Shown: positions 1-42,811 of the stretch, one piece after another
Position numbering within the stretch: the first letter of the stretch is position 1
Layout of the letters: the number at the start of each line of letters is the position of its first letter
Virus record (IMG/VR): IMGVR_UViG_3300013126_000013
Origin: a virus
Taxonomy: Duplodnaviria > Heunggongvirae > Uroviricota > Caudoviricetes
Direction: 5' to 3' (one strand)
DNA length: 42,811 nt
The notes under the pieces: model-generated
The model's database searches: none
What the model was told of the DNA's origin: nothing
The model's input: the letters and a program-made list of their open reading frames with translations, nothing else
Made by a program: the position numbers and the translations under genes

Positions 1-113
1 TGTTCCATAAAGATTCGAAGATCCTCTTTGCTTTGAATATTGTTAGTCACAAGTAAAGAATGATTTTTGAGTAGGTTTGAATGTTCTTCAATTAGCGCTT
101 TGTTGAGCTTCAT
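1..113 (-). CDS. 5' part of a DUF3050-like (heme-oxygenase-like fold) protein, truncated by the window edge; not in the ORF track
   Basis: ATG at 113 with AAGGA upstream. Reads MKLNKALIEEHSNLLKNHSLLVTNNIQSKEDLRIFME(H/Q)..., resembling the DUF3050 N-terminus (L..H.L...I...EDLRIFMEH). Overlaps the end of the upstream rSAM gene. Confidence 0.55.
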   Translation of the reverse strand, partial: MKLNKALIEEHSNLLKNHSLLVTNNIQSKEDLRIFME

Positions 114-1443
114 TTCTTTTCCTTAATCCATTAATATATCTTCGCATATAATCTGTTGGTTCTGGTACATGTTTCATCACAACTGGTTGCCCAAAAAGCA
201 ATTGAAACGCGTGAAGTTGAATATTCCCCCACCAAACTTTTTCGAGAGCGCAATTAGAATAAAATACATGATCAGGAAACTTAATTGGACAAGAAGATCT
301 GCACAAGCGTTTCACTGGGCACTTCATGCAATGATTCTTCTTGCGTAGGATGTCCATACCCTTAATTTCTACCTTTGTCACATCTTCAAGACGACCGGCA
401 ATAAAGCTTCCATCTGTATGCGGACACAAGCGAACATTACCTTGAATATCAACTGATAAAATGTCGTTTGAGTCTGCGCCACATCCAGACTTTGTAGTGA
501 TAGGTGTGGCTCTTTTCAGAAACTTTGCGTATTCAATAATGCCTTCTTCTGAATACACTACGTTATTCTTTAAGAATCTTTTTCGCTCGATGTCAAGCAA
601 AGACTCTTGAGTGAACTGAAAAAGATGTGAAGCAAAATCTTTTAGTTTCTCTCCACGAAGAATATAATTTGACGAAGCTTCACCTGTATCGTGTACATCG
701 TAATTCTTTGCAGGAATAAACGTGATCTTCATGTATTTCTGGTCAACATCATTCGATTTACAAAAGTCCATGAAGTAATCATTGATTGCATAGAGGTCAT
801 GATTCTCGTTACTTACAACTGTCGAGAATCCTAACCCTACGTTTGGGAGACCTATTAGCTGCTTGACAACGTCGACTTTCTTTGAATTCTTCAGTATGTC
901 TTCTCCACGCAGTTTCTCTTGTCCAACTGCATCGTGTGAAAGACTAATGAGTACTCTTGCTTTTAACGATCGAAAGAAGTCAACGTGCTTTTGTACAAAT
1001 GCTGACCCATTTGTTGAAATAAAGAATTCACGATCAGGCGAATCGAAGAAAGACATAATGGCAACCATATCTTTCCAATAAAGAAATGGTTCACCTCCCC
1101 AAAGTTCTACTCGATGAAGTCTTTCAAGATTGAGACTACGCTGGACGTTTGTTATAAACGTCTCTGTGTAAATAGACTGTGGTCTTTCGAGCGGATTTCC
1201 AATATCCTTTTGCATGCAATATGTGCAGTTATAGTTACATGCATGACCCAGCAGAATTCGAATAGCAATTGGATTGTTTACTTTACTTGTAACACCATGA
1301 TTCTTTTCTTCTGCTTCATAATACGAAAGATTCCGCTCTGGAGGCAGGTTTAGTTGATCACCTAGAGTGTTAAATAACTTATTGTTATGTGAGTCATAAT
1401 AGAAAGATGTGCCATCTTTCAGTTCATAGTATTGATAATCCAT
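88..1443 (-). CDS. Radical SAM/SPASM-domain protein (451 aa)
   Basis: CNYNCTYC cluster motif, WGGEPF motif, and SPASM cysteines CGADS..VDIQGNVRLCPH..CMKCPVKRLCRSSCP..C. Confidence 0.92.
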   Translation of the reverse strand: MDYQYYELKDGTSFYYDSHNNKLFNTLGDQLNLPPERNLSYYEAEEKNHGVTSKVNNPIAIRILLGHACNYNCTYCMQKDIGNPLERPQSIYTETFITNVQRSLNLERLHRVELWGGEPFLYWKDMVAIMSFFDSPDREFFISTNGSAFVQKHVDFFRSLKARVLISLSHDAVGQEKLRGEDILKNSKKVDVVKQLIGLPNVGLGFSTVVSNENHDLYAINDYFMDFCKSNDVDQKYMKITFIPAKNYDVHDTGEASSNYILRGEKLKDFASHLFQFTQESLLDIERKRFLKNNVVYSEEGIIEYAKFLKRATPITTKSGCGADSNDILSVDIQGNVRLCPHTDGSFIAGRLEDVTKVEIKGMDILRKKNHCMKCPVKRLCRSSCPIKFPDHVFYSNCALEKVWWGNIQLHAFQLLFGQPVVMKHVPEPTDYMRRYINGLRKRNEAQQSAN

Positions 1444-1823
1444 TATGCGAGTAGGTCATCCCATGCATGACTGTGTGATCGAAGTAGTTCAACCTTATTT
1501 CTCATATCAGTATAGTGATCTGCCGTAATAGTTCCGCCAGCAGAAAACGTTGTAGTAACATTTGTAAAACCTGACACCGTGGACACGGTGTCAGTCGTAG
1601 AAACAGTTCCGGGCGAAGCTAAGTTACCAAATTCTTTAATCTGGCTATAATCTGTAAGCGTATGAGTGTGAGCGCCAACTGCGTTAATGAAGTCTTTTAA
1701 CATGGTGTAATGCGCAGCTTGCACCGTATTACCAGAAGCTACTTGCGCTAACAGTGGTGTTGTATAAGTTGTACGAAGAGATAGAGCTGGGCTTATCGAT
1801 GTTGTACCTGCTACTGCCGGCAT
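1443..1823 (-). CDS. Small Thr-rich protein (126 aa) with two HxH-ending repeats; candidate rSAM substrate or fibre-tip module
   Basis: SD AAGGA; TAATG coupling to the downstream rSAM; internal repeat at G31-D58 and G96-D123; no Cys. The ORF is well supported, the function is inferred. Confidence 0.75.
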   Translation of the reverse strand: MPAVAGTTSISPALSLRTTYTTPLLAQVASGNTVQAAHYTMLKDFINAVGAHTHTLTDYSQIKEFGNLASPGTVSTTDTVSTVSGFTNVTTTFSAGGTITADHYTDMRNKVELLRSHSHAWDDLLA

Positions 1824-1833
1824 GTTTAAATCC

Positions 1834-2979
1834 TTATTTAAAACTTATTATAGGAGCCGGATCGCCTGATGGGAAGTATAAACCAACCTCTGTTCTTCGG
1901 TATCCTAGCTCTATAAGCTTGTGATAGTATTTCGAGTTTTCGCTTAACATCATCTTTGGTATAAAGTTGAATTCTCTATTCACTACAAATGTATCTACTG
2001 TATTTATATAGTAGTCTCTAAATTTTTGAGCAGTAGCGTCTAATGCTGGTTGTAGCTCTTGAAAGAAAGAGCTATATAATTTAAACTTTCCGTCGATCAT
2101 ATCATACATAAACGCTCTATGATCAAAGTCGCCGTCCATAGTGTGGAACGGTTCCCAATTTATGTCTGTTGCGTCATCAATACTATAGAAGAAACGATCA
2201 CCATATAAGTGAAGTGATCCACGGTAGACCTGATATGTTCTATCATTATAACACAACACGTGGCTATTTTGATAATCAAACAGACCCTGTAGATCATGAT
2301 CAGCATTGCCTAATTCGTTATCTTTAACACTTCTCTTTCTATAATCGTTATGAAGAGACGTTACAATACCTTTATCGTTTATCCATTCAACGAGCTCTTT
2401 TGCGTGATATGGTAATTCTGTTTCTGTGGTTTTGATTACCTTGACTTTATGCAAATCGTATTTGTGAATATAATCTTGCAGTATCTCAATGATCTTGTTG
2501 TAGTTTTTCTTTGAGTTTACTTTGTTCATAAACTCTTCACTCAACGCAACTTCAGATAATCCTTTCATGTTAAGTTCCATGAGAGTTTTATGTTGCTTTA
2601 TGAGAGCATTATCAGTCATACCATATTCGAACGTAGAAGCATGTTCTTTATACCAGGAATAGACGTACGGATAGTTTTCTTTGAGGTACAATAAATCGTC
2701 GACGACTCTGATAACATAGAAGTAACTGAAAATCTCGTACCAACGCTTTTCTTCTTCAGCTGTTATCTTAACTGGCACAGCGCTTGCATAATATGGTAGG
2801 TGCTGATTTAGCTTTTGTTTAATATAGCAGACCTGACAATTTGCTCCACAATAATATTTGTTAGTGGGACTAAATGTAATATCATGATCTAAAGGTGCTA
2901 ATGCATCTTCAGTTATGAAGTATGCGCTATTATCTTTGAATTTTCTAAATTCTTCACCGGTGTAACTACTCATATCCAA
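1834..2979 (-). CDS. Divergent radical SAM protein (381 aa) without SPASM domain
   Basis: CGANCQVC (CxxxCxxC) near the N-terminus; no GGEP motif and no C-terminal Cys cluster. Confidence 0.65.
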   Translation of the reverse strand: MDMSSYTGEEFRKFKDNSAYFITEDALAPLDHDITFSPTNKYYCGANCQVCYIKQKLNQHLPYYASAVPVKITAEEEKRWYEIFSYFYVIRVVDDLLYLKENYPYVYSWYKEHASTFEYGMTDNALIKQHKTLMELNMKGLSEVALSEEFMNKVNSKKNYNKIIEILQDYIHKYDLHKVKVIKTTETELPYHAKELVEWINDKGIVTSLHNDYRKRSVKDNELGNADHDLQGLFDYQNSHVLCYNDRTYQVYRGSLHLYGDRFFYSIDDATDINWEPFHTMDGDFDHRAFMYDMIDGKFKLYSSFFQELQPALDATAQKFRDYYINTVDTFVVNREFNFIPKMMLSENSKYYHKLIELGYRRTEVGLYFPSGDPAPIISFK

Positions 2980-4063
2980 TCCAATGCAATAACGTTGGTT
3001 GCTGTTTTAATTTATGTAAATGTCTAACCATCAGGCTAATCGTTTTGTAGAAGTCAACACACTTGCCTCTAGGTTCTTCTTCAAACATGTGATACAAATA
3101 CTTTAACCCGCAAGCATCTCTCAAGTCACAAGTTTGGCATCCAGGCAGTATAAAGTCTTCTTCACTTTTTACGCGGTCGAGATACTGTTGACCTCTCCAT
3201 CGACCTACTCGAAACTCTTTTCTCTTATACTCAAGATAATCAAACTCCGGATATAGATAACCGTCTGGTGATAGAATTAACTTACCATGATTGTTCAAGT
3301 ATTGCTTATCTATCTTATCGTAATTACCATCGATATTCAGGTTGATTCCTTGAACGTAGAGAGAATGAATAAATCGCATTAGGTAAATACTATACCACTT
3401 TATGTCAAAGTCGTCAATCAATACTTTAAACTTTTGCTTTCCTCGATGATGCCGAAGAGGAATCAAATTTACCGTGTCACATCTACTTTCTTTACACGCG
3501 CTTATTACGGCTGAAAGAGTGTGTTCGTTGAACCCATCCGGCGGGCAAACAAATTGAAACATGAGATAACAATTGTTTCTGTACAAGACATCGGCTAGAC
3601 CCTTTAGATCGATCTTTTCACGATTGATTTCTTGATAATTGAAGTCATAGCTCAATGTAATATGTATGTGGTTCCACTTTTGAAAGAACCATTCATTCTC
3701 TACAATTAACGAACCGTTTGTAGTGATGTAATATTCAACGCTATCACCAAAAAGTGGATGAAGCAACTCCATGAGCTGGTCAATTCTCTTAATGTAGAGA
3801 AATGGTTCTCCACCATGAAAAGATATTGCTTTCAATTCTTTTGCGTGTTCTTTTGCGAGAGTCATAAATTTAACGATCTCGTCAAAGTCACGCTTTAACA
3901 AGTTTTGAGAACCGATCTCATCGCGAATATAGGCTCTATCACAATACACACAGTCGAAGTTGCAGAAGTCTCCGAGGTATATTGTAATTGCTTTTATTCC
4001 AGTAAAGTCGCGAGACTTGTCTTGTTGATTGAGTTCTGTTTGAATATGATGGTCGATATGCAT
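2966..4063 (-). CDS. Radical SAM protein with partial SPASM/twitch-like C-terminus (start may be GTG 4078 or ATG 4063)
   Basis: CNFDCVYC, FHGGEPFL, YYITTNG, LSPDGYLYP, CQTCDLRDAC..C. Confidence 0.88.
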   Translation of the reverse strand: MHIDHHIQTELNQQDKSRDFTGIKAITIYLGDFCNFDCVYCDRAYIRDEIGSQNLLKRDFDEIVKFMTLAKEHAKELKAISFHGGEPFLYIKRIDQLMELLHPLFGDSVEYYITTNGSLIVENEWFFQKWNHIHITLSYDFNYQEINREKIDLKGLADVLYRNNCYLMFQFVCPPDGFNEHTLSAVISACKESRCDTVNLIPLRHHRGKQKFKVLIDDFDIKWYSIYLMRFIHSLYVQGINLNIDGNYDKIDKQYLNNHGKLILSPDGYLYPEFDYLEYKRKEFRVGRWRGQQYLDRVKSEEDFILPGCQTCDLRDACGLKYLYHMFEEEPRGKCVDFYKTISLMVRHLHKLKQQPTLLHWIGYE

Positions 4064-5637
4064 TGTATGTAATAACACTTCACTATGTGAGAGTCAGGAT
4101 GGAATGTGAATTCTGGATAGCCATACGTTTTTGCTAGTATGTTGTATAGTTCTCTCAGATCTTTTGCCCCGAGCCACTCGTACATGATTTCCTCTGGCGT
4201 TTGAAGATCATTTCTGATCGAGATATAATGATCAAACATATCTTGACCCATTACATTTCCGCCAAGCGCTTCTCGAAAGAACGTTAACTCTGCTGACATA
4301 ACTTGTGGGCCAAGTTCTTCTAAGCGCTTGGCTCTCTTCTTTACATGTCGCATAAAGATCTTCTTACTTACGTCAGTTTGAAAATCAACGTATAGCTTCA
4401 CAATCTTTTGGCACATATCATCCGGTCTGAATATTCTTGATCCAGTATCAAGATTTCCTGCAGGGCATTGATAACATGCATTCTGATAATCACAAGTTCT
4501 GCACTGTTCCTCGGTTTGGAACATTTCATTATAAGCATTCTGAAAAGTCTTATAACGATCTACATATACTTTATCTTGAATCACATTTCCAAGTACAGCA
4601 ATGTCAGCTCCGTTTGATTTCTGATTTGTAAAGAAGTAACACCCTGAAAAGTCACCCGATGCATCAATAGCAACCATGTGTGAACCAACCATACAGTTTG
4701 AATCTTCTTTTTGGCCAACGCCTTCAGAAAACTTAATGTATAGATCATCGTACATTTCAAGAGCATTGAAAATCTTCGATCTCATCGATTGCCAGTTTTC
4801 TTCTTTCCAAGAAATAAACCCATGTTTTGAATCAAGCACGAGAGGATGCACAACCATATTGCGCACACCAAGAGAATACAGCTCGTCGATAAAGTTACCC
4901 ATGTCACGACTTGTTTCTTCGGAGAGTGTAGCACGAATTACAACTCGCATAGGATCATCAACAGTATCAACTGCTTTCTTGATTACTCCTTTCAGCTTGT
5001 TCATTTGAGCTGGAGTAATTTCACGATGATCGATAGTCGAATTGAAAGTATCAAGACTAATCATCATATGAGTGTATGACTTACTAAAATAGAATTCTGT
5101 AAATTCATCGTTCAGCAAAAGTCCGTTTGTACACATCGAGATATATGTGCCACGGTAATCACTATAATTTGAACTGAGTTCTTCGTCGTATGTTTCGATA
5201 AATTCTTTGATCAAAGGTTTATGAATCAGTGGCTCACCACCAAAGAATTGAAACACTTTCTTCTGGCCGTTATTACGGGAATTCATCCAATCATAAACTT
5301 GCTTTAGTGATTCTTTTGTAAACCGCCCAAAGTCTTTATTATGTTGCTCATAGCAATAAGAGCATGCAAGATTGCATGCATTCGTAAGCATTGCATTTAC
5401 TTGCACAAGATCCTTGAAAAGAACCTCTGCTTCAGAAAATGGAACTGCTGCTTCTTCGGACTTGGGAAGAACTGTGATGAGCTTATTAGATTTTTGACCT
5501 TTACTGGAAATGTTAATAGTTTCAACGGTGGTATGAAGAGTTCCTTCTTGGTCAATAACGGAAGGAGTATGATTTTTTAATCTGTTCTTTTGTGCTTCGC
5601 TTAAAACTCTTTTCACATTCACATAATTATCTGACAT
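3994..5637 (-). CDS. Radical SAM/SPASM peptide-maturase-like protein (547 aa)
   Basis: CNLACSYCY, FFGGEPL, CTNG; SPASM CMVG..IDASGDFSGC..CRTCDYQNACYQCPAGN..C; ATG directly abuts the stop of the 63-aa Cys-tailed peptide. Confidence 0.92.
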   Translation of the reverse strand: MSDNYVNVKRVLSEAQKNRLKNHTPSVIDQEGTLHTTVETINISSKGQKSNKLITVLPKSEEAAVPFSEAEVLFKDLVQVNAMLTNACNLACSYCYEQHNKDFGRFTKESLKQVYDWMNSRNNGQKKVFQFFGGEPLIHKPLIKEFIETYDEELSSNYSDYRGTYISMCTNGLLLNDEFTEFYFSKSYTHMMISLDTFNSTIDHREITPAQMNKLKGVIKKAVDTVDDPMRVVIRATLSEETSRDMGNFIDELYSLGVRNMVVHPLVLDSKHGFISWKEENWQSMRSKIFNALEMYDDLYIKFSEGVGQKEDSNCMVGSHMVAIDASGDFSGCYFFTNQKSNGADIAVLGNVIQDKVYVDRYKTFQNAYNEMFQTEEQCRTCDYQNACYQCPAGNLDTGSRIFRPDDMCQKIVKLYVDFQTDVSKKIFMRHVKKRAKRLEELGPQVMSAELTFFREALGGNVMGQDMFDHYISIRNDLQTPEEIMYEWLGAKDLRELYNILAKTYGYPEFTFHPDSHIVKCYYIQCISTIIFKQNSINKTSLATLLE

Positions 5638-5829
5638 TTAGATGCTGCCTCGAGAACAGTTACACTGACAGTTCGAAGTATAGTCATCACTAAACGTATG
5701 GCTGTGCTGAATTAGCGCATCAAGCACATCAACCATCTGTCGAAAAGATGCTGCGTCAATGGTCTGCCCAGTCGTCTTCGCTGTAGTGGATCCAGCTGCG
5801 GTGAATGTGCTTGTGTTATCTGCAACCAT
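5638..5829 (-). CDS. 63-aa candidate precursor peptide with HSH motif and C-terminal NCQCNC
   Basis: SD AAGGA; TAA-ATG adjacency to the 547-aa rSAM; shares a motif with the 126-aa protein. Confidence 0.8.
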   Translation of the reverse strand: MVADNTSTFTAAGSTTAKTTGQTIDAASFRQMVDVLDALIQHSHTFSDDYTSNCQCNCSRGSI

Positions 5830-5834
5830 GTTCG

Positions 5835-6842
5835 TTATCCTTTAGCTACGATAAATTCTATCTTATATTTGCCCGCAGTAGCAGTACGATCATACCTATT
5901 TATAATTGAATCTATATTGTATTCTAAGGTAATATACCCAAAGTGTCGAGTCGGATCTACATGTATTTTTCCGTCCTTCACTTTTACAGTTAAATTGGTT
6001 TTGATTTCTCTGTCAAATTTTATAGCGCTTCCGTACTTACCGAAGTATGTGCCGCCCTCGTACTCATGTATAGTAAACTGGGACGTAGTAAAGATTGTAT
6101 TTCTATTCACCATATACGCTCCAGAACCTTCAATTCTTGGCACTAAAAAATATTCTTCTACAGTAGCGTCATAGGCATCCATACTAAACACATGATGAGA
6201 ATTGTCATAAACGTTCGAATCAATACTGGGCATTGATACCAGATGCGGGTTGAGCACACAGATAACTAGTTCTTTGTTTTTCGTTCTTTTAAAAACACAG
6301 TACGTTACTGTGGCGATAGAAGCTAATCCGTCGATTGGATTGTTATCGCCACTTATGTTAATCACATTAAAATCATCGTCTCGAGCATAGTAATAAGATT
6401 TAGCCATCAGGGTTTTTTTGTTCATAGCGATATTGCTGAGTGGCGTTCCCAGTGCCACCCACGAATACTTTTCTAAATACTCATACACTTCATCAAGATT
6501 AATAACTCTACTGTTGTCTGGATCTAAGCTAACGCTTGGAGTCAAATATTCTTTGAGAATGAGTTGGCCCCTCGACTCGCCTACTTCAGTATTCATTCCC
6601 GAATTATTCGTTTCTATCACGTATTTAAATGATTCAGACTCAAACTGCTCAAGTACCGGCGCTTTCAGTGTATGAATACGTTCATCTTTTACTATATTGG
6701 CAAGTGAAGATCTTCCAGAATTAACTGGCATGTATAGTCCATTAAATGACCACTTATCACCGATGGCAAGATTCATTACATCAGTACAATTTTCCCAAAT
6801 AGGAGGTCGTCTTGACGCCCAAATGAAGGCCCAATTAATCAT
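5835..6842 (-). CDS. Hypothetical protein (335 aa) within the rSAM cluster
   Basis: Long ORF, ATGA overlap with the upstream gene, no recognised motif. Confidence 0.75.
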   Translation of the reverse strand: MINWAFIWASRRPPIWENCTDVMNLAIGDKWSFNGLYMPVNSGRSSLANIVKDERIHTLKAPVLEQFESESFKYVIETNNSGMNTEVGESRGQLILKEYLTPSVSLDPDNSRVINLDEVYEYLEKYSWVALGTPLSNIAMNKKTLMAKSYYYARDDDFNVINISGDNNPIDGLASIATVTYCVFKRTKNKELVICVLNPHLVSMPSIDSNVYDNSHHVFSMDAYDATVEEYFLVPRIEGSGAYMVNRNTIFTTSQFTIHEYEGGTYFGKYGSAIKFDREIKTNLTVKVKDGKIHVDPTRHFGYITLEYNIDSIINRYDRTATAGKYKIEFIVAKG

Positions 6843-7414
6843 AGTGACCTCATATATTCTATTATTTCTTCGGCTGAATTTCCATCAAAAAACACATCAA
6901 ATTTATCTTTATGACTTCTTAAAAAGTTCGAATAAGATTCTTGAAATAAATTTGCAGCTTCTTCGCTTAGATTTTCATGTGTTACAAGATGATCGATACT
7001 GCGCGGTGTTACCCATCCAATATAGGTATGAGGTACCTGAGGTCGATTGCCCGAATACGCAATAGGCAAAACAACGAGTCCATTTAATTCTTTATCTAAA
7101 TATGTGGTCGCTTCATACTTTAGAAATATGAATCGATTCATGTCATGAAAAGCTTCTTCAAAAAACTTTATGTATGATTCTTGGTCTTTAAAAGATTCGA
7201 AGACGTACTTATAGTTTCCGGATTTAAATGCATCGACGATATCTTTACTATATTTGTGATGTATCAAATTCTTTGTGATAATATCAAGAAAATACGCATC
7301 TTCCATGCAATATTGAATAAAATTATCGACATACCAAGGATTTACGCTATTACGTATTTTGTTGTTGACGTCGTCAATTTCAATATTCATTGCTAATACA
7401 ATTCTTTTTAGCAT
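6839..7414 (-). CDS. Hypothetical protein (191 aa) within the rSAM cluster
   Basis: Overlaps both neighbours on the same strand; no recognised motif. Confidence 0.7.
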   Translation of the reverse strand: MLKRIVLAMNIEIDDVNNKIRNSVNPWYVDNFIQYCMEDAYFLDIITKNLIHHKYSKDIVDAFKSGNYKYVFESFKDQESYIKFFEEAFHDMNRFIFLKYEATTYLDKELNGLVVLPIAYSGNRPQVPHTYIGWVTPRSIDHLVTHENLSEEAANLFQESYSNFLRSHKDKFDVFFDGNSAEEIIEYMRSL

Positions 7415-9435
7415 GGATTTACCTCTATTGTCTTAAACATTTTGTTTGATCCAGACACAGAACATAGTTTAATGAAATATCTGTTTACTCTCTCATTCAT
7501 GTCGTATTTATGCCAATCAATGTTGTGATGAAGGTCTGTGTATGTTTTATCCAATGGAGTATTAACATATGTACCTTTGATCAAATTTTCCGACATCCAA
7601 TCATATTCACTTATGAATTGTGTAGGATTATCGGGATTATAATCAATCCACTTAACAGAATTGATGCTCCAGTTAACTAGATCATCGAGCTTCTCATCTT
7701 CTCCAAACTCGTTTATGATCCAAGCCTTGACTGCTTGGTAAAATTTATGGCGATTGAGGTTGATCATGATGTTGATCAGAGCTGGCATCTTTGCGTACAA
7801 CTTCCATGGTAGACCATCTAGTCGATAGTATTCGAAGTTGATCGCACTTTTTTCCTTTACTTTCTCCTGAGCCTGCAGTATAATGCTATTAAGCACAGAA
7901 AATTGGATAGATTCTAAATAGTCAATGCTGATGAATGTCTTATAGAATCTCTGATAAAAAGTAGAGTGTGGTATACCGATAGAGTCTAAATACTGAGTAA
8001 TTCTGCGAAGGTAGCCTTCAGTCTCCATCGTGAAGATAATACCATCAGACACAAGCATCTCAACATAGTCTTCTCGAGTGTATGACATAGTAGCTACAAC
8101 AATCTTCGATGGCTGTACATACTCTGGTGCTTCGATAAGACCTCTTTGTTTGATCAAAGACCCACTCATCAGTACATCTTCACGAATAACGGCGTCTTTT
8201 GTAGATTCAGTTAAAGATTCAATCGTCTCGAGCTTAAACTTTTTGATGTAATCAGGATGTGAAGCGGGTGATGTTGGAAGAAGATGCCATGTGTATTTTT
8301 CCCAGAACACATTTAGCTTTGCCATTTCACCAGCTGCAAAGTAGTAGTTCTGCAGTGTGGTACCAGGAAGGCCTCGAATTAATTCTGCTCGAATCTTAAT
8401 GCCAAACTCTTCACGAAGTTCATTATAAGCTTTAAATTGCTTTTCCCACGGCTCATCAATTCGATCAATGTTTTTCAGGACTTGTGGATCCATGTCTTGC
8501 ATCGAGATCTTGAAACCAGATGATAGACCATGTTGAGCCATAAGTCTATCGATCTTGTATACGTTTGATTTCTTTGATTTGCTTAAACCAGCAAACACTA
8601 TTTCTTTTGGCGCGCCATATTTTGCTTTGAGCTCGCAAACATACTCCATGATTTCTACATCGCGATCAAGCTGACCGAGGTTTGCTTCGACCATGTGTAA
8701 GTCTTCTAGAGCGCCATTTTCTGCAAGCCATGTTAAGTCTTCAATAATATCTTCAGTTGGACGAAATGAAACCTTTGAGTTGATTCCACCGCTCCACTCG
8801 CAGAACGTGCATCCATACGGGCATCCGCGATGAGTTTCGTAGATAGCCTGAAGCGTTACACCTGGAATGCGATTATCGATCACATCTTTGATATAGTATT
8901 TATTACGTTCAAAGATTTTCTTTGGCCAAGTAAATAAACGCTTGTTAAATACAACAGACGAAGTGATATAACTATCGTCCTTCGCCATCACCATAAATGG
9001 GACTTTCATCCAATCTTTATCAGTCTCTATTTGATAGAGCAATTCGTTTATGAAAGGCTCTCCATACCCATCAGTTTGGCACGTAAAATCTATGTACGGG
9101 TATTTCTTAAAATAATCTGGGTCTTCCTTATATTCACAATAAGGACCACCGAATGCAATATGAACGTAAGGTCTAATTTCTTTAATTAGCCGAGCTACTT
9201 CTCGAGACAATCCTACATTCCATACATAGACGGAGAATCCCACAAGTGTAGGATCTTTTGACAAGATATCATCGACAAGTTTATGAACGTCATCCGCTCT
9301 TGAAGAAGAAATTGGGTAGTGCCAATTCCACTTAGCACTACCCTTATAATTATCTTCTACATATGATTTAAACGAAAGCCATGCGTAGTCATATACATTA
9401 TCGCGTATGGTGTAATTTACATAAACAAAATTCAT
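7408..9435 (-). CDS. Cobalamin (B12)-binding radical SAM protein, class B methyltransferase-like (675 aa)
   Basis: N-terminal B12-binding motif LVGFSVYVWN...HIAFGGP followed by ETHRGCPYGCTFCEW; SD AAGGA. Confidence 0.9.
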   Translation of the reverse strand: MNFVYVNYTIRDNVYDYAWLSFKSYVEDNYKGSAKWNWHYPISSSRADDVHKLVDDILSKDPTLVGFSVYVWNVGLSREVARLIKEIRPYVHIAFGGPYCEYKEDPDYFKKYPYIDFTCQTDGYGEPFINELLYQIETDKDWMKVPFMVMAKDDSYITSSVVFNKRLFTWPKKIFERNKYYIKDVIDNRIPGVTLQAIYETHRGCPYGCTFCEWSGGINSKVSFRPTEDIIEDLTWLAENGALEDLHMVEANLGQLDRDVEIMEYVCELKAKYGAPKEIVFAGLSKSKKSNVYKIDRLMAQHGLSSGFKISMQDMDPQVLKNIDRIDEPWEKQFKAYNELREEFGIKIRAELIRGLPGTTLQNYYFAAGEMAKLNVFWEKYTWHLLPTSPASHPDYIKKFKLETIESLTESTKDAVIREDVLMSGSLIKQRGLIEAPEYVQPSKIVVATMSYTREDYVEMLVSDGIIFTMETEGYLRRITQYLDSIGIPHSTFYQRFYKTFISIDYLESIQFSVLNSIILQAQEKVKEKSAINFEYYRLDGLPWKLYAKMPALINIMINLNRHKFYQAVKAWIINEFGEDEKLDDLVNWSINSVKWIDYNPDNPTQFISEYDWMSENLIKGTYVNTPLDKTYTDLHHNIDWHKYDMNERVNRYFIKLCSVSGSNKMFKTIEVNPC

Positions 9436-9443
9436 TTTATTCC

Positions 9444-12296
9444 TTATAGGATAACAGCCTCTACCATTAGCGATCCATCTTCAAGAGCAATTGCGAATGA
9501 CCAGGCACTTCTGCCGTTGTCCACATGCGCATAACCCGGAGTAGTTGAAGGAGCTAGTCTGTCGCCCTTCTTGCAGCCACCGATTACTTTAACCGGAACG
9601 CGACCCTTCAGAGCGATTGCTGTACCACCTTCTAGATCACTGTTCATGAGATAAGCCGGCTTTTCCGAAACCACACCTAGCACTGCATGTGCATTATTAA
9701 CATCCGCCGCGGTTACTTCTGCTGAACCGCCGACAGCAATTACTGTACCGACTTCATAGTCTTGATCTGCAAGATAGTTTTCTGCAAGGTCAGCGTACTG
9801 AGCAGTTGTTGCAGTACCGTTAAATGTGGTAGCAAACACCGTTGCAAATCTAAGTGTAGACGAACCTAAGTTATAAACGTTAGTCGTATCTGGCAATGCG
9901 GATCCACTATAGCGAAGTGTTGGGAATGTCTTCGTACCAGAGATTATTTGTGTACCTGACGTGCGTACTACTGTTTCATCTACTGTAAAAGTTCTATTAG
10001 CTGATAGATCACCACCTCCAGCTAAACCATCTCCTGCTGTGACACTTCTAGATGTTCGAACGATTGTAGTAGGAATTCGTGCATCATCCACATTTCCGGA
10101 TGTGATATTTGTGCCATTAATATTAGTAATAGCAGAACCAATACCAGCAAATGATACCGCCGTAATCGTATTCGCAGCGAAGTTACCAGAAGCATCACGG
10201 GCTACAACTTTTCCAGCAGTTGCAAGGTTAGTTGCATCCACATCCCATGTTACTGCTGCTGAACCGTTGAAGTTTGATCCGGTAAGATAAGCTCCAGCGG
10301 TATGTGCTTGGTTCGTATTTGCGGTGACTGTTATATTAGCCGAACCGTTGAAACTTACACCGTTAATCGTTCTTGCAGTAGCAAGAGTCGTTGCTGTCGT
10401 GGCGTTACCGACAAGATCTGCAGTGATTGTGTTTGCAGCAAAGTTACCAGAAGCATCACGGGCTACAACTTTTCCAGCTGTAGAAGTTGTGGTAGCATCA
10501 ACCGCCCATGTAGTTGCAGCTCCACCGTTGAAGTTTGATCCAGTGAGATATGTACCACGAGTAAGAGTGTTTGGTGTATTTGCCGTAATTGTGATTGCTG
10601 CAGAACCATCAAAGTTAACACCGTTTATCGCGCGGGCTGTAGCAAGAGTTGTAGCCGTTGAAGCATTTCCAACCAGAGCTGCAGTGATAGTATTTGCAGC
10701 AAAGTTACCTGAGGCGTCGCGAGCTACGACCTTCGAGGCAGTAGAAGTTGTAGTAGCATCAACAGCCCAAGTAGTGGCTGCTGAACCATCAAAGTTGGAG
10801 CCGGTAAGATAAGTACCACGAGTAAGAGTGTTATTCGTATTCGCTGTTACGGTAATATTTGCAGAACCGTTAAATGATACACCATTGATCGTACGAGCAG
10901 TTTGTAATGTAGTAGCGGTAGATGCATTACCTACCAGTGCTGCGGTTACGGTCGTTGCAGTAACCGTATTGGACGTTACATTATTTGCAAATACCCTATT
11001 CCAGCGCATCAAGTCAGAGCCTACAGAATAAGAAACGTTTGCAGTAGGAATCAATGATGAGCCAACATTACTTGTAGTAACTGTTATAACGTCAACAGTA
11101 TTGGCCGTTACATTATTTGCAAATACCCTATTCCAGCGAGCGAGATTCGATCCAAGAGAATAAGAAACGTTTGCAGTAGGTAACACGTCAGTATCAAATC
11201 CGGCACTTCCAACAAATGACATCGTATTTGTCACGTTAAAATCGTGTACATCAGACGAACTTACTACAAGTGTAACGTTCGATGAGAAATAAGATGTTCC
11301 ATACACATACAAGTCACGGCGTATAATCATGTCACGATCAACTTCAGCATCGACCTGAATGTTAACACTGTTTGCAACATCGAGATCTTTTACCCAAGCT
11401 TTATTCCAAGTGGCAGAACTTGAACCAATATTGTATGTAGTTGTAGTATCCGGAAGTATGCCTGTCGAAGATACTATAAGAGGTGTCACTGTAGCTGAAG
11501 TATTCGCGAGACTTAAATTGAGCGAGTATAGAGTAGAGTTTGTACTTTGTGTCTTAATAGTTCTTGCACTTGTGCCCTTTAATCTAACTTCATCTGTAGC
11601 CTCAAGAGCTGTTACTGTTGTGTTAGATCCGGTAAATGCAGCATTTGCAGTTACAGTGAGAATACCGTCGATATTTGTGTTTGAATTAAAATCAGCTAAG
11701 CTATTTACTACAAGAGAATCTGACGCGTTGAAGCCAAGAGTAATTACGTCGACGTTAGCATTTAGCGAGGCGGCAGTTACTATTGTATTTGAAGTAACAT
11801 CAAAGGTTGTACCGTCAATATCAACGCGAGTGCCAGTGAATTCCGAATTCGTACGTACAAACAATTGACCTGCGTTGATGGTCGTATTTGCTGCAGAAAT
11901 TAAGACCGTCTTTGTCGAATCAATTGCTACGTTACTCGTAAATGTTGTATTATTCGAGTTAATCGTAAAGTTATCGGTGTTTGCCGAAATGCGAACAAGG
12001 GGTGATTCAGAAAAGATAGTATTTGAAACTATTGTTAGGTCACCACCAGTACTTACCGATCCGCCTCTGAGTCTATTCGATACTACAACTGTATTCGCTG
12101 AGAAGATACCTTCAAGATGAGCGTTACCAGTAGTGTATCCACCAACGGTTACGTTTGGCTGTGGTTGCGTTACCGAAGTGAGTACTACAGTTCCCATATC
12201 GTATACGAGAGAGTTGGTAGTATCGACCCATGAAGCAAAAGTATCTGTTGCTTCAACGTTCGCACCTGCAGCTAAATAGATGTGTGCCTTTGCCAT
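9444..12296 (-). CDS. Tail fibre (950 aa) with tandem repeats and a C-terminal peptidase G2-like intramolecular chaperone
   Basis: N-terminal TDTF..W...TN motif; T/A/N/V/G-rich; P...Y.lGS...W repeats; C-terminal YADLAENY...GVVSEKPAYLMN...ALKGRVPVKV. Confidence 0.85.
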   Translation of the reverse strand: MAKAHIYLAAGANVEATDTFASWVDTTNSLVYDMGTVVLTSVTQPQPNVTVGGYTTGNAHLEGIFSANTVVVSNRLRGGSVSTGGDLTIVSNTIFSESPLVRISANTDNFTINSNNTTFTSNVAIDSTKTVLISAANTTINAGQLFVRTNSEFTGTRVDIDGTTFDVTSNTIVTAASLNANVDVITLGFNASDSLVVNSLADFNSNTNIDGILTVTANAAFTGSNTTVTALEATDEVRLKGTSARTIKTQSTNSTLYSLNLSLANTSATVTPLIVSSTGILPDTTTTYNIGSSSATWNKAWVKDLDVANSVNIQVDAEVDRDMIIRRDLYVYGTSYFSSNVTLVVSSSDVHDFNVTNTMSFVGSAGFDTDVLPTANVSYSLGSNLARWNRVFANNVTANTVDVITVTTSNVGSSLIPTANVSYSVGSDLMRWNRVFANNVTSNTVTATTVTAALVGNASTATTLQTARTINGVSFNGSANITVTANTNNTLTRGTYLTGSNFDGSAATTWAVDATTTSTASKVVARDASGNFAANTITAALVGNASTATTLATARAINGVNFDGSAAITITANTPNTLTRGTYLTGSNFNGGAATTWAVDATTTSTAGKVVARDASGNFAANTITADLVGNATTATTLATARTINGVSFNGSANITVTANTNQAHTAGAYLTGSNFNGSAAVTWDVDATNLATAGKVVARDASGNFAANTITAVSFAGIGSAITNINGTNITSGNVDDARIPTTIVRTSRSVTAGDGLAGGGDLSANRTFTVDETVVRTSGTQIISGTKTFPTLRYSGSALPDTTNVYNLGSSTLRFATVFATTFNGTATTAQYADLAENYLADQDYEVGTVIAVGGSAEVTAADVNNAHAVLGVVSEKPAYLMNSDLEGGTAIALKGRVPVKVIGGCKKGDRLAPSTTPGYAHVDNGRSAWSFAIALEDGSLMVEAVIL
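10164..10946 (-). repeat. Three tandem 261-nt (87-aa) repeats in the tail fibre
   Basis: Units start at 10946, 10685 and 10424: TA(A/D)LVGNA.TATTL.TAR.INGV.F.GSA.IT.TANT...KVVARDASGNFAANTI. Confidence 0.95.
10960..11190 (-). repeat. Two 44-aa-spaced (132 nt) repeats in the tail fibre
   Basis: PTANVSYS(L/V)GS.L.RWNRVFANNVT twice; 33-nt identical block starting at 10974 and at 11106. Confidence 0.9.
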
Positions 12297-12511
12297 TACT
12301 GCTTACTTGCTCCTAATTCTCGTACCGCTTGGCGGATGTCTAACATCATAGACATTATGTCTTGTACGTTACGCTCAAGCTTATCTAAGCGTAATGCATC
12401 TTCTTTTTTCTTTTTGTGCTCTGCGAGAGCTCTTCTATTTGTATTTATTAGAGCTCTCGTAGTAACATCACGCGAATAATCTTTTTCTTCGGTTTGAATA
12501 AACTCTTGCAT
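12296..12511 (-). CDS. Small conserved T4-like hypothetical protein (71 aa)
   Basis: RD..T.ALINT motif plus a coiled-coil; TAATG-coupled on both sides. Confidence 0.8.
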   Translation of the reverse strand: MQEFIQTEEKDYSRDVTTRALINTNRRALAEHKKKKEDALRLDKLERNVQDIMSMMLDIRQAVRELGASKQ

Positions 12512-15500
12512 TATGATAGCGCCAATACTCTAAGATCTTTCAGACGAGGTACTAAGTTATAAGAGTCTGCAAGAAGTACGATCTTCACTGCAAAGTACTT
12601 GTAATTCGTGTAAAGTGCACCGTCTGGATCTTTATAATTGATCGTATCACTATTCATATAAGCACCCAAACCATTTCCAAGCGTTGTTGTACCAAGCTGA
12701 TACTCAAATTCACGATAGTCTTCGCGGTTAACCGATGACGATGTTGAATCTGTTTCAGGCTTAATATACAATCTTGTCCATTCGACTTCTTTAAAGTTTC
12801 TTGGATCCGTAGAAGACAAGAATTTAGCATAAACTCTGATATCGGTACTTGTTGGCTTGTATGCACCAAGAAGAATGCGAGTATCTTCAGCGTCCATTCC
12901 ATCTGCAAGCTGAATCATTCTTGAAACATACTTTGCACTCGCATCACCAAGACCAACTCTCTCGTCAGCATCAGTTACGGTGCTATTCACCATATATTCA
13001 CCAATCATAACAGATGATGCATCTAGATTAATGAGAGGAGAAGTGTCTTTTGTAGTAGTAGAAGTGTTCAGCATGTTTACGGTAAAAGTAAACGATGCAG
13101 TACCTGTATTGTTACTTCTACTTTGAATAACATATGAATCGTTAGTCAAGTAGTTTGTAGCATTAAAGGATATATTGCGCGAATCAGTCGCTGTACCGTT
13201 GTACAACTTACTTGCAACAAGGCTAGTACGAGTCTTCGAGAAGTTTGCTCGGCTAATCATAGGTTGCATATAGCTGATGTTTAGATCATCTACGCTTACC
13301 ACATTGACTGTAGCACCAGATGCTTCACCACGAATAGTGTTGCCAGCCGCAAAAACAAATCCAGCTTTTGCAGTCGAGCCTTCAAGAATCATCTTCGCTG
13401 GTTCATTTGCGTTGAAGTAAATAAGTTTACCAACTGGAGATGTATAGTGCGCTGCAAGAGCTGAGGCCGAATAACGCGATGGCTCAAAGAGAGTCATTTG
13501 TGTATCGCTGTTAATCGTCTTAATCTTAAGGGTCTGATAAGTAGAGCCGTTATACGTAACGATATGGCTATTTACGGTATAATCAGAAGTAAACGTTGTG
13601 GCTGAACCTGTAACAATGTTATTTCCTTCTACAAGAGTCACAGTGCCAGTGAGGTATGAACCCTTTTGAATGAATACTTCTTCAGCGTCGTTGAATGTAC
13701 CCGTAAGATCAGAGATCGTAAAGAACTCGTGGTTGTCATTCGTTAGGGTGACGTCACCGGTCGCGTTTGCAAATCTTGCTGCATGCAACGTGAACTTTAG
13801 ATTTTCATTCTGGTATGGAGTCCAAGTTCTAGCATTCGTTGAAGTAAAGAGAACACCAGCGTTTGTATCAGCAACAACTGCTACGCCAGTGTCGACATCT
13901 CTTTCACCAGTACGAGAGATCCAAACTAAGTAGTCAGGATCATTACCATCTGGAGCAATCACGATTGCGTATTCAGTATTTGTGCGTAGAGCAACCGGAG
14001 CTTCAAATGTTATGGTTGTGGCAGTAAGAGCATTCGAAGCAGGAGTAACTGTTCCGGCATTTACCTGGCTTGCTTTGAGATATACAGAAGCAAATGGTAG
14101 AGCCGGACCGGTTGGGAATCCATTCTGCACTTCGCGGATTTGAATACCTACACCTTTACCAGCTCTGCTTTTCTTTGCAAAGTATAGATCGAGTTTTGTG
14201 ATGAATACGTTTGTATCAGATGAAGCGTCTGGGTCGATGATAAACGTTTGTGCAAGAGGGTCTGAACCTCTTCCACGAGTTTGGGTCTCAACCGTAGTAA
14301 CAAGATCGAACTGTGGCGGAATAGTTGTCGTTGACAAGTTCGTCTTTGTTACGGCAAAGTTAAATGCGCTGTAGTTTGTCGACGAATAAGAGGTTGCAGC
14401 GTCCTTATCTGCAATGTCTGTAACGTCAAGAATTTCAAGTTTTCTATCACCAACGAAGAACGTATTTGCAGGAAGTCTAAATACTGCACGTAGAACACCA
14501 TCTGAATCAGAAAGAATTACACTGGCAGAACCGTTGAAGGATTGCTTACGTGCAACAATAATGCCGTCCGCTAGCTGTTCTGCTTCTGGTTCAATACCAT
14601 TCACTACATGATTATTTACATCTACACCGTCAAAGAAGAAGAAGAAACGAGTATTCGGTCTTAATCCAACAACACGAATCTGAATGTCACGGCTTCTCAT
14701 GTATGGAAGGAAGTTTACGTCAGTAACAAAATCACCAAGATTTTGAGTGGTCGCTTGGCCAGTTCCAGTTTGAAGTTCTGTAGTGGTTATCTGAGTAACT
14801 CTATTGGTAAGCTGATTGCGCTGAGTTGTAGTAAGAGGAATCACCTCGTTTAGTGCTTCGGTGTATTCGATGAAAGGCGTAGCCAAATCAGTTTCAAAGT
14901 TAATCGCTGGTGCGCGAACGGTGTCTGGACCGGTGTCGTATGTAGGATTGATTTGCATCTTACCCACATAGTTATAGAAACTCGTAGTACAGTTTTTCAA
15001 TGCAGTAGCATACGCCTGAGAAGCAGATTCAAGAACGTAATCTGTTTTATTTAGTGTAACTGCTTTGTTGCTGAACTTCGTAACGTTTGTTCCGGTCGAA
15101 TATTTCAACGCAAGATTGTATTGACGAATCTTTGGTGTAATGTTATCAAGAGTAGTATCGATAGCAGCAGCGAATTCACCACCATTTACATCAGCTAAGA
15201 ACAAGTTCTTGAAGTTATCTACGAAGATACCATTCTTAAAGCGATCGGCGCCAGACGAGTCGGTAACGAGGAAGTCCTTTGCCTTATTTTCAAGAATAGA
15301 TAGAGACGTATAATATTCAAGATTCGAAATACGCTTATCAATTCCACCGATATCTTTCATCGTGTATCGACGAGTCTGATTTGATTCGATTGATACGCCA
15401 TATTCTGGCTTACCGATTCTATTCGCAGTATTTGTATCAAGAGTTGGGAAAGGCGGAATATCAAGACGAGCCAACAGCATGCCCTTCGTTGGTTCTGCCG

Positions 15501-17970
15501 GATATGACGAATTCTCTGCTGGTACGCCTTTAATCAACTCAAAATCGCCATTTTGGTCGATAACAAGAAGATCTTTTCTGCTTAGGTAGTATGAATACTT
15601 TGTGTTAATCTTCTGTCTTGGTGCTGGGAATTCGAGGTTAGCAAATGTCTCGGTGAGTGCAGGGTTAATTGTAGCACTTGATGCAGTTTCAGAATATGCT
15701 GCAGTATTTGAAGCATATGGTCGAAGATCGATCACATCTCTTAGATAGTACTTATTACCATCAGCTGCGGTGTATGACGGAATGCTTTCAGTGCGAATAG
15801 CGTTTGCTGGAAGAGTAGTTGATGCATCGTCAACTGGATAGCTGTCAACCGTAAAGAAGTGGCCAGTTGAATCGCCCTTCTTAAAGACTTTTGCTTTCAC
15901 AATAAGTTTATCGTTTGCACCAACGGTAAAAGATCTCTTCTTACGAATTCTTGAGAGACCATAATAGTCGTCGTGCTGATTTGCGAGAAGATCAAACTGA
16001 GTTGTTACGTTGTTTGTTGCGCTTCCGTCGGTAGCATTTGTTTCAAGAGTTGCCCATGCAGTTGCACTAGTGCCTCTCCACACACCTTCGACGCTATACA
16101 CATCTGGCAATCCAAGAGAATACACGCCTGACACACCGTTTACGTTGGTGTTGGCTTGAACCTTCACGTATACAGTTCTCAACAATTTGTCGTCAAACGC
16201 AACCGGTGTTCTTTGAGCATTGTAGTAAATCGAGACTGGAAGAGAGGTACCAGGATTCTTTACGAGATTGATCGTGATGTAATTCAGGTTCGAATCAAGC
16301 GTTGCCGAAGAGATTTCGAGGATTTCGCCGTTAGCAACTACCACACCAGCTGCAGCCTTTGCACTTACGATAAAATCAAGAAGATCATCGCTTGTGAGTG
16401 CACCACTTGCATAAGGGAAAATGTCTGCAGTACTAAAGCTGAAAGCGTTTGATGTAATTGTAACATCAGTAGAAGTTCTGTAGATAAAACTTGTTTCGGT
16501 TTCATCGACAGATTTAATGAACGACTTACCGGTTGGGAAGAACAACTTATTGAAAGAAGCATCAACGAGTACTGCGTTTCCGCCAACAAGTGTGACGGTT
16601 GCAGTTCCAAGAGCAGATTCGATAATACGAGTATCCTTGAAGGAGTAACCCGATCCCATCTTCACTGCAAAGATATAGAGGCGGTATGCAGAAGCGCTTT
16701 CCTTAGTAACCGAACGTACTCGTGCAGTACCAATTGTTGTGCCACCGTTATTTTTAAGGTTAACTTGTTCGAACGTAGTAAAGTCAAATCTGCCAGTATA
16801 GCTAGTGGCGTTGACATACATACCGTAATTCGTATTGATGTCTTGATTTTCGACTGTGCTAAACGTATTTGCTTCATCAATAGGAAGTTTGATTTCATTT
16901 AGAAGTTCAACGCGCTGGCCATCGACATATGCTAGACCAGCACCAACATAAGCATTAATATTTGTTGGAGTAACCGGATCCTTATCAGAACGAATTTTGA
17001 AACGAGACACCACATAGTCCCCAGACTCTTCAGCAGTACGGCGTTCCATTTCTTTTTCGATAGTGCTATACTGTGTCTGTAGTCTGCGGCGAACTACTTT
17101 GCCATTGGCATATTCTTGAATAGCGAAGAAAGTTTCATCTTCCTTTGCTTCTGCAATTGTCTTCACGACAAGAGATGGGGTTAGCTGAAGACGATCTGCT
17201 CCTGGAGCATTGAAGTTATTAAAACCATTTGCGTTATCAAGAAGTGACGAATCCTCGTTACTGTCGACAATGCTTTCGGTTGTTTCGAAACCAACAACAA
17301 CTCCATCTGGAGAATTTGAATATTTCGAAACAATTGTAAGAGCATTTTCAAACCGAATGAAGTGACCCTTTTGATAAATGATACCTTCGCCACATCTTAC
17401 ACCATATCCAGTACCAATTGGTGCAGCATCTACTGTTGTACCGACAACAGTTAATAGGTGATAGTCGGTAACATAATCACCGTTAGCATCTTTCGATTTT
17501 AGTTGAATTTCTTCACCAGCAGCAAAGGTCTTCACGTTAGTATTTGCTACAACGTTGCCTTTTGTGTACTTCAAAAATAATGTGCTGAGGTTCGGAGACT
17601 GAGATTCAAGTCCATACTCGGTAGCAATGATGATTGCTTCTACACCAGTTTGCTGGCCAACAGCTTTCATGCCGACATACTGATTCACGTCAGTTGATAC
17701 TTCTGCACCAGATGTATTCTTTGCGATGTCAAGAACTTTAACATAAGGCAATCTTTTTTCTTCAACGAAGTTACCACCCTGAATGATGGTGCCCTCAGTC
17801 AGAATATTATCGCCGAATCTTTCAATTTGATTCTGAAGAATAGTTTGTAGTTGTGTAAGTTCACGAGCTTGCACAGCGACTGCAGGCTTAAACAAAACCC
17901 TATGAAAGTTTTTTGCTTCATCAAAATCGTCAAAGTACGGCGATTGATTAAAGTCGGTGTTAAGACCCAT
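12511..17970 (-). CDS. Large virion structural protein, DUF4815/VrlC-like (1819 aa)
   Basis: N-terminus FNQSPYFDDFD..KNFHRVLFKP..AVQARELTQLQTILQNQIERFG; DPLAQTF; C-terminal Y..FAVKIVL......PRLKDLR. Confidence 0.88.
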   Translation of the reverse strand: MGLNTDFNQSPYFDDFDEAKNFHRVLFKPAVAVQARELTQLQTILQNQIERFGDNILTEGTIIQGGNFVEEKRLPYVKVLDIAKNTSGAEVSTDVNQYVGMKAVGQQTGVEAIIIATEYGLESQSPNLSTLFLKYTKGNVVANTNVKTFAAGEEIQLKSKDANGDYVTDYHLLTVVGTTVDAAPIGTGYGVRCGEGIIYQKGHFIRFENALTIVSKYSNSPDGVVVGFETTESIVDSNEDSSLLDNANGFNNFNAPGADRLQLTPSLVVKTIAEAKEDETFFAIQEYANGKVVRRRLQTQYSTIEKEMERRTAEESGDYVVSRFKIRSDKDPVTPTNINAYVGAGLAYVDGQRVELLNEIKLPIDEANTFSTVENQDINTNYGMYVNATSYTGRFDFTTFEQVNLKNNGGTTIGTARVRSVTKESASAYRLYIFAVKMGSGYSFKDTRIIESALGTATVTLVGGNAVLVDASFNKLFFPTGKSFIKSVDETETSFIYRTSTDVTITSNAFSFSTADIFPYASGALTSDDLLDFIVSAKAAAGVVVANGEILEISSATLDSNLNYITINLVKNPGTSLPVSIYYNAQRTPVAFDDKLLRTVYVKVQANTNVNGVSGVYSLGLPDVYSVEGVWRGTSATAWATLETNATDGSATNNVTTQFDLLANQHDDYYGLSRIRKKRSFTVGANDKLIVKAKVFKKGDSTGHFFTVDSYPVDDASTTLPANAIRTESIPSYTAADGNKYYLRDVIDLRPYASNTAAYSETASSATINPALTETFANLEFPAPRQKINTKYSYYLSRKDLLVIDQNGDFELIKGVPAENSSYPAEPTKGMLLARLDIPPFPTLDTNTANRIGKPEYGVSIESNQTRRYTMKDIGGIDKRISNLEYYTSLSILENKAKDFLVTDSSGADRFKNGIFVDNFKNLFLADVNGGEFAAAIDTTLDNITPKIRQYNLALKYSTGTNVTKFSNKAVTLNKTDYVLESASQAYATALKNCTTSFYNYVGKMQINPTYDTGPDTVRAPAINFETDLATPFIEYTEALNEVIPLTTTQRNQLTNRVTQITTTELQTGTGQATTQNLGDFVTDVNFLPYMRSRDIQIRVVGLRPNTRFFFFFDGVDVNNHVVNGIEPEAEQLADGIIVARKQSFNGSASVILSDSDGVLRAVFRLPANTFFVGDRKLEILDVTDIADKDAATSYSSTNYSAFNFAVTKTNLSTTTIPPQFDLVTTVETQTRGRGSDPLAQTFIIDPDASSDTNVFITKLDLYFAKKSRAGKGVGIQIREVQNGFPTGPALPFASVYLKASQVNAGTVTPASNALTATTITFEAPVALRTNTEYAIVIAPDGNDPDYLVWISRTGERDVDTGVAVVADTNAGVLFTSTNARTWTPYQNENLKFTLHAARFANATGDVTLTNDNHEFFTISDLTGTFNDAEEVFIQKGSYLTGTVTLVEGNNIVTGSATTFTSDYTVNSHIVTYNGSTYQTLKIKTINSDTQMTLFEPSRYSASALAAHYTSPVGKLIYFNANEPAKMILEGSTAKAGFVFAAGNTIRGEASGATVNVVSVDDLNISYMQPMISRANFSKTRTSLVASKLYNGTATDSRNISFNATNYLTNDSYVIQSRSNNTGTASFTFTVNMLNTSTTTKDTSPLINLDASSVMIGEYMVNSTVTDADERVGLGDASAKYVSRMIQLADGMDAEDTRILLGAYKPTSTDIRVYAKFLSSTDPRNFKEVEWTRLYIKPETDSTSSSVNREDYREFEYQLGTTTLGNGLGAYMNSDTINYKDPDGALYTNYKYFAVKIVLLADSYNLVPRLKDLRVLALS

Positions 17971-17985
17971 TATTACTTACCTCTA

Positions 17986-20067
17986 TTAAAATTCGATGAC
18001 AAGTTTGATTCTTTCAGTTTGATCAGCGTCTCGAGTAATTGGCGCAAAGTTTTCAACATACATAATTTCGCCACTACCATCTACTAATTTATTCTTACTT
18101 GAATCGATTCCAGTCAATGATGCAATTGCTTGGGATGTTTGACCCTTAAAGCTATTTATTGTGTTTGTTTCATCATCGCTTAAAAGAAATGCACTATGCC
18201 CACCTGTTACTGCAATAGTTCCTGTTGTACCACTAATATTTACTTCATGAACAACTGCAACCGCAGTCGCGTCTAGTGTATTATCATAGTCTGTCACTGT
18301 TGCAGTTGCACCAGAAGTTAGACCTGTTACCGCATTATTTACTGTAAAATAACTCGTAGGAGAAGATATTGTTAAGACGTTTGTATATCGAGCAACAATT
18401 ATGCCTGTTGCGGTAATAGGACTATTGTTCTGTGATATTGTTTCACCATCAACAAAAGCATAAGCAATGTCTGTGCCTGACAATCTCAGTTTAATTACAT
18501 TTGTAGCTAGAGTTTGAGACAATCCTGACTGCACAACAGTCTCGTCTTCAATAAATCCGCCATATGCCGGAAGACCCGCGTCAAGTATCTCAACTTGATA
18601 GATATCTCTTTGATCAAATGTTTGGAATGATCTGTCTATTGAATCAATTAGAGCAGTTCCTCCGCTCGTAGATCCAATGATGTGTGTGTTATTTGCTCCC
18701 ACTTCAGACGTCTCAAAGAATCCTCGAATATTTGTAATCGATACGGTATTTGCTGAAGACCCAGAGATTGTAGCAAAAGCGCCGGTCGATTCTTGAGTAA
18801 TAACTTCTCCAGTTTGTAATCCAGTTGAAGCGACCGTTGTCGTTAGTTGCAGATTTCCATCTTTAAAGAATGGGTCTTTGATAATAGAGATTTTTCTATA
18901 ATCGTTTTCTACCGGAATGGTGTTTGACTCTGATCCTTCGAATTCGACAGATATTCCAACTTTACTTGCATAGAGTTCGTTAATTATTTCTCCACCATGA
19001 CCGTTTGGTGGAGAAATAATTGCTCTTGCAACAGCAGATGTAGTCGTCGCTACTGCTGTAGTACCAGTATTTCCTACAACCTCTACTGAAGCGAATTTGT
19101 AATCGGATCCTCGATTGATAATTTCGATAGTTGATATCGAACCGTTATCGGTATTTACGACTGCTCGAGCTTTTGCATTAGAGCCATCTCCACCAATAAA
19201 CACACGAGGAGCAATAACGAATGTGCTTGTTCTGTTCGGTAGTGTTTCAAACGGGTGATCAATAACAATCGTGCGCTCAACGCCGGTGGTAAAGTAGTCA
19301 ATAATAGTTCTGATCTCACCATCTCCTGGTCCACTATCAATGTAGATAGAGCAGTTTTCATAGAAGCTGTCATTTGCCGATAGTGTTACATCTGAACTTT
19401 CGAGTGTATAATAGAGAGGATCACCGCCAAGCGCTGATTCTTTGATATTACCAGTCGCGTAACTACGATATGAAGAACCGCCGTCTTCGACTATAATTGT
19501 ATCAATAGAACCAGAAACTGCATTTGCTGTGACGTCAGCATTCACGAAGAGCGGAGCATAATTAGTAGTAGCAAACTTAAACCATTGTGCTGCCGTAATG
19601 GTGTACATATATTTCCACTGATAGCCATCAGCAGTTACATAAAAGTCGTCGTCTGGTGCGGTTTCAGAGCGGCGAGGCTGGGACGTGGAAGCAACGCCAC
19701 CGTTATTGTTTAAGCATTTGAAAACGTGATATTCGTTTGCTTCTTGAGATATCACATAAAAATTAGTTAATTCAAGATCAGCTGTTTGGTGGTCGTACAT
19801 GCCATAGACTGTTCCGGAAGTCCACTGTACGTTTCGAATCATGTGCACAACATCAGAACTTAATATGTGCTTACCAAAGATAAGCTCGTCATACATGTCA
19901 TAATGAGCAGCTGAAACGCTGTTGACCGGAGTAGGCGGAAGCGAATCACTCGGAAATGGAGTATTTCGGTGAGCTCCAAGATAATAAATGGTATTTTGTG
20001 GTTCTGTTAAAGATTCTACAAACTGCTTAGCAGAATGAGTTCTAAACTTATTTGTGATCAGTTTCAT
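17986..20067 (-). CDS. gp8: Baseplate wedge protein gp8-like, elongated (693 aa)
   Basis: LITNKFR..SA..FVE, W.SGTVY.MYD, VFKCLNNNGG, DGYQWKYMYTI, terminal DQTERIKLVIEF. Confidence 0.9.
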   Translation of the reverse strand: MKLITNKFRTHSAKQFVESLTEPQNTIYYLGAHRNTPFPSDSLPPTPVNSVSAAHYDMYDELIFGKHILSSDVVHMIRNVQWTSGTVYGMYDHQTADLELTNFYVISQEANEYHVFKCLNNNGGVASTSQPRRSETAPDDDFYVTADGYQWKYMYTITAAQWFKFATTNYAPLFVNADVTANAVSGSIDTIIVEDGGSSYRSYATGNIKESALGGDPLYYTLESSDVTLSANDSFYENCSIYIDSGPGDGEIRTIIDYFTTGVERTIVIDHPFETLPNRTSTFVIAPRVFIGGDGSNAKARAVVNTDNGSISTIEIINRGSDYKFASVEVVGNTGTTAVATTTSAVARAIISPPNGHGGEIINELYASKVGISVEFEGSESNTIPVENDYRKISIIKDPFFKDGNLQLTTTVASTGLQTGEVITQESTGAFATISGSSANTVSITNIRGFFETSEVGANNTHIIGSTSGGTALIDSIDRSFQTFDQRDIYQVEILDAGLPAYGGFIEDETVVQSGLSQTLATNVIKLRLSGTDIAYAFVDGETISQNNSPITATGIIVARYTNVLTISSPTSYFTVNNAVTGLTSGATATVTDYDNTLDATAVAVVHEVNISGTTGTIAVTGGHSAFLLSDDETNTINSFKGQTSQAIASLTGIDSSKNKLVDGSGEIMYVENFAPITRDADQTERIKLVIEF

Positions 20068-20082
20068 TTATTATCCTTGCAA

Positions 20083-23000
20083 TTACACTGCATCTATAGT
20101 AATACTGCTTTCAATGATCGTGGTCGGAGTTGACACATGAGAAGATTTCACTACACTACCAAACATTCTTGTTCCGGCAACGTGGAATACTTTCTTCAAA
20201 ATTCTCTCATAACGATTCAACGATAGACCTGACAATACATCGTAAGAATATTCTTGATAGTATTTATTGTCGTGAATTTTCTTTTCTGAATTCAAGTGAG
20301 AATTTGTAGTTCTCCAATATCCTTGGCTTGTACCTTGGCGTTGTGTTTTGGTTGTGGCAGTAATAATGAATTGATTGCCTTCTCTTTCCAGAATAACCGG
20401 ACCGTTGTTAATGTAACCAAAGCCAGAATCAACCACTTCCAGACCAGTCGCAACACCAGAAGCAGAAATTGCTTCAACATAGATATGCGCGTTATGACCG
20501 ATAGGTAAAGAATTTTCATCGGTATATGCTTCGACAAGCGTAGCTCGAGCACCCGTAACACTTCCTACTAGATCATAGCCGTCTGTGAATGAAATTGCAA
20601 CAGACTTGCGAGTGAGATAAATTTCGCCTGTACCGGCAGTTATGTTTACTGCACTAATCACACCCTTTACTGAAACTGAAGCACCAATGACCTGTGTAAT
20701 CTCTTCTCCAATTGCGAATGAACCATTTGTCATTCCGGTTATTCTTAGAACAAGATCTCGGCGATTATATGCTGCAACGTATCTGTTTCTCACATCAATG
20801 AAGGGTGCTGCCGTGTATTCTGTACCTGGGTTGATTCTCGACAAGAGAGAAATTCCACCAATGTCCATGACGGAAACATCGAGAGCGTCTGCGATGATGT
20901 TTCCACTTTCGGCATTCGGATTCTTTGGGAAGCCGTACCCATAATCCATTTCTACTGCAAGAGTTGCGTCAACTCCAGCACCGTTTCCTGGTAGTATAAG
21001 AGTTGGTTCCTGATAATAACCTGAGCCTGGGACATCTACCGTTACATCCGTTATAGTTCCATTTACATTGCATGTGATAAAAGCGCTTGCTGGAGCAGTG
21101 GGAGTACCGTTAGCAAACCCGCCTCCGACAAAAGTAATTCTATCGTTCGTAGTATATCCTGTCCCGCCGCTGGTAATGTCAACGCCGCTCACTAAACCAA
21201 ACCCAGAATTTTGTCCATTAATTTGAATTTCCGAGTATGGAACACCAGCGATGTTTGTGCCGCCCACAACATCAGTGTAAACCGTAACATTTTCTTCTAC
21301 GTTTGAAAGCGCTCCAATTTCAAAGTTTGCGCCTTTGCCACCAGGAATTCTGTTAATTTGTGATTGAATCTCAATGATAGTATTATTTGAATATCGAGGA
21401 GGAGAAAGAAGATCTTCACGTTTAGTATACACATACGAGGTGTAGCTATTCGAATAAAAGAATGGTGAAGTATTGCCGTAGACACCGATAGCCGATGTAT
21501 TCTGACCGATAATAATTCCTTCAACATACGCACTATTTGCTAAACTAATGATGCCATTTGAATTGTTATTTGCTTCTAAATATACGAGAATAGCACCAGC
21601 GTCAGTGTTAGTATTCACCGTATACACTAAATTAGATTTGTCACCTTTGATCTGCTTTGTTGTATCAAAGTCGCCAAACACTACATCTACAATAATTGTA
21701 TTCGACGAATTATCAATACTTGAAACCGTGCCTCGAGCTCCAATATAATCATTTGGAATTGTGACTGAAGACGGAAGAGCTTCAGCAGAGCTAGTTTTTC
21801 CTACAATAACAGTATTTGATGTTGTACTAAAAGTTCCCCATGATGGCTCAAGTACGACACACGCAGTATTTGATTCTGCTGAAACATATTCACCATACAC
21901 GTAATTAATTAGAACATCGTACTGATTCGCCGTAAAGGTTATTGATCCAGCTGTAAGAGGAGTTTTATTTAGTTTAATTTGAGTAGAATTGAGAACGCTT
22001 GCGATGCGAGTACCAGAACGGAAAGCTCCGGTTCCACTCGTTTTTGCTAGAGGCTGGCCCGCTATTAAGTTACTTGTCGAAGCAACAGTAATAATTGTAT
22101 TCCCTAGCGTGAGCGTGGATGTTAAGCCTGCAACAACGGTTCCGTACGTTTCATATACGTGCTGCTCTACAGTCTCTCCGTTTGTAAAAGTACCGGTAGG
22201 ACTCGTAACTGCGATGATGTTTTTACTTTCTTCAGTAATCGTTTCTCCGATAGAATATCCGATATTATTGCTGCTCAGAGTTAAGGCTCGTTGTGCGGCA
22301 AAAGAACCAGAAGACGTCAGTATTTTAATGATGCCGTTACTTGAAGCAGATTGTGTGATAGCGCCATTCGCTACCGTATTCGAGACGGAAACGATTGTGC
22401 CATTTGCAACAAGCGCACCATTACTAGTTCTTCCGATAATATATTTTCCAATCAAGCTGTTCGCAGAAAGAATATCACCTGCGCTTTGAACGTTAATTAC
22501 TTCAATTGGCTGATAAACTTTTTCGTATTGTAGATACGACTGATCTGGGTTATTAATGAAAAGTATGGCATTTGAAAGATAGACGTCAGTAAGTCCGTCT
22601 GTAGTAAATCCCCATCCGCCATCAATGATGGTAAAGTCTACTCGACCGGTAGCGTCGACAATACTTGTAACTTTTACTCGACCTTGTTTACCTTCATCAG
22701 TAACTACTTCGAATACGTCACCAACTGAGTTATTACGTCCACCGAGGACCACGTCAAGTGACGTCATAGATCCTTTAATACGAGGTGATCCAGCAATAAC
22801 TCCGTTGTCTGTTACTCGTTCACCTGTTATAAAGTTGCCACGAAGACCACTTAAGTAAAATACGTCAAATATCTTACCTTTGATTCTTTTGCGAACGATA
22901 CTTTCAACAAAAGCTTTCGCGCCAGATTTTACGCCAGTAATTTCCTTATCAAGAAAAGAAGCGTTACGTGGAGAAACAGTAACTTCAAGATACGACGGCT

Positions 23001-23412
23001 TATACCAGTCTGAGTCAGAAGGTTTAAGAACGTCTTCACCTGGGTAATAAACACTTACATCTTCTTCAAATAAAAGTTTCATTAAAAGAGCGAGAGACTC
23101 TTTTGAACCCTTTGAGCGGTAATAATTGAGTATGTTTTTAATTGCGAACTTAGTATCAGTTCTAAATTTAAACGGAAAATCGGCCAAATATGTTTCTTTA
23201 AACGACTTTAAAAAATCATCCACTGAAGTATCAATATCACGTATATCGAACATTTGTCGTGATATTTTAGTAGCGTAACGATTATCTGATTCTAAAAACT
23301 CGTAATATGCTTTGGTGAAAGCGACTAATGCCTCGCCTTCTTCACGGTAGATATCAGGAAATTGCGTCTCAATTAATTGAGAGATGTCCTTAGTGAAGTT
23401 AACCATATTCAT
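20083..23412 (-). CDS. gp7: Baseplate wedge initiator gp7-like (1109 aa)
   Basis: ISQLIETQFPDIYRE...F.KAYYEFLE; YRSKGSKES; C-terminal KKIHDNKYYQEYSY...HVAGTRMFG. Confidence 0.88.
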   Translation of the reverse strand: MNMVNFTKDISQLIETQFPDIYREEGEALVAFTKAYYEFLESDNRYATKISRQMFDIRDIDTSVDDFLKSFKETYLADFPFKFRTDTKFAIKNILNYYRSKGSKESLALLMKLLFEEDVSVYYPGEDVLKPSDSDWYKPSYLEVTVSPRNASFLDKEITGVKSGAKAFVESIVRKRIKGKIFDVFYLSGLRGNFITGERVTDNGVIAGSPRIKGSMTSLDVVLGGRNNSVGDVFEVVTDEGKQGRVKVTSIVDATGRVDFTIIDGGWGFTTDGLTDVYLSNAILFINNPDQSYLQYEKVYQPIEVINVQSAGDILSANSLIGKYIIGRTSNGALVANGTIVSVSNTVANGAITQSASSNGIIKILTSSGSFAAQRALTLSSNNIGYSIGETITEESKNIIAVTSPTGTFTNGETVEQHVYETYGTVVAGLTSTLTLGNTIITVASTSNLIAGQPLAKTSGTGAFRSGTRIASVLNSTQIKLNKTPLTAGSITFTANQYDVLINYVYGEYVSAESNTACVVLEPSWGTFSTTSNTVIVGKTSSAEALPSSVTIPNDYIGARGTVSSIDNSSNTIIVDVVFGDFDTTKQIKGDKSNLVYTVNTNTDAGAILVYLEANNNSNGIISLANSAYVEGIIIGQNTSAIGVYGNTSPFFYSNSYTSYVYTKREDLLSPPRYSNNTIIEIQSQINRIPGGKGANFEIGALSNVEENVTVYTDVVGGTNIAGVPYSEIQINGQNSGFGLVSGVDITSGGTGYTTNDRITFVGGGFANGTPTAPASAFITCNVNGTITDVTVDVPGSGYYQEPTLILPGNGAGVDATLAVEMDYGYGFPKNPNAESGNIIADALDVSVMDIGGISLLSRINPGTEYTAAPFIDVRNRYVAAYNRRDLVLRITGMTNGSFAIGEEITQVIGASVSVKGVISAVNITAGTGEIYLTRKSVAISFTDGYDLVGSVTGARATLVEAYTDENSLPIGHNAHIYVEAISASGVATGLEVVDSGFGYINNGPVILEREGNQFIITATTKTQRQGTSQGYWRTTNSHLNSEKKIHDNKYYQEYSYDVLSGLSLNRYERILKKVFHVAGTRMFGSVVKSSHVSTPTTIIESSITIDAV

Positions 23413-25202
23413 TAGTCATTGACTCCAACTACGTTAATATTAACGTCGGATGTGTTCGGGCGGATTGATAGAATGCGAGATTTCGGCGCAGTAATCGTTT
23501 GTGCGACTGGGCGAGCAAACAACGAAATTTCTGATCCAGTATAAGCACTCACGTTCAAGTTTCGAATGATAACTCTACCGGTTGTGTAATTTACACTGCC
23601 AATGTTTTGATTGACGACCACAAAAGAATCGCCCTGTAGTCGAATAATTCTTAGAACGCCAAACCCATTATCTTTAATAAGACATTTGGCTCCGCGATAC
23701 GTAAACGTAGATGATCGAATCGCAGGCTTATGCGTAGTGTATACTTCTCCAGGTTCAATGTGCTGATCGCGAATGAGCTCGTTTCCGAATGAAATATCGA
23801 AGTTATTTGCAATGTTAAGCGCAGGATTCAGAGGAATAATCGGCAATACTTCAAGATCGTTTGAAATGATATTTGGATCTACAGAATCAATTACTGAAGA
23901 TAGATTTGATTGCTTAAAGCGAATTTTAAAATCGTTAAGATATGTATCGCTGTAATTTTGTAGAGCAGCAGTAACTTTCGAACGGATATCAGTTTCACCA
24001 AGAGCGGTCGTTTTTGTATTGAAGTAAACTGTAGTATTAACAGAAAGATACATAAAGTCTGGTGATATCACAAGCGGTTCGATACTCACCGGTGATCTTT
24101 CTCTTAAGAAAGAAGCGTATGTTCTTTTATTATTTTCAGATACACCATCTGCGTCTTTTACGTCAACTGCGATTACGACTCTTCCATAGCGTGGCGGAGT
24201 CAATTCTTCTCCGCCGTAAACCGAAACTGCCTGAATTTCTGGATAACGTGTCTTAAGAAGAATTTCGTAATCTGAAGCAGTGACTGCTCTATCTTGTACC
24301 TGAATTGAACGAGGAGCGTAATATTTAATTGATTCAATCGACTCGCGTTCAGCTCCTCCTTCAGAAGCAACTGAAAGAGTAACAACCGTTGGGTAACCTT
24401 GAATGTTCTCAGGTACAGCAAAACTTGTAATTCCGTTTGCTTCATCTGAGTTGGTGATCATATATTCGACATTGATCACGTTTCCTGCGATCGGCTGATA
24501 GCCGAAACTGTTTCTACCGAATACGATTTCGTACTTGTTATCTTCTGCAGCCTGAATATAAAATACCTTTGCGTCTGTTTCAACACCAAAGATAGAATTT
24601 CTGAGTGTGTATTCTGTAGAAGTAGTCGATGTGCTATTTTCTTTTATATAGACTCTTACCGTGCCAGTATTAACGGTGTCGTTTGATAGAATAAATCTTT
24701 CATTTAAATCGCCGAGTATCTCGAAGGATTCATTCACCCATGATCCTTCAATGATCTCGAGATTGCTGTATGAATAAGCGTTGTTAAGAGGATAGATTGT
24801 TACCGCAGACGTATTATAGAATGTAAAGGTCTTTGATCCACACTGTGCGTTAAACTTTGTCTTTGATGGAATAATAACAAACGAAGGACTGTCATTCACG
24901 TTTAATGTAATATTCACGCGAGCTCTTGCGCCGGTGCGTGAGCGCGGAATGTAGTTCAATCCTTTCGCATGAGATACGACTGACTCACGTAACTGAGCAG
25001 AGTCGAGAAACATCTCGTTGATTGCCATATTTGCATAAAAGTTATTTTGAAACGTATTGTAGGCAAGAACGTCAAGAAGAACGTTCATGTTTGAGCCTTC
25101 AAAATTGTAGTCTTTAAAGCGGTCCTGACCCTGCAAAAAGGCTTTTAGATTATCTTTGACCTGAGAAAAATCTAATTCAGTAATAGATGTTTGGACTGCC
25201 AT
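23412..25202 (-). CDS. gp6: Baseplate wedge subunit gp6 (596 aa)
   Basis: TELDF..VK.NLK.FL...FKDYNFEGS..NVLLDVLAYNT; QDRAVTASDYE. Confidence 0.95.
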   Translation of the reverse strand: MAVQTSITELDFSQVKDNLKAFLQGQDRFKDYNFEGSNMNVLLDVLAYNTFQNNFYANMAINEMFLDSAQLRESVVSHAKGLNYIPRSRTGARARVNITLNVNDSPSFVIIPSKTKFNAQCGSKTFTFYNTSAVTIYPLNNAYSYSNLEIIEGSWVNESFEILGDLNERFILSNDTVNTGTVRVYIKENSTSTTSTEYTLRNSIFGVETDAKVFYIQAAEDNKYEIVFGRNSFGYQPIAGNVINVEYMITNSDEANGITSFAVPENIQGYPTVVTLSVASEGGAERESIESIKYYAPRSIQVQDRAVTASDYEILLKTRYPEIQAVSVYGGEELTPPRYGRVVIAVDVKDADGVSENNKRTYASFLRERSPVSIEPLVISPDFMYLSVNTTVYFNTKTTALGETDIRSKVTAALQNYSDTYLNDFKIRFKQSNLSSVIDSVDPNIISNDLEVLPIIPLNPALNIANNFDISFGNELIRDQHIEPGEVYTTHKPAIRSSTFTYRGAKCLIKDNGFGVLRIIRLQGDSFVVVNQNIGSVNYTTGRVIIRNLNVSAYTGSEISLFARPVAQTITAPKSRILSIRPNTSDVNINVVGVND

Positions 25203-25609
25203 TATCTTACCCTATCGAGTGTGAGTGTGAGAACTACTGGTTCTTCTCTATTTATTATGTTAAACGTAACTATGATTCCAACATTATTTGAATCAAGCGA
25301 AGCGAGTATATCTATTCCAATAAGGCTACAACGTGGTTCATAGTTTTCAATCGTTGTTCGTATTAATTCTTTTGCAACAATGATTGTATCTGCAGAAATA
25401 TTCTCAAATAGCAACTGTCGAATATCGCACCCTACATCGGGCTGAAATAGCCTTTCTCCACGGTTCGTAAGAATCAAATTACGAATAGATTCTTTTACGG
25501 AGTTTTCATCTATCTTACGAGCAAGATCGGCGTTAACAAGACTCTGAGTCATGTCCTTAAAGAAGTCCGAATATGTTTCAGTTCTTCGTGAGAGAGGTGT
25601 AATTGCCAT
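25202..25609 (-). CDS. gp25: Baseplate wedge subunit gp25
   Basis: YSDF, SVKESIRNLILTNRGERLFQPDVG, IENYEPR. Confidence 0.95.
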   Translation of the reverse strand: MAITPLSRRTETYSDFFKDMTQSLVNADLARKIDENSVKESIRNLILTNRGERLFQPDVGCDIRQLLFENISADTIIVAKELIRTTIENYEPRCSLIGIDILASLDSNNVGIIVTFNIINREEPVVLTLTLDRVR

Positions 25610-25634
25610 GACTCTATATTCCTTTATTCAGTAT

Positions 25635-27221
25635 TTATTGAGCATTGCTTGGAGCCATCGCAGGTCCTGACGGCAATTTTGCCAGTTCCTGTTCTGTAAA
25701 TCTTGGGTTTGCTCCAGATACATGATCTGATATTGCTGCAGCAATCAATCGAGGATTGCCTCCACCCCAAGTACGAGTGTTGCCTAGATCAATATGAGTA
25801 AACTTTGTATTGCTATTTGGATAATGGCCGATGCCACCGATACCTTCTCTACTTGCAAGCTTGACAAGAAACGCTCTTTCTTCTTCAGTCAAATTTGCAC
25901 CAGATATATCAAGAGCCATGCCTCTCATATGCAGACTGTTCTTTGCAACACCTGTTGTGGTTTTTGAAAGTTCAGCATTCTTTTCTGGTGATCGATACGC
26001 GCTATTAATTGTAAGTGGCTTACCAATCGCTTTCGCAATTCGAAATGCAATTACATAAAGCATAGGATGATTATTAATGACGTACGTCCATCCACCTCTA
26101 CCAGACTTCTGATCAGCGACAGGAGTAGAAGCATGGTTGATTGAAACACTTCCAATACTTACACTCCCACTCGTTGAATTAAATAACTGAGTGAGGAATG
26201 CGCGCTCTTCACTGCTTATTACAGGATCTCTTAGCTTGCCGTTTCTTTGCGCTGCTTCTTCAGTAACCAATCGAGGTGTTTCAGGTGCCATTCGCGGTAG
26301 GCCGGCTTCAACAGATTTTGCAACTCGTTCATTCGTCATTTGCTTCATGCCAAATTCTGCAAGAGCGAAATTGTTAAACATGCTCTTTAATGAATCAAGT
26401 GGTGATTGCATAAAGGATGTAATACTATCTGAGAGTTGGCAGATTACCATAAGCAAATGAGCCATGGCTTCAGGCGTTAATTCTTCAAACTGTCCAGCAA
26501 GTTTTGCAATGATTTCTTCGATTTTATCCTTGATCGATTGAATGCTTAGGTCAGATAGGAACTGCTTTACTCTTTCGACTCGCTTCATAAATCTTCCAAA
26601 AGCAGCTTGTATTTGAAACGCATATGATTTAATTTGATCAACGAAGTTATTGATCATAGTCATAATTCTTTCTTTGAGCTCATCAACCATTTCTTGAAGC
26701 ATTAATTTCCACGCGTTCAATCTTGCAATAACACTTGCAAGAGAAAAGTTCTTTAGCTCATTAATTAGTTTTGCGCCTGCAGATAAGAATCCAATAATTT
26801 GTGCAAGCTTATTTACAAGACCTGCACAGCTATTACCTGTTGCTCTTTTTGCAAAGTTTGGATCTAAGTAATATTCCATCAAATCGAAGACGGTGATTAC
26901 TTGCTCAGAAGGAAGAGGCAATAGACTGATTTGATATATGTCGTTATCGCTATAACCTGCCCATTCCACAAATCCCGCAAAATCTCGTGGTGTAAGTGGA
27001 TCTACATTTTGTCGAGCAGTAATAATAGTATATGTGCTCGGTGCTCTCGATATAAGATTGTTCAGTGACGTCGTCATAAGAGAAATATTATGACGAGACA
27101 ACGCATCGCTATCATAGGATATGCGCTGGTCGACACTCAGCACTCTTTGAAGAGCTTGCTCGGGAGTAAGTATACGCGGAGAAAATTTTGAACCGATGGA
27201 ATCAAATGTGTTACAAGACAT
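25635..27221 (-). CDS. 528-aa protein with helical N-terminal region and C-terminal peptidase M15 (Zn D-Ala-D-Ala peptidase-like) domain
   Basis: INSAYRSPEKN...KNSLHMRGMALDI...GGIGHY...FTHIDLG gives the H, D, H zinc ligands. Confidence 0.82.
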   Translation of the reverse strand: MSCNTFDSIGSKFSPRILTPEQALQRVLSVDQRISYDSDALSRHNISLMTTSLNNLISRAPSTYTIITARQNVDPLTPRDFAGFVEWAGYSDNDIYQISLLPLPSEQVITVFDLMEYYLDPNFAKRATGNSCAGLVNKLAQIIGFLSAGAKLINELKNFSLASVIARLNAWKLMLQEMVDELKERIMTMINNFVDQIKSYAFQIQAAFGRFMKRVERVKQFLSDLSIQSIKDKIEEIIAKLAGQFEELTPEAMAHLLMVICQLSDSITSFMQSPLDSLKSMFNNFALAEFGMKQMTNERVAKSVEAGLPRMAPETPRLVTEEAAQRNGKLRDPVISSEERAFLTQLFNSTSGSVSIGSVSINHASTPVADQKSGRGGWTYVINNHPMLYVIAFRIAKAIGKPLTINSAYRSPEKNAELSKTTTGVAKNSLHMRGMALDISGANLTEEERAFLVKLASREGIGGIGHYPNSNTKFTHIDLGNTRTWGGGNPRLIAAAISDHVSGANPRFTEQELAKLPSGPAMAPSNAQ

Positions 27222-27231
27222 CTATTTTTCC

Positions 27232-28194
27232 TTAATTTGAATCGTCGACGTCTGTCGCAGAGATGCCGCCCATTGAATATGTAACAGCTTGTTGTGAATC
27301 TACAGCGTGTGCAGGAGGAGCACCAAGCGCACTCTTATTTGCTGATTTTGCTTGCGAAACCGAAACGGATTTTCCAGGCGAGTTGAGGTCGATGGTTGAA
27401 CCGATTACAACAATCGGCGATCCTCCACCACTTAAGCCAAGACCTTTACCCTGAATGTTCATTTCGTCTGAGCTTAGAATACCAATTTCTTTACTTCCAA
27501 TATTTAAAGATTCACCGCTCTTAACATGCAATTCGGTAAGACTTTCGATTGAAAGCTTTCCTTCTGCGTAAAGGTCGATCGTATCAACTTTTGCTGTCAT
27601 TGCGATACGTGTAGTCGATAAGTCAATGCCATTTCCTGCATTTAAATTAATTGCACCACCAGCAAGCAAATTGATGTCTTGGCCAGAAATAAGATCGATA
27701 CTTGATGCACTATTGATTACGGTCTTACCGCCAGATACACCAATTGTATATCCAGCTTTATACATACCTTCTTTTGCGCCGTCAAATACTTCAATCGAGT
27801 TTTCATCAGAGGTAAGAACTACATCACCAGCAGAACTAATCGTAATCGACCCGTCATGTGCGATTGTAATTCTACTTCCAGATTGATGAATAATGTTAAT
27901 GAACTCGGCGTTTGGCCCACCGCCGATTTCAACATAGCTGCCGCCATATCTTGCCTGCCACATAGTACTTTGCGTAGAGCCAGAGAATGGCACTCCAGGT
28001 TCACTCCAGGTGTTGCCAGAGGGCATGACAACATCCTTCTTAGCCATACCAACGGCATTGAGATAAGGCGTTCTCTCGAGGCCCTCTCCGTTCATCTGTG
28101 CTGGTAGAGTCGTTCGTCCGTAGTTATTGATAACTTCACTTACGCCAGGTTGAACTGCTGGATTTGCATCTTCTGCTATATTATACGTTGCCAT
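27232..28194 (-). CDS. gp5 C-terminal beta-helix (spike) portion encoded as a separate gene
   Basis: WSEP, GSYVEI, IHQSGSRITI..DGSI, short beta-strand repeats; own SD GGAGA. Confidence 0.75.
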   Translation of the reverse strand: MATYNIAEDANPAVQPGVSEVINNYGRTTLPAQMNGEGLERTPYLNAVGMAKKDVVMPSGNTWSEPGVPFSGSTQSTMWQARYGGSYVEIGGGPNAEFINIIHQSGSRITIAHDGSITISSAGDVVLTSDENSIEVFDGAKEGMYKAGYTIGVSGGKTVINSASSIDLISGQDINLLAGGAINLNAGNGIDLSTTRIAMTAKVDTIDLYAEGKLSIESLTELHVKSGESLNIGSKEIGILSSDEMNIQGKGLGLSGGGSPIVVIGSTIDLNSPGKSVSVSQAKSANKSALGAPPAHAVDSQQAVTYSMGGISATDVDDSN

Positions 28195-28206
28195 AATCTA
28201 TCTCCA

Positions 28207-29001
28207 TTACTGCGGCCCAGCACCGCTCGAGCACTGCGCAATTTGAGCTTCATAGGATTCGACCAATGCAGCATTTCCGCCACCATTGATATATTGCTCT
28301 TGAATATCTTCACGAGGATTTTCAAAGTAGCGAGTAAAGTAGTTTGCTGCTTCCGTTGCGTTCGTGAACGATCTCTTTGCAAACTTGACTCCTTCAGGAT
28401 CGCTATTGATTGCGTAACGAACTTGTCCGGTTGGATTTGTTTGCCAATCTGGAACGGCTGCAATGAATGCTTCCTTACGAGATGGGAATGTATATTGGAA
28501 CAAACCAACACCGCCTCCCCCACCGACTTCAAGTATTCCAGGATTGAACCCAGACTCGCGATGGATATTTACAAGAACGCCAATTGCATGGTTGTGACTT
28601 AGTCCACTATTTCTAAGATCTGAATATGCTGAGCACGGGTCGTAAGTAGTGTTCGTAACTGGAGTAGCATCAAAGTCTTGAGTCACACCGGTTACGTCCC
28701 TTGGAAGAGAAGTGTATAGACCGCCGCTTATCGATCCAAGAACGAAAGGATGCTGCGCGTCTCTTCCATCCATAAAGAAACCGAAGACGAGTGTTCCTCT
28801 TTCTGGCCAATTGAACATTCGATTGAAATTGGCGTTTACAACATACGCCCAAGGTAAATCATCCGTTGTTACGGTATCAAGCGAAGTATCAGTTGGATGA
28901 TAACCAAAGCATCTCACCTTCAGCCTGCCGTCACCAGCAGCTTCTACCTGTTCAACGATACCGATGAACCAATGTGGATTAAAACCTCTTTCACTTATCA
29001 T
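28207..29001 (-). CDS. gp5: gp5 N-terminal OB-fold plus phage tail lysozyme-like domain
   Basis: WFIGIVE...GRLKVRCFGYH...DDLPWA...G..VFGFFMDGRDAQHPFVLG; AIGVLVNIHRESGFNP...GLFQYT. Confidence 0.85.
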   Translation of the reverse strand: MISERGFNPHWFIGIVEQVEAAGDGRLKVRCFGYHPTDTSLDTVTTDDLPWAYVVNANFNRMFNWPERGTLVFGFFMDGRDAQHPFVLGSISGGLYTSLPRDVTGVTQDFDATPVTNTTYDPCSAYSDLRNSGLSHNHAIGVLVNIHRESGFNPGILEVGGGGGVGLFQYTFPSRKEAFIAAVPDWQTNPTGQVRYAINSDPEGVKFAKRSFTNATEAANYFTRYFENPREDIQEQYINGGGNAALVESYEAQIAQCSSGAGPQ

Positions 29002-30344
29002 GATAACTTAATACCGCCTCGTGTTAATTTAAGCTGTTGCTTGAAAACATTGCCATCGAAGATAGAATTCACAGATTCAACTAGATACATACCATTTAAA
29101 CGTTCTTCTTCTTCAGTAGTTTTCTGATATGCGTGTTTGTATAGTGTAATGTTAATGTATGATCCGGCAAAAACATCGTTTCTTCCATACACTGTTATGT
29201 TCAAAGTATTCATGTTGTGATTATAGAAATGTGCTAGCTTTTTTGTGTATAGGTCTGAATAGTGAGTATCGGATCTAATTCCTTCGCCGCCTGGAACACC
29301 CGGCCCAGACCAATCTCGGAAGATATGGTATTCTTTTTCTCTCGACATATTCTCACGTATGAATAACTTATCATGAACTGGATTTAATTCAGGATCATGA
29401 TTTCCTTCTTCAGTATAATCGTAAGTCTTTGAATCAATATTCATGGTGAGCAAATTGAATTCATAAACGATTCGACGGTATCCACCTTGAGAAAGTGTAT
29501 CAATTGTATTCACTCGAGTACCGAAGTTAACATCGAGAATTTCAGTCATCGCAGAGTATTGCGAATCAGCACTAATAGATCCAGCGTAGTTGCGTTTGTA
29601 ATCAAGGACTGGTCGTTGAATACCACTTCGATCTTCTCCAGACTTTAAAGCTCTGCTTTGCATATACTCGTTCGTTGCAAAGAAGAAAGCATCTCGTGCT
29701 TCAAAAAAGCGAAATGTTTGAGAAGGAGTCATTCCGTTATTAAGAGGATTTTCGTCTGAATAAGCATTTCTCACAAACAGATTCATTGCTTCTTCTGTAC
29801 TATATTTTGGAACAACAATCGTTCTGCGGTTCGTAGTTTTTTCGGCAATTAGGAATTTGAGTTTCTTTCGAAATAACTTTTCAACTGGTCTTTGATAATA
29901 TTCATCAAACGCGTCAATTGCGTAGTCACTAATCAACTGTGTTCCAGCAATTGAATCTGTGTATGCTCTTTGAAGATATGAATTTTCTGATAGAAACTTG
30001 TATGGTGAAGTAAAGTTAAGAGTGTATTGCACAAAGCTTGGATTCTTTTCATCACCATAATTAACATTATCTACAGCGTATACGAAATAGTATTCGGTTC
30101 TTTCATTATCGAACCAATCTGCATATGTAACTCGAATAAATTCTTGCCCACGGATTGGGAACTCATTTAGAATATCATACGCTTCAAATATTGTTGCGCT
30201 GCCTCGAATAGCGCCGTTATTCATTGATTCAAGAATATTAAAGCTACCAACAAGACCAAGCATATTACGCTCAACATTAAGAGATTTGTTGAGTAGAGTA
30301 AACTCTCGTAATTCGTAATGTCCAGCTTGTTTGATATTAGCCAT
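28998..30344 (-). CDS. Baseplate hub protein, gp27-like (448 aa)
   Basis: Position between gp53 and gp5; FNILESM...RGSATI....ILNEFPIRGQE; terminal G.YLVESV...F. Confidence 0.6.
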   Translation of the reverse strand: MANIKQAGHYELREFTLLNKSLNVERNMLGLVGSFNILESMNNGAIRGSATIFEAYDILNEFPIRGQEFIRVTYADWFDNERTEYYFVYAVDNVNYGDEKNPSFVQYTLNFTSPYKFLSENSYLQRAYTDSIAGTQLISDYAIDAFDEYYQRPVEKLFRKKLKFLIAEKTTNRRTIVVPKYSTEEAMNLFVRNAYSDENPLNNGMTPSQTFRFFEARDAFFFATNEYMQSRALKSGEDRSGIQRPVLDYKRNYAGSISADSQYSAMTEILDVNFGTRVNTIDTLSQGGYRRIVYEFNLLTMNIDSKTYDYTEEGNHDPELNPVHDKLFIRENMSREKEYHIFRDWSGPGVPGGEGIRSDTHYSDLYTKKLAHFYNHNMNTLNITVYGRNDVFAGSYINITLYKHAYQKTTEEEERLNGMYLVESVNSIFDGNVFKQQLKLTRGGIKLS

Positions 30345-31137
30345 TCAACAAACTCTTCAAATCTTTTTCGACTCGTTGCGCATAGTCGGCATTAATAAGG
30401 AATATAGTTCTACGATCTTCATTCAGCTGTGTTTCGTATTCGTATACGCGAACTGGTGTCCAATCACCGACCGTTATATCTCCCAAACGATAGGTGTCAT
30501 ACGATATTTTAATAGTTGTATCAGTATTTTTTGTACAGTAGACTACGTTTGTATCTATCAATGTACTTGACAAAAACGTATCTACATTCAGTGACAATGT
30601 ATGAGTTACTGTACTGTTTGTGGTGGTTGTAATATTGATCGCTGTGCCATTTCTTGCGTTTGTTGCAGATGTTGCGAGCTTAATGATATTTGAGTTTACA
30701 CGAATAACATAATATGTGGTACCAGATGTGAGGCCGGCGATTGCTGGGCTTCCAGTATAAATGACTGGATCAGTTGTCTTAAACCCATGTGCAGTTGAAG
30801 TAATACGATTTGATGAGACATTTACTTTATTGCCGGCAAAAGAAATAGAATGTGCATACTTCTTGCGAATCGTCGATTCAAACTTTTCATTTGAGAGCGG
30901 CCATTGCGTGTATGGGTCGATAATGTTGTTTGCTAGATATATCATCCATACTTTGTTCACATCTCCATAATATAGGCGCGCGATATCTTCCGGACGGTCA
31001 TCACTTGTTACAGTGTAAGGTAAAAACAAATACGGATCTGCTTGAAGCTTTTCAGCAACCTTTACACGACGAGTAATATCAGTTACGGTCTCGCCGCCGT
31101 ACTCTATCTTTGGAAAGTAGCGAAAATACTTAGCCAT
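30337..31137 (-). CDS. gp53: Baseplate wedge gp53 with a ~90-aa beta-rich insertion
   Basis: YFRYFPKIEY, DDRPEDIA..YYGD...W.I.LANNIIDP..QWPL, YEYE..LNE.RR.I. Confidence 0.9.
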   Translation of the reverse strand: MAKYFRYFPKIEYGGETVTDITRRVKVAEKLQADPYLFLPYTVTSDDRPEDIARLYYGDVNKVWMIYLANNIIDPYTQWPLSNEKFESTIRKKYAHSISFAGNKVNVSSNRITSTAHGFKTTDPVIYTGSPAIAGLTSGTTYYVIRVNSNIIKLATSATNARNGTAINITTTTNSTVTHTLSLNVDTFLSSTLIDTNVVYCTKNTDTTIKISYDTYRLGDITVGDWTPVRVYEYETQLNEDRRTIFLINADYAQRVEKDLKSLLNG

Positions 31138-32021
31138 TATGCGTAATCCTCTTGAGTATGAATCTCAGATTCAATGATGGTAACAGCTAAGTTAACCATT
31201 GCAGGACGAGAACCAGTTGGACCCTTATTTACAACAACATGACCTTGAGGGGTATAGTCGACTGTTACGTTCGATATCATCGCCGTTTTGAACAATGGAA
31301 AGTAATTCTGATCAAGACCAACAAAGAATACATCGACCATATTTGGGTAGTTCAGTAGTGCTCGACTTAACACGTTTGATTGTGTACCTTCTACTCCGCC
31401 GTAAGATGGTAGTGAAGCAGATTTGAATCTTTTGACGATATCACGAATCTGTTCTGACTCGGTTTCATTGTTTGGAATTAATGTCCATTCAAATGTGTAT
31501 TGTTTCAGAGCGATACCGTTAAATACAAGAGCTTGGTGAGGGTTAACTGCGGTGCCGGTTCCTACTGATAAACCTTGTTCAATTTCAGAACCACCGATGG
31601 ATGTCAAGCCAGCTCGAGCAGCAAAGGTTGCAAATGATGCAAGCCCACTTGCACTTACATTACGAGGATCGAGTACGCTGCCACCAGTGAGCTTACTGAT
31701 CGCGTCAGTGGCTGCTCCAACTAATCCTTGATCTGAATTCATTGCTGCAGCAACATCGACAACAGCAGCTCCAGTAATTCCAAGTTCGCGACCCATTACG
31801 TCTGGGCTTGTTACATCTTGAATAGTCTTTGGCAATGGAAGAGCAATTGAGCCGTTCGACACTGTAGTCGTGCCACCAGCCGGTCTTGCGCTGTAGTTTT
31901 TAAAGTTAAAGATCATTGCATGAGAAGTAGCTTCCGAAGGATACCTCAGAAGAGATGAAGCTACATTTGATGTGCTTCTGTTTCTGTTAATAACATCTTG
32001 GGCTGGTCTGACGAATGCCAT
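31137..32021 (-). CDS. gp48: Baseplate tail-tube cap gp48
   Basis: LRYP, IALPLP, AVNPHQALVFNG...YTFEW.L.P..E.ES, L.YP, V.VDYTP.G. Confidence 0.88.
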   Translation of the reverse strand: MAFVRPAQDVINRNRSTSNVASSLLRYPSEATSHAMIFNFKNYSARPAGGTTTVSNGSIALPLPKTIQDVTSPDVMGRELGITGAAVVDVAAAMNSDQGLVGAATDAISKLTGGSVLDPRNVSASGLASFATFAARAGLTSIGGSEIEQGLSVGTGTAVNPHQALVFNGIALKQYTFEWTLIPNNETESEQIRDIVKRFKSASLPSYGGVEGTQSNVLSRALLNYPNMVDVFFVGLDQNYFPLFKTAMISNVTVDYTPQGHVVVNKGPTGSRPAMVNLAVTIIESEIHTQEDYA

Positions 32022-32030
32022 GAAGTATCC

Positions 32031-32038
32031 TATAAATA
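32031..32038 (+). promoter_or_regulatory. T4-type late promoter for gene 4
   Basis: Exact TATAAATA 33 nt upstream of the gp4 ATG. Confidence 0.8.
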
Positions 32039-32054
32039 CGTAGGTAGTTTAAGA

Positions 32055-32062
32055 TATTTATA
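32055..32062 (-). promoter_or_regulatory. T4-type late promoter for the gp48-to-baseplate/tail operon
   Basis: Exact TATAAATA on the minus strand 33 nt upstream of the gp48 ATG. Confidence 0.8.
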
Positions 32063-32071
32063 TGGACATTC

Positions 32072-32530
32072 ATGGCGTATTACCAGGGCAGATTCAAACC
32101 AAAGAATCCACAAAAATATAAAGGTGATCCGACTAATATCGTATACAGATCTGGTTGGGAACTCAAACTATTCAATTATCTCGATGAACATCCAAACGTA
32201 ATCAAATGGGGTAGCGAGGAATTAGTTATTCCCTACAAGAGTCCTATCGACGGCCGTTGGCATCGATACTTTCCAGACGTTTATGTAGAACAGATCGGTA
32301 TAGAAGGAAAAAAGCAAACTATATTGATTGAAGTAAAGCCAAAAAGTCAAACAGTTGCACCGAATCCAGATAATAAGTTAACCGCTAAAGGTAAACCTAC
32401 TAAACGTTACCTCACTGAGGTTATGACTTACGGGGTAAATCAGGCTAAATGGAAAGCAGCTCAAGAATTTTGTGCAGATCGAGGTTGGAACTTCTTAATC
32501 ATGACTGAAATAGAACTAGGTATTAAATAG
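32072..32530 (+). CDS. gp4: Head completion protein gp4 (TnsA-like nuclease fold)
   Basis: YQGRFKPKNPQKYKGDPTNIVYRSGWE...WGSEE..IPY.SP.DG..HRYFPD...IEVKP. Confidence 0.95.
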   Translation: MAYYQGRFKPKNPQKYKGDPTNIVYRSGWELKLFNYLDEHPNVIKWGSEELVIPYKSPIDGRWHRYFPDVYVEQIGIEGKKQTILIEVKPKSQTVAPNPDNKLTAKGKPTKRYLTEVMTYGVNQAKWKAAQEFCADRGWNFLIMTEIELGIK

Positions 32531-33115
32531 TTTGCAGTTATCGAAGTGCCATCTTTTCATTTGGTTAAGTTTACCAATTTTATTGCAATGTGGACAATTA
32601 ACGGTTGGCCTGGCTTTAGCGATACTTGAAAGAGATTCTTTATGAGATTCAGTAAAAATCATCCCTGTATGAGCATTTGACATATTTACTCTGTGTCTAT
32701 CGCTATATTTTCTTCCAATTTTTGCTTCAGACATCTTTTTTCTTTGGTAGTCAGATTTTTTAACGCCTCTAAATCTTTTTGATACTAGTGCTTTCTCTTC
32801 ACTTGACATTTGTCTTCCAAGTGTATTTGGTGGAGCTCTCCAGACCATATTGTAATATGTCTCATCTAAATCTGCGCGCACTCTTTTTAAAAAACGACTT
32901 TCTAATTTTTGAATATAGTTGTAATCTCTATGGTGTATAATTTTTACGCGTAAAAAGTCATTTGGCCTAGTGTTATATTCTCTTCTAAATACTGTGCCAC
33001 TTCCAATGTAAGAATAACCACGTGATCCGTTATGAATGCCGATATAACGCTTTTTTGTAAGTGTGTCTAGCCAAACATACAAATACGGTTTTGTAGCTAT
33101 GCTATAAATAGTCAT
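32516..33115 (-). CDS. Free-standing GIY-YIG (Seg-like) homing endonuclease with NUMOD3-type repeats
   Basis: YLY..KRYIGIH..YIGSG, later E; S....KMSEAK.G helices; C-terminal CPHC..G....RWHFDNCK. Confidence 0.85.
   Translation of the reverse strand: MTIYSIATKPYLYVWLDTLTKKRYIGIHNGSRGYSYIGSGTVFRREYNTRPNDFLRVKIIHHRDYNYIQKLESRFLKRVRADLDETYYNMVWRAPPNTLGRQMSSEEKALVSKRFRGVKKSDYQRKKMSEAKIGRKYSDRHRVNMSNAHTGMIFTESHKESLSSIAKARPTVNCPHCNKIGKLNQMKRWHFDNCKLFNT
33103..33110 (+). promoter_or_regulatory. Candidate late promoter for gene 2, embedded in the first codons of the antisense endonuclease gene
   Basis: Exact TATAAATA ~92 nt upstream of the gp2 ATG. Confidence 0.6.
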
Positions 33116-33187
33116 GCTGGAACTCCTAAGTTTCTAGAGTAGGTGGGGATTCTTCCCGGTCTCCCGTGACCTACATCAATATTTATA
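33116..33187 (-). promoter_or_regulatory. Late promoter plus structured leader of homing endonuclease 1
   Basis: TATAAATA-5nt-GTAGGT CAC GGGA(12 nt)TCCC C ACCTAC-TCTAGAAAC-TT-AGGAGTTCCAGC-ATG. Confidence 0.8.
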
Positions 33188-33201
33188 ATTTAAGGGTTCT
33201 T

Positions 33202-33792
33202 ATGGCGATTCTATTTGATACAGTCTTAACAAAAGGTATTCGAGCCGGCCAAATGCCAGCACGAACCGAGGCTGCGCGTCAGTGGTATCGTGATACAGCT
33301 CAAAGCTATAAGCGTATTGATGAACGTCAGCTAATGAAGGGCGATGCTGAGAGGCTCACAATGAAGCCTCTTGTTGGACAGATGTACATGTATTACTACG
33401 ACCCGAAGCATAAAGCAACTCTTCCTTATTATGATAGATTCCCATTAGTGTTTCCGTATCGTAAAGTGCCAGGCGGATTCATGGGTCTGAACCTACACTA
33501 TCTTCCGTATGTATATCGCGCTAAGCTTATGGATGCTCTATACGACGTGGCAAACAACGACAAGTTTGATGAAACGACGAAGCTTAAGTTGAACTACAAT
33601 ATCCTAAACGGATCTTCTAAGTTCAAGTATTTTGCTCCATGTGTGAAACACTACTTAACCGATCACTTACGTAGTCGGTTTCTCTATGTATATCCATCAG
33701 AATGGGATATCGCGTTGTTTCTTCCTACGGAAAGATTCCAAGGCGCAACAAAACAAAAAGTCTGGCAAGACTCAAAGAAACTCATAGTGTAA
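33202..33792 (+). CDS. gp2: DNA end protector protein gp2
   Basis: G.MYMYYYDPKHK.TLPYYDRFPLVFP...GFMGLNLHYLP..R; start placed at ATG 33202. Confidence 0.93.
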   Translation: MAILFDTVLTKGIRAGQMPARTEAARQWYRDTAQSYKRIDERQLMKGDAERLTMKPLVGQMYMYYYDPKHKATLPYYDRFPLVFPYRKVPGGFMGLNLHYLPYVYRAKLMDALYDVANNDKFDETTKLKLNYNILNGSSKFKYFAPCVKHYLTDHLRSRFLYVYPSEWDIALFLPTERFQGATKQKVWQDSKKLIV

Positions 33793-33802
33793 GGTCACCT
33801 CG

Positions 33803-34555
33803 ATGGTATTCAACATCAACGATTTTAAAGCGCATGTCAGTAACAGAGGGTTAGCAAAAAACAATCTGTTCTATTGTGCTATTACCATCCCGACTACTTT
33901 GAGTAATACGGTGGGCTCTACAATTACGTCAAATGAACTTACATTCTTCTGTAAGTCAGCTCAGATTCCATCGTTCGACTTAACTACTGTTTCATTCCGT
34001 CAGCACGGCTACGGCAGAGAATATAAGCGCCCAATGGACTTCAATACTTCTTCTCTACCACTCATCTTCATGGTCGATGCAGAGTTTGGAGTTATGAAGT
34101 ACTTCCACAAGTGGATGCAATCGATCTTCAACTTTAACACTGGCGCGGTTGCAGCTGAAGATGTATATCGTAAATTGCCAAATGAATTTGAATATCGTGA
34201 TAACTATGCAGCGCGAATTGAATTATATGTCTTTTCAGCAAACGACGTACAAAAGGTTTACAAATACACATTCGATAAAGCATATCCGGTTTCAATCGGC
34301 ACTGTTGATATGTCGTGGGAAAATCAAAGTGATGTGATGTCTCTACCAGTTAATTTCGAGTATGATTCACTTACTCTTGAAACTGTTGAGTATGCTTCAA
34401 TTGCGCCGGATCTTGATCGTCAAAACGGATTGATTTCGTATATTAGCGCGATTAATGGATTCGGCCAAGCAATTCAGCAGATCGACCGCCCACGCAATAT
34501 TCAAGACCTCATTCTTACTTACACAAACATCAACACCATTTTCGGTGCATTATAA
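33803..34555 (+). CDS. gp54: Baseplate tail-tube initiator gp54 (tail-tube fold)
   Basis: GLAKNNLF, LTFFC.SAQIP, YF.KW...IF, F..AYP.SIG..D.SW. Confidence 0.8.
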   Translation: MVFNINDFKAHVSNRGLAKNNLFYCAITIPTTLSNTVGSTITSNELTFFCKSAQIPSFDLTTVSFRQHGYGREYKRPMDFNTSSLPLIFMVDAEFGVMKYFHKWMQSIFNFNTGAVAAEDVYRKLPNEFEYRDNYAARIELYVFSANDVQKVYKYTFDKAYPVSIGTVDMSWENQSDVMSLPVNFEYDSLTLETVEYASIAPDLDRQNGLISYISAINGFGQAIQQIDRPRNIQDLILTYTNINTIFGAL

Positions 34556-34567
34556 TGGAGTTATACT

Positions 34568-35266
34568 ATGGGTTTACCCAAGATTGATTTACCACTTTTT
34601 GAACTTGAAGTTCCATCAACTGGAAAGAAAGTCAAATATCGCCCGTTCACAGTAAAAGAAGAAAAGATTCTACTTATTGCACAAGAGTCAAAAGATCCTA
34701 AACAGATCTTCCTCGCGATTAAACAAATCTTAACAAACTGCTTACAAAGTACTGACGTTGAAAAATTAGCTATATTCGATTTAGAGTATATCTTACTGAA
34801 TATTCGAGCTAAGTCGGTGAACAACGAGATTTCATTTAGTATTAAAGATCCAGATACTGAAGAAAAAGTAGATCTTACTATTAACATCGACAACATCCAG
34901 ATCGTTAAGTTTCCAGATCATAATAAAATCATTAAAGTAAACGATGATATTATGATTGAAATGCGTTACCCATCTATTTCGTATTTAGAGAGCCTCAAAG
35001 ATGGTCAAAGCGAGAGCGATTCATTAAACAGTATTATGAAGGAATGTATAAATTCTATTTCCGATGGTGACCAGTCATATAAATTGGCCGATTTCAGTGA
35101 AGCAGAAGTCGAAGACTTTATTGAATCTCTTAGCTCCGTTATTGTCGCACAAATCAAAAAATTCTTCGACACAATTCCCGTCATGAAATACGAAACAACT
35201 TACACTGATAAAACTGGAAAAACCAAAACGTTTGTTGCTCAAGGTGTAGAAACTTTTTTTACCTAA
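34568..35266 (+). CDS. gp26: Baseplate hub assembly protein gp26 (tail assembly chaperone-like)
   Basis: LPKID.P.FELEVPSTGKKVKYRPFTVKEEKILLIAQES; FDLEY..L.IRAKSV; ends QGVETFFT. Confidence 0.93.
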   Translation: MGLPKIDLPLFELEVPSTGKKVKYRPFTVKEEKILLIAQESKDPKQIFLAIKQILTNCLQSTDVEKLAIFDLEYILLNIRAKSVNNEISFSIKDPDTEEKVDLTINIDNIQIVKFPDHNKIIKVNDDIMIEMRYPSISYLESLKDGQSESDSLNSIMKECINSISDGDQSYKLADFSEAEVEDFIESLSSVIVAQIKKFFDTIPVMKYETTYTDKTGKTKTFVAQGVETFFT

Positions 35267-35268
35267 CG

Positions 35269-35427
35269 TTGAGCCATACCAATCTACAAATCTACTATCA
35301 AGTAGTGTTTGGATTGGCTCAACACCATAAATACCAAATAAGTGAAATTGAAAACTTAATACCATTTGAACGAGACATTTACTATGATATGCTAATTCGC
35401 TTCATCGAATCTAAAAAGGAAAGCTAA
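35269..35427 (+). CDS. gp51: Baseplate hub assembly catalyst gp51 (52 aa, TTG start or -1 frameshift extension of gp26); not in the ORF track
   Basis: LSHTNLQIYYQVVFGLAQHHKYQISEIENLIPFERDIYYDML matches the gp51 pattern QHHKY...IEN..P.ERDIY; TAATG-coupled to the next gene. Confidence 0.85.
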   Translation: MSHTNLQIYYQVVFGLAQHHKYQISEIENLIPFERDIYYDMLIRFIESKKES

Positions 35428-37124
35428 TGGTCGCCGAGAATACTGTATCAGACTTAATCGAACGCATTAAGCTTGAAGGCCAGCTTACGCGTAACACCGG
35501 AACAAATTCAATCAAAGCTTTGATTGAAGTCTCTCGTGATGTTCGTGATAGAATGGATGCTCAATTAGATCTTATCAGCACTAACAATTCTACTATAACA
35601 GACTTCCTACAGGACGCTACTCGATCAAGACAATACGGCGGCGGCCCACAGGCAGATGAAGGTGATGGTGGCGATGATTCTGGTGACGGTGGAGGTGGAG
35701 GTGATTCAGGCGGAGATGGTCGGCCATTAATGAAGTTAGGATTGTTTTCAACTCTCGCTGCTGCAGCCATCGGTGGAACAATTGGTGTATTCAAAGGATG
35801 GATCGACGCGATTAAATTTTTCACTCCAGCAAAAATTCTTGACGCGTTACAGAGTGTGAGCTCATCAATTACGAAAGCACTAACTGGCTTTGCTGATATG
35901 GGTAAGAATGTAATTACCTCAGCAAAAACTGCGGTGTTTGGCGCGCTCAGCCCACTTAATCAGTTCAAAGATTTCTTTTTAAAATTGGCTGCTCCGTTTA
36001 CTCAAGCCGCAAAGACTATTGCAACCCTAGCGAACAGCGTTTTTGGTGTGACTACAAAGGTGACTGATATGTTCGCGTATTTTAAATCGTTTGGCTCCAC
36101 GATATCTAAAATAAGCGGTGTCGTTGGAAAACTGTTCTTACCACTAACGATTGTTATGACAGCCATTGATACTGTTAAAGGCATTATTGCTGGATATACA
36201 GAAGGTGGAATCGTCGGAGCTCTTGAAGGTGCGATCACCGGATTCTTTAACTCTCTTATCTTTGGCCCGCTTGATCTATTAAAAGACCTAGCTTCTTGGG
36301 CATTAAGTAAGCTTGGATTCGAGAACGCAGCAGAAACTCTAGACTCATTTAGTTTTAGCGAATTGTTCTCACGGTTCGTCAGTGGTATATTCGATCTAGG
36401 CAGTGGAATTATAAGTTCACTTGTTGGATCGTTTGATAACATTTATTCCGAATTTGCTTCCGGCGATATCATGGGTGGTATCGGGACATATTTCACCGAA
36501 GCGTTCACTACTCTCGTGACAAAGCCTCTTGACTTAGTAAAAGACTTGGTGTCATGGGCTGCAGATTTATTTGGATTCGAGAATGCTTCAGATTGGCTCG
36601 ACAGCTTTAGTATTACTGAGTTATTCTATTCTGTTGTTGACTGGATTTCTGCAATTCCTGGTAAGCTTGTTGACGCATTCGAAGATTTTTGGATCAACAC
36701 GATGGAAAATTTCAAGATAGGCTTCATTAACTTTTCAAACTGGGTAGCATCGATTCCAGATAGAATCTACTTAAGCGCTTTAGAGTATCTAAACAATACT
36801 GATATTGGAGACTATCTTGTTAGTGATGATGCTGTTGCAAGAGCTCGAGCAGCTGTTCAGTCAAGACAAAACGACGGTGCAAATAGAATAGCACAAGTTC
36901 AGCTTGAAGCAAGAGATCAACGTGCGCAATTAGCGGCTCAGCGTGTACAAGAGGATGCGGCTCGTGCTGGCATACCTTCAGCCGTAGCTGCTCCAGCGAT
37001 AGTAGATAATAGAACGACTGTTGGACCAACCAATAACGTAACAAATACTACGATCGTTACTACGACAAATGCTGCGAGTGCTCTCTCTTCATATAACCAG
37101 TTCCAATTGAACGGTGTTCAATAA
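35427..37124 (+). CDS. Tape-measure/baseplate hub (gp29-like) protein (565 aa)
   Basis: Follows gp26 and gp51; amphipathic helices with W/F periodicity; PLDL.KDL.SW..GFENA...LDSFS repeat 86 aa apart. Confidence 0.7.
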   Translation: MVAENTVSDLIERIKLEGQLTRNTGTNSIKALIEVSRDVRDRMDAQLDLISTNNSTITDFLQDATRSRQYGGGPQADEGDGGDDSGDGGGGGDSGGDGRPLMKLGLFSTLAAAAIGGTIGVFKGWIDAIKFFTPAKILDALQSVSSSITKALTGFADMGKNVITSAKTAVFGALSPLNQFKDFFLKLAAPFTQAAKTIATLANSVFGVTTKVTDMFAYFKSFGSTISKISGVVGKLFLPLTIVMTAIDTVKGIIAGYTEGGIVGALEGAITGFFNSLIFGPLDLLKDLASWALSKLGFENAAETLDSFSFSELFSRFVSGIFDLGSGIISSLVGSFDNIYSEFASGDIMGGIGTYFTEAFTTLVTKPLDLVKDLVSWAADLFGFENASDWLDSFSITELFYSVVDWISAIPGKLVDAFEDFWINTMENFKIGFINFSNWVASIPDRIYLSALEYLNNTDIGDYLVSDDAVARARAAVQSRQNDGANRIAQVQLEARDQRAQLAAQRVQEDAARAGIPSAVAAPAIVDNRTTVGPTNNVTNTTIVTTTNAASALSSYNQFQLNGVQ

Positions 37125-37160
37125 AATAGCTGATATAGACCCCATATTATCCTCTTATGA

Positions 37161-37184
37161 AGAAGGAGCCCGAAGGCTCCTTCT
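37161..37184. terminator. Intrinsic terminator between the convergent tape-measure gene and gene 32
   Basis: AGAAGGAGCC-CGAA-GGCTCCTTCT, a 10-bp stem with a cUUCGg loop on the minus strand. Confidence 0.85.
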
Positions 37185-37191
37185 GTTAGAC

Positions 37192-38136
37192 TCAGTCTCC
37201 AGCCGCTAGGCTTTTGAAAAAGTCAAGAGTGTCGTCATCTTCATCGAGAGAAGGATTAAACGACGGAGATGGAGCTTCCTCCTGCTTAGGGGCTGCGCGT
37301 TCTTTGAACTTCGGAGTGAAGTCCATCTCCTTATCATCGTCCTCGGCGGCGGATTTCATGGGTGCGTGTGCACCGCCATCAAGACCCAGAACCTTATAGA
37401 GTTTCGTCTTCAGTTCTGCATAAGACTTGAAGTTTTTAGGATCGACGATCTCTTTCAGAGAATGCTGTTGCTTCCAGACCTCTTCAAGTTGTTCATCGGT
37501 AAATGACTCGCCACGAGAGTTTGTCATAGGACCGGCTTCACTGAACTCAGAGCGATCATAGTTGCGATAGCCTTCGTAGTTACGAATCTTCAGTTTGAAG
37601 TCGGCACCCTCCCACATGTCGAACGGATTGACCGGAGTCTCGCCTTCATACTGTGGGTTCATTGCTTCCTGAAGCTTCTCCATGATTTTCTTGCCAAACT
37701 TGAAAAGGAATACTTTGCCCTCATTTGAGGGATTAGCAGCATCCTTCACAACATAGATGTTGGCATGAAAGTTAGTGCGACGCTTTTGCTTGCGTGCGAT
37801 TTCTTTATCGGCTTCGTTACCAGAATTCCAGAGTTTAGAATTGTGTTCAGAGACCGGATCATCTTGACCAATCGTGGTCAACGAGTTCTCAATATACCAA
37901 CCACCAGGACCTTGGAATCCATGGTCATGCATCTTAACAAACGGAACATCCTCACCTTCTGGGGCAGGCAGGAAGCGAATAACAGCGTATCCATTCCCGG
38001 CCTTATCGACTTCGGGCTTCCAGTATTTGTCATCGTTGTTGTTTGATTGGCCGCCGACCGTCTTTTGAAGCTGCTGGTTCAGTTTGTCGAACGAAGACGA
38101 ACGGGCTTTTTTGAGAGCTGCGAATGAGCTAGACAT
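37192..38136 (-). CDS. gp32: Single-stranded DNA-binding protein gp32
   Basis: WKPEVDKAGNGYAVIRFLPAP...HGFQGPGGWYIENSLTTIG..DPV; FDMWEGADFKLKIR; acidic tail DFFKSLA. Confidence 0.97.
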   Translation of the reverse strand: MSSSFAALKKARSSSFDKLNQQLQKTVGGQSNNNDDKYWKPEVDKAGNGYAVIRFLPAPEGEDVPFVKMHDHGFQGPGGWYIENSLTTIGQDDPVSEHNSKLWNSGNEADKEIARKQKRRTNFHANIYVVKDAANPSNEGKVFLFKFGKKIMEKLQEAMNPQYEGETPVNPFDMWEGADFKLKIRNYEGYRNYDRSEFSEAGPMTNSRGESFTDEQLEEVWKQQHSLKEIVDPKNFKSYAELKTKLYKVLGLDGGAHAPMKSAAEDDDKEMDFTPKFKERAAPKQEEAPSPSFNPSLDEDDDTLDFFKSLAAGD

Positions 38137-38147
38137 GATAGTATCCT

Positions 38148-38187
38148 TTGCGATTGTAAGCGATTTTAAGCGGCTTGTTGCGATTTT
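38148..38187 (-). repeat. Four 10-nt tandem units directly upstream of the gene 32 SD; candidate translational operator
   Basis: AAAATCGCAA CAAGCCGCTT AAAATCGCTT ACAATCGCAA followed by AGGATACTATC-ATG. Confidence 0.6.
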
Positions 38188-38279
38188 GAGAATTTGTCGA
38201 CAAGTATTATTTTCATCTTCTTATCGTAGTTGATGAATGGCCTTACCTTGCCAACAAATCTATTTATACTCGGAGTCAT
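38166..38279 (-). pseudogene. Relic second copy of the gene 59 3' end
   Basis: MTPSINRFVGKVRPFINYDKK-MKIILVDKFS aligns with gp59 FPQIKRTVEKVRPFVSYDKKKMKQFLLERFA. Confidence 0.75.
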
Positions 38280-38415
38280 TACGTTTTAGCTCTTTGTACA
38301 AATTTATTTGCTGAGAACGTTGAAGGTGTTCAGCGTATTCTATTACCTTATGCATAGGTATGAGTCCATAAGAAACTGCTTGATGAGCTTTTTCTAAACA
38401 TTCATTTCAAGTCAT
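38260..38415 (-). pseudogene. Small ORF interrupted by TGA at codon 3
   Basis: ATG ACT TGA AAT GAA TGT... is open for 48 further codons (NECLEKAHQAVSYGLIPMHKVIEYAEHLQ...EYK); SD weak. Confidence 0.35.
38261..38268 (-). promoter_or_regulatory. Late promoter upstream of gene 32
   Basis: Exact TATAAATA on the minus strand ~125 nt upstream of the gp32 ATG. Confidence 0.7.
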
Positions 38416-38429
38416 GTGATCTAACCAAG

Positions 38430-38504
38430 TATAAATAGAAATGTAGTTCGCGGAATATGTGAGAGTCTTCCCAACTACTCTAGAAACAACAGGAGTTCCA
38501 GCAT
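38430..38504 (+). promoter_or_regulatory. Late promoter plus structured leader of homing endonuclease 2
   Basis: TATAAATA-5nt-GTAGTT CGC GGAA(12 nt)TTCC C AACTAC-TCTAGAAAC-AAC-AGGAGTTCCAGC-AT-ATG. Confidence 0.8.
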
Positions 38505-39170
38505 ATGACTATTTATCATACACCTTTCACCTATCTCATTGGTTGGAAAAATCACGATCTTTGGTACTATGGTGTTAGATACGCCAAAGGATGCAAACCA
38601 GAAGATCTGTGGTTAACCTATTTTACCTCATCGGCTAAGGTATGTCAACTACGAAATGAATTAGGCGAACCTGATGTTGTTGAGGTAAGAAGGGTTTTTA
38701 CCAATGCAAAGGCTGCAAAGATGTGGGAAGAAAGGGTCCTTCGCCGTTTAGACGTTCTTAATACAACGAGATGGTTAAACGCGAATATTGGTGGCACATT
38801 TAATCCGCTGCGTGGAAAAGACCATCCATCGTATGGGACTAAATGGAGTGATGAATTCAGAGCTAAAGTGATGTTAACTAGGGCGTCTAACAACTATTCA
38901 CACGGCGAATCAACCAGACTTAAGATTTCAGAGTCGTGTAGGGGTTATAACCATTCGCCTGAGGCGATTCAAAAGATCAAAACAGCTAGAAAAACCCAAG
39001 AACCTACTTTCGTCGGTAAAACACATTCAGAAGAAGCTAAGAAACGTATGTCTGCCACTAGATTAGCTAATCAGAAGATTGTTATGTGTCCACATTGCGC
39101 TAAAACTGGTGCACACAATATCATGGCGAGATGGCATTTCGACAAGTGCAAATCACGCAAACCTCTCTAG
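38505..39170 (+). CDS. Free-standing GIY-YIG-like homing endonuclease with NUMOD3-type repeats
   Basis: FTYLIGW..WYYGVRY...YFTSS...WE.RVL; HSEEAKKRMS; C-terminal CPHC..G....RWHFDKCK. Confidence 0.82.
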   Translation: MTIYHTPFTYLIGWKNHDLWYYGVRYAKGCKPEDLWLTYFTSSAKVCQLRNELGEPDVVEVRRVFTNAKAAKMWEERVLRRLDVLNTTRWLNANIGGTFNPLRGKDHPSYGTKWSDEFRAKVMLTRASNNYSHGESTRLKISESCRGYNHSPEAIQKIKTARKTQEPTFVGKTHSEEAKKRMSATRLANQKIVMCPHCAKTGAHNIMARWHFDKCKSRKPL

Positions 39171-39743
39171 TAGAAACTGCTTCATCTTTTTCTTGTCGTA
39201 AGAAACGAACGGTCTAACCTTTTCGACCGTTCGTTTGATTTGTGGAAAGATGATGGGATCAGCAATTTTCTTCTCCCAGTAAGAAAAATTATTCACAAGG
39301 TCGTCGATGATAACAAGAGTCTCCAAGTTAATTCGACGCATATTATAGAGCTGGAGAAGTCTTGGATGCTGACCATCCTTCACAAGTATGTTTGAGTTGA
39401 AGTCGTCATTCAACTCCGAGAGGTCGTTCTTGAACACGTATGACAAGCTTTCTTGTTTACGTGCCCATTCAATGCAGACCTCTTCTGCCTTCTCATTATC
39501 AAGAAGGTCTCCGACCCAAAGTGTTGGATCAAAGATCATATTAGCAAGAATGAATTCTTTTGCATCCTTGCGTTTCGAGAGTTTGTAAAATTGAAATTTG
39601 TCTTTACGATTCTCGAAAGAAAGTTGAGAGGCCTTCACCTTACCATTGTACTTAAAGTAATCATAATCAGTGGTGAAGTGCCTCTTCAGCGCGAGATAAT
39701 ACATGTAAATCTCAAAAGCATCTCGCGTTGAATATACAGACAT
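39153..39743 (-). CDS. gp59: Helicase loader gp59
   Basis: Y..YLALKRHFT.DYDYFKYNGKVKAS..SFE.RKDKFQF.KL; ISLETL-like INLETLVI; located beside gene 33. Confidence 0.92.
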   Translation of the reverse strand: MSVYSTRDAFEIYMYYLALKRHFTTDYDYFKYNGKVKASQLSFENRKDKFQFYKLSKRKDAKEFILANMIFDPTLWVGDLLDNEKAEEVCIEWARKQESLSYVFKNDLSELNDDFNSNILVKDGQHPRLLQLYNMRRINLETLVIIDDLVNNFSYWEKKIADPIIFPQIKRTVEKVRPFVSYDKKKMKQFLLERFA

Positions 39744-39967
39744 TAGATCGGTAACCTCTGTGTTCTTTCTACTAAATTAAGTTTTTCGGCGTCTTCATGT
39801 ACTCGAGCTTTGATAATCTGGCTCCGGCGTACAATGTCACCAATTACTTCGATTTCAATTCCGTGAACTTCAGCATAATGAACAAGTGCATCGATGTATG
39901 TAACATCGTCGTTCACGTATTTGCTGACTTCACGGAGAATGCTTTCCGCTGTCAGTTCTATTTGCAT
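39743..39967 (-). CDS. gp33: Late promoter transcription co-activator gp33
   Basis: TYIDALVHYAE..GIEIE.IG.I.....IKA....DAEKLN; start placed at the TAATG overlap at 39967. Confidence 0.88.
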   Translation of the reverse strand: MQIELTAESILREVSKYVNDDVTYIDALVHYAEVHGIEIEVIGDIVRRSQIIKARVHEDAEKLNLVERTQRLPI

Positions 39968-40173
39968 TATCCGTGTAGCACTTTCGTGTTGATCGCCCAA
40001 TTTTCAGCAGCGTCTTCGACGTAATGAATAGACTTTCCTGGAAAAGTCTCGGTGTAAAATTTATTACCACCGGCATCATAGTAATCAATATAGTAATAAG
40101 CGCCGGCTTCGTTCCGCATCACTTCGGCTCGAGCTGCATGGGCATTTTCTTTGAAAAAAGTTGAAATAAGCAT
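39967..40173 (-). CDS. Small hypothetical protein (68 aa)
   Basis: SD GGAGA; SIHYVEDAAENW motif as in other T4-like small ORFs; coupled to gp33. Confidence 0.7.
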   Translation of the reverse strand: MLISTFFKENAHAARAEVMRNEAGAYYYIDYYDAGGNKFYTETFPGKSIHYVEDAAENWAINTKVLHG

Positions 40174-40181
40174 GTGTTCTC

Positions 40182-40817
40182 CTATTTTACCGTAAAGCCC
40201 AATCGATAAACTGGGAGATAACCGTTTGAGTTGTCGGGGGCTTCTATATAAGTATATCCCATTTTCATGTAAATGTCAACCATTTGTTGTTCATCACTCC
40301 AGATTGGGATAAGTTCATCATAGTCTGGATCTGGAGTATCGCGAAAATGGAGCTCGATCACTTTGTCGTCGATCATTTCAATGTTGACTATTTCGACGTC
40401 AGAGAACATAAGTTCATCTTCAATGCGAAATGGCATTTGAAAATTTTCACTACAGCGAGTCCACCGTTTAAATCTAAAGAGAAGATTCACATCTCGTTCG
40501 GCTTTGTAGCAAGTCTTTTGCTCATATCCGTATAAGGAATCTGCCTCATACGTAATAGAGTATTGTTCACCATCGAACCATTCACACCAGAAATATCCAG
40601 GTTCTACACCAGTGCGATCACCAGCTTCGATCCATTGCTTTCTAGCCCCTACACTCATACCGTCAAGGTTGTATATAGGTCTTACACAGTAGTATCCAGA
40701 TACCTCTGGAGGGACACCTCCAGGCCCACAGCGATATCCCATATATTCAGCAAGGTGAAGTTTATTAAACCACGTTCTGAGATACGGATATTTTTGCCAA
40801 GCCTGGAAGTCTTCCAT
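40182..40817 (-). CDS. Hypothetical protein with ATP-grasp-like motifs (211 aa)
   Basis: VRPIYNLDGMSVGA and FWCEWFDGEQYSITY resemble the ATP-grasp KP..G.G and E.I.G.E.SV motifs; ends IELHFR..PD. Confidence 0.55.
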   Translation of the reverse strand: MEDFQAWQKYPYLRTWFNKLHLAEYMGYRCGPGGVPPEVSGYYCVRPIYNLDGMSVGARKQWIEAGDRTGVEPGYFWCEWFDGEQYSITYEADSLYGYEQKTCYKAERDVNLLFRFKRWTRCSENFQMPFRIEDELMFSDVEIVNIEMIDDKVIELHFRDTPDPDYDELIPIWSDEQQMVDIYMKMGYTYIEAPDNSNGYLPVYRLGFTVK

Positions 40818-40844
40818 CGATTACCTCAAAAGAGTTTCAAGTAT

Positions 40845-41810
40845 TTATTTGATACTCGAAACCATTTCTTGAGTTGCTGCAAGTTCTGGGTCAGGAACAA
40901 GACCGTACTGAGCAAGAGCGCCTTCAGGGCCGGCCATATCATCACTTACAAAGAATTCAACATATTCTTTAAGACCCGGAATAACACTGAGATGTGCATT
41001 CTTTACATAGAAGTAAAGTGGACGGCTGATAGGATAATCACCACTTGCAATCGTCTCCACGCTCGGGAATACACCGCTTACAGTAGTGACTTCTAGTTTA
41101 TTCGTGTTGTTCTGATAGAAGCTAAGACCAAATACACCAAGTGCCGTTTTATTTGCATCGAGGCGAGCAAGGGTTTCAGTGTAGTCACCATCGATATCAA
41201 CTGACGCGCCGTCTGTACGAACCTTAACACATGACTTCTTTTGATCATCATCTAGCTTCTCAACACCGAGTGCTTGCTTACATCCTTCTTCCATAACCTT
41301 CACATCAAACACTTCACGCGTGCCGTGCTTTGTTCCTGGAATATAAGCAATGATCTCTACTGCTGGTAGAGTAGAATCCACATCGCTCCAAAGCATTGCG
41401 GTGCTATCAGCATGCAATGCGGTATAGAGTTGAAGAACTGTTAGATCCTTAATGCCCAATTGGCCGATGTTCGACGCAAACACGATACCGTCGTAGCCAA
41501 TGCGAACCTCAGTCACTTCACCGATTACTTCTTCGCATTTAGCCCACTCTTCGTCTTTCATTTTTGATGAACTGTTTGCAATGTCAACAGTGTTTTCGCC
41601 AACTCCTTCACAGAGTTTCTTACGACCAGCGCCGGATCCACCGCCCTCTACGACTGGCGAAGGAAATTCAAAGTTTTCACCGAATGCTTCTGCTACAATT
41701 GTTGCATAAGGAAGAACTGTAGATGATCCAGTTACTTGTACGTTATCTCTTGCATATGCGGTAGATGCTACTACTAAAGCTAATGTAGTACTAATTAAAA
41801 ATGTCTTCAT
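40845..41810 (-). CDS. pstS: Phosphate ABC transporter substrate-binding protein PstS (auxiliary metabolic gene)
   Basis: Signal peptide; GSSTVLPYA, GGGSGAG, DIANSSS, RIGYDGIV, GTREVF, YPISRPLYFYVK. Confidence 0.93.
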   Translation of the reverse strand: MKTFLISTTLALVVASTAYARDNVQVTGSSTVLPYATIVAEAFGENFEFPSPVVEGGGSGAGRKKLCEGVGENTVDIANSSSKMKDEEWAKCEEVIGEVTEVRIGYDGIVFASNIGQLGIKDLTVLQLYTALHADSTAMLWSDVDSTLPAVEIIAYIPGTKHGTREVFDVKVMEEGCKQALGVEKLDDDQKKSCVKVRTDGASVDIDGDYTETLARLDANKTALGVFGLSFYQNNTNKLEVTTVSGVFPSVETIASGDYPISRPLYFYVKNAHLSVIPGLKEYVEFFVSDDMAGPEGALAQYGLVPDPELAATQEMVSSIK

Positions 41811-41858
41811 TCAATTTCTCCACGTCGAGAGGCTTGCGGATTGCTTCCTCACATGATA

Positions 41859-41892
41859 AATTTATACCATGAATGTAACAATTGGATTACAG
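41859..41892 (-). promoter_or_regulatory. Pho box plus -10 element upstream of pstS
   Basis: CTGTAAT-CCAA-TTGTTAC (41892-41875), 10-nt spacer, TAAATT (41864-41859). Confidence 0.7.
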
Positions 41893-41909
41893 CTATATTA
41901 TTGTTTTGT

Positions 41910-41936
41910 AAAAAGTGGAGCTAACCATGGCTCCAC
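41910..41936 (-). terminator. Intrinsic terminator downstream of the OMP-like gene
   Basis: GTGGAGC-CATGGTTA-GCTCCAC followed by TTTTT. Confidence 0.85.
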
Positions 41937-41973
41937 ACGGGTCTATTACGTGACCACCCGATACGAATGTAAC

Positions 41974-42363
41974 TTAGAAGCTAAGCGATACACCAACAAT
42001 GCTGTCAACGTACTCGAAGCTGCTATCGAAGTTATTCTTGATGTAGGCTTCAACGCTTGCTGTGCCAAGGTTAACATTTGGCACATAGGTTGCGCCGAGC
42101 ACAGCCCCTTCAAAGGTGGTGCTATCAAACTTGATGAAATGATCACCATTGTAGATAGCGATATCGGTCTCTGCCCAAACTGCGAGGCCTTCAATAGGTG
42201 CATAACCAAGACGCGGAGTCAAGATAGAAGTAACAACTGAAGTGTCAGTGTTGTACTCGGTGACGAGGTCGGTATTCAAAGCAAGACCATTACCAAAGTC
42301 AAGAGCTGATGCTGCAGAAGTCATAGCAACAAGAGCGGCAGTAGCCATCAAAAATTTCATCAT
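41974..42363 (-). CDS. Small secreted outer-membrane beta-barrel-like protein (129 aa)
   Basis: Signal peptide ending ASA; alternating hydrophobic strands; C-terminal GVSLSF; SD AAGGAG. Confidence 0.65.
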   Translation of the reverse strand: MMKFLMATAALVAMTSAASALDFGNGLALNTDLVTEYNTDTSVVTSILTPRLGYAPIEGLAVWAETDIAIYNGDHFIKFDSTTFEGAVLGATYVPNVNLGTASVEAYIKNNFDSSFEYVDSIVGVSLSF

Positions 42364-42374
42364 TTGTATTCTCC

Positions 42375-42635
42375 TTAGGATTTGTTTGTGGTGGAGTTAT
42401 TAACAAAAGCGTATAATGCTGAAGAGCGAGTCACCACGTCGTTCTCACTGTACGCTTTCGGTTGGTTTTCGTCGATGAATTTATTTATCGCATCGACGTT
42501 ATTGTTTGACGTTCGAAGTGCGTCAAGCTTAGCAAAAAACACATTCTGTTTCATTTGCGTCTCACGGTCAAGCATCTCTTGCGCCATCTTCATGATATCA
42601 AGACGAACTTCGTATGGTGTCTTACTTCCCTGCAT
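42375..42635 (-). CDS. Conserved T4-like hypothetical protein (KTPYEVRLDIMKMAQEML...AFV)
   Basis: Motif (S)KTPYE.RL...KMA..ML seen in T4-like small ORFs; start placed at ATG 42635. Confidence 0.65.
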   Translation of the reverse strand: MQGSKTPYEVRLDIMKMAQEMLDRETQMKQNVFFAKLDALRTSNNNVDAINKFIDENQPKAYSENDVVTRSSALYAFVNNSTTNKS

Positions 42636-42810
42636 CTGTGTCACCCACAGCAGCTTTACGCTCAGCGTCGTTGAATGCAGATACGGTGTAAGAATCCATA
42701 GTGGCCATACCAGAAGCATAGTCACCTTTCATACGAGAAGTCATTGCAGAAGCTGAACGGAAGGTTTCAGCAGCGTTAGCAGTAGAGAACTGCATTGTGT
42801 TGTTATGGTT
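42622..42810 (-). CDS. 3' end of an unidentified Ala/Ser/Thr-rich ORF entering from the right edge
   Basis: Open frame NHNNTMQFSTANAAETFRSASAMTSRMKGDYASG...DTDAGK-stop with biased codons (GCT, AAC, TTC). Confidence 0.55.
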   Translation of the reverse strand, partial: NHNNTMQFSTANAAETFRSASAMTSRMKGDYASGMATMDSYTVSAFNDAERKAAVGDTDAGK

Positions 42811-42811
42811 A

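Follow-up and report, generated by a model that had tools for sequence, protein, structure and literature searches.

Results

Organization of the cassette

This locus raises the question of what a phage might do with a series of radical SAM (rSAM) enzymes encoded among its tail-fibre genes. The window (i.e., the whole 42,811-nucleotide stretch analysed, IMG/VR record IMGVR_UViG_3300013126_000013) derives from a freshwater T4-like phage, in which a conserved group of rSAM enzymes, four or five in number, is encoded within the tail-fibre genes along with two small proteins. A 950-aa tail fibre is followed by a B12-rSAM gene, two orphans, p63, three clear rSAM genes, a divergent CxxxCxxC protein and p126 (Table 1). 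A preliminary description of the sequence had placed these genes on a single strand, beginning 8 nt after the fibre gene and with junctions of 10 nt or less throughout. The 8-nt gap was exact and every gene of the cluster was on the minus strand; not all junctions were so short, however, because rS547 and rS370 overlap by approximately 70–85 nt, and rS451 and the DUF3050 gene by 26 nt.

Table 1. Positions of cassette genes, neighbouring ORFs and internal promoter motifs in the window.
Feature	Coordinates	Strand	Remarks
DUF3050 gene, first 37 codons	1..113	-	runs off window
rS451, radical SAM, probable SPASM	88..1443	-	PF04055 42.6 bits; TIGR04085 27.0 bits
p126, 126 aa, phrog_31780	1443..1823	-	small folded protein (model)
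rS381, divergent radical-SAM-like, phrog_36229	1834..2979	-	CxxxCxxC motif
Second internal TATAAATA	2001..2008	-	177 nt before p126 start; kept in L018, L019 and L020
rS370, radical SAM	2966..4078	-	PF04055 42.8 bits; phrog_1802, full length
rS547, radical SAM, probable SPASM	3994..5637	-	PF04055 62.6 bits
p63, 63 aa	5638..5829	-	candidate substrate; stop adjoins rS547 start
o335	5835..6842	-	no family; core partner by iterated search
Internal TATAAATA	5897..5904	-	67 nt before p63 start; kept in L018 and L020
o191, 191-aa orphan	6839..7414	-	no family by Pfam, NCBIfam, PHROGs
B12-rSAM, 675 aa	7408..9435	-	PF04055 32.9 bits; PF02310; KedN5-family best NCBIfam match
Tail fibre, 950 aa	9444..12296	-	tail-fibre PHROGs
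71-aa ORF	12296-12511		fills apparent gap between the window's two large fibre genes

Late expression had been proposed from a promoter at 32062, with no terminator before the cluster. A T4-type late-promoter motif, TATAAATA, was indeed present at 32055–32062 on the minus strand, with two further copies inside the cluster. The motif occurred 8 times in the window against an expectation of 2.95, and six of these copies lay just before genes. Among relatives, late-promoter motifs were found before o335, p63, p126 and d110, and in T4-like relatives beyond L018 and L020 an equivalent motif stood upstream of p63 or o335. In the stretch from 32062 to the cluster, hairpins resembling terminators were no commoner than in shuffled sequence, and every one was intragenic.

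Distribution and synteny

Seven genes (p126, p63, o335, rS547, rS370, rS381 and rS451) were present in all complete loci among approximately 40 IMG/VR viral contigs and RP12, in a nearly fixed order, and the same core was carried by three contigs found in searches starting from p126. p126, p63, o335 and the four rSAM-type genes form a unit that is inseparable across these loci and lies within or next to tail-fibre genes. The cassette was flanked in T4-like and jumbo contigs alike by TF1819/TF950 homologues or other fibre-like ORFs. In one contig (L067), nuclease and ThyX genes followed the cassette, rather than fibre genes. Tail-fibre regions are also insertion hot spots for cargo genes, where adjacency could arise without a functional link. 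In prokaryote genomes these genes were almost absent: a scan of 185,579 species, one genome each, returned a single close match, 92% identical, on a 2.9-kb MAG contig; the remaining 12 matches were 25–33% identical.

Radical SAM enzymes

Four of the five rSAM enzymes originally proposed exceeded the PF04055 gathering threshold of 29.5 bits (B12 enzyme, rS547, rS370 and rS451; Table 1) and all four possessed the CxxxCxxC cluster motif. The fifth, rS381, matched nothing in Pfam or NCBIfam; its assignment stands on the motif (C44/C48/C51), which was invariant in 22 homologues, and on a weak profile match to rS547 (hhalign E = 7.9e-5, probability 61%) that keeps the two motifs in register. For rS547 and rS451, previously labelled rSAM/SPASM, the radical SAM part of the label held, while the SPASM scores sat just below the cut-off for rS547 (PF13186, 21.2 against 21.5 bits) and exactly at it for rS451 (TIGR04085, cut-off 27 bits). 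Both proteins aligned to the PapB, anSME and DynA models over the SPASM region. An N-terminal extension of approximately 80 aa and a C-terminal one of approximately 120 aa were evident in rS547 (alignment A6), and the C-terminal region of rS370 contained, by eye, a short Cys motif reminiscent of an incomplete SPASM/twitch domain.

Among NCBIfam models, peptide maturases gave the best matches to rS547 (PapB, NF047865, 122 bits; CXXX-repeat maturase, 88; QhpD, 73), ahead of MoaA (46). PapB was also the top-scoring model for rS370 (50 bits) and rS451 (46 bits), for which viperin, MoaA and twitch-type models scored about as highly as peptide maturases. Membership of the PapB family of ranthipeptide maturases was rejected for all three enzymes, since the equivalog cut-off is 340 bits; the CXXX-repeat target maturase family (TIGR04115) was likewise rejected, given its cut-off of 350 bits and the CxC spacing of the substrate. 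rS547 is probably the first maturase of p63. The chemistry is a guess, because every enzyme match lies far under the family cut-offs.

The two small proteins

The N-terminus of p63 is variable and rich in Thr/Ser; it is followed by one helix-HxHxxxD unit and the C-terminal tail CQCNCSRGSI, an alternating Cys ladder of the pattern CxCxC(xCxC)xRG. Residues H42, H44, D48, Y50, C54, C58, R60 and G61 were invariant, and C56 nearly so (alignment A5); conservation extended over the whole of the C-terminal 40 residues. p126 contains two further helix-HxHxxxD units, making three copies in all, and was related to p63 by hhalign (93.8%, E = 1.8e-7). Its residues H52, H54, D58 and D123 were invariant, and G66, H117 and H119 nearly invariant (alignment A4). 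In comparison with L020, dN/dS was 0.014 for p63, 0.15 for p126 and 0.03 for o335; these small ORFs are under purifying selection, which is very strong for p63.

The p126 model (pLDDT 80) had RP12 ORF074 as its single fold match. A folded p126 is unlike a typical, unstructured precursor. Elsewhere the p126 domain occurred as an N-terminal module with varying C-terminal partners (Gly-rich, beta-propeller, ILEI-like or Hint), a layout associated with receptor-binding proteins.

All complete loci contained p63, placed immediately upstream of o335 or rS547, as expected of a RiPP precursor. Binding of p63 to rS547 was predicted with a score of 0.56, against 0.01 for the best of three controls. This was classed as 'weak support': the mark for binding was passed by 58 of the 80 solved complexes used for calibration and by 2 of 110 mismatched pairs; of those passing, only 7 complexes, along with both mismatches, did so at 0.60 or less. 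Contacts agreed by at least 26% between runs, with a partner pLDDT of at least 44. The window cassette yielded no RRE (the RiPP domain for leader recognition), leader protease or exporter in searches with Pfam, NCBIfam or PHROGs.

Cys ladders in tail fibres of other phages

Viral sequences were scanned with a blind DNA pattern for CNCNCNC, using out-of-frame loci as a control. This identified 39 in-frame ORFs, in 34 of which, encoding proteins of 53–616 aa, the ladder lay within 10 aa of the C-terminus. A cassette-family rSAM gene was found downstream, on the same strand, for 26 of these 34, and for none of 41 out-of-frame loci. Among the eight ladder ORFs without one, at least four had less than 1 kb of downstream sequence and six less than 2.5 kb. 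Tail-fibre PHROGs were matched by 8 of the 10 long ladder proteins (down to E = 1.8e-48). The p63-type Cys ladder is, in other phages, the C-terminal tip of bona fide tail fibres, followed by a cassette-type rSAM gene. In L062, three helix-HxH units and a long ladder were combined in one 207-aa protein, encoded after baseplate J and gpI and before three rSAM/SPASM genes and one B12-rSAM gene.

The tail fibres of the window displayed neither a Cys ladder nor an HxH motif by sequence and motif count, the 950-aa protein having no HxH motif and one Cys. The C-terminal end of the latter resembled, by eye, a self-cleaving fibre chaperone domain.

Accessory and tailoring genes

The B12 gene was limited to the window lineage, L021/22, L039–41 and L067. 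It was accompanied by o191 in the window lineage, L021/22 and L067, while o191 was not detected in L039–41; both genes are lineage-specific extras outside the conserved core. The B12 enzyme, which carries a long extra C-terminal region, scored 31.4 bits against PF02310 (cut-off 32.1) and 132 against KedN5 (cut-off 700), and is probably a C-methyltransferase. o335, present in one to three copies per locus by iterated search, was modelled as a beta-rich protein with an Ig-like C-terminal domain (pLDDT 82, pTM 0.84), in which fold searches recognised no enzyme fold.

The DUF3050-like ORF had been correctly named, as shown by the corresponding gene of L020, a relative 89–92% identical (PF11251, 263.6 bits, E = 2e-78), with the qualification that only its first codons fall inside the window. 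DUF3050 proteins are HamA/MgoB-type and heme-oxygenase-like. The gene was not detected in approximately one quarter to one third of loci complete on that side. Relatives carried additional genes for an Asp/Asn hydroxylase and a class-III aminotransferase, and L019 had a 173-aa ORF with, by eye, a methyltransferase-like glycine motif. An aldo/keto reductase was also found among relatives' genes. Such a changing set of tailoring genes is the pattern of a tailoring pathway.

Discussion

Proposed function

The preliminary description suggested, with due caution, that late-expressed enzymes tailor either small proteins of the virion or fibre tip or a phage RiPP, and the comparative evidence favours this reading. 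By a modest balance of probability, the cassette is a phage-specific system for the late, RiPP-like radical SAM maturation of p63, and probably p126, as stand-alone fibre-tip modules. In phages of this kind, part of the apparatus for host recognition is probably modified by enzymes, because the p63-type Cys tail is a real fibre tip in other phages. The SPASM-type enzymes rS547 and rS451 would, like the maturases of sactipeptides and ranthipeptides, join ladder cysteines through thioether-type cross-links, and rS370 and rS381 might introduce further cross-links or other changes; where a lineage has them, the B12 enzyme would methylate and DUF3050 would oxidise. The three helix-HxHxxxD units could then form a pseudo-trimer, maybe holding a metal ion in the manner of trimeric fibre HxH sites, and the stapled mini-complex, perhaps with the Ig-like o335, would join or assist the host-recognition apparatus. 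It is proposed more tentatively, at somewhat less than an even chance, that a radical SAM-stapled, metal-binding pseudo-trimer (p126 plus p63, or fused or fibre-borne forms) forms or caps the host-recognition fibre tip. Because the window's own fibres are without ladder and HxH, any physical connection of the small proteins to the fibre is drawn from synteny only. If true, a virion protein would here be matured covalently by enzymes in RiPP fashion, in a process widespread among uncultured T4-like and jumbo phages; no description of such enzymes modifying the host-recognition apparatus of a phage was found in the literature searched.

Alternatively, p63 (with p126) could be the precursor of a free cross-linked peptide or mini-protein outside the virion, either released at lysis or intracellular (e.g., an antimicrobial, signal, metal binder or anti-defence factor), with its place beside fibre genes reflecting a cargo hot spot. 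The combination of precursor, maturase and variable tailoring genes recalls bacterial RiPP clusters, and the non-fibre neighbours in L067 are consistent with it. So is virion mass spectrometry of RP31, which detected 32 proteins without the orthologues ORF68–76 (PMC5468394, Table S3); however, this negative result is weak, because the survey, of low depth, also missed the neighbouring YomR-like fibre-type proteins (PMC5468394). We judge a free RiPP unlikely, given that a protease and exporter are absent, that other phages carry the ladder as a covalent part of their tail-fibre proteins, that adjacency to fibres repeats in unrelated phage lineages, and that the p126 domain is combined with variable C-terminal domains in a receptor-binding-like layout.

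That the rSAM enzymes act elsewhere (on a glycan or lipid, on a nucleotide or DNA base, or on the large fibres themselves), with p63, p126 and o335 as metal-binding or scaffolding accessories, seems improbable. SPASM-type enzymes are typically modifiers of peptides or proteins, and the matches of rS547 to peptide maturases agree with this; moreover, the association of ladder and rSAM gene is specific, no DNA-modification or sugar-activation genes occur in the window cassette, and the window's fibres offer no ladder or HxH. Set against these points are the comparable scores of viperin, MoaA and twitch-type models for rS370 and rS451, the aminotransferases and aldo/keto reductase of relatives, which are enzymes usually acting on small molecules, and the phage rSAM enzymes known from DNA hypermodification pathways (PMC8989533). 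Least probable is a peptide-derived cofactor in the style of PQQ or mycofactocin, for which p63 residues would be cross-linked, excised and finished by DUF3050. The trio of small peptide, rSAM/SPASM enzyme and heme-oxygenase-like fold does recall PqqA, PqqE and PqqC, but DUF3050 is undetected in a substantial fraction of loci, a protease and PqqB/D-like genes are absent, p63 is conserved far beyond one short motif, and long fibre proteins bear the ladder too.

Comparison with known systems

A close parallel to the proposed maturation of p63 as a fibre-tip module is that of ranthipeptides and sactipeptides (PapB/PapA freyrasin, CteB/SCIFF; NF047865, TIGR04115), where an rSAM/SPASM gene likewise neighbours that of a substrate rich in Cys, with residues of the Asp/Asn/Glu/Gln type between the cysteines. 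The cassette differs in its score (122 against 340 bits), in having CxCxC after HxHxxxD rather than Cx3D or CXXX repeats, in its four rSAM-type genes without protease or exporter, and in being phage-exclusive and set in a tail-fibre context. QhpD (TIGR03906), an rSAM/SPASM enzyme that matches rS547 (E = 1.6e-20), puts several thioether cross-links in QhpC, the small gamma subunit of quinohemoprotein amine dehydrogenase, and there the modified protein remains a subunit of a larger assembly; the cassette has no dehydrogenase subunits, QhpE protease or QhpG, and its score is 73 bits against a cut-off of 453. The B12 enzyme shares a probable N-terminal B12-binding domain and an rSAM core with class B cobalamin-dependent rSAM methyltransferases (KedN5, PoyC/TsrM type), but differs in its low score, additional C-terminal region and accessory role.

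HxH metal sites are present in trimeric phage fibres and spikes, at the tip of T4 gp37, in gp12 and at the apex of P2 gpV. There, as in the cassette, HxH follows a helical or extended segment, with three copies per presumed assembly; in the cassette the copies are on two small chains (one in L062), with an invariant Asp at +4. Of 23 members, just 2 were hit by Pfam Phage_fiber, at best with E = 0.085, and no solved structure gave a match. Finally, ORF074–080 of the cultured Ralstonia jumbo phages RP12 and RP31 are an orthologous cassette (PMC5468394), for which the original paper lists annotations and gives no function (PMC5468394). In RP12 it consists of p126 (ORF074), an unannotated 65-aa p63 ORF, the o335-like ORF075, four rSAM-type genes and a DUF3050 gene annotated 'MgoB'. 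These phages are phiKZ-related, not T4-like, and lack the B12 enzyme and o191.

Phage type and gene order

The window derives from a lake-water phage of the T4-like type, whose baseplate protein gp6 was 45% identical to gp6 of the Sinorhizobium phages phiM7, phiM12 and phiN3; DNA near-identical to the window was present in lake metagenomes, and none was found among the cultured phages searched. A minus-strand run of genes, headed by the motif TATAAATA, opened with the tail-tube cap, hub and baseplate-wedge genes, and continued with a 1819-aa structural protein, a 71-aa ORF and a 950-aa tail fibre, in that order. The cassette began directly after this fibre, across the 8-nt gap noted in the preliminary description, with a 675-aa B12-type radical SAM (rSAM) enzyme, o191, o335, the 63-aa p63, rS547, rS370, rS381, the 126-aa p126 and rS451. 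The DUF3050-like ORF that was said to close the cluster was present, but only 37 of its codons lay inside the window. The 71-aa ORF was Lys/Glu-rich, and its position was also occupied by an ORF in two related loci (L004 and L024).

Coordinates of features in the window and in related viral loci
Feature	Sequence	Coordinates	Strand	Remark
TATAAATA at head of gene run	window	32055-32062	minus	
Six TATAAATA motifs in short intergenic regions	window (32031-38437)	32031+, 32055-, 33103+, 33180-, 38261-, 38430+	both	
71-aa ORF	window	12296-12511	minus	
Terminator-like hairpin	window	9314-9343	minus	12 bp, T-rich tail
Matches to metatranscriptome run X24	window	1414-1739, 3263-3510, 4050-4713, 9082-9363		~95% identity
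65-aa ORF of RP12	L001 (RP12 locus)	10871-11068		RP12 record about 82888-83085
p126 domain with Hint domain	L046	7488-8846		
207-aa protein, HxH units and ladder	L062	7829-8452		133-kb contig
Distant variant of the cassette	L059	4958-12675		543-kb contig
Hydroxylase- and desaturase-family genes	L064	113-3820		
Class-III aminotransferase gene	L024	7579-8853	minus	
Inserted 173-aa and 123-aa ORFs	L019	9350-10224		

Conservation and distribution of the cassette

A profile scan of IMG/VR produced 46 loci, with rS547 being 39-89% identical in about 40 of them. Iterated ORF searches showed that every complete locus possessed p126, p63, o335 (in one to three copies), rS547, rS370, rS381 and rS451; most also had DUF3050, while the B12 enzyme was limited to a few lineages, accompanied in most of these by o191. 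Synteny across T4-like phages, proposed beforehand as a check on the cluster, held for the seven genes, and their fibre or structural neighbours recurred. Among the T4-like relatives, the cassette stood between counterparts of the 1819-aa and 950-aa proteins and other large genes for structural proteins; two contigs had the fibre genes inverted and on the other side of the cassette, and in jumbo contigs the adjoining ORFs matched tail-fibre or virion PHROGs.

The only cultured phages with homologues of the cassette were the Ralstonia jumbo phages RP12 and RP31, where gene order was the same. In RP12 it comprised ORF074 to ORF080; between ORF074 and ORF075 lay a further 65-aa ORF, missing from the annotation, that was homologous to p63 (46% identity) and ended in NCNCNCACTRGSL. 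A scan of prokaryotes (one genome per species, 185,579 species) gave a single close match, 92% identical and situated on a 2.9-kb contig within a MAG, the remaining 12 matches being 25-33% identical. Searching 1.84 billion proteins with the p126 profile recovered 283 clusters (at 50% identity) and led to three informative contigs, all with p63 and o335, and with rSAM genes where they were long enough. Judged by these comparisons of sequence, the cassette is conserved and phage-only. Relative to L020, a close relative with 80-88% nucleotide identity, all genes were under purifying selection, and p63 was the most constrained (dN/dS = 0.014, dS about 0.95). A distant variant on L059 had a fibre-like gene followed by five rSAM genes, a gene for a 288-aa protein matching the p126 profile, and one for a 127-aa protein that combines a single helix-HxHxxxD unit with a Cys-rich tail (~13 cysteines).

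Radical SAM and accessory enzymes

Five rSAM enzymes had been claimed for the cluster. Four were assigned by Pfam (PF04055), i.e., rS547, rS370, rS451 and the 675-aa enzyme, which additionally matched a B12-binding domain; the fifth, rS381, had an invariant CxxxCxxC in 22 homologues and a weak alignment to the rSAM core of rS547. It matched no family in Pfam or NCBIfam, its profile matched nothing among solved structures, and it is considered here a putative rSAM-like protein. The SPASM-type C-terminal regions of rS547 and rS451 scored at or just below threshold, and the best scores of rS547 were to peptide maturases. Neither Pfam nor NCBIfam contained a family for o191, o335, p63 or p126, and a tblastn search of phages with the B12 enzyme returned one weak match and nothing else.

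Further genes were present in particular relatives. In L064, an Asp/Asn beta-hydroxylase-family gene and three fatty-acid-desaturase-family genes preceded the p126-like, p63 and o335 genes, and may encode further tailoring enzymes. One T4-like lineage (L024) carried a class-III aminotransferase gene between p126 and o335, on the opposite strand; a copy of TATAAATA lay within it, 137 nt before o335. In L019, a 75% identical relative, two ORFs were inserted between rS370 and rS381, the longer having a glycine-rich VGAGCG that, by eye only, resembles class-I SAM methyltransferases.

Structure of p63, p126 and o335

The N-terminal part of p63 was variable and Thr/Ser-rich, and was followed by a conserved amphipathic stretch with HxHxxxD at its end; the tail consisted of alternating cysteines (three in the window, five in most relatives), then Arg-Gly and two final residues. 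The helix-HxHxxxD unit occurred twice in p126, where both motifs were invariant or nearly so, and profile comparison aligned p63 with the second p126 unit (93.8% probability, E = 1.8e-7). A folded protein was predicted for p126 (pLDDT 80), for which the RP12 orthologue was the sole match in fold searches; against solved structures its profile matched only a His-tag artefact. Kinship with known fibre repeats was not established, since a lenient Pfam search with 23 homologues gave only sub-threshold Phage_fiber, YmaF and PTR matches. In some phages, the p126 domain formed the N-terminal part of longer proteins with variable C-terminal parts, these being Gly-rich (Gly_rich_2), beta-propeller, ILEI-like or Hint domains. 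The fusions to a C-terminal, self-cleaving Hint domain were seen in L046 and in two further proteins (P0105 and P0100). The predicted structure of o335 was beta-rich with an Ig-like C-terminal domain; fold searches (PDB, AFDB clusters, VIA-wide and Atlas) matched this domain generically (best Z = 7.7) and found no enzyme fold. ESM Atlas feature searches with o335, p126 and rS381 gave no usable match.

A distant contig, L062, encoded a 207-aa protein in which three helix-HxH units preceded an alternating ladder of 15 cysteines. Its gene lay downstream of baseplate J and gpI genes, and was itself followed by an aldo/keto reductase, a DegT-like fragment, three rSAM/SPASM genes and a B12-rSAM gene. 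The protein is read as a putative fusion of p126 and p63 logic, homology being at motif level only; the combination of three units and a ladder in a single chain suggests that the three HxH units may work together.

The cysteine ladder in fibre proteins

Viral contigs were scanned for DNA encoding CNCNCNC and, among the matches listed, 80 loci were examined, those with the motif out of frame serving as a control. The motif was in frame at 39 of these loci; in 34 of the 39, which encode proteins between 53 and 616 aa long, it was no more than 10 residues from the C-terminus. A cassette-family rSAM gene occurred downstream on the same strand in 26 of the 34, compared with 0 of 41 out-of-frame loci; among the eight C-terminal-ladder loci without one, at least four had less than 1 kb of downstream sequence and six had less than 2.5 kb. 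Eight of the 10 long ladder proteins among the matches listed matched tail-fibre PHROGs (down to E = 1.8e-48). Thus p63 is a stand-alone bearer of a tail that forms the fibre tip in other phages, and in either setting the tail goes with one kind of enzyme. Homologues of o335, p126 and rS381 were found, among the matches listed, only in contigs already known, so these three are probably specific to the subtype represented by the cassette, and the wider class would share just the ladder and the rSAM enzyme.

Timing of expression

The window contained 8 copies of the T4 late-promoter motif TATAAATA, where 2.95 would be expected. Six were just upstream of genes, and appear from their positions to be divergent late promoters; the remaining two, which precede p63 by 67 nt and p126 by 177 nt, were kept in close relatives. 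Other T4-like relatives had the motif before o335, p63 and d110, a structural gene that follows the cassette. Terminator-like hairpins were no more frequent than chance, in agreement with the earlier observation that no terminator separated 32062 from the cluster. Placement of the motif and chance-level hairpins together make late expression of the cassette likely, as a prediction, through read-through and internal promoters. Of the terminator-like sites in this region, the strongest lay ~90 nt inside the B12-rSAM coding region, with site counts at chance level. Short contigs from a freshwater metatranscriptome (X24) matched parts of p126/rS451, rS370, rS547, the B12 gene and the fibre, and were rejected as evidence of transcription because they may stem from DNA carry-over.

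Discussion

RiPP-like maturation is the best-supported model for the cassette. The SPASM enzymes would cross-link ladder cysteines, and the other rSAM proteins would add further changes together with variable tailoring enzymes: the B12 methyltransferase-like enzyme in the window, DUF3050 in most loci, and in relatives the class-III aminotransferase, Asp/Asn hydroxylase, fatty-acid-desaturase-family proteins and perhaps the 173-aa ORF of L019. The type of cross-link and the fate of the product are inferred, as is the role of HxHxxxD, which may be a metal site, a recognition element or a modification site. When rS547 was paired with p63 in a structure-based test, the support was weak: the pair scored 0.56, and the best of three controls 0.01 (contact agreement between runs at least 26%, partner pLDDT at least 44). 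Of 80 solved complexes, 58 reached the mark, as did 2 of 110 mismatched pairs; scores of 0.60 or less included only seven of the 80 complexes and both passing mismatches. Against RiPP-like maturation, the family-model scores of the enzymes were all far below cut-offs, and searches of the window's cassette revealed neither a leader protease nor an exporter or recognition domain.

A DNA-hypermodification pathway was set aside because kinase and transferase genes were absent, and the large fibres of the window were set aside as substrate because they have no HxH and only one or two cysteines each. The cassette could also adjoin fibres because the fibre region is an insertion hot spot for cargo genes. 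No cassette orthologue was detected in the RP31 virion proteome, from which the neighbouring fibre-like proteins were likewise absent. The maturation model is directly testable, since the cassette occurs in the cultured phages RP12 and RP31.

The RP12/RP31 paper (PMC5468394) lists annotations of the cassette genes and nothing more, while Nishimura et al. (PMC5332604) remarked that T4-like genomes from the environment contain many rSAM genes, for which they gave no function; if true, the model would account for their abundance. A whole class of phage host-recognition tips would then be chemically stapled after translation, which bears on fibre stability, receptor-binding prediction and phage engineering, as fibres of this kind would depend on their own enzymes and on Fe-S chemistry under anaerobic conditions. 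Established examples of radical SAM/SPASM cross-linking come from peptide natural products of bacteria and from a few enzyme subunits. The literature searched contained no description of such cross-linking in a virus particle protein, nor of this system; the new elements are the seven-gene core, the three-unit HxHxxxD architecture with its fused form, the promoter evidence and the controlled test of ladder, fibre and rSAM linkage. Core and architecture define a distinct subtype of cysteine-ladder systems.

Follow-up and report, generated by a model that had tools for sequence, protein, structure and literature searches.

A His-x-His helix module shared by two small proteins encoded beside radical SAM genes in a tailed phage, and its probable structural role

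The window analysed here, a stretch of 42,811 nucleotides from a freshwater T4-like phage of the Caudoviricetes (IMG/VR record IMGVR_UViG_3300013126_000013), carries on its minus strand a cassette of small proteins and radical SAM (rSAM) enzymes flanked by fibre genes. Two short open reading frames (ORFs), each preceded by an AAGGA Shine-Dalgarno sequence, encode proteins sharing a His-x-His (HxH) module. The 126-aa protein (d126; 1443..1823; 33 clusters) matches phrog_31780 and comprises an N-terminal helix and two modules, with no Cys, while the 63-aa protein (s63; 5638..5829; 29 clusters) comprises one module and a Cys-rich C-terminal tail. Translational coupling links each small gene to an rSAM gene, and across relatives the modules mostly sit beside such genes. 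The s63 gene is coupled to that of a 547-aa rSAM/SPASM enzyme directly downstream (3994..5637; Pfam Radical_SAM and SPASM) through the junction TAAATG, and the d126 gene to that of a 451-aa rSAM/SPASM enzyme (88..1443; Pfam Radical_SAM), whose start overlaps the d126 stop (TAATG).

Among NCBIfam models, that of the PapB ranthipeptide maturase fits the 547-aa enzyme best, with 122 bits over its full length; membership of that family (NF047865) was rejected against its cut-off of 340 bits. The same enzyme scores 73 bits against the QhpD model (cut-off 453). The SPASM domain of the 451-aa enzyme (TIGR04085) was found at its cut-off, and this type is the only rSAM enzyme retained in one related locus, L022. 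Between the small genes lie a 370-aa rSAM enzyme (2966..4078; Pfam Radical_SAM; phrog_1802), which co-occurs with a 547-aa orthologue in L018, and a 381-aa rSAM-like protein with a CxxxCxxC motif (CGANCQVC; 1834..2979; phrog_36229), which has orthologues in Ralstonia jumbo phage RP12 and in L005, L009 and L020. On the other side of s63, a conserved 335-aa protein (5835..6842) with orthologues in several loci is predicted to be all-beta/Ig-like (AF2 pLDDT 84, pTM 0.85); its fold search gave generic Ig/PKD-type matches at low TM only and no enzyme fold, and an ESM Atlas search with it returned nothing. It is followed by a conserved 191-aa protein (6839..7414; orthologues in L002, L005, L009 and L013) with no family match in Pfam, PHROG, NCBIfam or ESM Atlas, and by a 675-aa B12-binding, C-methyltransferase-like rSAM enzyme (7408..9435; Pfam B12-binding and Radical_SAM) whose NCBIfam KedN5-type match, at 132 bits, is below the cut-off. 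Directly upstream of the cassette is a 950-aa tail fibre protein (9444..12296; PHROG tail fibre families). At the opposite end, the translated start of a DUF3050/HamA haem-oxygenase-like gene (1..113) runs off the window; the same position is held by a PF11251 gene in L002, L020 and L023 and by ORF080 in RP12. No peptidase, exporter/transporter or PqqD/RRE domain was detected in the cassette with Pfam, PHROG or NCBIfam.

Megablast of window positions 1-9500 against GenBank phages found nothing. By habitat, the best matches are to lake-water metagenomes, which may be the source sample. Short contigs of a freshwater metatranscriptome match parts of the cassette at ~95% identity, the d126/451-aa junction among them; as contigs of an RNA library, they cannot demonstrate transcription of the cassette.

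The module spans ~30 residues, a helix followed by HxH. The first-pass annotation had described a shared motif in three copies within two small proteins, and this description stands: both ORFs lie on the minus strand at the positions given above, the three 28-residue stretches that it quoted agree exactly with the sequence, and their similarity is significant by BLASTP and hhalign. When the 126-aa protein was compared with the 63-aa protein by BLASTP, its first copy gave an E-value of 6e-6 and its second 6e-4; hhalign of the two family profiles gave 96.5% probability (E 1e-9, 39 columns). Profile A3 recognizes all three modules, designated c1 (G31-D58 of d126; 1650..1733; 62 bits), c2 (G96-D123 of d126; 1455..1538; 54 bits) and s (G21-D48 of s63; 5686..5769; 64 bits). 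In the AF2 model of d126 (pLDDT 76.7, pTM 0.67), c1 forms a helix over residues 36-50 followed by a strand over 53-61, and c2 a helix over 101-115. The c2 class carries an Arg two residues ahead of the first His (R-x-H-x-H).

When 65 distinct copies of the module are aligned, no column other than those of the two His is invariant, and the G, A and D are conserved in at least 90%. Conservation of these His among homologues had been set as a test of the first-pass annotation, and H52, H54, H117 and H119 are invariant in the d126 family, as are H42 and H44 in the s63 family. HxH-x is followed by F, L, W, Y or I, and so not consistently by an aromatic residue. HxH occurs five times in 14 window proteins (~9,900 aa), three times in the modules and twice in the 370-aa enzyme, and is absent from the fibre and baseplate proteins among them. 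Neither Pfam nor the PDB holds a relative of the module: PDB searches by profile and by sequence gave chance-level rows only, Foldseek of the d126 monomer model against the PDB gave no match and no fibre, and an ESM Atlas search with d126 gave weak leads only.

Exactly three modules are present in each of 11 aligned contexts, which range from T4-like metagenome phages to RP12 (the window, RP12, L005, L008, L009, L013, L020, L022, L023, P0144 and P0157). They are split 2+1 between two proteins in nine contexts and fused in one chain in the other two (P0144 and P0157). Both natural fusions are ordered c1-c2-s, and that of P0157 also has the Cys tail. Modules group by position rather than by genome: their labels change 7 times, compared with 16.2 on average after shuffling (0 of 200 shuffles as low), and the s class groups in 10 of 11 cases, the third modules of both fusions included. 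Elsewhere, two-module domains are joined to variable C-terminal domains (P0132, P0204, P0206 and P0111), an arrangement resembling modular receptor-binding proteins. IMG/VR scans with A1 and A2 returned close relatives only, and those with P0144 and P0132 none. Among GenBank phages, s63 and the enzymes found RP12 and RP31, whereas tblastn with d126 found nothing; the annotation of both phages can be corrected by adding an unannotated 65-aa partner gene. A gel-band mass spectrometry list of RP31 virion proteins contains no cassette protein (PMC5468394 Table S3), and it is uninformative here because it is gel-band based, also missed the fibre-like neighbours and used a database that lacked the 65-aa ORF.

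Prediction of d126 with s63 gave a heterodimer with an ipSAE of 0.68, against 0.01 for the best control; this score expresses model confidence, and homologous amphipathic helices might pack by default. In calibration, 58 of 80 solved complexes attained the mark applied, as did 2 of 110 mismatched pairs; the calibration is only rough here because author-made alignments were used. The runs share 75% of their contacts or more, and the pLDDT of the partner does not fall below 61. Equivalent positions of the modules are paired in the contacts with the lowest error (d126 45/46 and 111 with s63 36). The predicted interface takes in H52, H54, H117 and H119 of d126 and, in s63, the helix and strand formed by residues 24-48, of which 39-48 hold H42 and H44. 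The Cys tail lies outside it.

That tail, YTSNCQCNCSRGSI (Y50-I63 of s63; 5641..5682), is invariant in the s63 family as DDYTSNCQCNCxRG (29 clusters), its general form being DDY-x-x-x-CxCxC-xRG[ST][ILV]. The presence of rSAM neighbours beside homologues had been the second test set for the first-pass annotation. Such neighbours accompany most homologues, with rSAM genes in 8 of 10 distinct context types; since the His are conserved as well, the earlier finding is not refuted outright. Neither of the two interpretations that came with it stands in the form given. Two contexts, both incomplete contigs, carry modules with no rSAM gene in view. The L008 region covered, ±10 kb on a 65-kb contig and 20.7 kb in all, has no ORF with a CxxxCxxC motif. 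Its two-module protein is 240 aa long and is encoded after a short fibre-like gene, and its single module lies in a 50-aa ORF that ends in ...YSDD. For P0144 the view extends over 12.8 kb, on a contig of 24 kb. Neither has the CxCxC tail, and every context with a Cys tail also has an rSAM gene. Tail composition varies with the enzyme set: full cassettes have three to five Cys, L018/P0157 has five with the 547- and 370-aa types only, and in L022 the tail is cut to one Cys (..TTACGG) with the 451-type enzyme alone. Enzyme number ranges from 0 to 5 across contexts while module number stays at three, and it is the CxCxC tail, rather than the HxH module, that tracks the rSAM enzymes.

We consider it somewhat better than an even bet (a probability of roughly 0.55) that the HxH module serves as a structural repeat in a 1:1 d126-s63 complex with the s63 tail as the rSAM substrate, and that the module is not primarily a leader. 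The constant count of three, the clustering by position, the predicted heterodimer and the modules found without rSAM genes together make a structural, probably metal-binding, pseudo-threefold unit the most likely identity of the module. Each module would consist of an amphipathic helix and a short strand bearing the His-x-His. Two modules and the preceding N-terminal helix would come from d126 and the third from s63, in a 1:1 complex with the three module helices parallel and in register. Their packing would gather the three HxH strands, and hence six His, into one probable metal site. The DDY...CxCxC tail would project from this core, where the adjacent PapB-like rSAM/SPASM enzyme may modify it, probably with thioether cross-links, and other enzymes may tailor it further. 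The product, probably associated with the tail fibre apparatus, would remain a small modified protein complex and not be released as a peptide. The tail is the likely substrate of the PapB-like maturase. Both s63 and d126 are short genes beside an rSAM/SPASM gene, as expected of RiPP precursors, in the window and also in RP12 and metagenome loci. Of the two, only s63 has a Cys-rich core, and this varies together with the maturase. Because d126 has no Cys, this reading does not account for the 451-aa enzyme.

The first-pass annotation had also offered the module as a common leader or recognition element for the rSAM enzymes. The small proteins would then be RiPP precursors on whose modules the enzymes dock, and the modified peptide might be released. 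The arrangement of the locus invites this idea, in that the small genes directly precede and are coupled to rSAM/SPASM genes, three modules are matched by three phrog_1802-type enzymes, the gene set is RiPP-like (PapB-like, B12 C-methyltransferase-like and haem-oxygenase-like), and rSAM genes occur in the 8 of 10 context types noted above. However, where no rSAM gene is seen (L008 and P0144) the module is kept all the same, as 2+1 or three-in-one, and its number does not follow that of the enzymes. The second copy in d126 is followed by just three residues and therefore cannot lead a core peptide. Two His as the only invariant residues would be unusual in a leader, the PqqD/RRE domain, peptidase and exporter that might accompany one were not detected in the cassette, and a confidently folded heterodimer is predicted. 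As a primary function, a leader role seems unlikely to us; the module may have a secondary docking role beside its structural one.

The other suggestion of the first-pass annotation was a trimerising, metal-binding fibre module. Its threefold element survives, recast as a 2+1 assembly by the three-count, the fusions and the predicted heterodimer; its placement does not, as the modules are not within a fibre protein and show no detectable sequence relation to gp37 or gp12 and no sequence or fold similarity to any solved structure. In its literal form, each small protein would homotrimerise like T4 gp37 or gp12, with HxH on the true threefold axis of a fibre or tip. In the tip of T4 gp37, HxH motifs do coordinate iron (PMC11705849), and the cassette adjoins fibre genes. 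But a two-module chain would place six modules in each homotrimer, whereas the unvarying module count of three, the two fusions that hold all three modules and the grouping of the classes by position point to one hetero-unit, and the predicted heterodimer passes its controls. We also rejected HxH in a homotrimeric fibre protein of the gp37/gp12 type, since the proteins that carry the modules are 63 and 126 aa long and PDB profile and Foldseek searches returned no fibre. True homotrimers of either protein therefore appear improbable. The likeness to the T4 sites is that three HxH, or six His, could bind one ion in a phage protein encoded with fibre genes; T4 gp37 and gp12 are homotrimers of long beta-structured fibres with several axial sites, whereas here the unit is a helix followed by one HxH, and two small proteins form a predicted 2+1 hetero-complex with a putative metal site. 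The proposed geometry is analogous, not homologous.

Alternatively, the HxH, with the F, L or W that follows, might itself be the site of rSAM chemistry, for example a triceptide- or cyclophane-type His cross-link introduced by the 451-aa enzyme, the 370-aa enzyme or both. His cross-linking by an rSAM enzyme has a precedent in HtkB, which makes a HisC2-to-LysC-beta link (PMC11499958), and the Cys-free d126 is coupled to the 451-aa enzyme. The 370-aa enzyme weakly matches the cyclophane-forming maturases YhhB, XyeB and AmcB, and the 451-aa enzyme the cross-linking maturases WgkB and DynA, but these matches are far under their cut-offs and no better than generic rSAM matches. With HxH equally conserved in rSAM-free contexts and the following residue not consistently aromatic, we hold little brief for this explanation. 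A His-Xaa-Ser system (HxsA-D) was rejected on scores (HxsB 40 bits against a cut-off of 370, HxsC 25-28 bits against 268) and on the small proteins having one or two HxH rather than HXS repeats.

Among known systems, the tail and the adjacent enzyme resemble ranthipeptide/SCIFF loci (PapA/PapB, CXXX-repeat), in which a Cys-rich sequence lies upstream of an rSAM/SPASM gene; here the best match is PapB and tail presence tracks enzyme presence. The differences are a PapB score of 122 against 340, a CxCxC tail instead of CxxxD or CXXX repeats, a conserved folded N-terminal module that is also found without enzymes, the lack of a detected peptidase, exporter or RRE, and a phage-encoded setting adjoining fibres. 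QhpD is an rSAM/SPASM enzyme that cross-links QhpC, the small subunit of quinohaemoprotein amine dehydrogenase. The likeness lies in thioether links introduced into a small protein that is retained in a complex, and in the match of the 547-aa enzyme to QhpD; the score is far under the cut-off, there is no dehydrogenase context and the small proteins are dissimilar. The helix half of the module also resembles a triple helix repeat of many bacterial FG-GAP, SBBP and fn3 surface proteins, which has three copies per protein. That repeat, G-x-x-I-[KR]-A-x-H-[LIV]-x-E-L-R-x-A-[LV]-N, is C-terminal and tandem within one large cellular protein and has neither HxH nor an rSAM context; no Pfam family covers it, and PDB profile and sequence searches with it again gave chance-level rows only.

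More tentatively, and with appreciably less conviction than for the structural repeat, we suggest that the cassette may build a new virion part, a heterodimeric mini-protein held together by a His6-metal site, with an rSAM cross-linked and methylated tail, mounted on the fibre as an adaptor or adhesin. If so, it would be the first structural protein of a virus to be matured through radical SAM chemistry. On the structural-repeat model itself, phages would be applying RiPP-type radical SAM chemistry to their own small structural proteins, a use beyond 'auxiliary metabolism'. The many unexplained rSAM genes of T4-like phages from marine and fresh waters were noted long ago (PMC5332604), and several of them would gain a concrete, testable substrate. 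An undescribed fold unit, a helix and HxH occurring in threes, would be defined, its helix half being common to many bacterial surface proteins. The natural split between a folded 'handle' and a modifiable Cys tail would, in turn, be useful for understanding substrate recognition by SPASM enzymes.

The three 28-residue stretches quoted by the first-pass annotation, one from a 63-aa protein (s63) and two from a 126-aa protein (d126), are exact in the translations. Each belongs to a module of about 30 residues, a helix with His-x-His (HxH). BLASTP aligned the two proteins with E values of 6e-6 and 6e-4, and profile–profile comparison of their families gave a probability of 96.5% (E 1e-9). Metagenomic phage contigs carry homologue families of both proteins, and all six His residues, on whose conservation the annotation's proposal hinged, are invariant in these families. 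The tail of the 63-aa protein, DDYTSNCQCNCxRG, is invariant in its family. With the module excised from every member of the two families, an alignment of 65 distinct copies had the two His as its sole invariant columns. Elsewhere among the window's proteins HxH is rare, and the fibre and baseplate proteins lack it. Sequence comparison confirmed the module as real and conserved.

Judged by its genes, the window covers the part of a T4-like phage genome that encodes the baseplate and tail fibres, with PHROG matches to gp5-, gp25-, gp6-, gp7- and gp8-type proteins, a 1819-aa structural protein and a 950-aa fibre; its assembly may originate from lake water. The fibre (9444–12296) has a C-terminal stretch of ~120 aa (AQYADLAENY...GTVIAVGG) that looks reminiscent of the self-cleaving chaperone termini known from some fibres. 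A Peptidase_S74 domain was found on a 1762-aa protein upstream in the relative locus L005. Downstream of the 950-aa fibre, and like it on the minus strand, lies a tightly packed operon encoding a B12-binding radical SAM (rSAM) enzyme (675 aa), a 191-aa protein, a 335-aa protein, the 63-aa protein, an rSAM/SPASM enzyme (547 aa), an rSAM enzyme (370 aa), a 381-aa protein with a CxxxCxxC motif, the 126-aa protein, an rSAM/SPASM enzyme (451 aa) and the start of a DUF3050/haem-oxygenase-like gene cut by the left edge of the window. An AAGGA ribosome-binding site precedes each of the small genes, and each gene abuts or overlaps the start codon of the following enzyme. The conserved 335-aa protein is confidently predicted to fold into beta-sandwich-type domains, not an enzyme fold. 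Searches of Pfam, PHROG and NCBIfam revealed no RRE, peptidase or exporter among the cassette genes. A 326-nt contig from a freshwater metatranscriptome run, ~95% identical to window 1414–1739, bridges the 3' portion of the 126-aa gene and the beginning of the 451-aa gene; this hints at transcription of a relative but does not prove it.

The same cassette occurs in other phages. The 63-aa protein matches a 65-aa ORF in the cultivable Ralstonia jumbo phages RP12 and RP31, an unannotated orthologue with a HTHVFYDNYGSNCNCNCACTRGSL end located between ORF074 and ORF075 (in RP12, L001:9932–10129, corresponding to about 82888–83085 of AP017924.1). It adjoins ORF074, a 125-aa protein with two HxH modules, together with a 295-aa protein, a DUF3050 protein and orthologues of the 547-, 370-, 381- and 451-aa proteins, and two fibre-like proteins directly precede the cassette. 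Several T4-like metagenome contigs carry the cassette in varying gene order, usually flanked by very large fibre-like genes. In the L002–L004 lineage, only partial-length alignments were obtained for the 547- and 381-aa orthologues (about 5856–7109 and 8139–9995), and the gene calls are fragmented (169, 123 and 101 aa); the two enzymes may be decaying there while the small proteins stay intact. Mass spectrometry of RP31 virions, an insensitive assay here, detected no cassette proteins, and the RP12 enzymes were given as isolated annotations (PMC5468394). Many unexplained rSAM genes were noted earlier in marine T4-like viral genomes (PMC5332604). In our literature search, neither the small proteins nor the HxH module was described in any paper.

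A module HMM, proposed in the annotation, was built and run over all fetched loci; each context held one two-module and one single-module protein. Searching 1.84 billion representative proteins with the profile gave 210 matches at E ≤ 1e-3. The 150 of these that were listed, sorted together with a 50-aa ORF of L008, included 64 proteins with two modules and 8 with one; in the latter, tails like CQCQCQCDC, CDCQCQC or CNCNCAC precede xRG[ST][ILV]. All three modules stood in one chain in two of the listed matches, P0144 (221 aa, without a Cys tail) and P0157 (230 aa, with a CACNCNCNC tail), which are Rosetta-stone fusions of both window proteins in the order c1-c2-s (the two classes of the 126-aa protein, then that of the 63-aa protein). 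A tree of 33 modules from 11 contexts grouped them by position, not by genome, with 7 label changes against a shuffled mean of 16.2 (0 of 200 shuffles as low), and one group held 10 of the 11 members of the single-module class, which includes the third module of both fusions. Class c2 is marked by an Arg two residues ahead of the first His, and class s by H-x-H-x-F-x-D-D-Y. Because grouping by position and class-specific features agree, the triplication is old and maintained.

AlphaFold2 gave the 126-aa protein a model of moderate confidence (pLDDT 76.7, pTM 0.67), with helices at 11–29, 36–50 (module 1) and 101–115 (module 2) and a hairpin (53–61/74–81) beginning at the first HxH; Foldseek against the PDB found no fold match for this model. 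The predicted heterodimer of the 126- and 63-aa proteins passed, scoring an ipSAE of 0.68 against 0.01 for the best control, a mark that 58 of 80 solved complexes attained, as did 2 of 110 mismatched pairs; these counts hold only roughly here, where our own alignments were used. Runs shared at least 75% of contacts, with a partner pLDDT of at least 61. PDB profile and Foldseek searches found no similar solved complex, so the pass does not reproduce a known structure. The lowest-error contacts (126:45/46 and 126:111 to 63:36; 126:42 to 63:32/33) pair equivalent positions across the three modules, which are predicted to form a parallel, in-register bundle. Judging from contacts of 126:20–25 with 63:30–37 in the model, this bundle may also take in the N-terminal helix of the 126-aa protein. 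The predicted interface holds H52, H54, H117 and H119 and stretch 39–48 of the 63-aa protein, including H42 and H44; the Cys tail (54–58) lies outside it. In the 126-aa monomer model the HxH starts a strand, and alternate residues of a strand point to the same side. This arrangement is established as building the His6 sites of T4 gp37 (PMC11705849).

The annotation had alternatively proposed a leader or recognition element for the rSAM enzymes. Co-occurrence of module and rSAM genes holds in RP12/RP31 and several T4-like contigs, but in two contexts no rSAM gene came into view. L008 encodes, after a short fibre-like gene, a protein of 240 aa in which two HxH modules are joined to an additional C-terminal domain; the third module lies on the 50-aa ORF, which ends ...HTHNYSDD. 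Its 20.7 kb fetched held no CxxxCxxC ORF and no relative of any window enzyme. The contig of P0144 showed no rSAM gene among the 17 genes listed for it. Three fibre-like genes in L008 (3726–4466, 5722–6999 and 9249–9974) have a common N-terminal YTLNWTD...NYGE..QEN.L.LLENFA domain, and the third directly precedes the two-module gene. In L022, whose only enzyme is of the 451 type, the single-module protein has one Cys in its ..DDYTTACGG end; with only 547- and 370-type enzymes (L018), five Cys close the fused protein; in full cassettes the number is three to five. Across all contexts there are 0 to 5 enzymes and three modules throughout. This comparison indicates that the module is independent of the enzymes, whereas the Cys tail tracks them. 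The rSAM link is real, but attaches to the tail, not the module. Among protein families, the 547-aa enzyme best matches PapB ranthipeptide maturase, which makes Cys-Asp/Glu thioethers, followed by a CXXX-repeat-target maturase and QhpD; all of these scores lie below the respective cut-offs.

Many large bacterial surface proteins bearing FG-GAP, SBBP beta-propeller or fn3 domains carry, at their C-termini, three tandem copies of a repeat that matches the module's helix half but lacks HxH (pattern G-x-x-I-[KR]-A-x-H-[LIV]-x-E-L-R-x-A-[LV]-N-x-x-R; examples P0159, P0179, P0131, P0099 and P0102). No Pfam family covers this repeat. Its occurrence in threes again points to a three-unit fold. Four larger phage proteins (P0111, P0132, P0204 and P0206) join a two-module N-terminal domain to variable C-terminal domains, a pattern typical of modular receptor-binding proteins. 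P0204 (L020:10001–11356; 451 aa) has two HxH modules at its N-terminus and, C-terminal to them, a long extension within which a CCFPADSFVLMDDGKW stretch is, we presume, Hint/intein-like.

In our best reading, the two small proteins would jointly build one structural, probably metal-binding, pseudo-threefold unit, and the rSAM enzymes would target the Cys tail of the 63-aa protein. The annotation's interpretation is partly supported: from its trimerising, metal-binding fibre module, the threefold idea with a putative metal site survives, as a predicted 2+1 hetero-assembly not homologous to T4 gp37 or gp12. The system would combine two known kinds, the HxH metal sites of phage fibres and small proteins tailored by rSAM/SPASM enzymes, around an HxH module that is undescribed and whose assembly model is clear and testable.

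Follow-up and report, generated by a model that had tools for sequence, protein, structure and literature searches.

The window, i.e. the whole stretch of 42,811 nucleotides that was analysed, comes from a T4-like marine myovirus and carries, in the host-recognition (tail-fibre) region, a cassette of genes that are all encoded on the minus strand. This cassette begins 8 nt downstream of the gene of a 950-aa tail-fibre protein (9444..12296 (-), recognised by tail-fibre PHROGs), on the same strand. Its first two products are a 675-aa B12-binding, methyltransferase-like radical SAM enzyme (7408..9435 (-)), detected by the KedN5-family model with 132 bits for a cut-off of 700, and a 191-aa protein (6839..7414 (-)); both are confined to the subgroup of cassettes to which the window belongs. 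They are followed by the 335-aa protein p335 (5835..6842 (-)), by the 63-aa Cys-tailed protein pep (5638..5829 (-)), by the 547-aa radical SAM/SPASM enzyme A547 (3994..5637 (-)), translationally coupled to pep, and by the 370-aa radical SAM enzyme B370 (2966..4078 (-)), whose longest ORF is overlapped by the 3' end of the A547 gene. The last three genes encode p381, a divergent radical-SAM-like protein of 381 aa (1834..2979 (-), phrog_36229), the 126-aa protein p126 (1443..1823 (-)) and C451, a radical SAM/SPASM enzyme of 451 aa (88..1443 (-)). No Pfam family matches p381, yet CxxxCxxC is present in each complete copy found. Searches with Pfam, NCBIfam and PHROG models detected neither a leader protease nor an exporter among the cassette genes of the window. 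With megablast against phages, positions 1-12300 of the window gave a single match, a 56-nt fibre repeat.

The protein pep starts with a variable N-terminus rich in Thr, Ser and Ala, continues with an amphipathic helix followed by the motif HxHxFxDDY (residues 21-50, nt 5680-5769 (-)) and ends with the tail N-C-Q-C-N-C-S-R-G-S-I (residues 53-63, nt 5641-5673 (-)). The initial annotation had placed all three cysteines in a CxCxC tail past the HxH motif, and the translation of ORF 5638..5829 (-) agrees: the three Cys of pep all lie in this tail, after the HxH and the DDY stretch. The TAAATG junction was also read correctly, the TAA of pep directly abutting the ATG of ORF 3994..5637 (-). Homologues of pep were recovered (29 sequences, E-values from 1e-32 to 7.5e-18), and 89 clusters match the pep profile at E<=1e-3 among the 1.84 billion cluster representatives searched. 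Most codon differences from close relatives are synonymous: between pep and its counterpart at locus L011, 18 synonymous and 6 non-synonymous changes are observed over 42 codons. Since the homologues are conserved and the synonymous changes predominate, pep is a real gene, and a chance ORF or an ORF read on the wrong strand is ruled out.

The multi-alignment of pep (A4) reveals the invariant residues G21, I24, M32, H42, H44, D48, C54, C56, C58, R60 and G61, so that the His-His-Asp triad is as invariant as the cysteines. The C-terminal 40 residues are conserved throughout, including the final R-G-x-hydrophobic, and the N-terminus varies. The tail corresponds to (Cys-X)n, where n is comprised between 3 and 6 across the relatives and equals 3 in the window. 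At the 161 between-Cys positions of 45 distinct peptides we counted Q 50, N 48, A 30, E 22 and D 11 times, i.e. 81% of D/E/N/Q, 19% of Ala and no other residue. Ranthipeptide substrates combine Cys donors with Asp, Asn, Glu, Gln or Thr acceptors nearby, and the cysteines of the pep tails likewise have D, E, N or Q alongside; the residues located between them are of the kinds that serve as acceptors in ranthipeptides and with QhpD (PMC8326336). At E<=0.01 pep has no NCBIfam, Pfam or PHROG family. Its C-x-C spacing is unlike the C-x3 or C-x4 of the SCIFF, CXXX-repeat and Cys-every-fifth types of precursors, and no curated NCBIfam model of these or of other named Cys-rich precursors is matched. 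The pep and p126 profiles retrieved nothing meaningful from the PDB sequences.

Extensions of ~70 aa at the N-terminus and ~120 aa at the C-terminus had been described for A547, and they are borne out: the radical SAM core begins at about residue 80, and residues 405-533 are modelled with confidence as a bundle of helices, leaving an N-extension of ~78 aa and a helical C-extension of ~125 aa beyond the SPASM domain. The Pfam domain Radical_SAM spans residues 84-250 (62.6 bits, cut-off 29.5), and the residues C88, C92 and C95 of CxxxCxxC, the motif of the SAM-binding [4Fe-4S] cluster, are invariant in 31 sequences. The Pfam SPASM domain (residues 315-383) is found in A547 with 21.2 bits, slightly below the cut-off of 21.5, and is matched by all 31 members (best E 5.6e-6). 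The invariant residues of this region in the same 31 sequences are C315, G328, C333, C379, C382, C388, C391 and C409, which compose the seven-Cys SPASM pattern C-x9-15-G-x4-C, gap, C-x2-C-x5-C-x2/3-C, gap, C. Residues 70-434 of the AF2 model (pLDDT 74) were compared with known folds in VIA and resemble CteB (Z 21.0), anSME (19.9) and ChlB (19.4). By its motif, its seven cysteines and its fold, a partial TIM barrel with a SPASM domain, A547 is a radical SAM/SPASM enzyme. As seven invariant SPASM cysteines would serve two clusters, we infer by analogy with CteB that one iron site of this domain is open.

In line with the first reading, the nearest relatives of A547 form Cys-to-carbon thioethers, and no known family could be assigned. 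The best solved relative by sequence is CteB (E 3.6e-18), and the best NCBIfam model is PapB (NF047865; 2.6e-35, 122.2 bits for a cut-off of 340), the other leading models (CXXX-repeat, QhpD and CcpM) being also Cys-directed maturases. The SCIFF maturase (TIGR03974) is not among the 25 best models, and A547 falls far under every curated NCBIfam cut-off. The Z score to CteB is only about one unit above those to anSME, ChlB and TigE, so the fold leaves the reaction undecided. The extensions had been suggested to bind the substrate, with a leader-binding PqqD-like RRE as a fold to look for, and no RRE was recognised: the 31 members have no Pfam PqqD match at E<=1, and the VIA alignments to CteB, SuiB, SkfB and TigE begin at A547 residue 68-75, leaving the RREs of these enzymes unaligned with the N-extension, which is modelled with low pLDDT. 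This extension is missing in P0058, P0087 and P0088, and pep is kept at the corresponding loci.

A complex of A547 with pep was predicted with a score of 0.43, against 0.02 for the best control; of 80 solved complexes 58 reached the mark defined for such predictions, as did 2 of 110 mismatched pairs, and for scores of at most 0.60 it was reached by only 7 of those 80 solved complexes and by both mismatches. The runs displayed a contact agreement of at least 29% and a partner pLDDT of at least 41. This predicted complex lends weak support to the pairing.

The protein p335 always adjoins pep, is duplicated at some loci and evolves fast (10-33% identity between loci). It belongs to no Pfam, NCBIfam or PHROG family and has no usable Atlas match. 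The fold is predicted with confidence and ends in an Ig-like C-terminal sandwich, and Foldseek retrieved nothing above a TM of 0.18. In VIA-wide searches residues 226-335 matched only the common Ig-like sandwich (Z <=7.8), and the N-terminal 225 residues gave no match. Inside the 3' end of the p335 gene we have detected the T4-type late-promoter-like motif TATAAATA (5897..5904 (-)), 67 nt upstream of the pep ATG. The late-promoter motif has 8 matches in the window for 2.95 expected, six of them directly upstream of gene starts. Across the loci, 9 of 47 contexts have it within the 250 nt that precede pep and 7 of 46 within the 250 nt that precede p126, compared with 2.1% of background windows.

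A second protein of the cassette is related to pep. The sequence of p126 contains two helix-HxHxxxD modules and no Cys, with the invariant residues H52, H54, D58, H117 and H119. Comparison of the two profiles by hhalign (probability 96.8%, E 2.9e-10) indicates that pep is a paralogue of p126, homologous to half of it; the shared module consists of an amphipathic helix followed by HxHxxxD, in one copy in pep and two in p126. Moreover, there are fusion proteins of two or three modules that terminate in a Cys tail (P0165, P0176, P0188 and P0185), and they show that pep and p126 belong to a single kind of protein. The module also makes up proteins of 120-390 aa. In some proteins it is joined to fibre-like Gly-rich and C-terminal domains, and in P0190 a Pro-rich linker and a ~180-aa domain are found C-terminal to the Cys run. 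Among the related loci examined, no large fibre protein ends with the Cys tail. The Atlas look-up of p126 returned only unnamed viral clusters, with scores below 0.9.

The core set of p126, pep, p335, A547, B370, p381 and C451 recurs in ~60 phage contigs and in the Ralstonia jumbo phage RP12. Only 3 of 185,579 species genomes contain the cassette, all three with the core set, and nearly all of its carriers are large phages, among them RP12 and RP31, two Ralstonia phages in culture. In RP12 the copy is syntenic, and a 65-aa peptide ORF at 82888-83085 of the record NC_041911 is left unannotated. The cassette usually adjoins tail-fibre genes, in T4-like, phiKZ-like and other lineages. The peptide and the enzyme had been described as a pair, and this pair is conserved and usually adjacent: 57 of the 62 loci with upstream DNA carry pep, abutting A547 in 34 of them and separated from it by the p335 gene alone in 22. 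On the other hand, instead of making up a sacti- or ranthipeptide locus of two genes by itself, the pair belongs to a cassette of four radical SAM enzymes (five where the B12 enzyme is present) with the paralogous p126 sharing HxHxxxD. The CxCxC tail, first read as the core, behaves like a repeat core in the variation described above. Several loci depart from the common arrangement. At L063, B370 is fused ahead of an A547-type enzyme. L069 contains a Cys-repeat module protein with a C451-type enzyme as sole radical SAM enzyme, without the A547 type. At L070 a Cys-tailed protein of three modules is accompanied by enzymes of the A547 and B370 types only, C451 lacking within the locus. L072 encodes module proteins with no radical SAM gene within 10 kb, and the Cys tail is absent too. 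At L007, iron-sulfur assembly genes come after the cassette.

The most likely function of the cassette enzymes is the cross-linking of the Cys tail of pep. More precisely, we infer that pep is the substrate and that the product associates with the virion: the co-translated pep-A547 pair would work inside a phage-specific maturation cassette, the tail would become thioether-linked and the product fibre-associated, a proposal that we consider about equally likely to hold or to fail. One or more cassette enzymes would bind the module protein, the adjacent A547 being the prime candidate. The radical SAM cluster of A547 would abstract a hydrogen while the putative open SPASM iron site holds a Cys thiolate, and each Cys would be linked through its sulfur to a carbon atom in a neighbouring Asn, Gln, Asp, Glu or Ala. 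The outcome would be a compact thioether ladder, as in ranthipeptides or QhpC. The remaining radical SAM enzymes, with the B12 enzyme in its subgroup, probably modify the His/Asp module or add links. The product probably stays a cross-linked protein acting with p335 at or near the fibres, rather than being cut and exported as an antibiotic. In its broadest form, where a dedicated radical SAM set of the phage would install a thioether (perhaps also His/Asp) ladder in module proteins of the tail-fibre or host-recognition apparatus, the proposal is tentative and on the doubtful side.

The vicinity of fibre genes in a cassette with neither protease nor exporter and the late-promoter motifs upstream of pep and p126 argue for a fibre-associated protein. 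The joint absence of radical SAM genes and Cys tail at L072 argues for cross-linking of the tail, and the iron-sulfur assembly genes behind the L007 cassette were counted for maturation by radical SAM enzymes. L069 and L070 indicate that the assignment to A547 is not exclusive. Adjacency is by itself weak evidence, for accessory cassettes, too, have a hotspot in the tail-fibre region (PMC7029224). The 32 proteins listed for RP31 virions by mass spectrometry include no product of the cassette (PMC5468394, Table S3), a weak negative given that the survey was based on gel bands and that the 65-aa ORF is unannotated (PMC5468394).

The enzymes may also be paired differently: A547 would modify the HxHxxxD module, for example by a His/aromatic cross-link of the cyclophane or dynobactin type, and another enzyme such as C451 would handle the tail. 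The triad is indeed invariant in all three modules of each cassette, L069 retains its Cys-repeat protein with the C451-type enzyme alone, and the SPASM fold match does not tell thioether formation from cyclophane formation (ChlB, Z 19.4) or other reactions. However, A547 adjoins the Cys-tailed protein and not p126 in 34 of 57 loci, at L070, where C451 is lacking within the locus, A547 and B370 accompany a three-module protein with a Cys tail, and the best models of A547 (PapB, CXXX-repeat, QhpD and CcpM) are Cys-directed. We judge this exchange of roles improbable.

Still less probable, in our opinion, is a diffusible RiPP, in which the N-terminus and helix of pep would be a leader and the Cys tail a sacti- or ranthipeptide core, cleaved and released against competitors, the host or host defences. 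The coupling of a small ORF to a SPASM enzyme most closely related to RiPP maturases, the repeat-like core and, weakly, the predicted A547-pep complex are consistent with such a peptide. Against it, no protease, transporter or immunity gene is found in any of the ~60 cassettes, and neither Pfam PqqD nor the structural alignments revealed an RRE. Furthermore, what would be the leader is the same module from which the 120-390-aa proteins and the Cys-free p126 are built, P0190 continues past its Cys run, and conservation extends over the whole C-terminal 40 residues, the N-terminus being the variable part.

The His-His-Asp triad and the CxC run are classic metal ligands, which counts against the cross-linking of the tail, and CxC runs are typical of metallothioneins. 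The protein could accordingly be a structural or accessory one, possibly trimeric, whose HxH, Asp and CxCxC bind Fe, Zn or Fe-S, the cysteines remaining unmodified and the enzymes acting elsewhere. Every invariant residue was counted as a metal ligand, the pep helix has a heptad-like hydrophobic pattern (read from the alignment), L072 possesses module proteins without nearby radical SAM genes, and modules occur with fibre-like Gly-rich and C-terminal domains. Nevertheless, the Cys tail vanishes precisely at L072, where radical SAM genes are absent within 10 kb; Q, N, E, D or A at 161 of 161 between-Cys positions suits acceptors better than spacers; the number of Cys repeats varies from 3 to 6; and the translational coupling to the SPASM enzyme is conserved. 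As pep and p126 have no PDB relative, the likeness to a fibre His-box rests on a three-residue motif. Simple metal binding seems to us as unlikely as the released peptide.

Cross-linking of Cys-rich peptides by radical SAM/SPASM enzymes is known from bacterial natural-product and cofactor pathways. To our knowledge, such cross-linkers have not been recognised as conserved parts of phage structural operons, and we know of no virus particle with a component hardened or matured by RiPP-like enzymes. Several features are undescribed: the family of putative substrates, its C-x-C spacing, the module made of a helix and HxHxxxD, and the constant association of p335 with four radical SAM enzymes. Should the product of the cassette belong to the host-recognition apparatus, viruses would have a new way of maturing their particles chemically; should it be released as a peptide, phages would carry a new class of RiPP. 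Both readings imply new enzyme chemistry, and RP12 makes the question testable at the bench.

The T4 fibre proteins gp37 and gp12 hold HxH metal sites in their trimers. The cassette resembles them by HxH in proteins of the fibre region, by the heptad-like helix that precedes the module and by the adjoining fibre genes; the likeness is of three residues only, and no solved fibre in the PDB was found to be related by sequence or by profile. Radical SAM gene cassettes have been reported in the host-recognition clusters of pelagimyophages (PMC7029224), and radical SAM cassette genes are listed as ORF76-79 of RP12/RP31 (PMC5468394). These cassettes are of the same kind and in the same place, the genes being merely listed with no proposed substrate or function. 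In the full-text literature covered (subscription journals lie outside it), no paper deals with the pep family or with phage fibre proteins modified by radical SAM enzymes.

Among characterised enzymes, CteB, the SCIFF ranthipeptide synthase acting on CteA (PDB 5WGG/5WHY), is the nearest solved relative of A547 by sequence and by fold (VIA: Z 21.0, rmsd 4.3 over 319 aligned residues, with only 18% identity). Both enzymes combine radical SAM and SPASM domains with a small Cys-rich substrate, a predicted one in the case of A547, and in CteB one iron of an auxiliary cluster has an open coordination site (PMC8326336). However, the N-terminal RRE of CteB (residues 1-89) has no aligned counterpart in A547, pep matches no SCIFF model, and the context differs by the phage, the tail-fibre genes and three more radical SAM enzymes. 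In the PapB/PapA (freyrasin) and NxxcB/NxxcA systems, repeated Cys are linked to the beta-carbon of Asp or Asn, the acceptors lying at a distance of a few residues (PMC8326336). Similarly, each Cys of pep has N, Q, E or D next to it, but with the spacing C-x-C instead of C-x3-D or N-x-x-C, and the cassette differs from these systems in having neither leader protease nor exporter and a substrate homologous to a larger, Cys-free protein. Finally, the SPASM enzyme QhpD makes Cys-Asp and Cys-Glu thioethers in the small protein QhpC, which is retained within a larger assembly instead of being secreted as a peptide (PMC8326336). The QhpD model matches A547 (1.6e-20, 73 bits for a cut-off of 453), here in a phage and without dehydrogenase genes, and QhpD/QhpC is the nearest analogue for the maturation of a protein rather than of an antibiotic.

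The peptide is encoded by a 63-aa ORF at 5638..5829 (-), in which all three cysteines lie in a C-terminal C-x-C-x-C run after the HxH motif. A Shine-Dalgarno-like AAAGGA is found upstream of the start, and the ATG of A547, the 547-aa radical SAM/SPASM enzyme (ORF 3994..5637, -), is located immediately 3' of the stop TAA; the ORFs and motifs were checked, and the initial annotation had described this arrangement correctly. The search of 5.8 billion protein clusters detected 29 homologues, each of 63-68 aa. The family is small, since only 89 clusters were recovered when 1.84 billion representatives were searched with a profile. The sequence is near-invariant from G21 on, the first 20 residues are variable, and the codon differences with close relatives are mainly synonymous. 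The peptide is a genuine conserved gene. An unannotated homologue of 65 aa with four tail cysteines is present within a syntenic cassette of the Ralstonia jumbo phage RP12 (L001:14889-15086, +; NC_041911.1 82888-83085). It sits between ORF074, a homologue of the 126-aa protein p126 with two modules, and ORF075, a homologue of the 335-aa protein p335, with the radical SAM ORF076-079 downstream.

The conserved part of the peptide and the second half of p126 are homologues (hhalign probability 96.8%, E 2.9e-10). Each cassette contains three copies of a module composed of an amphipathic helix followed by HxHxxxD, one in the peptide and two in p126, where the only invariant residues, initiator Met aside, are the module His and one Asp. 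The tail of the peptide corresponds to (Cys-X)n, then x-Arg-Gly and one to three further residues, with n comprised between 3 and 6 over 45 distinct tails (the window has the shortest form) and X being, at all 161 positions, one of Q, N, A, E and D.

In the window, the cassette begins 8 nt past a 950-aa tail-fibre gene and forms a single-strand run containing, in order, a B12-binding radical SAM enzyme (675 aa), a 191-aa protein, p335, the peptide, A547, the 370-aa radical SAM enzyme B370, the 381-aa protein p381 (CxxxCxxC invariant, yet without Pfam match), p126 and the 451-aa SPASM enzyme C451. About 60 viral loci were fetched via A547 and their ORFs classified by profiles from the window's proteins. 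The set p126, peptide, p335, A547, B370, p381 and C451 was found in nearly all of them, the B12 enzyme and the 191-aa protein being limited to the window's subgroup. Among the 62 loci with upstream DNA, the peptide is present in 57; it directly adjoins A547 in 34, is separated from it by p335 alone in 22, and lies on the opposite strand in two additional loci. In 185,579 species genomes, A547 was detected in only three contigs (two of them metagenome bins), each with the whole cassette, and the system is essentially phage-specific. The unit is the whole cassette rather than the peptide and A547 alone. The cassette usually lies next to genes for fibres or the baseplate. Radical-SAM cassettes have been recorded, uninterpreted, in a pelagimyophage host-recognition cluster (PMC7029224); our literature search found no paper on this phage radical-SAM/module-protein system. 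Cassette proteins are absent from the RP31 virion mass spectrometry list.

The fold of p335 is confident (pLDDT 90) and matches only the common Ig-like sandwich; this protein evolves much faster than the peptide, and its gene is doubled, in tandem or nearby, in L029, L033, L051, L055 and L063. A HamA_HO-like gene (DUF3050, haem-oxygenase-like) follows the last radical-SAM gene at L006:14430-15185, L007:15562-16323 and L009:15656-16417, and RP12 ORF080 is annotated MgoB-like. Window bases 1-87 are downstream of the 451-aa gene, and a HamA_HO-like gene there would extend past the 5' end. Right after the cassette of L007, a 267-kb phage contig, two Fe-S_biosyn/IscA-like genes and one NifU_N gene (16320-17394) are found, and this phage appears to provide Fe-S clusters to its own radical-SAM enzymes.

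The window belongs to a T4-like myovirus and carries genes for the hub and wedge proteins of the baseplate, for a tail tube protein and for gp32 and PstS, along with homing-endonuclease-like genes. The nearest cultured relatives are Sinorhizobium phiM12-type phages (45% identity, baseplate wedge protein). The PstS-like phosphate-binding protein (40845-41810, -) matches PBP_like_2 (E 1.5e-48); such proteins are typical marine-phage auxiliary genes. Two genes located among structural and replication genes, encoding a TnsA-like endonuclease N-terminal domain protein (32072-32530, +) and a NUMOD3-motif protein (38505-39170, +), are probably homing-endonuclease-type mobile genes. T4-type late-promoter motifs are more frequent upstream of the peptide and p126 than in the background. 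Across the window, TATAAATA has 8 matches vs 2.95 expected; six, at 32031-32062, 33103-33187 and 38261-38437, occupy short intergenic gaps immediately 5' of divergent gene starts and are probably T4-type late promoters.

The cassette is most likely a phage system by which radical-SAM enzymes mature small module proteins associated with the fibres; the Cys tail would be the part cross-linked and A547 the prime candidate enzyme. The predicted A547-peptide complex gives weak support to this pairing (score 0.43, best control 0.02; between-run contact agreement of at least 29%, partner pLDDT of at least 41): the mark was reached by 58/80 solved complexes and 2/110 mismatches, and, at scores of 0.60 or under, by only 7 of the 80 solved complexes and both mismatches. 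A pairing other than A547 on the Cys tail is rather unlikely; it is favoured by L069, where a Cys-repeat module protein is accompanied by C451-type as sole enzyme type, whereas the enzymes of L070 are solely A547- and B370-type. In L063, a 758-aa fusion (5037-7313, +) with two Radical_SAM stretches in one ORF functionally links the B370- and A547-types. These three loci connect the enzymes mutually and with the module proteins, without fixing the enzyme-site assignment. Of the precursor-maturase pair first proposed, with the CxCxC tail as core, the coupling and frequent adjacency stand, but the pair is part of the larger cassette.

Fused forms also occur: some proteins carry two or three modules with the Cys tail at the end, one protein has a Pro-rich linker and a ~180-aa domain after the Cys run, and in some, Cys-free modules are attached to other domains. 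In L072, the module proteins are flanked by fibre-like genes, have no Cys tail, and no radical-SAM gene was found within 10 kb of them. The helix-HxH module is therefore a building block for fibre-region proteins, and the Cys tail accompanies the radical-SAM enzymes. The joint absence in L072 also argues against an unmodified metal site, which is improbable. It is equally doubtful that the peptide is a diffusible RiPP. A p126-like protein of L072 (8498-9991, +; 497 aa) combines two modules with an extra domain and with a Hint-like segment that scores below cut-off (Hom_end_hint E 1.9e-4). In L063 (9793-10416, -), the Cys repeat of the peptide homologue is broken by a ~135-aa insert that begins C-F-A-G-D-T-L-I and finishes K-N, the repeat continuing afterwards with T-R-G. 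It looks like a mini-intein in an otherwise ~70-aa protein, a call mainly based on motifs (Pfam Intein_splicing E 0.05 only).

A547, the main candidate for acting on the tail, contains the Pfam domains Radical_SAM (residues 84-250) and SPASM (315-383), and its CxxxCxxC and seven more cysteines are invariant over 31 homologues. Both extensions of the initial annotation exist: the C-terminal one is confidently predicted as a helical bundle of variable sequence, and the N-terminal one is poorly predicted, gave no PqqD match and no alignment to any RRE, and is absent from three relatives whose loci retain the peptide. The best curated models are the Cys-directed maturases PapB, CXXX-repeat, nif11-type, QhpD and CcpM, all far under cut-offs. 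The best solved relative, by sequence and by fold, is the thioether-forming CteB (Z 21.0), with the folds of anSME, ChlB, TigE and SuiB only 1 to 3 Z units away. By analogy with CteB, where an open coordination site occurs on a cluster (PMC8326336), seven SPASM cysteines for two clusters would leave one open iron site in A547.

Follow-up and report, generated by a model that had tools for sequence, protein, structure and literature searches.

In one 42,811-nt stretch of phage DNA (IMG/VR record IMGVR_UViG_3300013126_000013; "the window" is this whole stretch), two homing endonuclease genes, HEG1 and HEG2, are preceded by the same short structured sequence, and the locus raises the question of what this sequence does and on which of its strands. 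The best nucleotide matches of the window are short stretches, at 68-73% identity, in Sinorhizobium phiM12-like phages and in cyanomyoviruses; judged from its sequence, the source is a T4-like phage far from any cultured relative. The genes around the two copies are as follows.

31137-32021, minus strand: gp48
32072-32530, plus strand: gp4, head completion (gene 4)
32516-33115, minus strand: HEG1, a 199-aa seg-like homing endonuclease (phrog_314; weak NUMOD3)
33201 (ATG) to 33792, plus strand: gp2, DNA-end protector (gene 2)
37192-38136, minus strand: gp32
38505-39170, plus strand: HEG2, a 221-aa seg-like homing endonuclease (phrog_314; NUMOD3)
39153-39743, minus strand: gp59

Tail and baseplate genes lie between gp2 and gp32. 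HEG1 is antisense to its flanking genes 4 and 2, and HEG2 is antisense to its flanking genes 32 and 59. Both products match phrog_314, "homing endonuclease" (E values of 9e-21 for HEG1 and 3.4e-19 for HEG2); HEG2 also matches NUMOD3 (6.8e-14), and the NUMOD3 match of HEG1 falls under the cut-off. Neither has a match to Pfam GIY-YIG, although Y-rich N-terminal motifs are discernible in both. The named proteins nearest to them, at 33-39% identity, are found in Acidovorax phage ACP17 and Stenotrophomonas phage Ps15; these seg-like HEGs have no promoter and overlap the upstream gene. An intein domain was found in none of the nine flanking ORFs scanned, which gives no support to a link with split inteins (cf. 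Dassa et al. 2009).

The initial annotation had described the two copies as sharing one geometry, with stems that differ by compensatory changes. Every element that it listed was found in its place and in the same geometry in both copies, and the two compensatory stem swaps between them are real. Common to both are TATAAATA, a 5-nt spacer, a covarying bipartite hairpin (SL1), an SD block, and ATGACTATTTAT. A 13-nt block and a 14-nt block occur exactly twice each within the window, and a covariance model (R1) run on the window returned only the two known sites, at 69.2 and 68.4 bits. The elements of copy 1 are these.

33187-33180, minus strand: sense late-promoter box TATAAATA for HEG1; here the plus strand reads TATTTATA, the U-rich tail after SL1'
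between TATAAATA and SL1, minus strand: spacer TTGAT
33139..33174, either strand: hairpin SL1/SL1', with the predicted sense +1 at the G at 33174
33174-33169 with 33144-33139, minus strand: outer 6 bp of SL1, GTAGGT/ACCTAC
interior of SL1, minus strand: CAC opposite C, inner helix GGGA/TCCC, and 12-nt loop at 33161-33150
33138-33130, minus strand: TCTAGAAAC
33127-33116, minus strand: AGGAGTTCCAGC
33115-33113, minus strand: ATG of HEG1, followed by ACTATTTAT
33117..33137, plus strand: hairpin SL2', antisense CUGGAA/UUUCUAG, with the anti-SD CUCCU at its top
33103..33110, plus strand: inverted late-promoter box TATAAATA in HEG1 codons 2-4, the candidate outward promoter P_as
33111-33115, plus strand: P_as spacer GTCAT, with the predicted +1 at the G at 33116
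33116..33187, plus strand: core of the predicted antisense transcript (SL2', SL1', U-rich tail)

Those of copy 2 are as follows.

38430..38437, plus strand: sense late-promoter box TATAAATA for HEG2
between TATAAATA and SL1, plus strand: spacer GAAAT
38443..38478, either strand: hairpin SL1/SL1', with GTAGTT/AACTAC, CGC opposite C, GGAA/TTCC, and a 12-nt loop at 38456-38467
38479-38487, plus strand: TCTAGAAAC
38491-38502, plus strand: AGGAGTTCCAGC, with the HEG2 ATG at 38505
38480..38501, minus strand: hairpin SL2', with the anti-SD in its loop
38510..38517, minus strand: inverted box GATAAATA in HEG2 codons 2-4, candidate P_as
~38504-38502, minus strand: predicted antisense start

On the HEG mRNA, the SL2 bases of copy 1 make only a weak CUAGAA/UUCCAG helix with one A·C mismatch and with the SD, AGGAG, in the loop. 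The predicted antisense transcript of copy 1 is complementary to the 5' UTR of HEG1, to its SD, and to the first base of the AUG, and, when read onward, enters the SD and the ATG (33201) of gene 2. The initial annotation had overlooked three features: the second hairpin, the asymmetry between the strands, and, in codons 2-4, the inverted late-promoter box.

Further homologues with covariation, for which the initial annotation had called, are plentiful and go far beyond these two copies. Three pattern scans of IMG/VR yielded 184 loci, and an nhmmer profile yielded 154 distinct elements in uncultured T4-like phage contigs. In five contigs of 195 to 361 kb, R1 found 13, 4, 4, 8, and 3 full-length copies. 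On the nuclease strand, the consensus reads NATAAATA, ~5 nt (AAAGT-like), SL1, UCUA, SL2 (whose loop contains the SD), CAGC, a stretch of ~5 nt that includes the ATG, and finally TATTTAT. The outer helix of SL1 is 6 bp long, its bulges are a conserved C(G/A)C opposite C, and its inner helix has 3 to 4 bp; variants of the outer helix include GTAGTT/AACTAC, GTAGAT/ATCTAC, GTCAGT/ACTGAC, GTCTGT/ACAGAC, GTCCAT/ATGGAC, and GTGGTT/AACCAC, among others. The arms of SL2 covary as well (AUGCU/AGCAU, AUACU/AGUAU, ACAUU/AAUGU, UGAUU/AAUCA), and those of the window copies are of a minority type, CUAGAA/UUCCAG. The 123 complete ORFs downstream of the module (150 to 336 aa) include NUMOD3 (44 ORFs), HNH_3 (14), GIY-YIG (10), HNH (8), DUF7487 (5), TnsA-like (3), SegE (3), and I-TevI DNA-binding domain (3) matches. 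The element is thus an ~85-bp portable module at the 5' end of free-standing homing endonuclease cassettes in uncultured T4-like phages, not a leader proper to one gene, and the proposal of a portable, conserved, covarying cis element that accompanies homing endonuclease genes is borne out by copies across the family. An operator recognized by each endonuclease, which had been offered as an alternative, is unlikely because the module precedes unrelated nuclease families.

Nor did we find support for the idea that the variable loop of SL1 is a specificity element. The loop spans 4 to 14 nt across the family and is mostly 4 to 7 nt long in the relatives, where it falls into few classes. No good match to the loop of copy 1 occurs in the rest of the window. 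That of copy 2 has one exact 12-mer match, at 4084-4095, with unmatched flanks; a match of this kind has a chance of ~1% and is probably a coincidence.

Outside uncultured phages, the module was seldom found. Neither positions 30000-42811 of the window nor five loci with consensus-type copies had a match in Rfam 15 at E values of ≤1, BLAST of consensus-type modules against GenBank phages gave no true match, and R1 had no match in the genomes of S-PM2, ACP17, or Ps15. The sole copy found in a GenBank phage is at 85994-86071 of PV558790.1, the record of Variovorax phage V45v66 (marked UNVERIFIED; host Variovorax sp. SCN45); it is diverged and has a displaced inner box. Among bacterial genomes there were 8 pattern matches; 5 were true modules, all in metagenome-assembled genomes, four on contigs of <3 kb and one on a 43-kb contig. 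The leader of phage T7 gene 10 resembles copy 1 in having GGGAGACC...CCC followed by UCUAGAAA; we dismiss this likeness as coincidental, both strings being minority variants within the module family.

Folding of single sequences does not set the window copies apart from shuffled sequences (sense z = +0.3; antisense z = -0.95 and -0.26; not significant), and the evidence for structure therefore rests on covariation in the relatives. When 54 diverse copies were aligned with MAFFT, 94.1% of cells proved to be paired and 13 pairs showed double changes, in 129 cells; none of 500 shuffles reached the observed level, and slid controls were 35 to 49% paired. The second hairpin, SL2, around the SD, likewise covaries. 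The alternative pairing of ACTCT with GGAGT, which the initial annotation had proposed as a mask for the SD, is not the predicted minimum-energy fold, and it is unsupported because its bases are invariant.

The fold clearly prefers one strand. With RNAalifold, both hairpins formed on the antisense strand (-18.2), whereas only SL1 formed on the sense strand (-10.9). Over 120 copies, the mean minimum free energy of SL2 was -6.2 kcal/mol antisense versus -2.5 kcal/mol sense, and the fold was more stable antisense in 119 of the 120 (p ~3e-21). This advantage is due to wobble pairing: among the 54 aligned copies, 86 cells are G·U on the antisense strand versus 10 on the sense strand (79 versus 3 for the SL2 part), and one antisense G·U pair is near-invariant (52 of 54 copies) and reads as an A·C mismatch on the mRNA. 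The bias in G·U pairs and the stability of the antisense fold point to selection on an antisense RNA; selection on that DNA strand itself is less likely. By these sequence comparisons, the product of the module is most likely not a structured mRNA leader but an antisense RNA, made from a second late promoter.

A structured leader was the reading carried over from I-TevI and mobE in the initial annotation. In this model SL1, at the 5' end of the late nuclease transcript, would stabilize the mRNA or control its translation, as in I-TevI, mobE, and segB. SL1 does start at the predicted sense +1, 5 nt past TATAAATA; its Watson-Crick pairs allow it to form on both strands, and it is retained in the sense consensus. 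Moreover, T-even phages offer precedents, since I-TevI, I-TevII, I-TevIII, segB, and Aeh1 mobE are subject to translational control by a late promoter and hairpin (PMC2988022). The module resembles these systems in that the HEG ORF is immediately preceded by a TATAAATA box and an RNA hairpin, which would restrict it to late expression, and it resembles the seg43(25) hairpin of Aeromonas phage 25 (PMC2988022), which also lies upstream of the RBS and leaves it uncovered. Hairpins of a similar kind were interpreted as mobE-like mRNA structures by Dassa et al. (2009; PMC2677866), who found them in the 5' UTRs of 15 of 16 endonuclease genes, with TATAAATA present in 10, and who described two conserved motifs that pair on the stem; these hairpins precede unrelated types of endonuclease, GIY-YIG and Vsr-like, in "fractured genes" and come from ocean and freshwater-lake metagenomes. 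All four features described there (a hairpin directly before the HEG start, TATAAATA, two complementary motifs, and unrelated HEG types) are present in the module, and one module locus (L132) is a split terminase gene. Likened by description only, the hairpins of Dassa et al. probably belong to the same family as the module or to a related one. The accessible text of that article describes no covariance model, second hairpin, strand analysis, or inner promoter box.

Several observations nevertheless make a leader of the nuclease mRNA decidedly unlikely. In the T-even systems the promoter lies inside the hairpin and the RBS is sequestered on the mRNA, whereas in the module the promoter lies outside the hairpin (in almost every family member, all of SL1 lies 3 to 5 nt downstream of NATAAATA) and the SD is exposed. 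We found no mRNA hairpin that sequesters the SD or AUG, the sense consensus being without SL2, and no late promoter within a 5' arm; only pairing of AUAAAUA with UAUUUAU would fit the latter, and it is without covariation. SL2 covaries strongly and yet is near-unfolded on the sense strand, where it has conserved A·C mismatches and the SD in its loop, which is hence unsequestered. The exceptions in SL1 point the same way: over 122 copies, its ten pairs show 12 A·C and zero G·U on the sense strand. Thus, the module differs from the T-even leaders in that its fold was selected on the opposite strand and in that one conserved sequence family stands in front of many genes. Finally, a leader would offer no explanation for the conservation of TATTTAT across three frames.

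The motif that directly follows the ATG, TATTTA(T), corresponds on the other strand to the late-promoter box ATAAATA, and NATAAATA is the late-promoter motif of cyanomyoviruses (PMC2984593). The inner box, ATAAATA, is perfect in 94 of 122 copies and departs by no more than a single base in 120. Depending on the copy, it falls in any of the three frames (MxIY in 85 copies, MYL in ~10, MIFI in ~10), it is kept also in unrelated HNH proteins (e.g., M-C-I-Y-C), and its distance to CAGC is 5 nt in 83 of 99 copies. To judge from this pattern, the inner box behaves like a nucleotide-level signal, independent of frame and with fixed spacing. Both boxes, outer and inner, are followed by 4 nt, a T, and then a G, and in 38 generic late-promoter candidates of these phages, base 6 or 7 downstream is a purine. 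T4-type late transcription begins ~6 bases downstream of the box. By this rule, the predicted sense start is the first base of SL1 (33174; 38443), and the predicted antisense start is the base of SL2' (33116; ~38504). No sigma-70-like sites overlap the module.

Any perfect inverted repeat of a promoter box necessarily presents a second box on the opposite strand, and the sequence by itself therefore cannot tell whether it serves as a promoter or as a pairing partner. The two boxes might instead form a switch for read-through transcripts: in RNAs that cross the module, AUAAAUA would pair with UAUUUAU and so close a three-way junction, either burying the AUG region or flagging a site for processing, and transcripts that start inside the module would be without one arm, following the logic of I-TevI. 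The boxes are indeed perfect 7-nt complements with symmetric ~5-nt spacers, one locus (L028) has ATATATA on both sides, a compensated change, and some box variants retain G·U pairing on the antisense strand. The box helix shows no real covariation, however; three of its pairs are invariant, an eighth pair is unpaired in 42 of 53 copies, ATATATA is uncompensated in two copies, and a mere seven A-U pairs would have to close a large junction. We regard such a switch as very improbable.

What an outward promoter would drive can be examined at copy 1, where the cassette is delimited by a natural HEG-less allele. Contigs assembled from three freshwater RNA runs, which give neither strand nor transcript ends, share small parts of the window, represent HEG-less relatives, and lie outside both HEGs and the module, on whose expression they do not bear. 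Among such freshwater metatranscriptome contigs, those of two studies join 32510 to 33201 via 20 other letters, which provide an alternative gp4 end and stop, with the gp2 ATG directly after. The joint thus defines cassette 1.

32511..33200, either strand: cassette 1

It contains the recoded last 20 nt of gene 4 (the last six gp4 codons), HEG1, the module, and 13 nt, TTTAAGGGTTCTT, which lie at its end and give gene 2 a new SD. Genes 4 and 2 are directly adjacent in the HEG-less allele and 670 nt apart in the window. The only late box between gene 4 and gene 2 in the window, upstream of gene 2, is the inner box; hence, the predicted outward transcript must reach gp2, and termination at SL1' must be incomplete in copy 1. 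Among 105 scorable copies, the upstream neighbor is divergent from the nuclease in 73, often only 15 to 70 nt away, and co-oriented in 32; both flanks are antisense to the nuclease in 41 copies and sense in 16. A host start codon lies <30 nt past the tail in at least ~20 copies, which rules out efficient termination in those copies. The tail itself opens with AC ahead of the U run. A simple terminator scan did not flag SL1', its rules (a loop of ≤8 nt and a contiguous stem) being unfit for a bulged stem.

These arrangements could mean that the module serves only to relieve polarity, the inner box being an outward late promoter and the fold a protective leader for the adjacent host gene, with the nuclease unaffected. 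Cassette 1, which parts gene 2 from gene 4 and supplies a new SD, and the frequent, close divergent neighbors fit this idea, and host promoters within T4 seg and mob genes are known (PMC2988022). The inner box, however, is best kept where there is no host gene for it to drive: it is perfect in 29 of 32 copies whose upstream gene is co-oriented with the nuclease versus 52 of 73 divergent ones, which argues for a role intrinsic to the nuclease. In addition, a leader for the host gene needs no anti-SD loop facing the SD of the nuclease. A function confined to the host gene therefore appears unlikely.

The module might also act as DNA, as a single-stranded hairpin or a homology patch that aids recombination or the swapping of nuclease cassettes. 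It is common to unrelated nuclease ORFs and present in many copies per genome, and G·T is the best-tolerated mismatch in DNA hairpins. On the other hand, a homology patch predicts neither compensatory changes in two helices, nor strand bias, nor exact promoter geometry, and we know of no nuclease or recombinase that requires such a hairpin. The precedent for an element of this kind is PeSL of T4-type phages (PMC2839356, PMC4122927): short, conserved, multicopy cassettes of a promoter and a stem-loop beside variable genes, which may mediate modular exchange. PeSLs differ from the module in having early, sigma-70-type promoters, a terminator stem-loop, and no tie to endonucleases, whereas the module has late boxes on both sides; the text of the 2014 PeSL paper (PMC4122927) contains neither "late promoter" nor TATAAATA. 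We give a DNA-level role very little credence.

We therefore favor, by a modest margin over even odds, a module of two face-to-face late promoters in which the outward one makes an RNA that brakes the nuclease. The module is bounded by two (N)ATAAATA boxes that face each other ~75 bp apart. The outer box would drive the nuclease mRNA, and the inner one, in nuclease codons 2-4, points outward and may fire in that direction. The outward transcript would begin at the G of GCUG and run through SL2', with the anti-SD in its loop, one base, SL1', and a tail like ACUUUUAUUUAU. This U-rich tail, the reverse complement of the outer promoter, would be the probable end of the RNA, and the predicted product resembles a small RNA with an intrinsic terminator, albeit with an imperfect tail. 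Such an RNA would be complementary throughout to the stretch of nuclease mRNA that runs from the 5' end past the SD to the AUG and could act as a cis-antisense brake on translation, by analogy with RNA-OUT of IS10; interference between the convergent promoters may add to the brake. Being complementary, the 7-nt loops that hold the SD and the anti-SD could form a kissing interaction. The A·C mismatches would suit both RNAs, leaving the ribosome site of the mRNA open while permitting a stable antisense RNA. Where the cassette lies antisense within a host operon, as at copy 1, the outward transcript would read on and supply the downstream gene 2.

The closest parallels are RNA-OUT and RNA-IN of IS10/Tn10 and art200 of IS200 (PMC5006887, PMC4513863), in which a stable stem-loop antisense RNA of ~70 nt is complementary to the SD/AUG region. 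As in IS10, the gene at issue encodes a DNA-cutting enzyme of a mobile element, and a promoter (in the module, a candidate promoter) lies inside its 5' end, points outward, and faces the gene's own. The antisense strand of the module likewise carries stable, conserved stem-loops, here two hairpins with covariation and a G·U bias. Complementarity to the SD and start codon follows from the geometry and covers 33116-33174 and 38443-38504, from the predicted sense +1 to the AUG. The module differs from IS10 in that it heads a homing endonuclease gene in a lytic phage rather than a transposase gene, in its T4-type late boxes, two hairpins, and full-length overlap, and in that its predicted outward transcript probably also serves a host gene. 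A second parallel is CfrI of cyanophage S-PM2, an RNA of ~225 nt that links psbA to an endonuclease gene (Millard et al. 2010, as described in PMC2984593). According to the same source, CfrI was detected by experiment in this T4-like phage and runs antisense to a homing endonuclease gene; as R1 has no match in S-PM2, it is a different RNA.

The several copies per genome make action in trans conceivable, as in IS10. The copies of a genome share SD-covering blocks (13 plus 14 identical nt in the window pair), and for this reason one can imagine that the outward RNAs of all copies act on every module-bearing nuclease mRNA, as a phage-wide antisense network, but we hold this to be doubtful. Homogeneity of SL2 arms within a genome is ruled out as a general rule by three loci (L106, L154, and L161), each with two differing arm types; cross-talk in trans is thus not required family-wide.

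So far, the tolerance of phages for many selfish nucleases has been explained only for individual T4 cases (I-TevI, mobE). The module, a single sequence family of >150 natural variants, stands before unrelated nuclease genes in uncultured T4-like phages from water and soil. To our knowledge, antisense RNA control of homing endonucleases is undescribed apart from CfrI in S-PM2. Rfam lacks the module, which is rich in natural covariation and comes with exact predictions of transcript ends; the diverged copy in the GenBank record of a phage with a named host, Variovorax phage V45v66, makes the model directly testable. A cassette of this kind can mend the operon that it interrupts, since it brings a candidate promoter and an SD for the host gene. 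If the network in trans were real, inhibition by multiple copies would cap the total HEG load, with up to 13 such genes per genome, and the module would be an adapter that lets the phage tolerate unrelated nucleases.

The homing endonuclease gene of copy 1, HEG1 (32516-33115, minus strand), lies between gene 4 and gene 2, and contigs from RNA runs of two studies contain a natural allele lacking it, in which 32510 is joined to 33201 via 20 other nucleotides. Comparison with this allele defined the edges of the inserted DNA (cassette 1, 32511-33200):

Edge segments of cassette 1, defined from the HEG-less allele
32511-32530: edge segment at the gene 4 side
33188-33200: edge segment at the gene 2 side

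Because the HEG-less allele joins 32510 to 33201, cassette 1 recodes the final six codons at the gene 4 end, and it also brings along a new Shine-Dalgarno sequence for gene 2. The recoded end of gene 4 overlaps the HEG1 stop codon in a convergent arrangement. The same junction holds module-bearing endonucleases in other phages (L160 3455-4611 and L169 5737-6924), where the orientation is opposite to that in the window, i.e., co-oriented with gene 4; insertions seem to recur at the gene 4/gene 2 junction. Between gp48 and gp4, we also observed a pair of back-to-back TATAAATA boxes, at 32031 (plus strand) and 32062 (minus strand), which look like divergent late promoters.

In freshwater metatranscriptomes, contig depth was far greater over gene 32, which adjoins copy 2, than elsewhere (up to ~630; 37421-38274). 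One RNA contig ends at 38274, adjoining TATAAATA at 38268 (minus strand), a box within the relic of the end of gene 59. Although this contig is from a 97%-identical relative, its end is consistent with gp32 being driven by its own late promoter rather than by the copy-2 inner box. The copy-2 SL1 loop, TATGTGAGAGTC, recurs as an exact 12-mer at 4084-4095 (plus strand). This second site lies in the radical-SAM cluster, where it precedes the start of the minus-strand ORF 2966-4078 by 6 to 17 nt. Its flanking sequences are unlike those of the loop, and given a chance of ~1%, the match is probably a coincidence.

Module-bearing endonucleases were also found next to tmRNA matches and a terminase ORF. 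On L198, a 328-kb phage contig (G002), the endonuclease gene (944-1597, minus strand) is flanked by two Rfam tmRNA matches spanning 641-2019:

tmRNA matches on L198
641-959: permuted or beta tmRNA (Rfam match)
1893-2019: alpha-tmRNA-like piece (Rfam match)

This endonuclease may lie inside or beside a two-piece phage tmRNA gene. On L132 (3685-5349), the 310-aa ORF upstream of the endonuclease is the N-terminal part of a large terminase (Terminase_6N) and looks like a split gp17, resembling the 17A/17B arrangement of Aeromonas phages.

Full-length modules (75 to 90 bits) also occurred in metagenome-assembled genomes of bacteria, on five contigs (L211, L213, L214, L215, and L217; bins: Haliscomenobacter, Mucilaginibacter, Bacteroidetes, and Terrimicrobiaceae); these contigs are probably of phage origin and were binned together with bacterial DNA. 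One phage with a named host has a module that is diverged (51 bits), Variovorax phage V45v66 (L209; PV558790.1 85994-86071, a GenBank record without annotation and marked UNVERIFIED). There the module heads a 226-aa GIY-YIG gene, and a divergent 495-aa ORF begins ~11 nt past its promoter box. V45v66 could offer an experimental system for the module.
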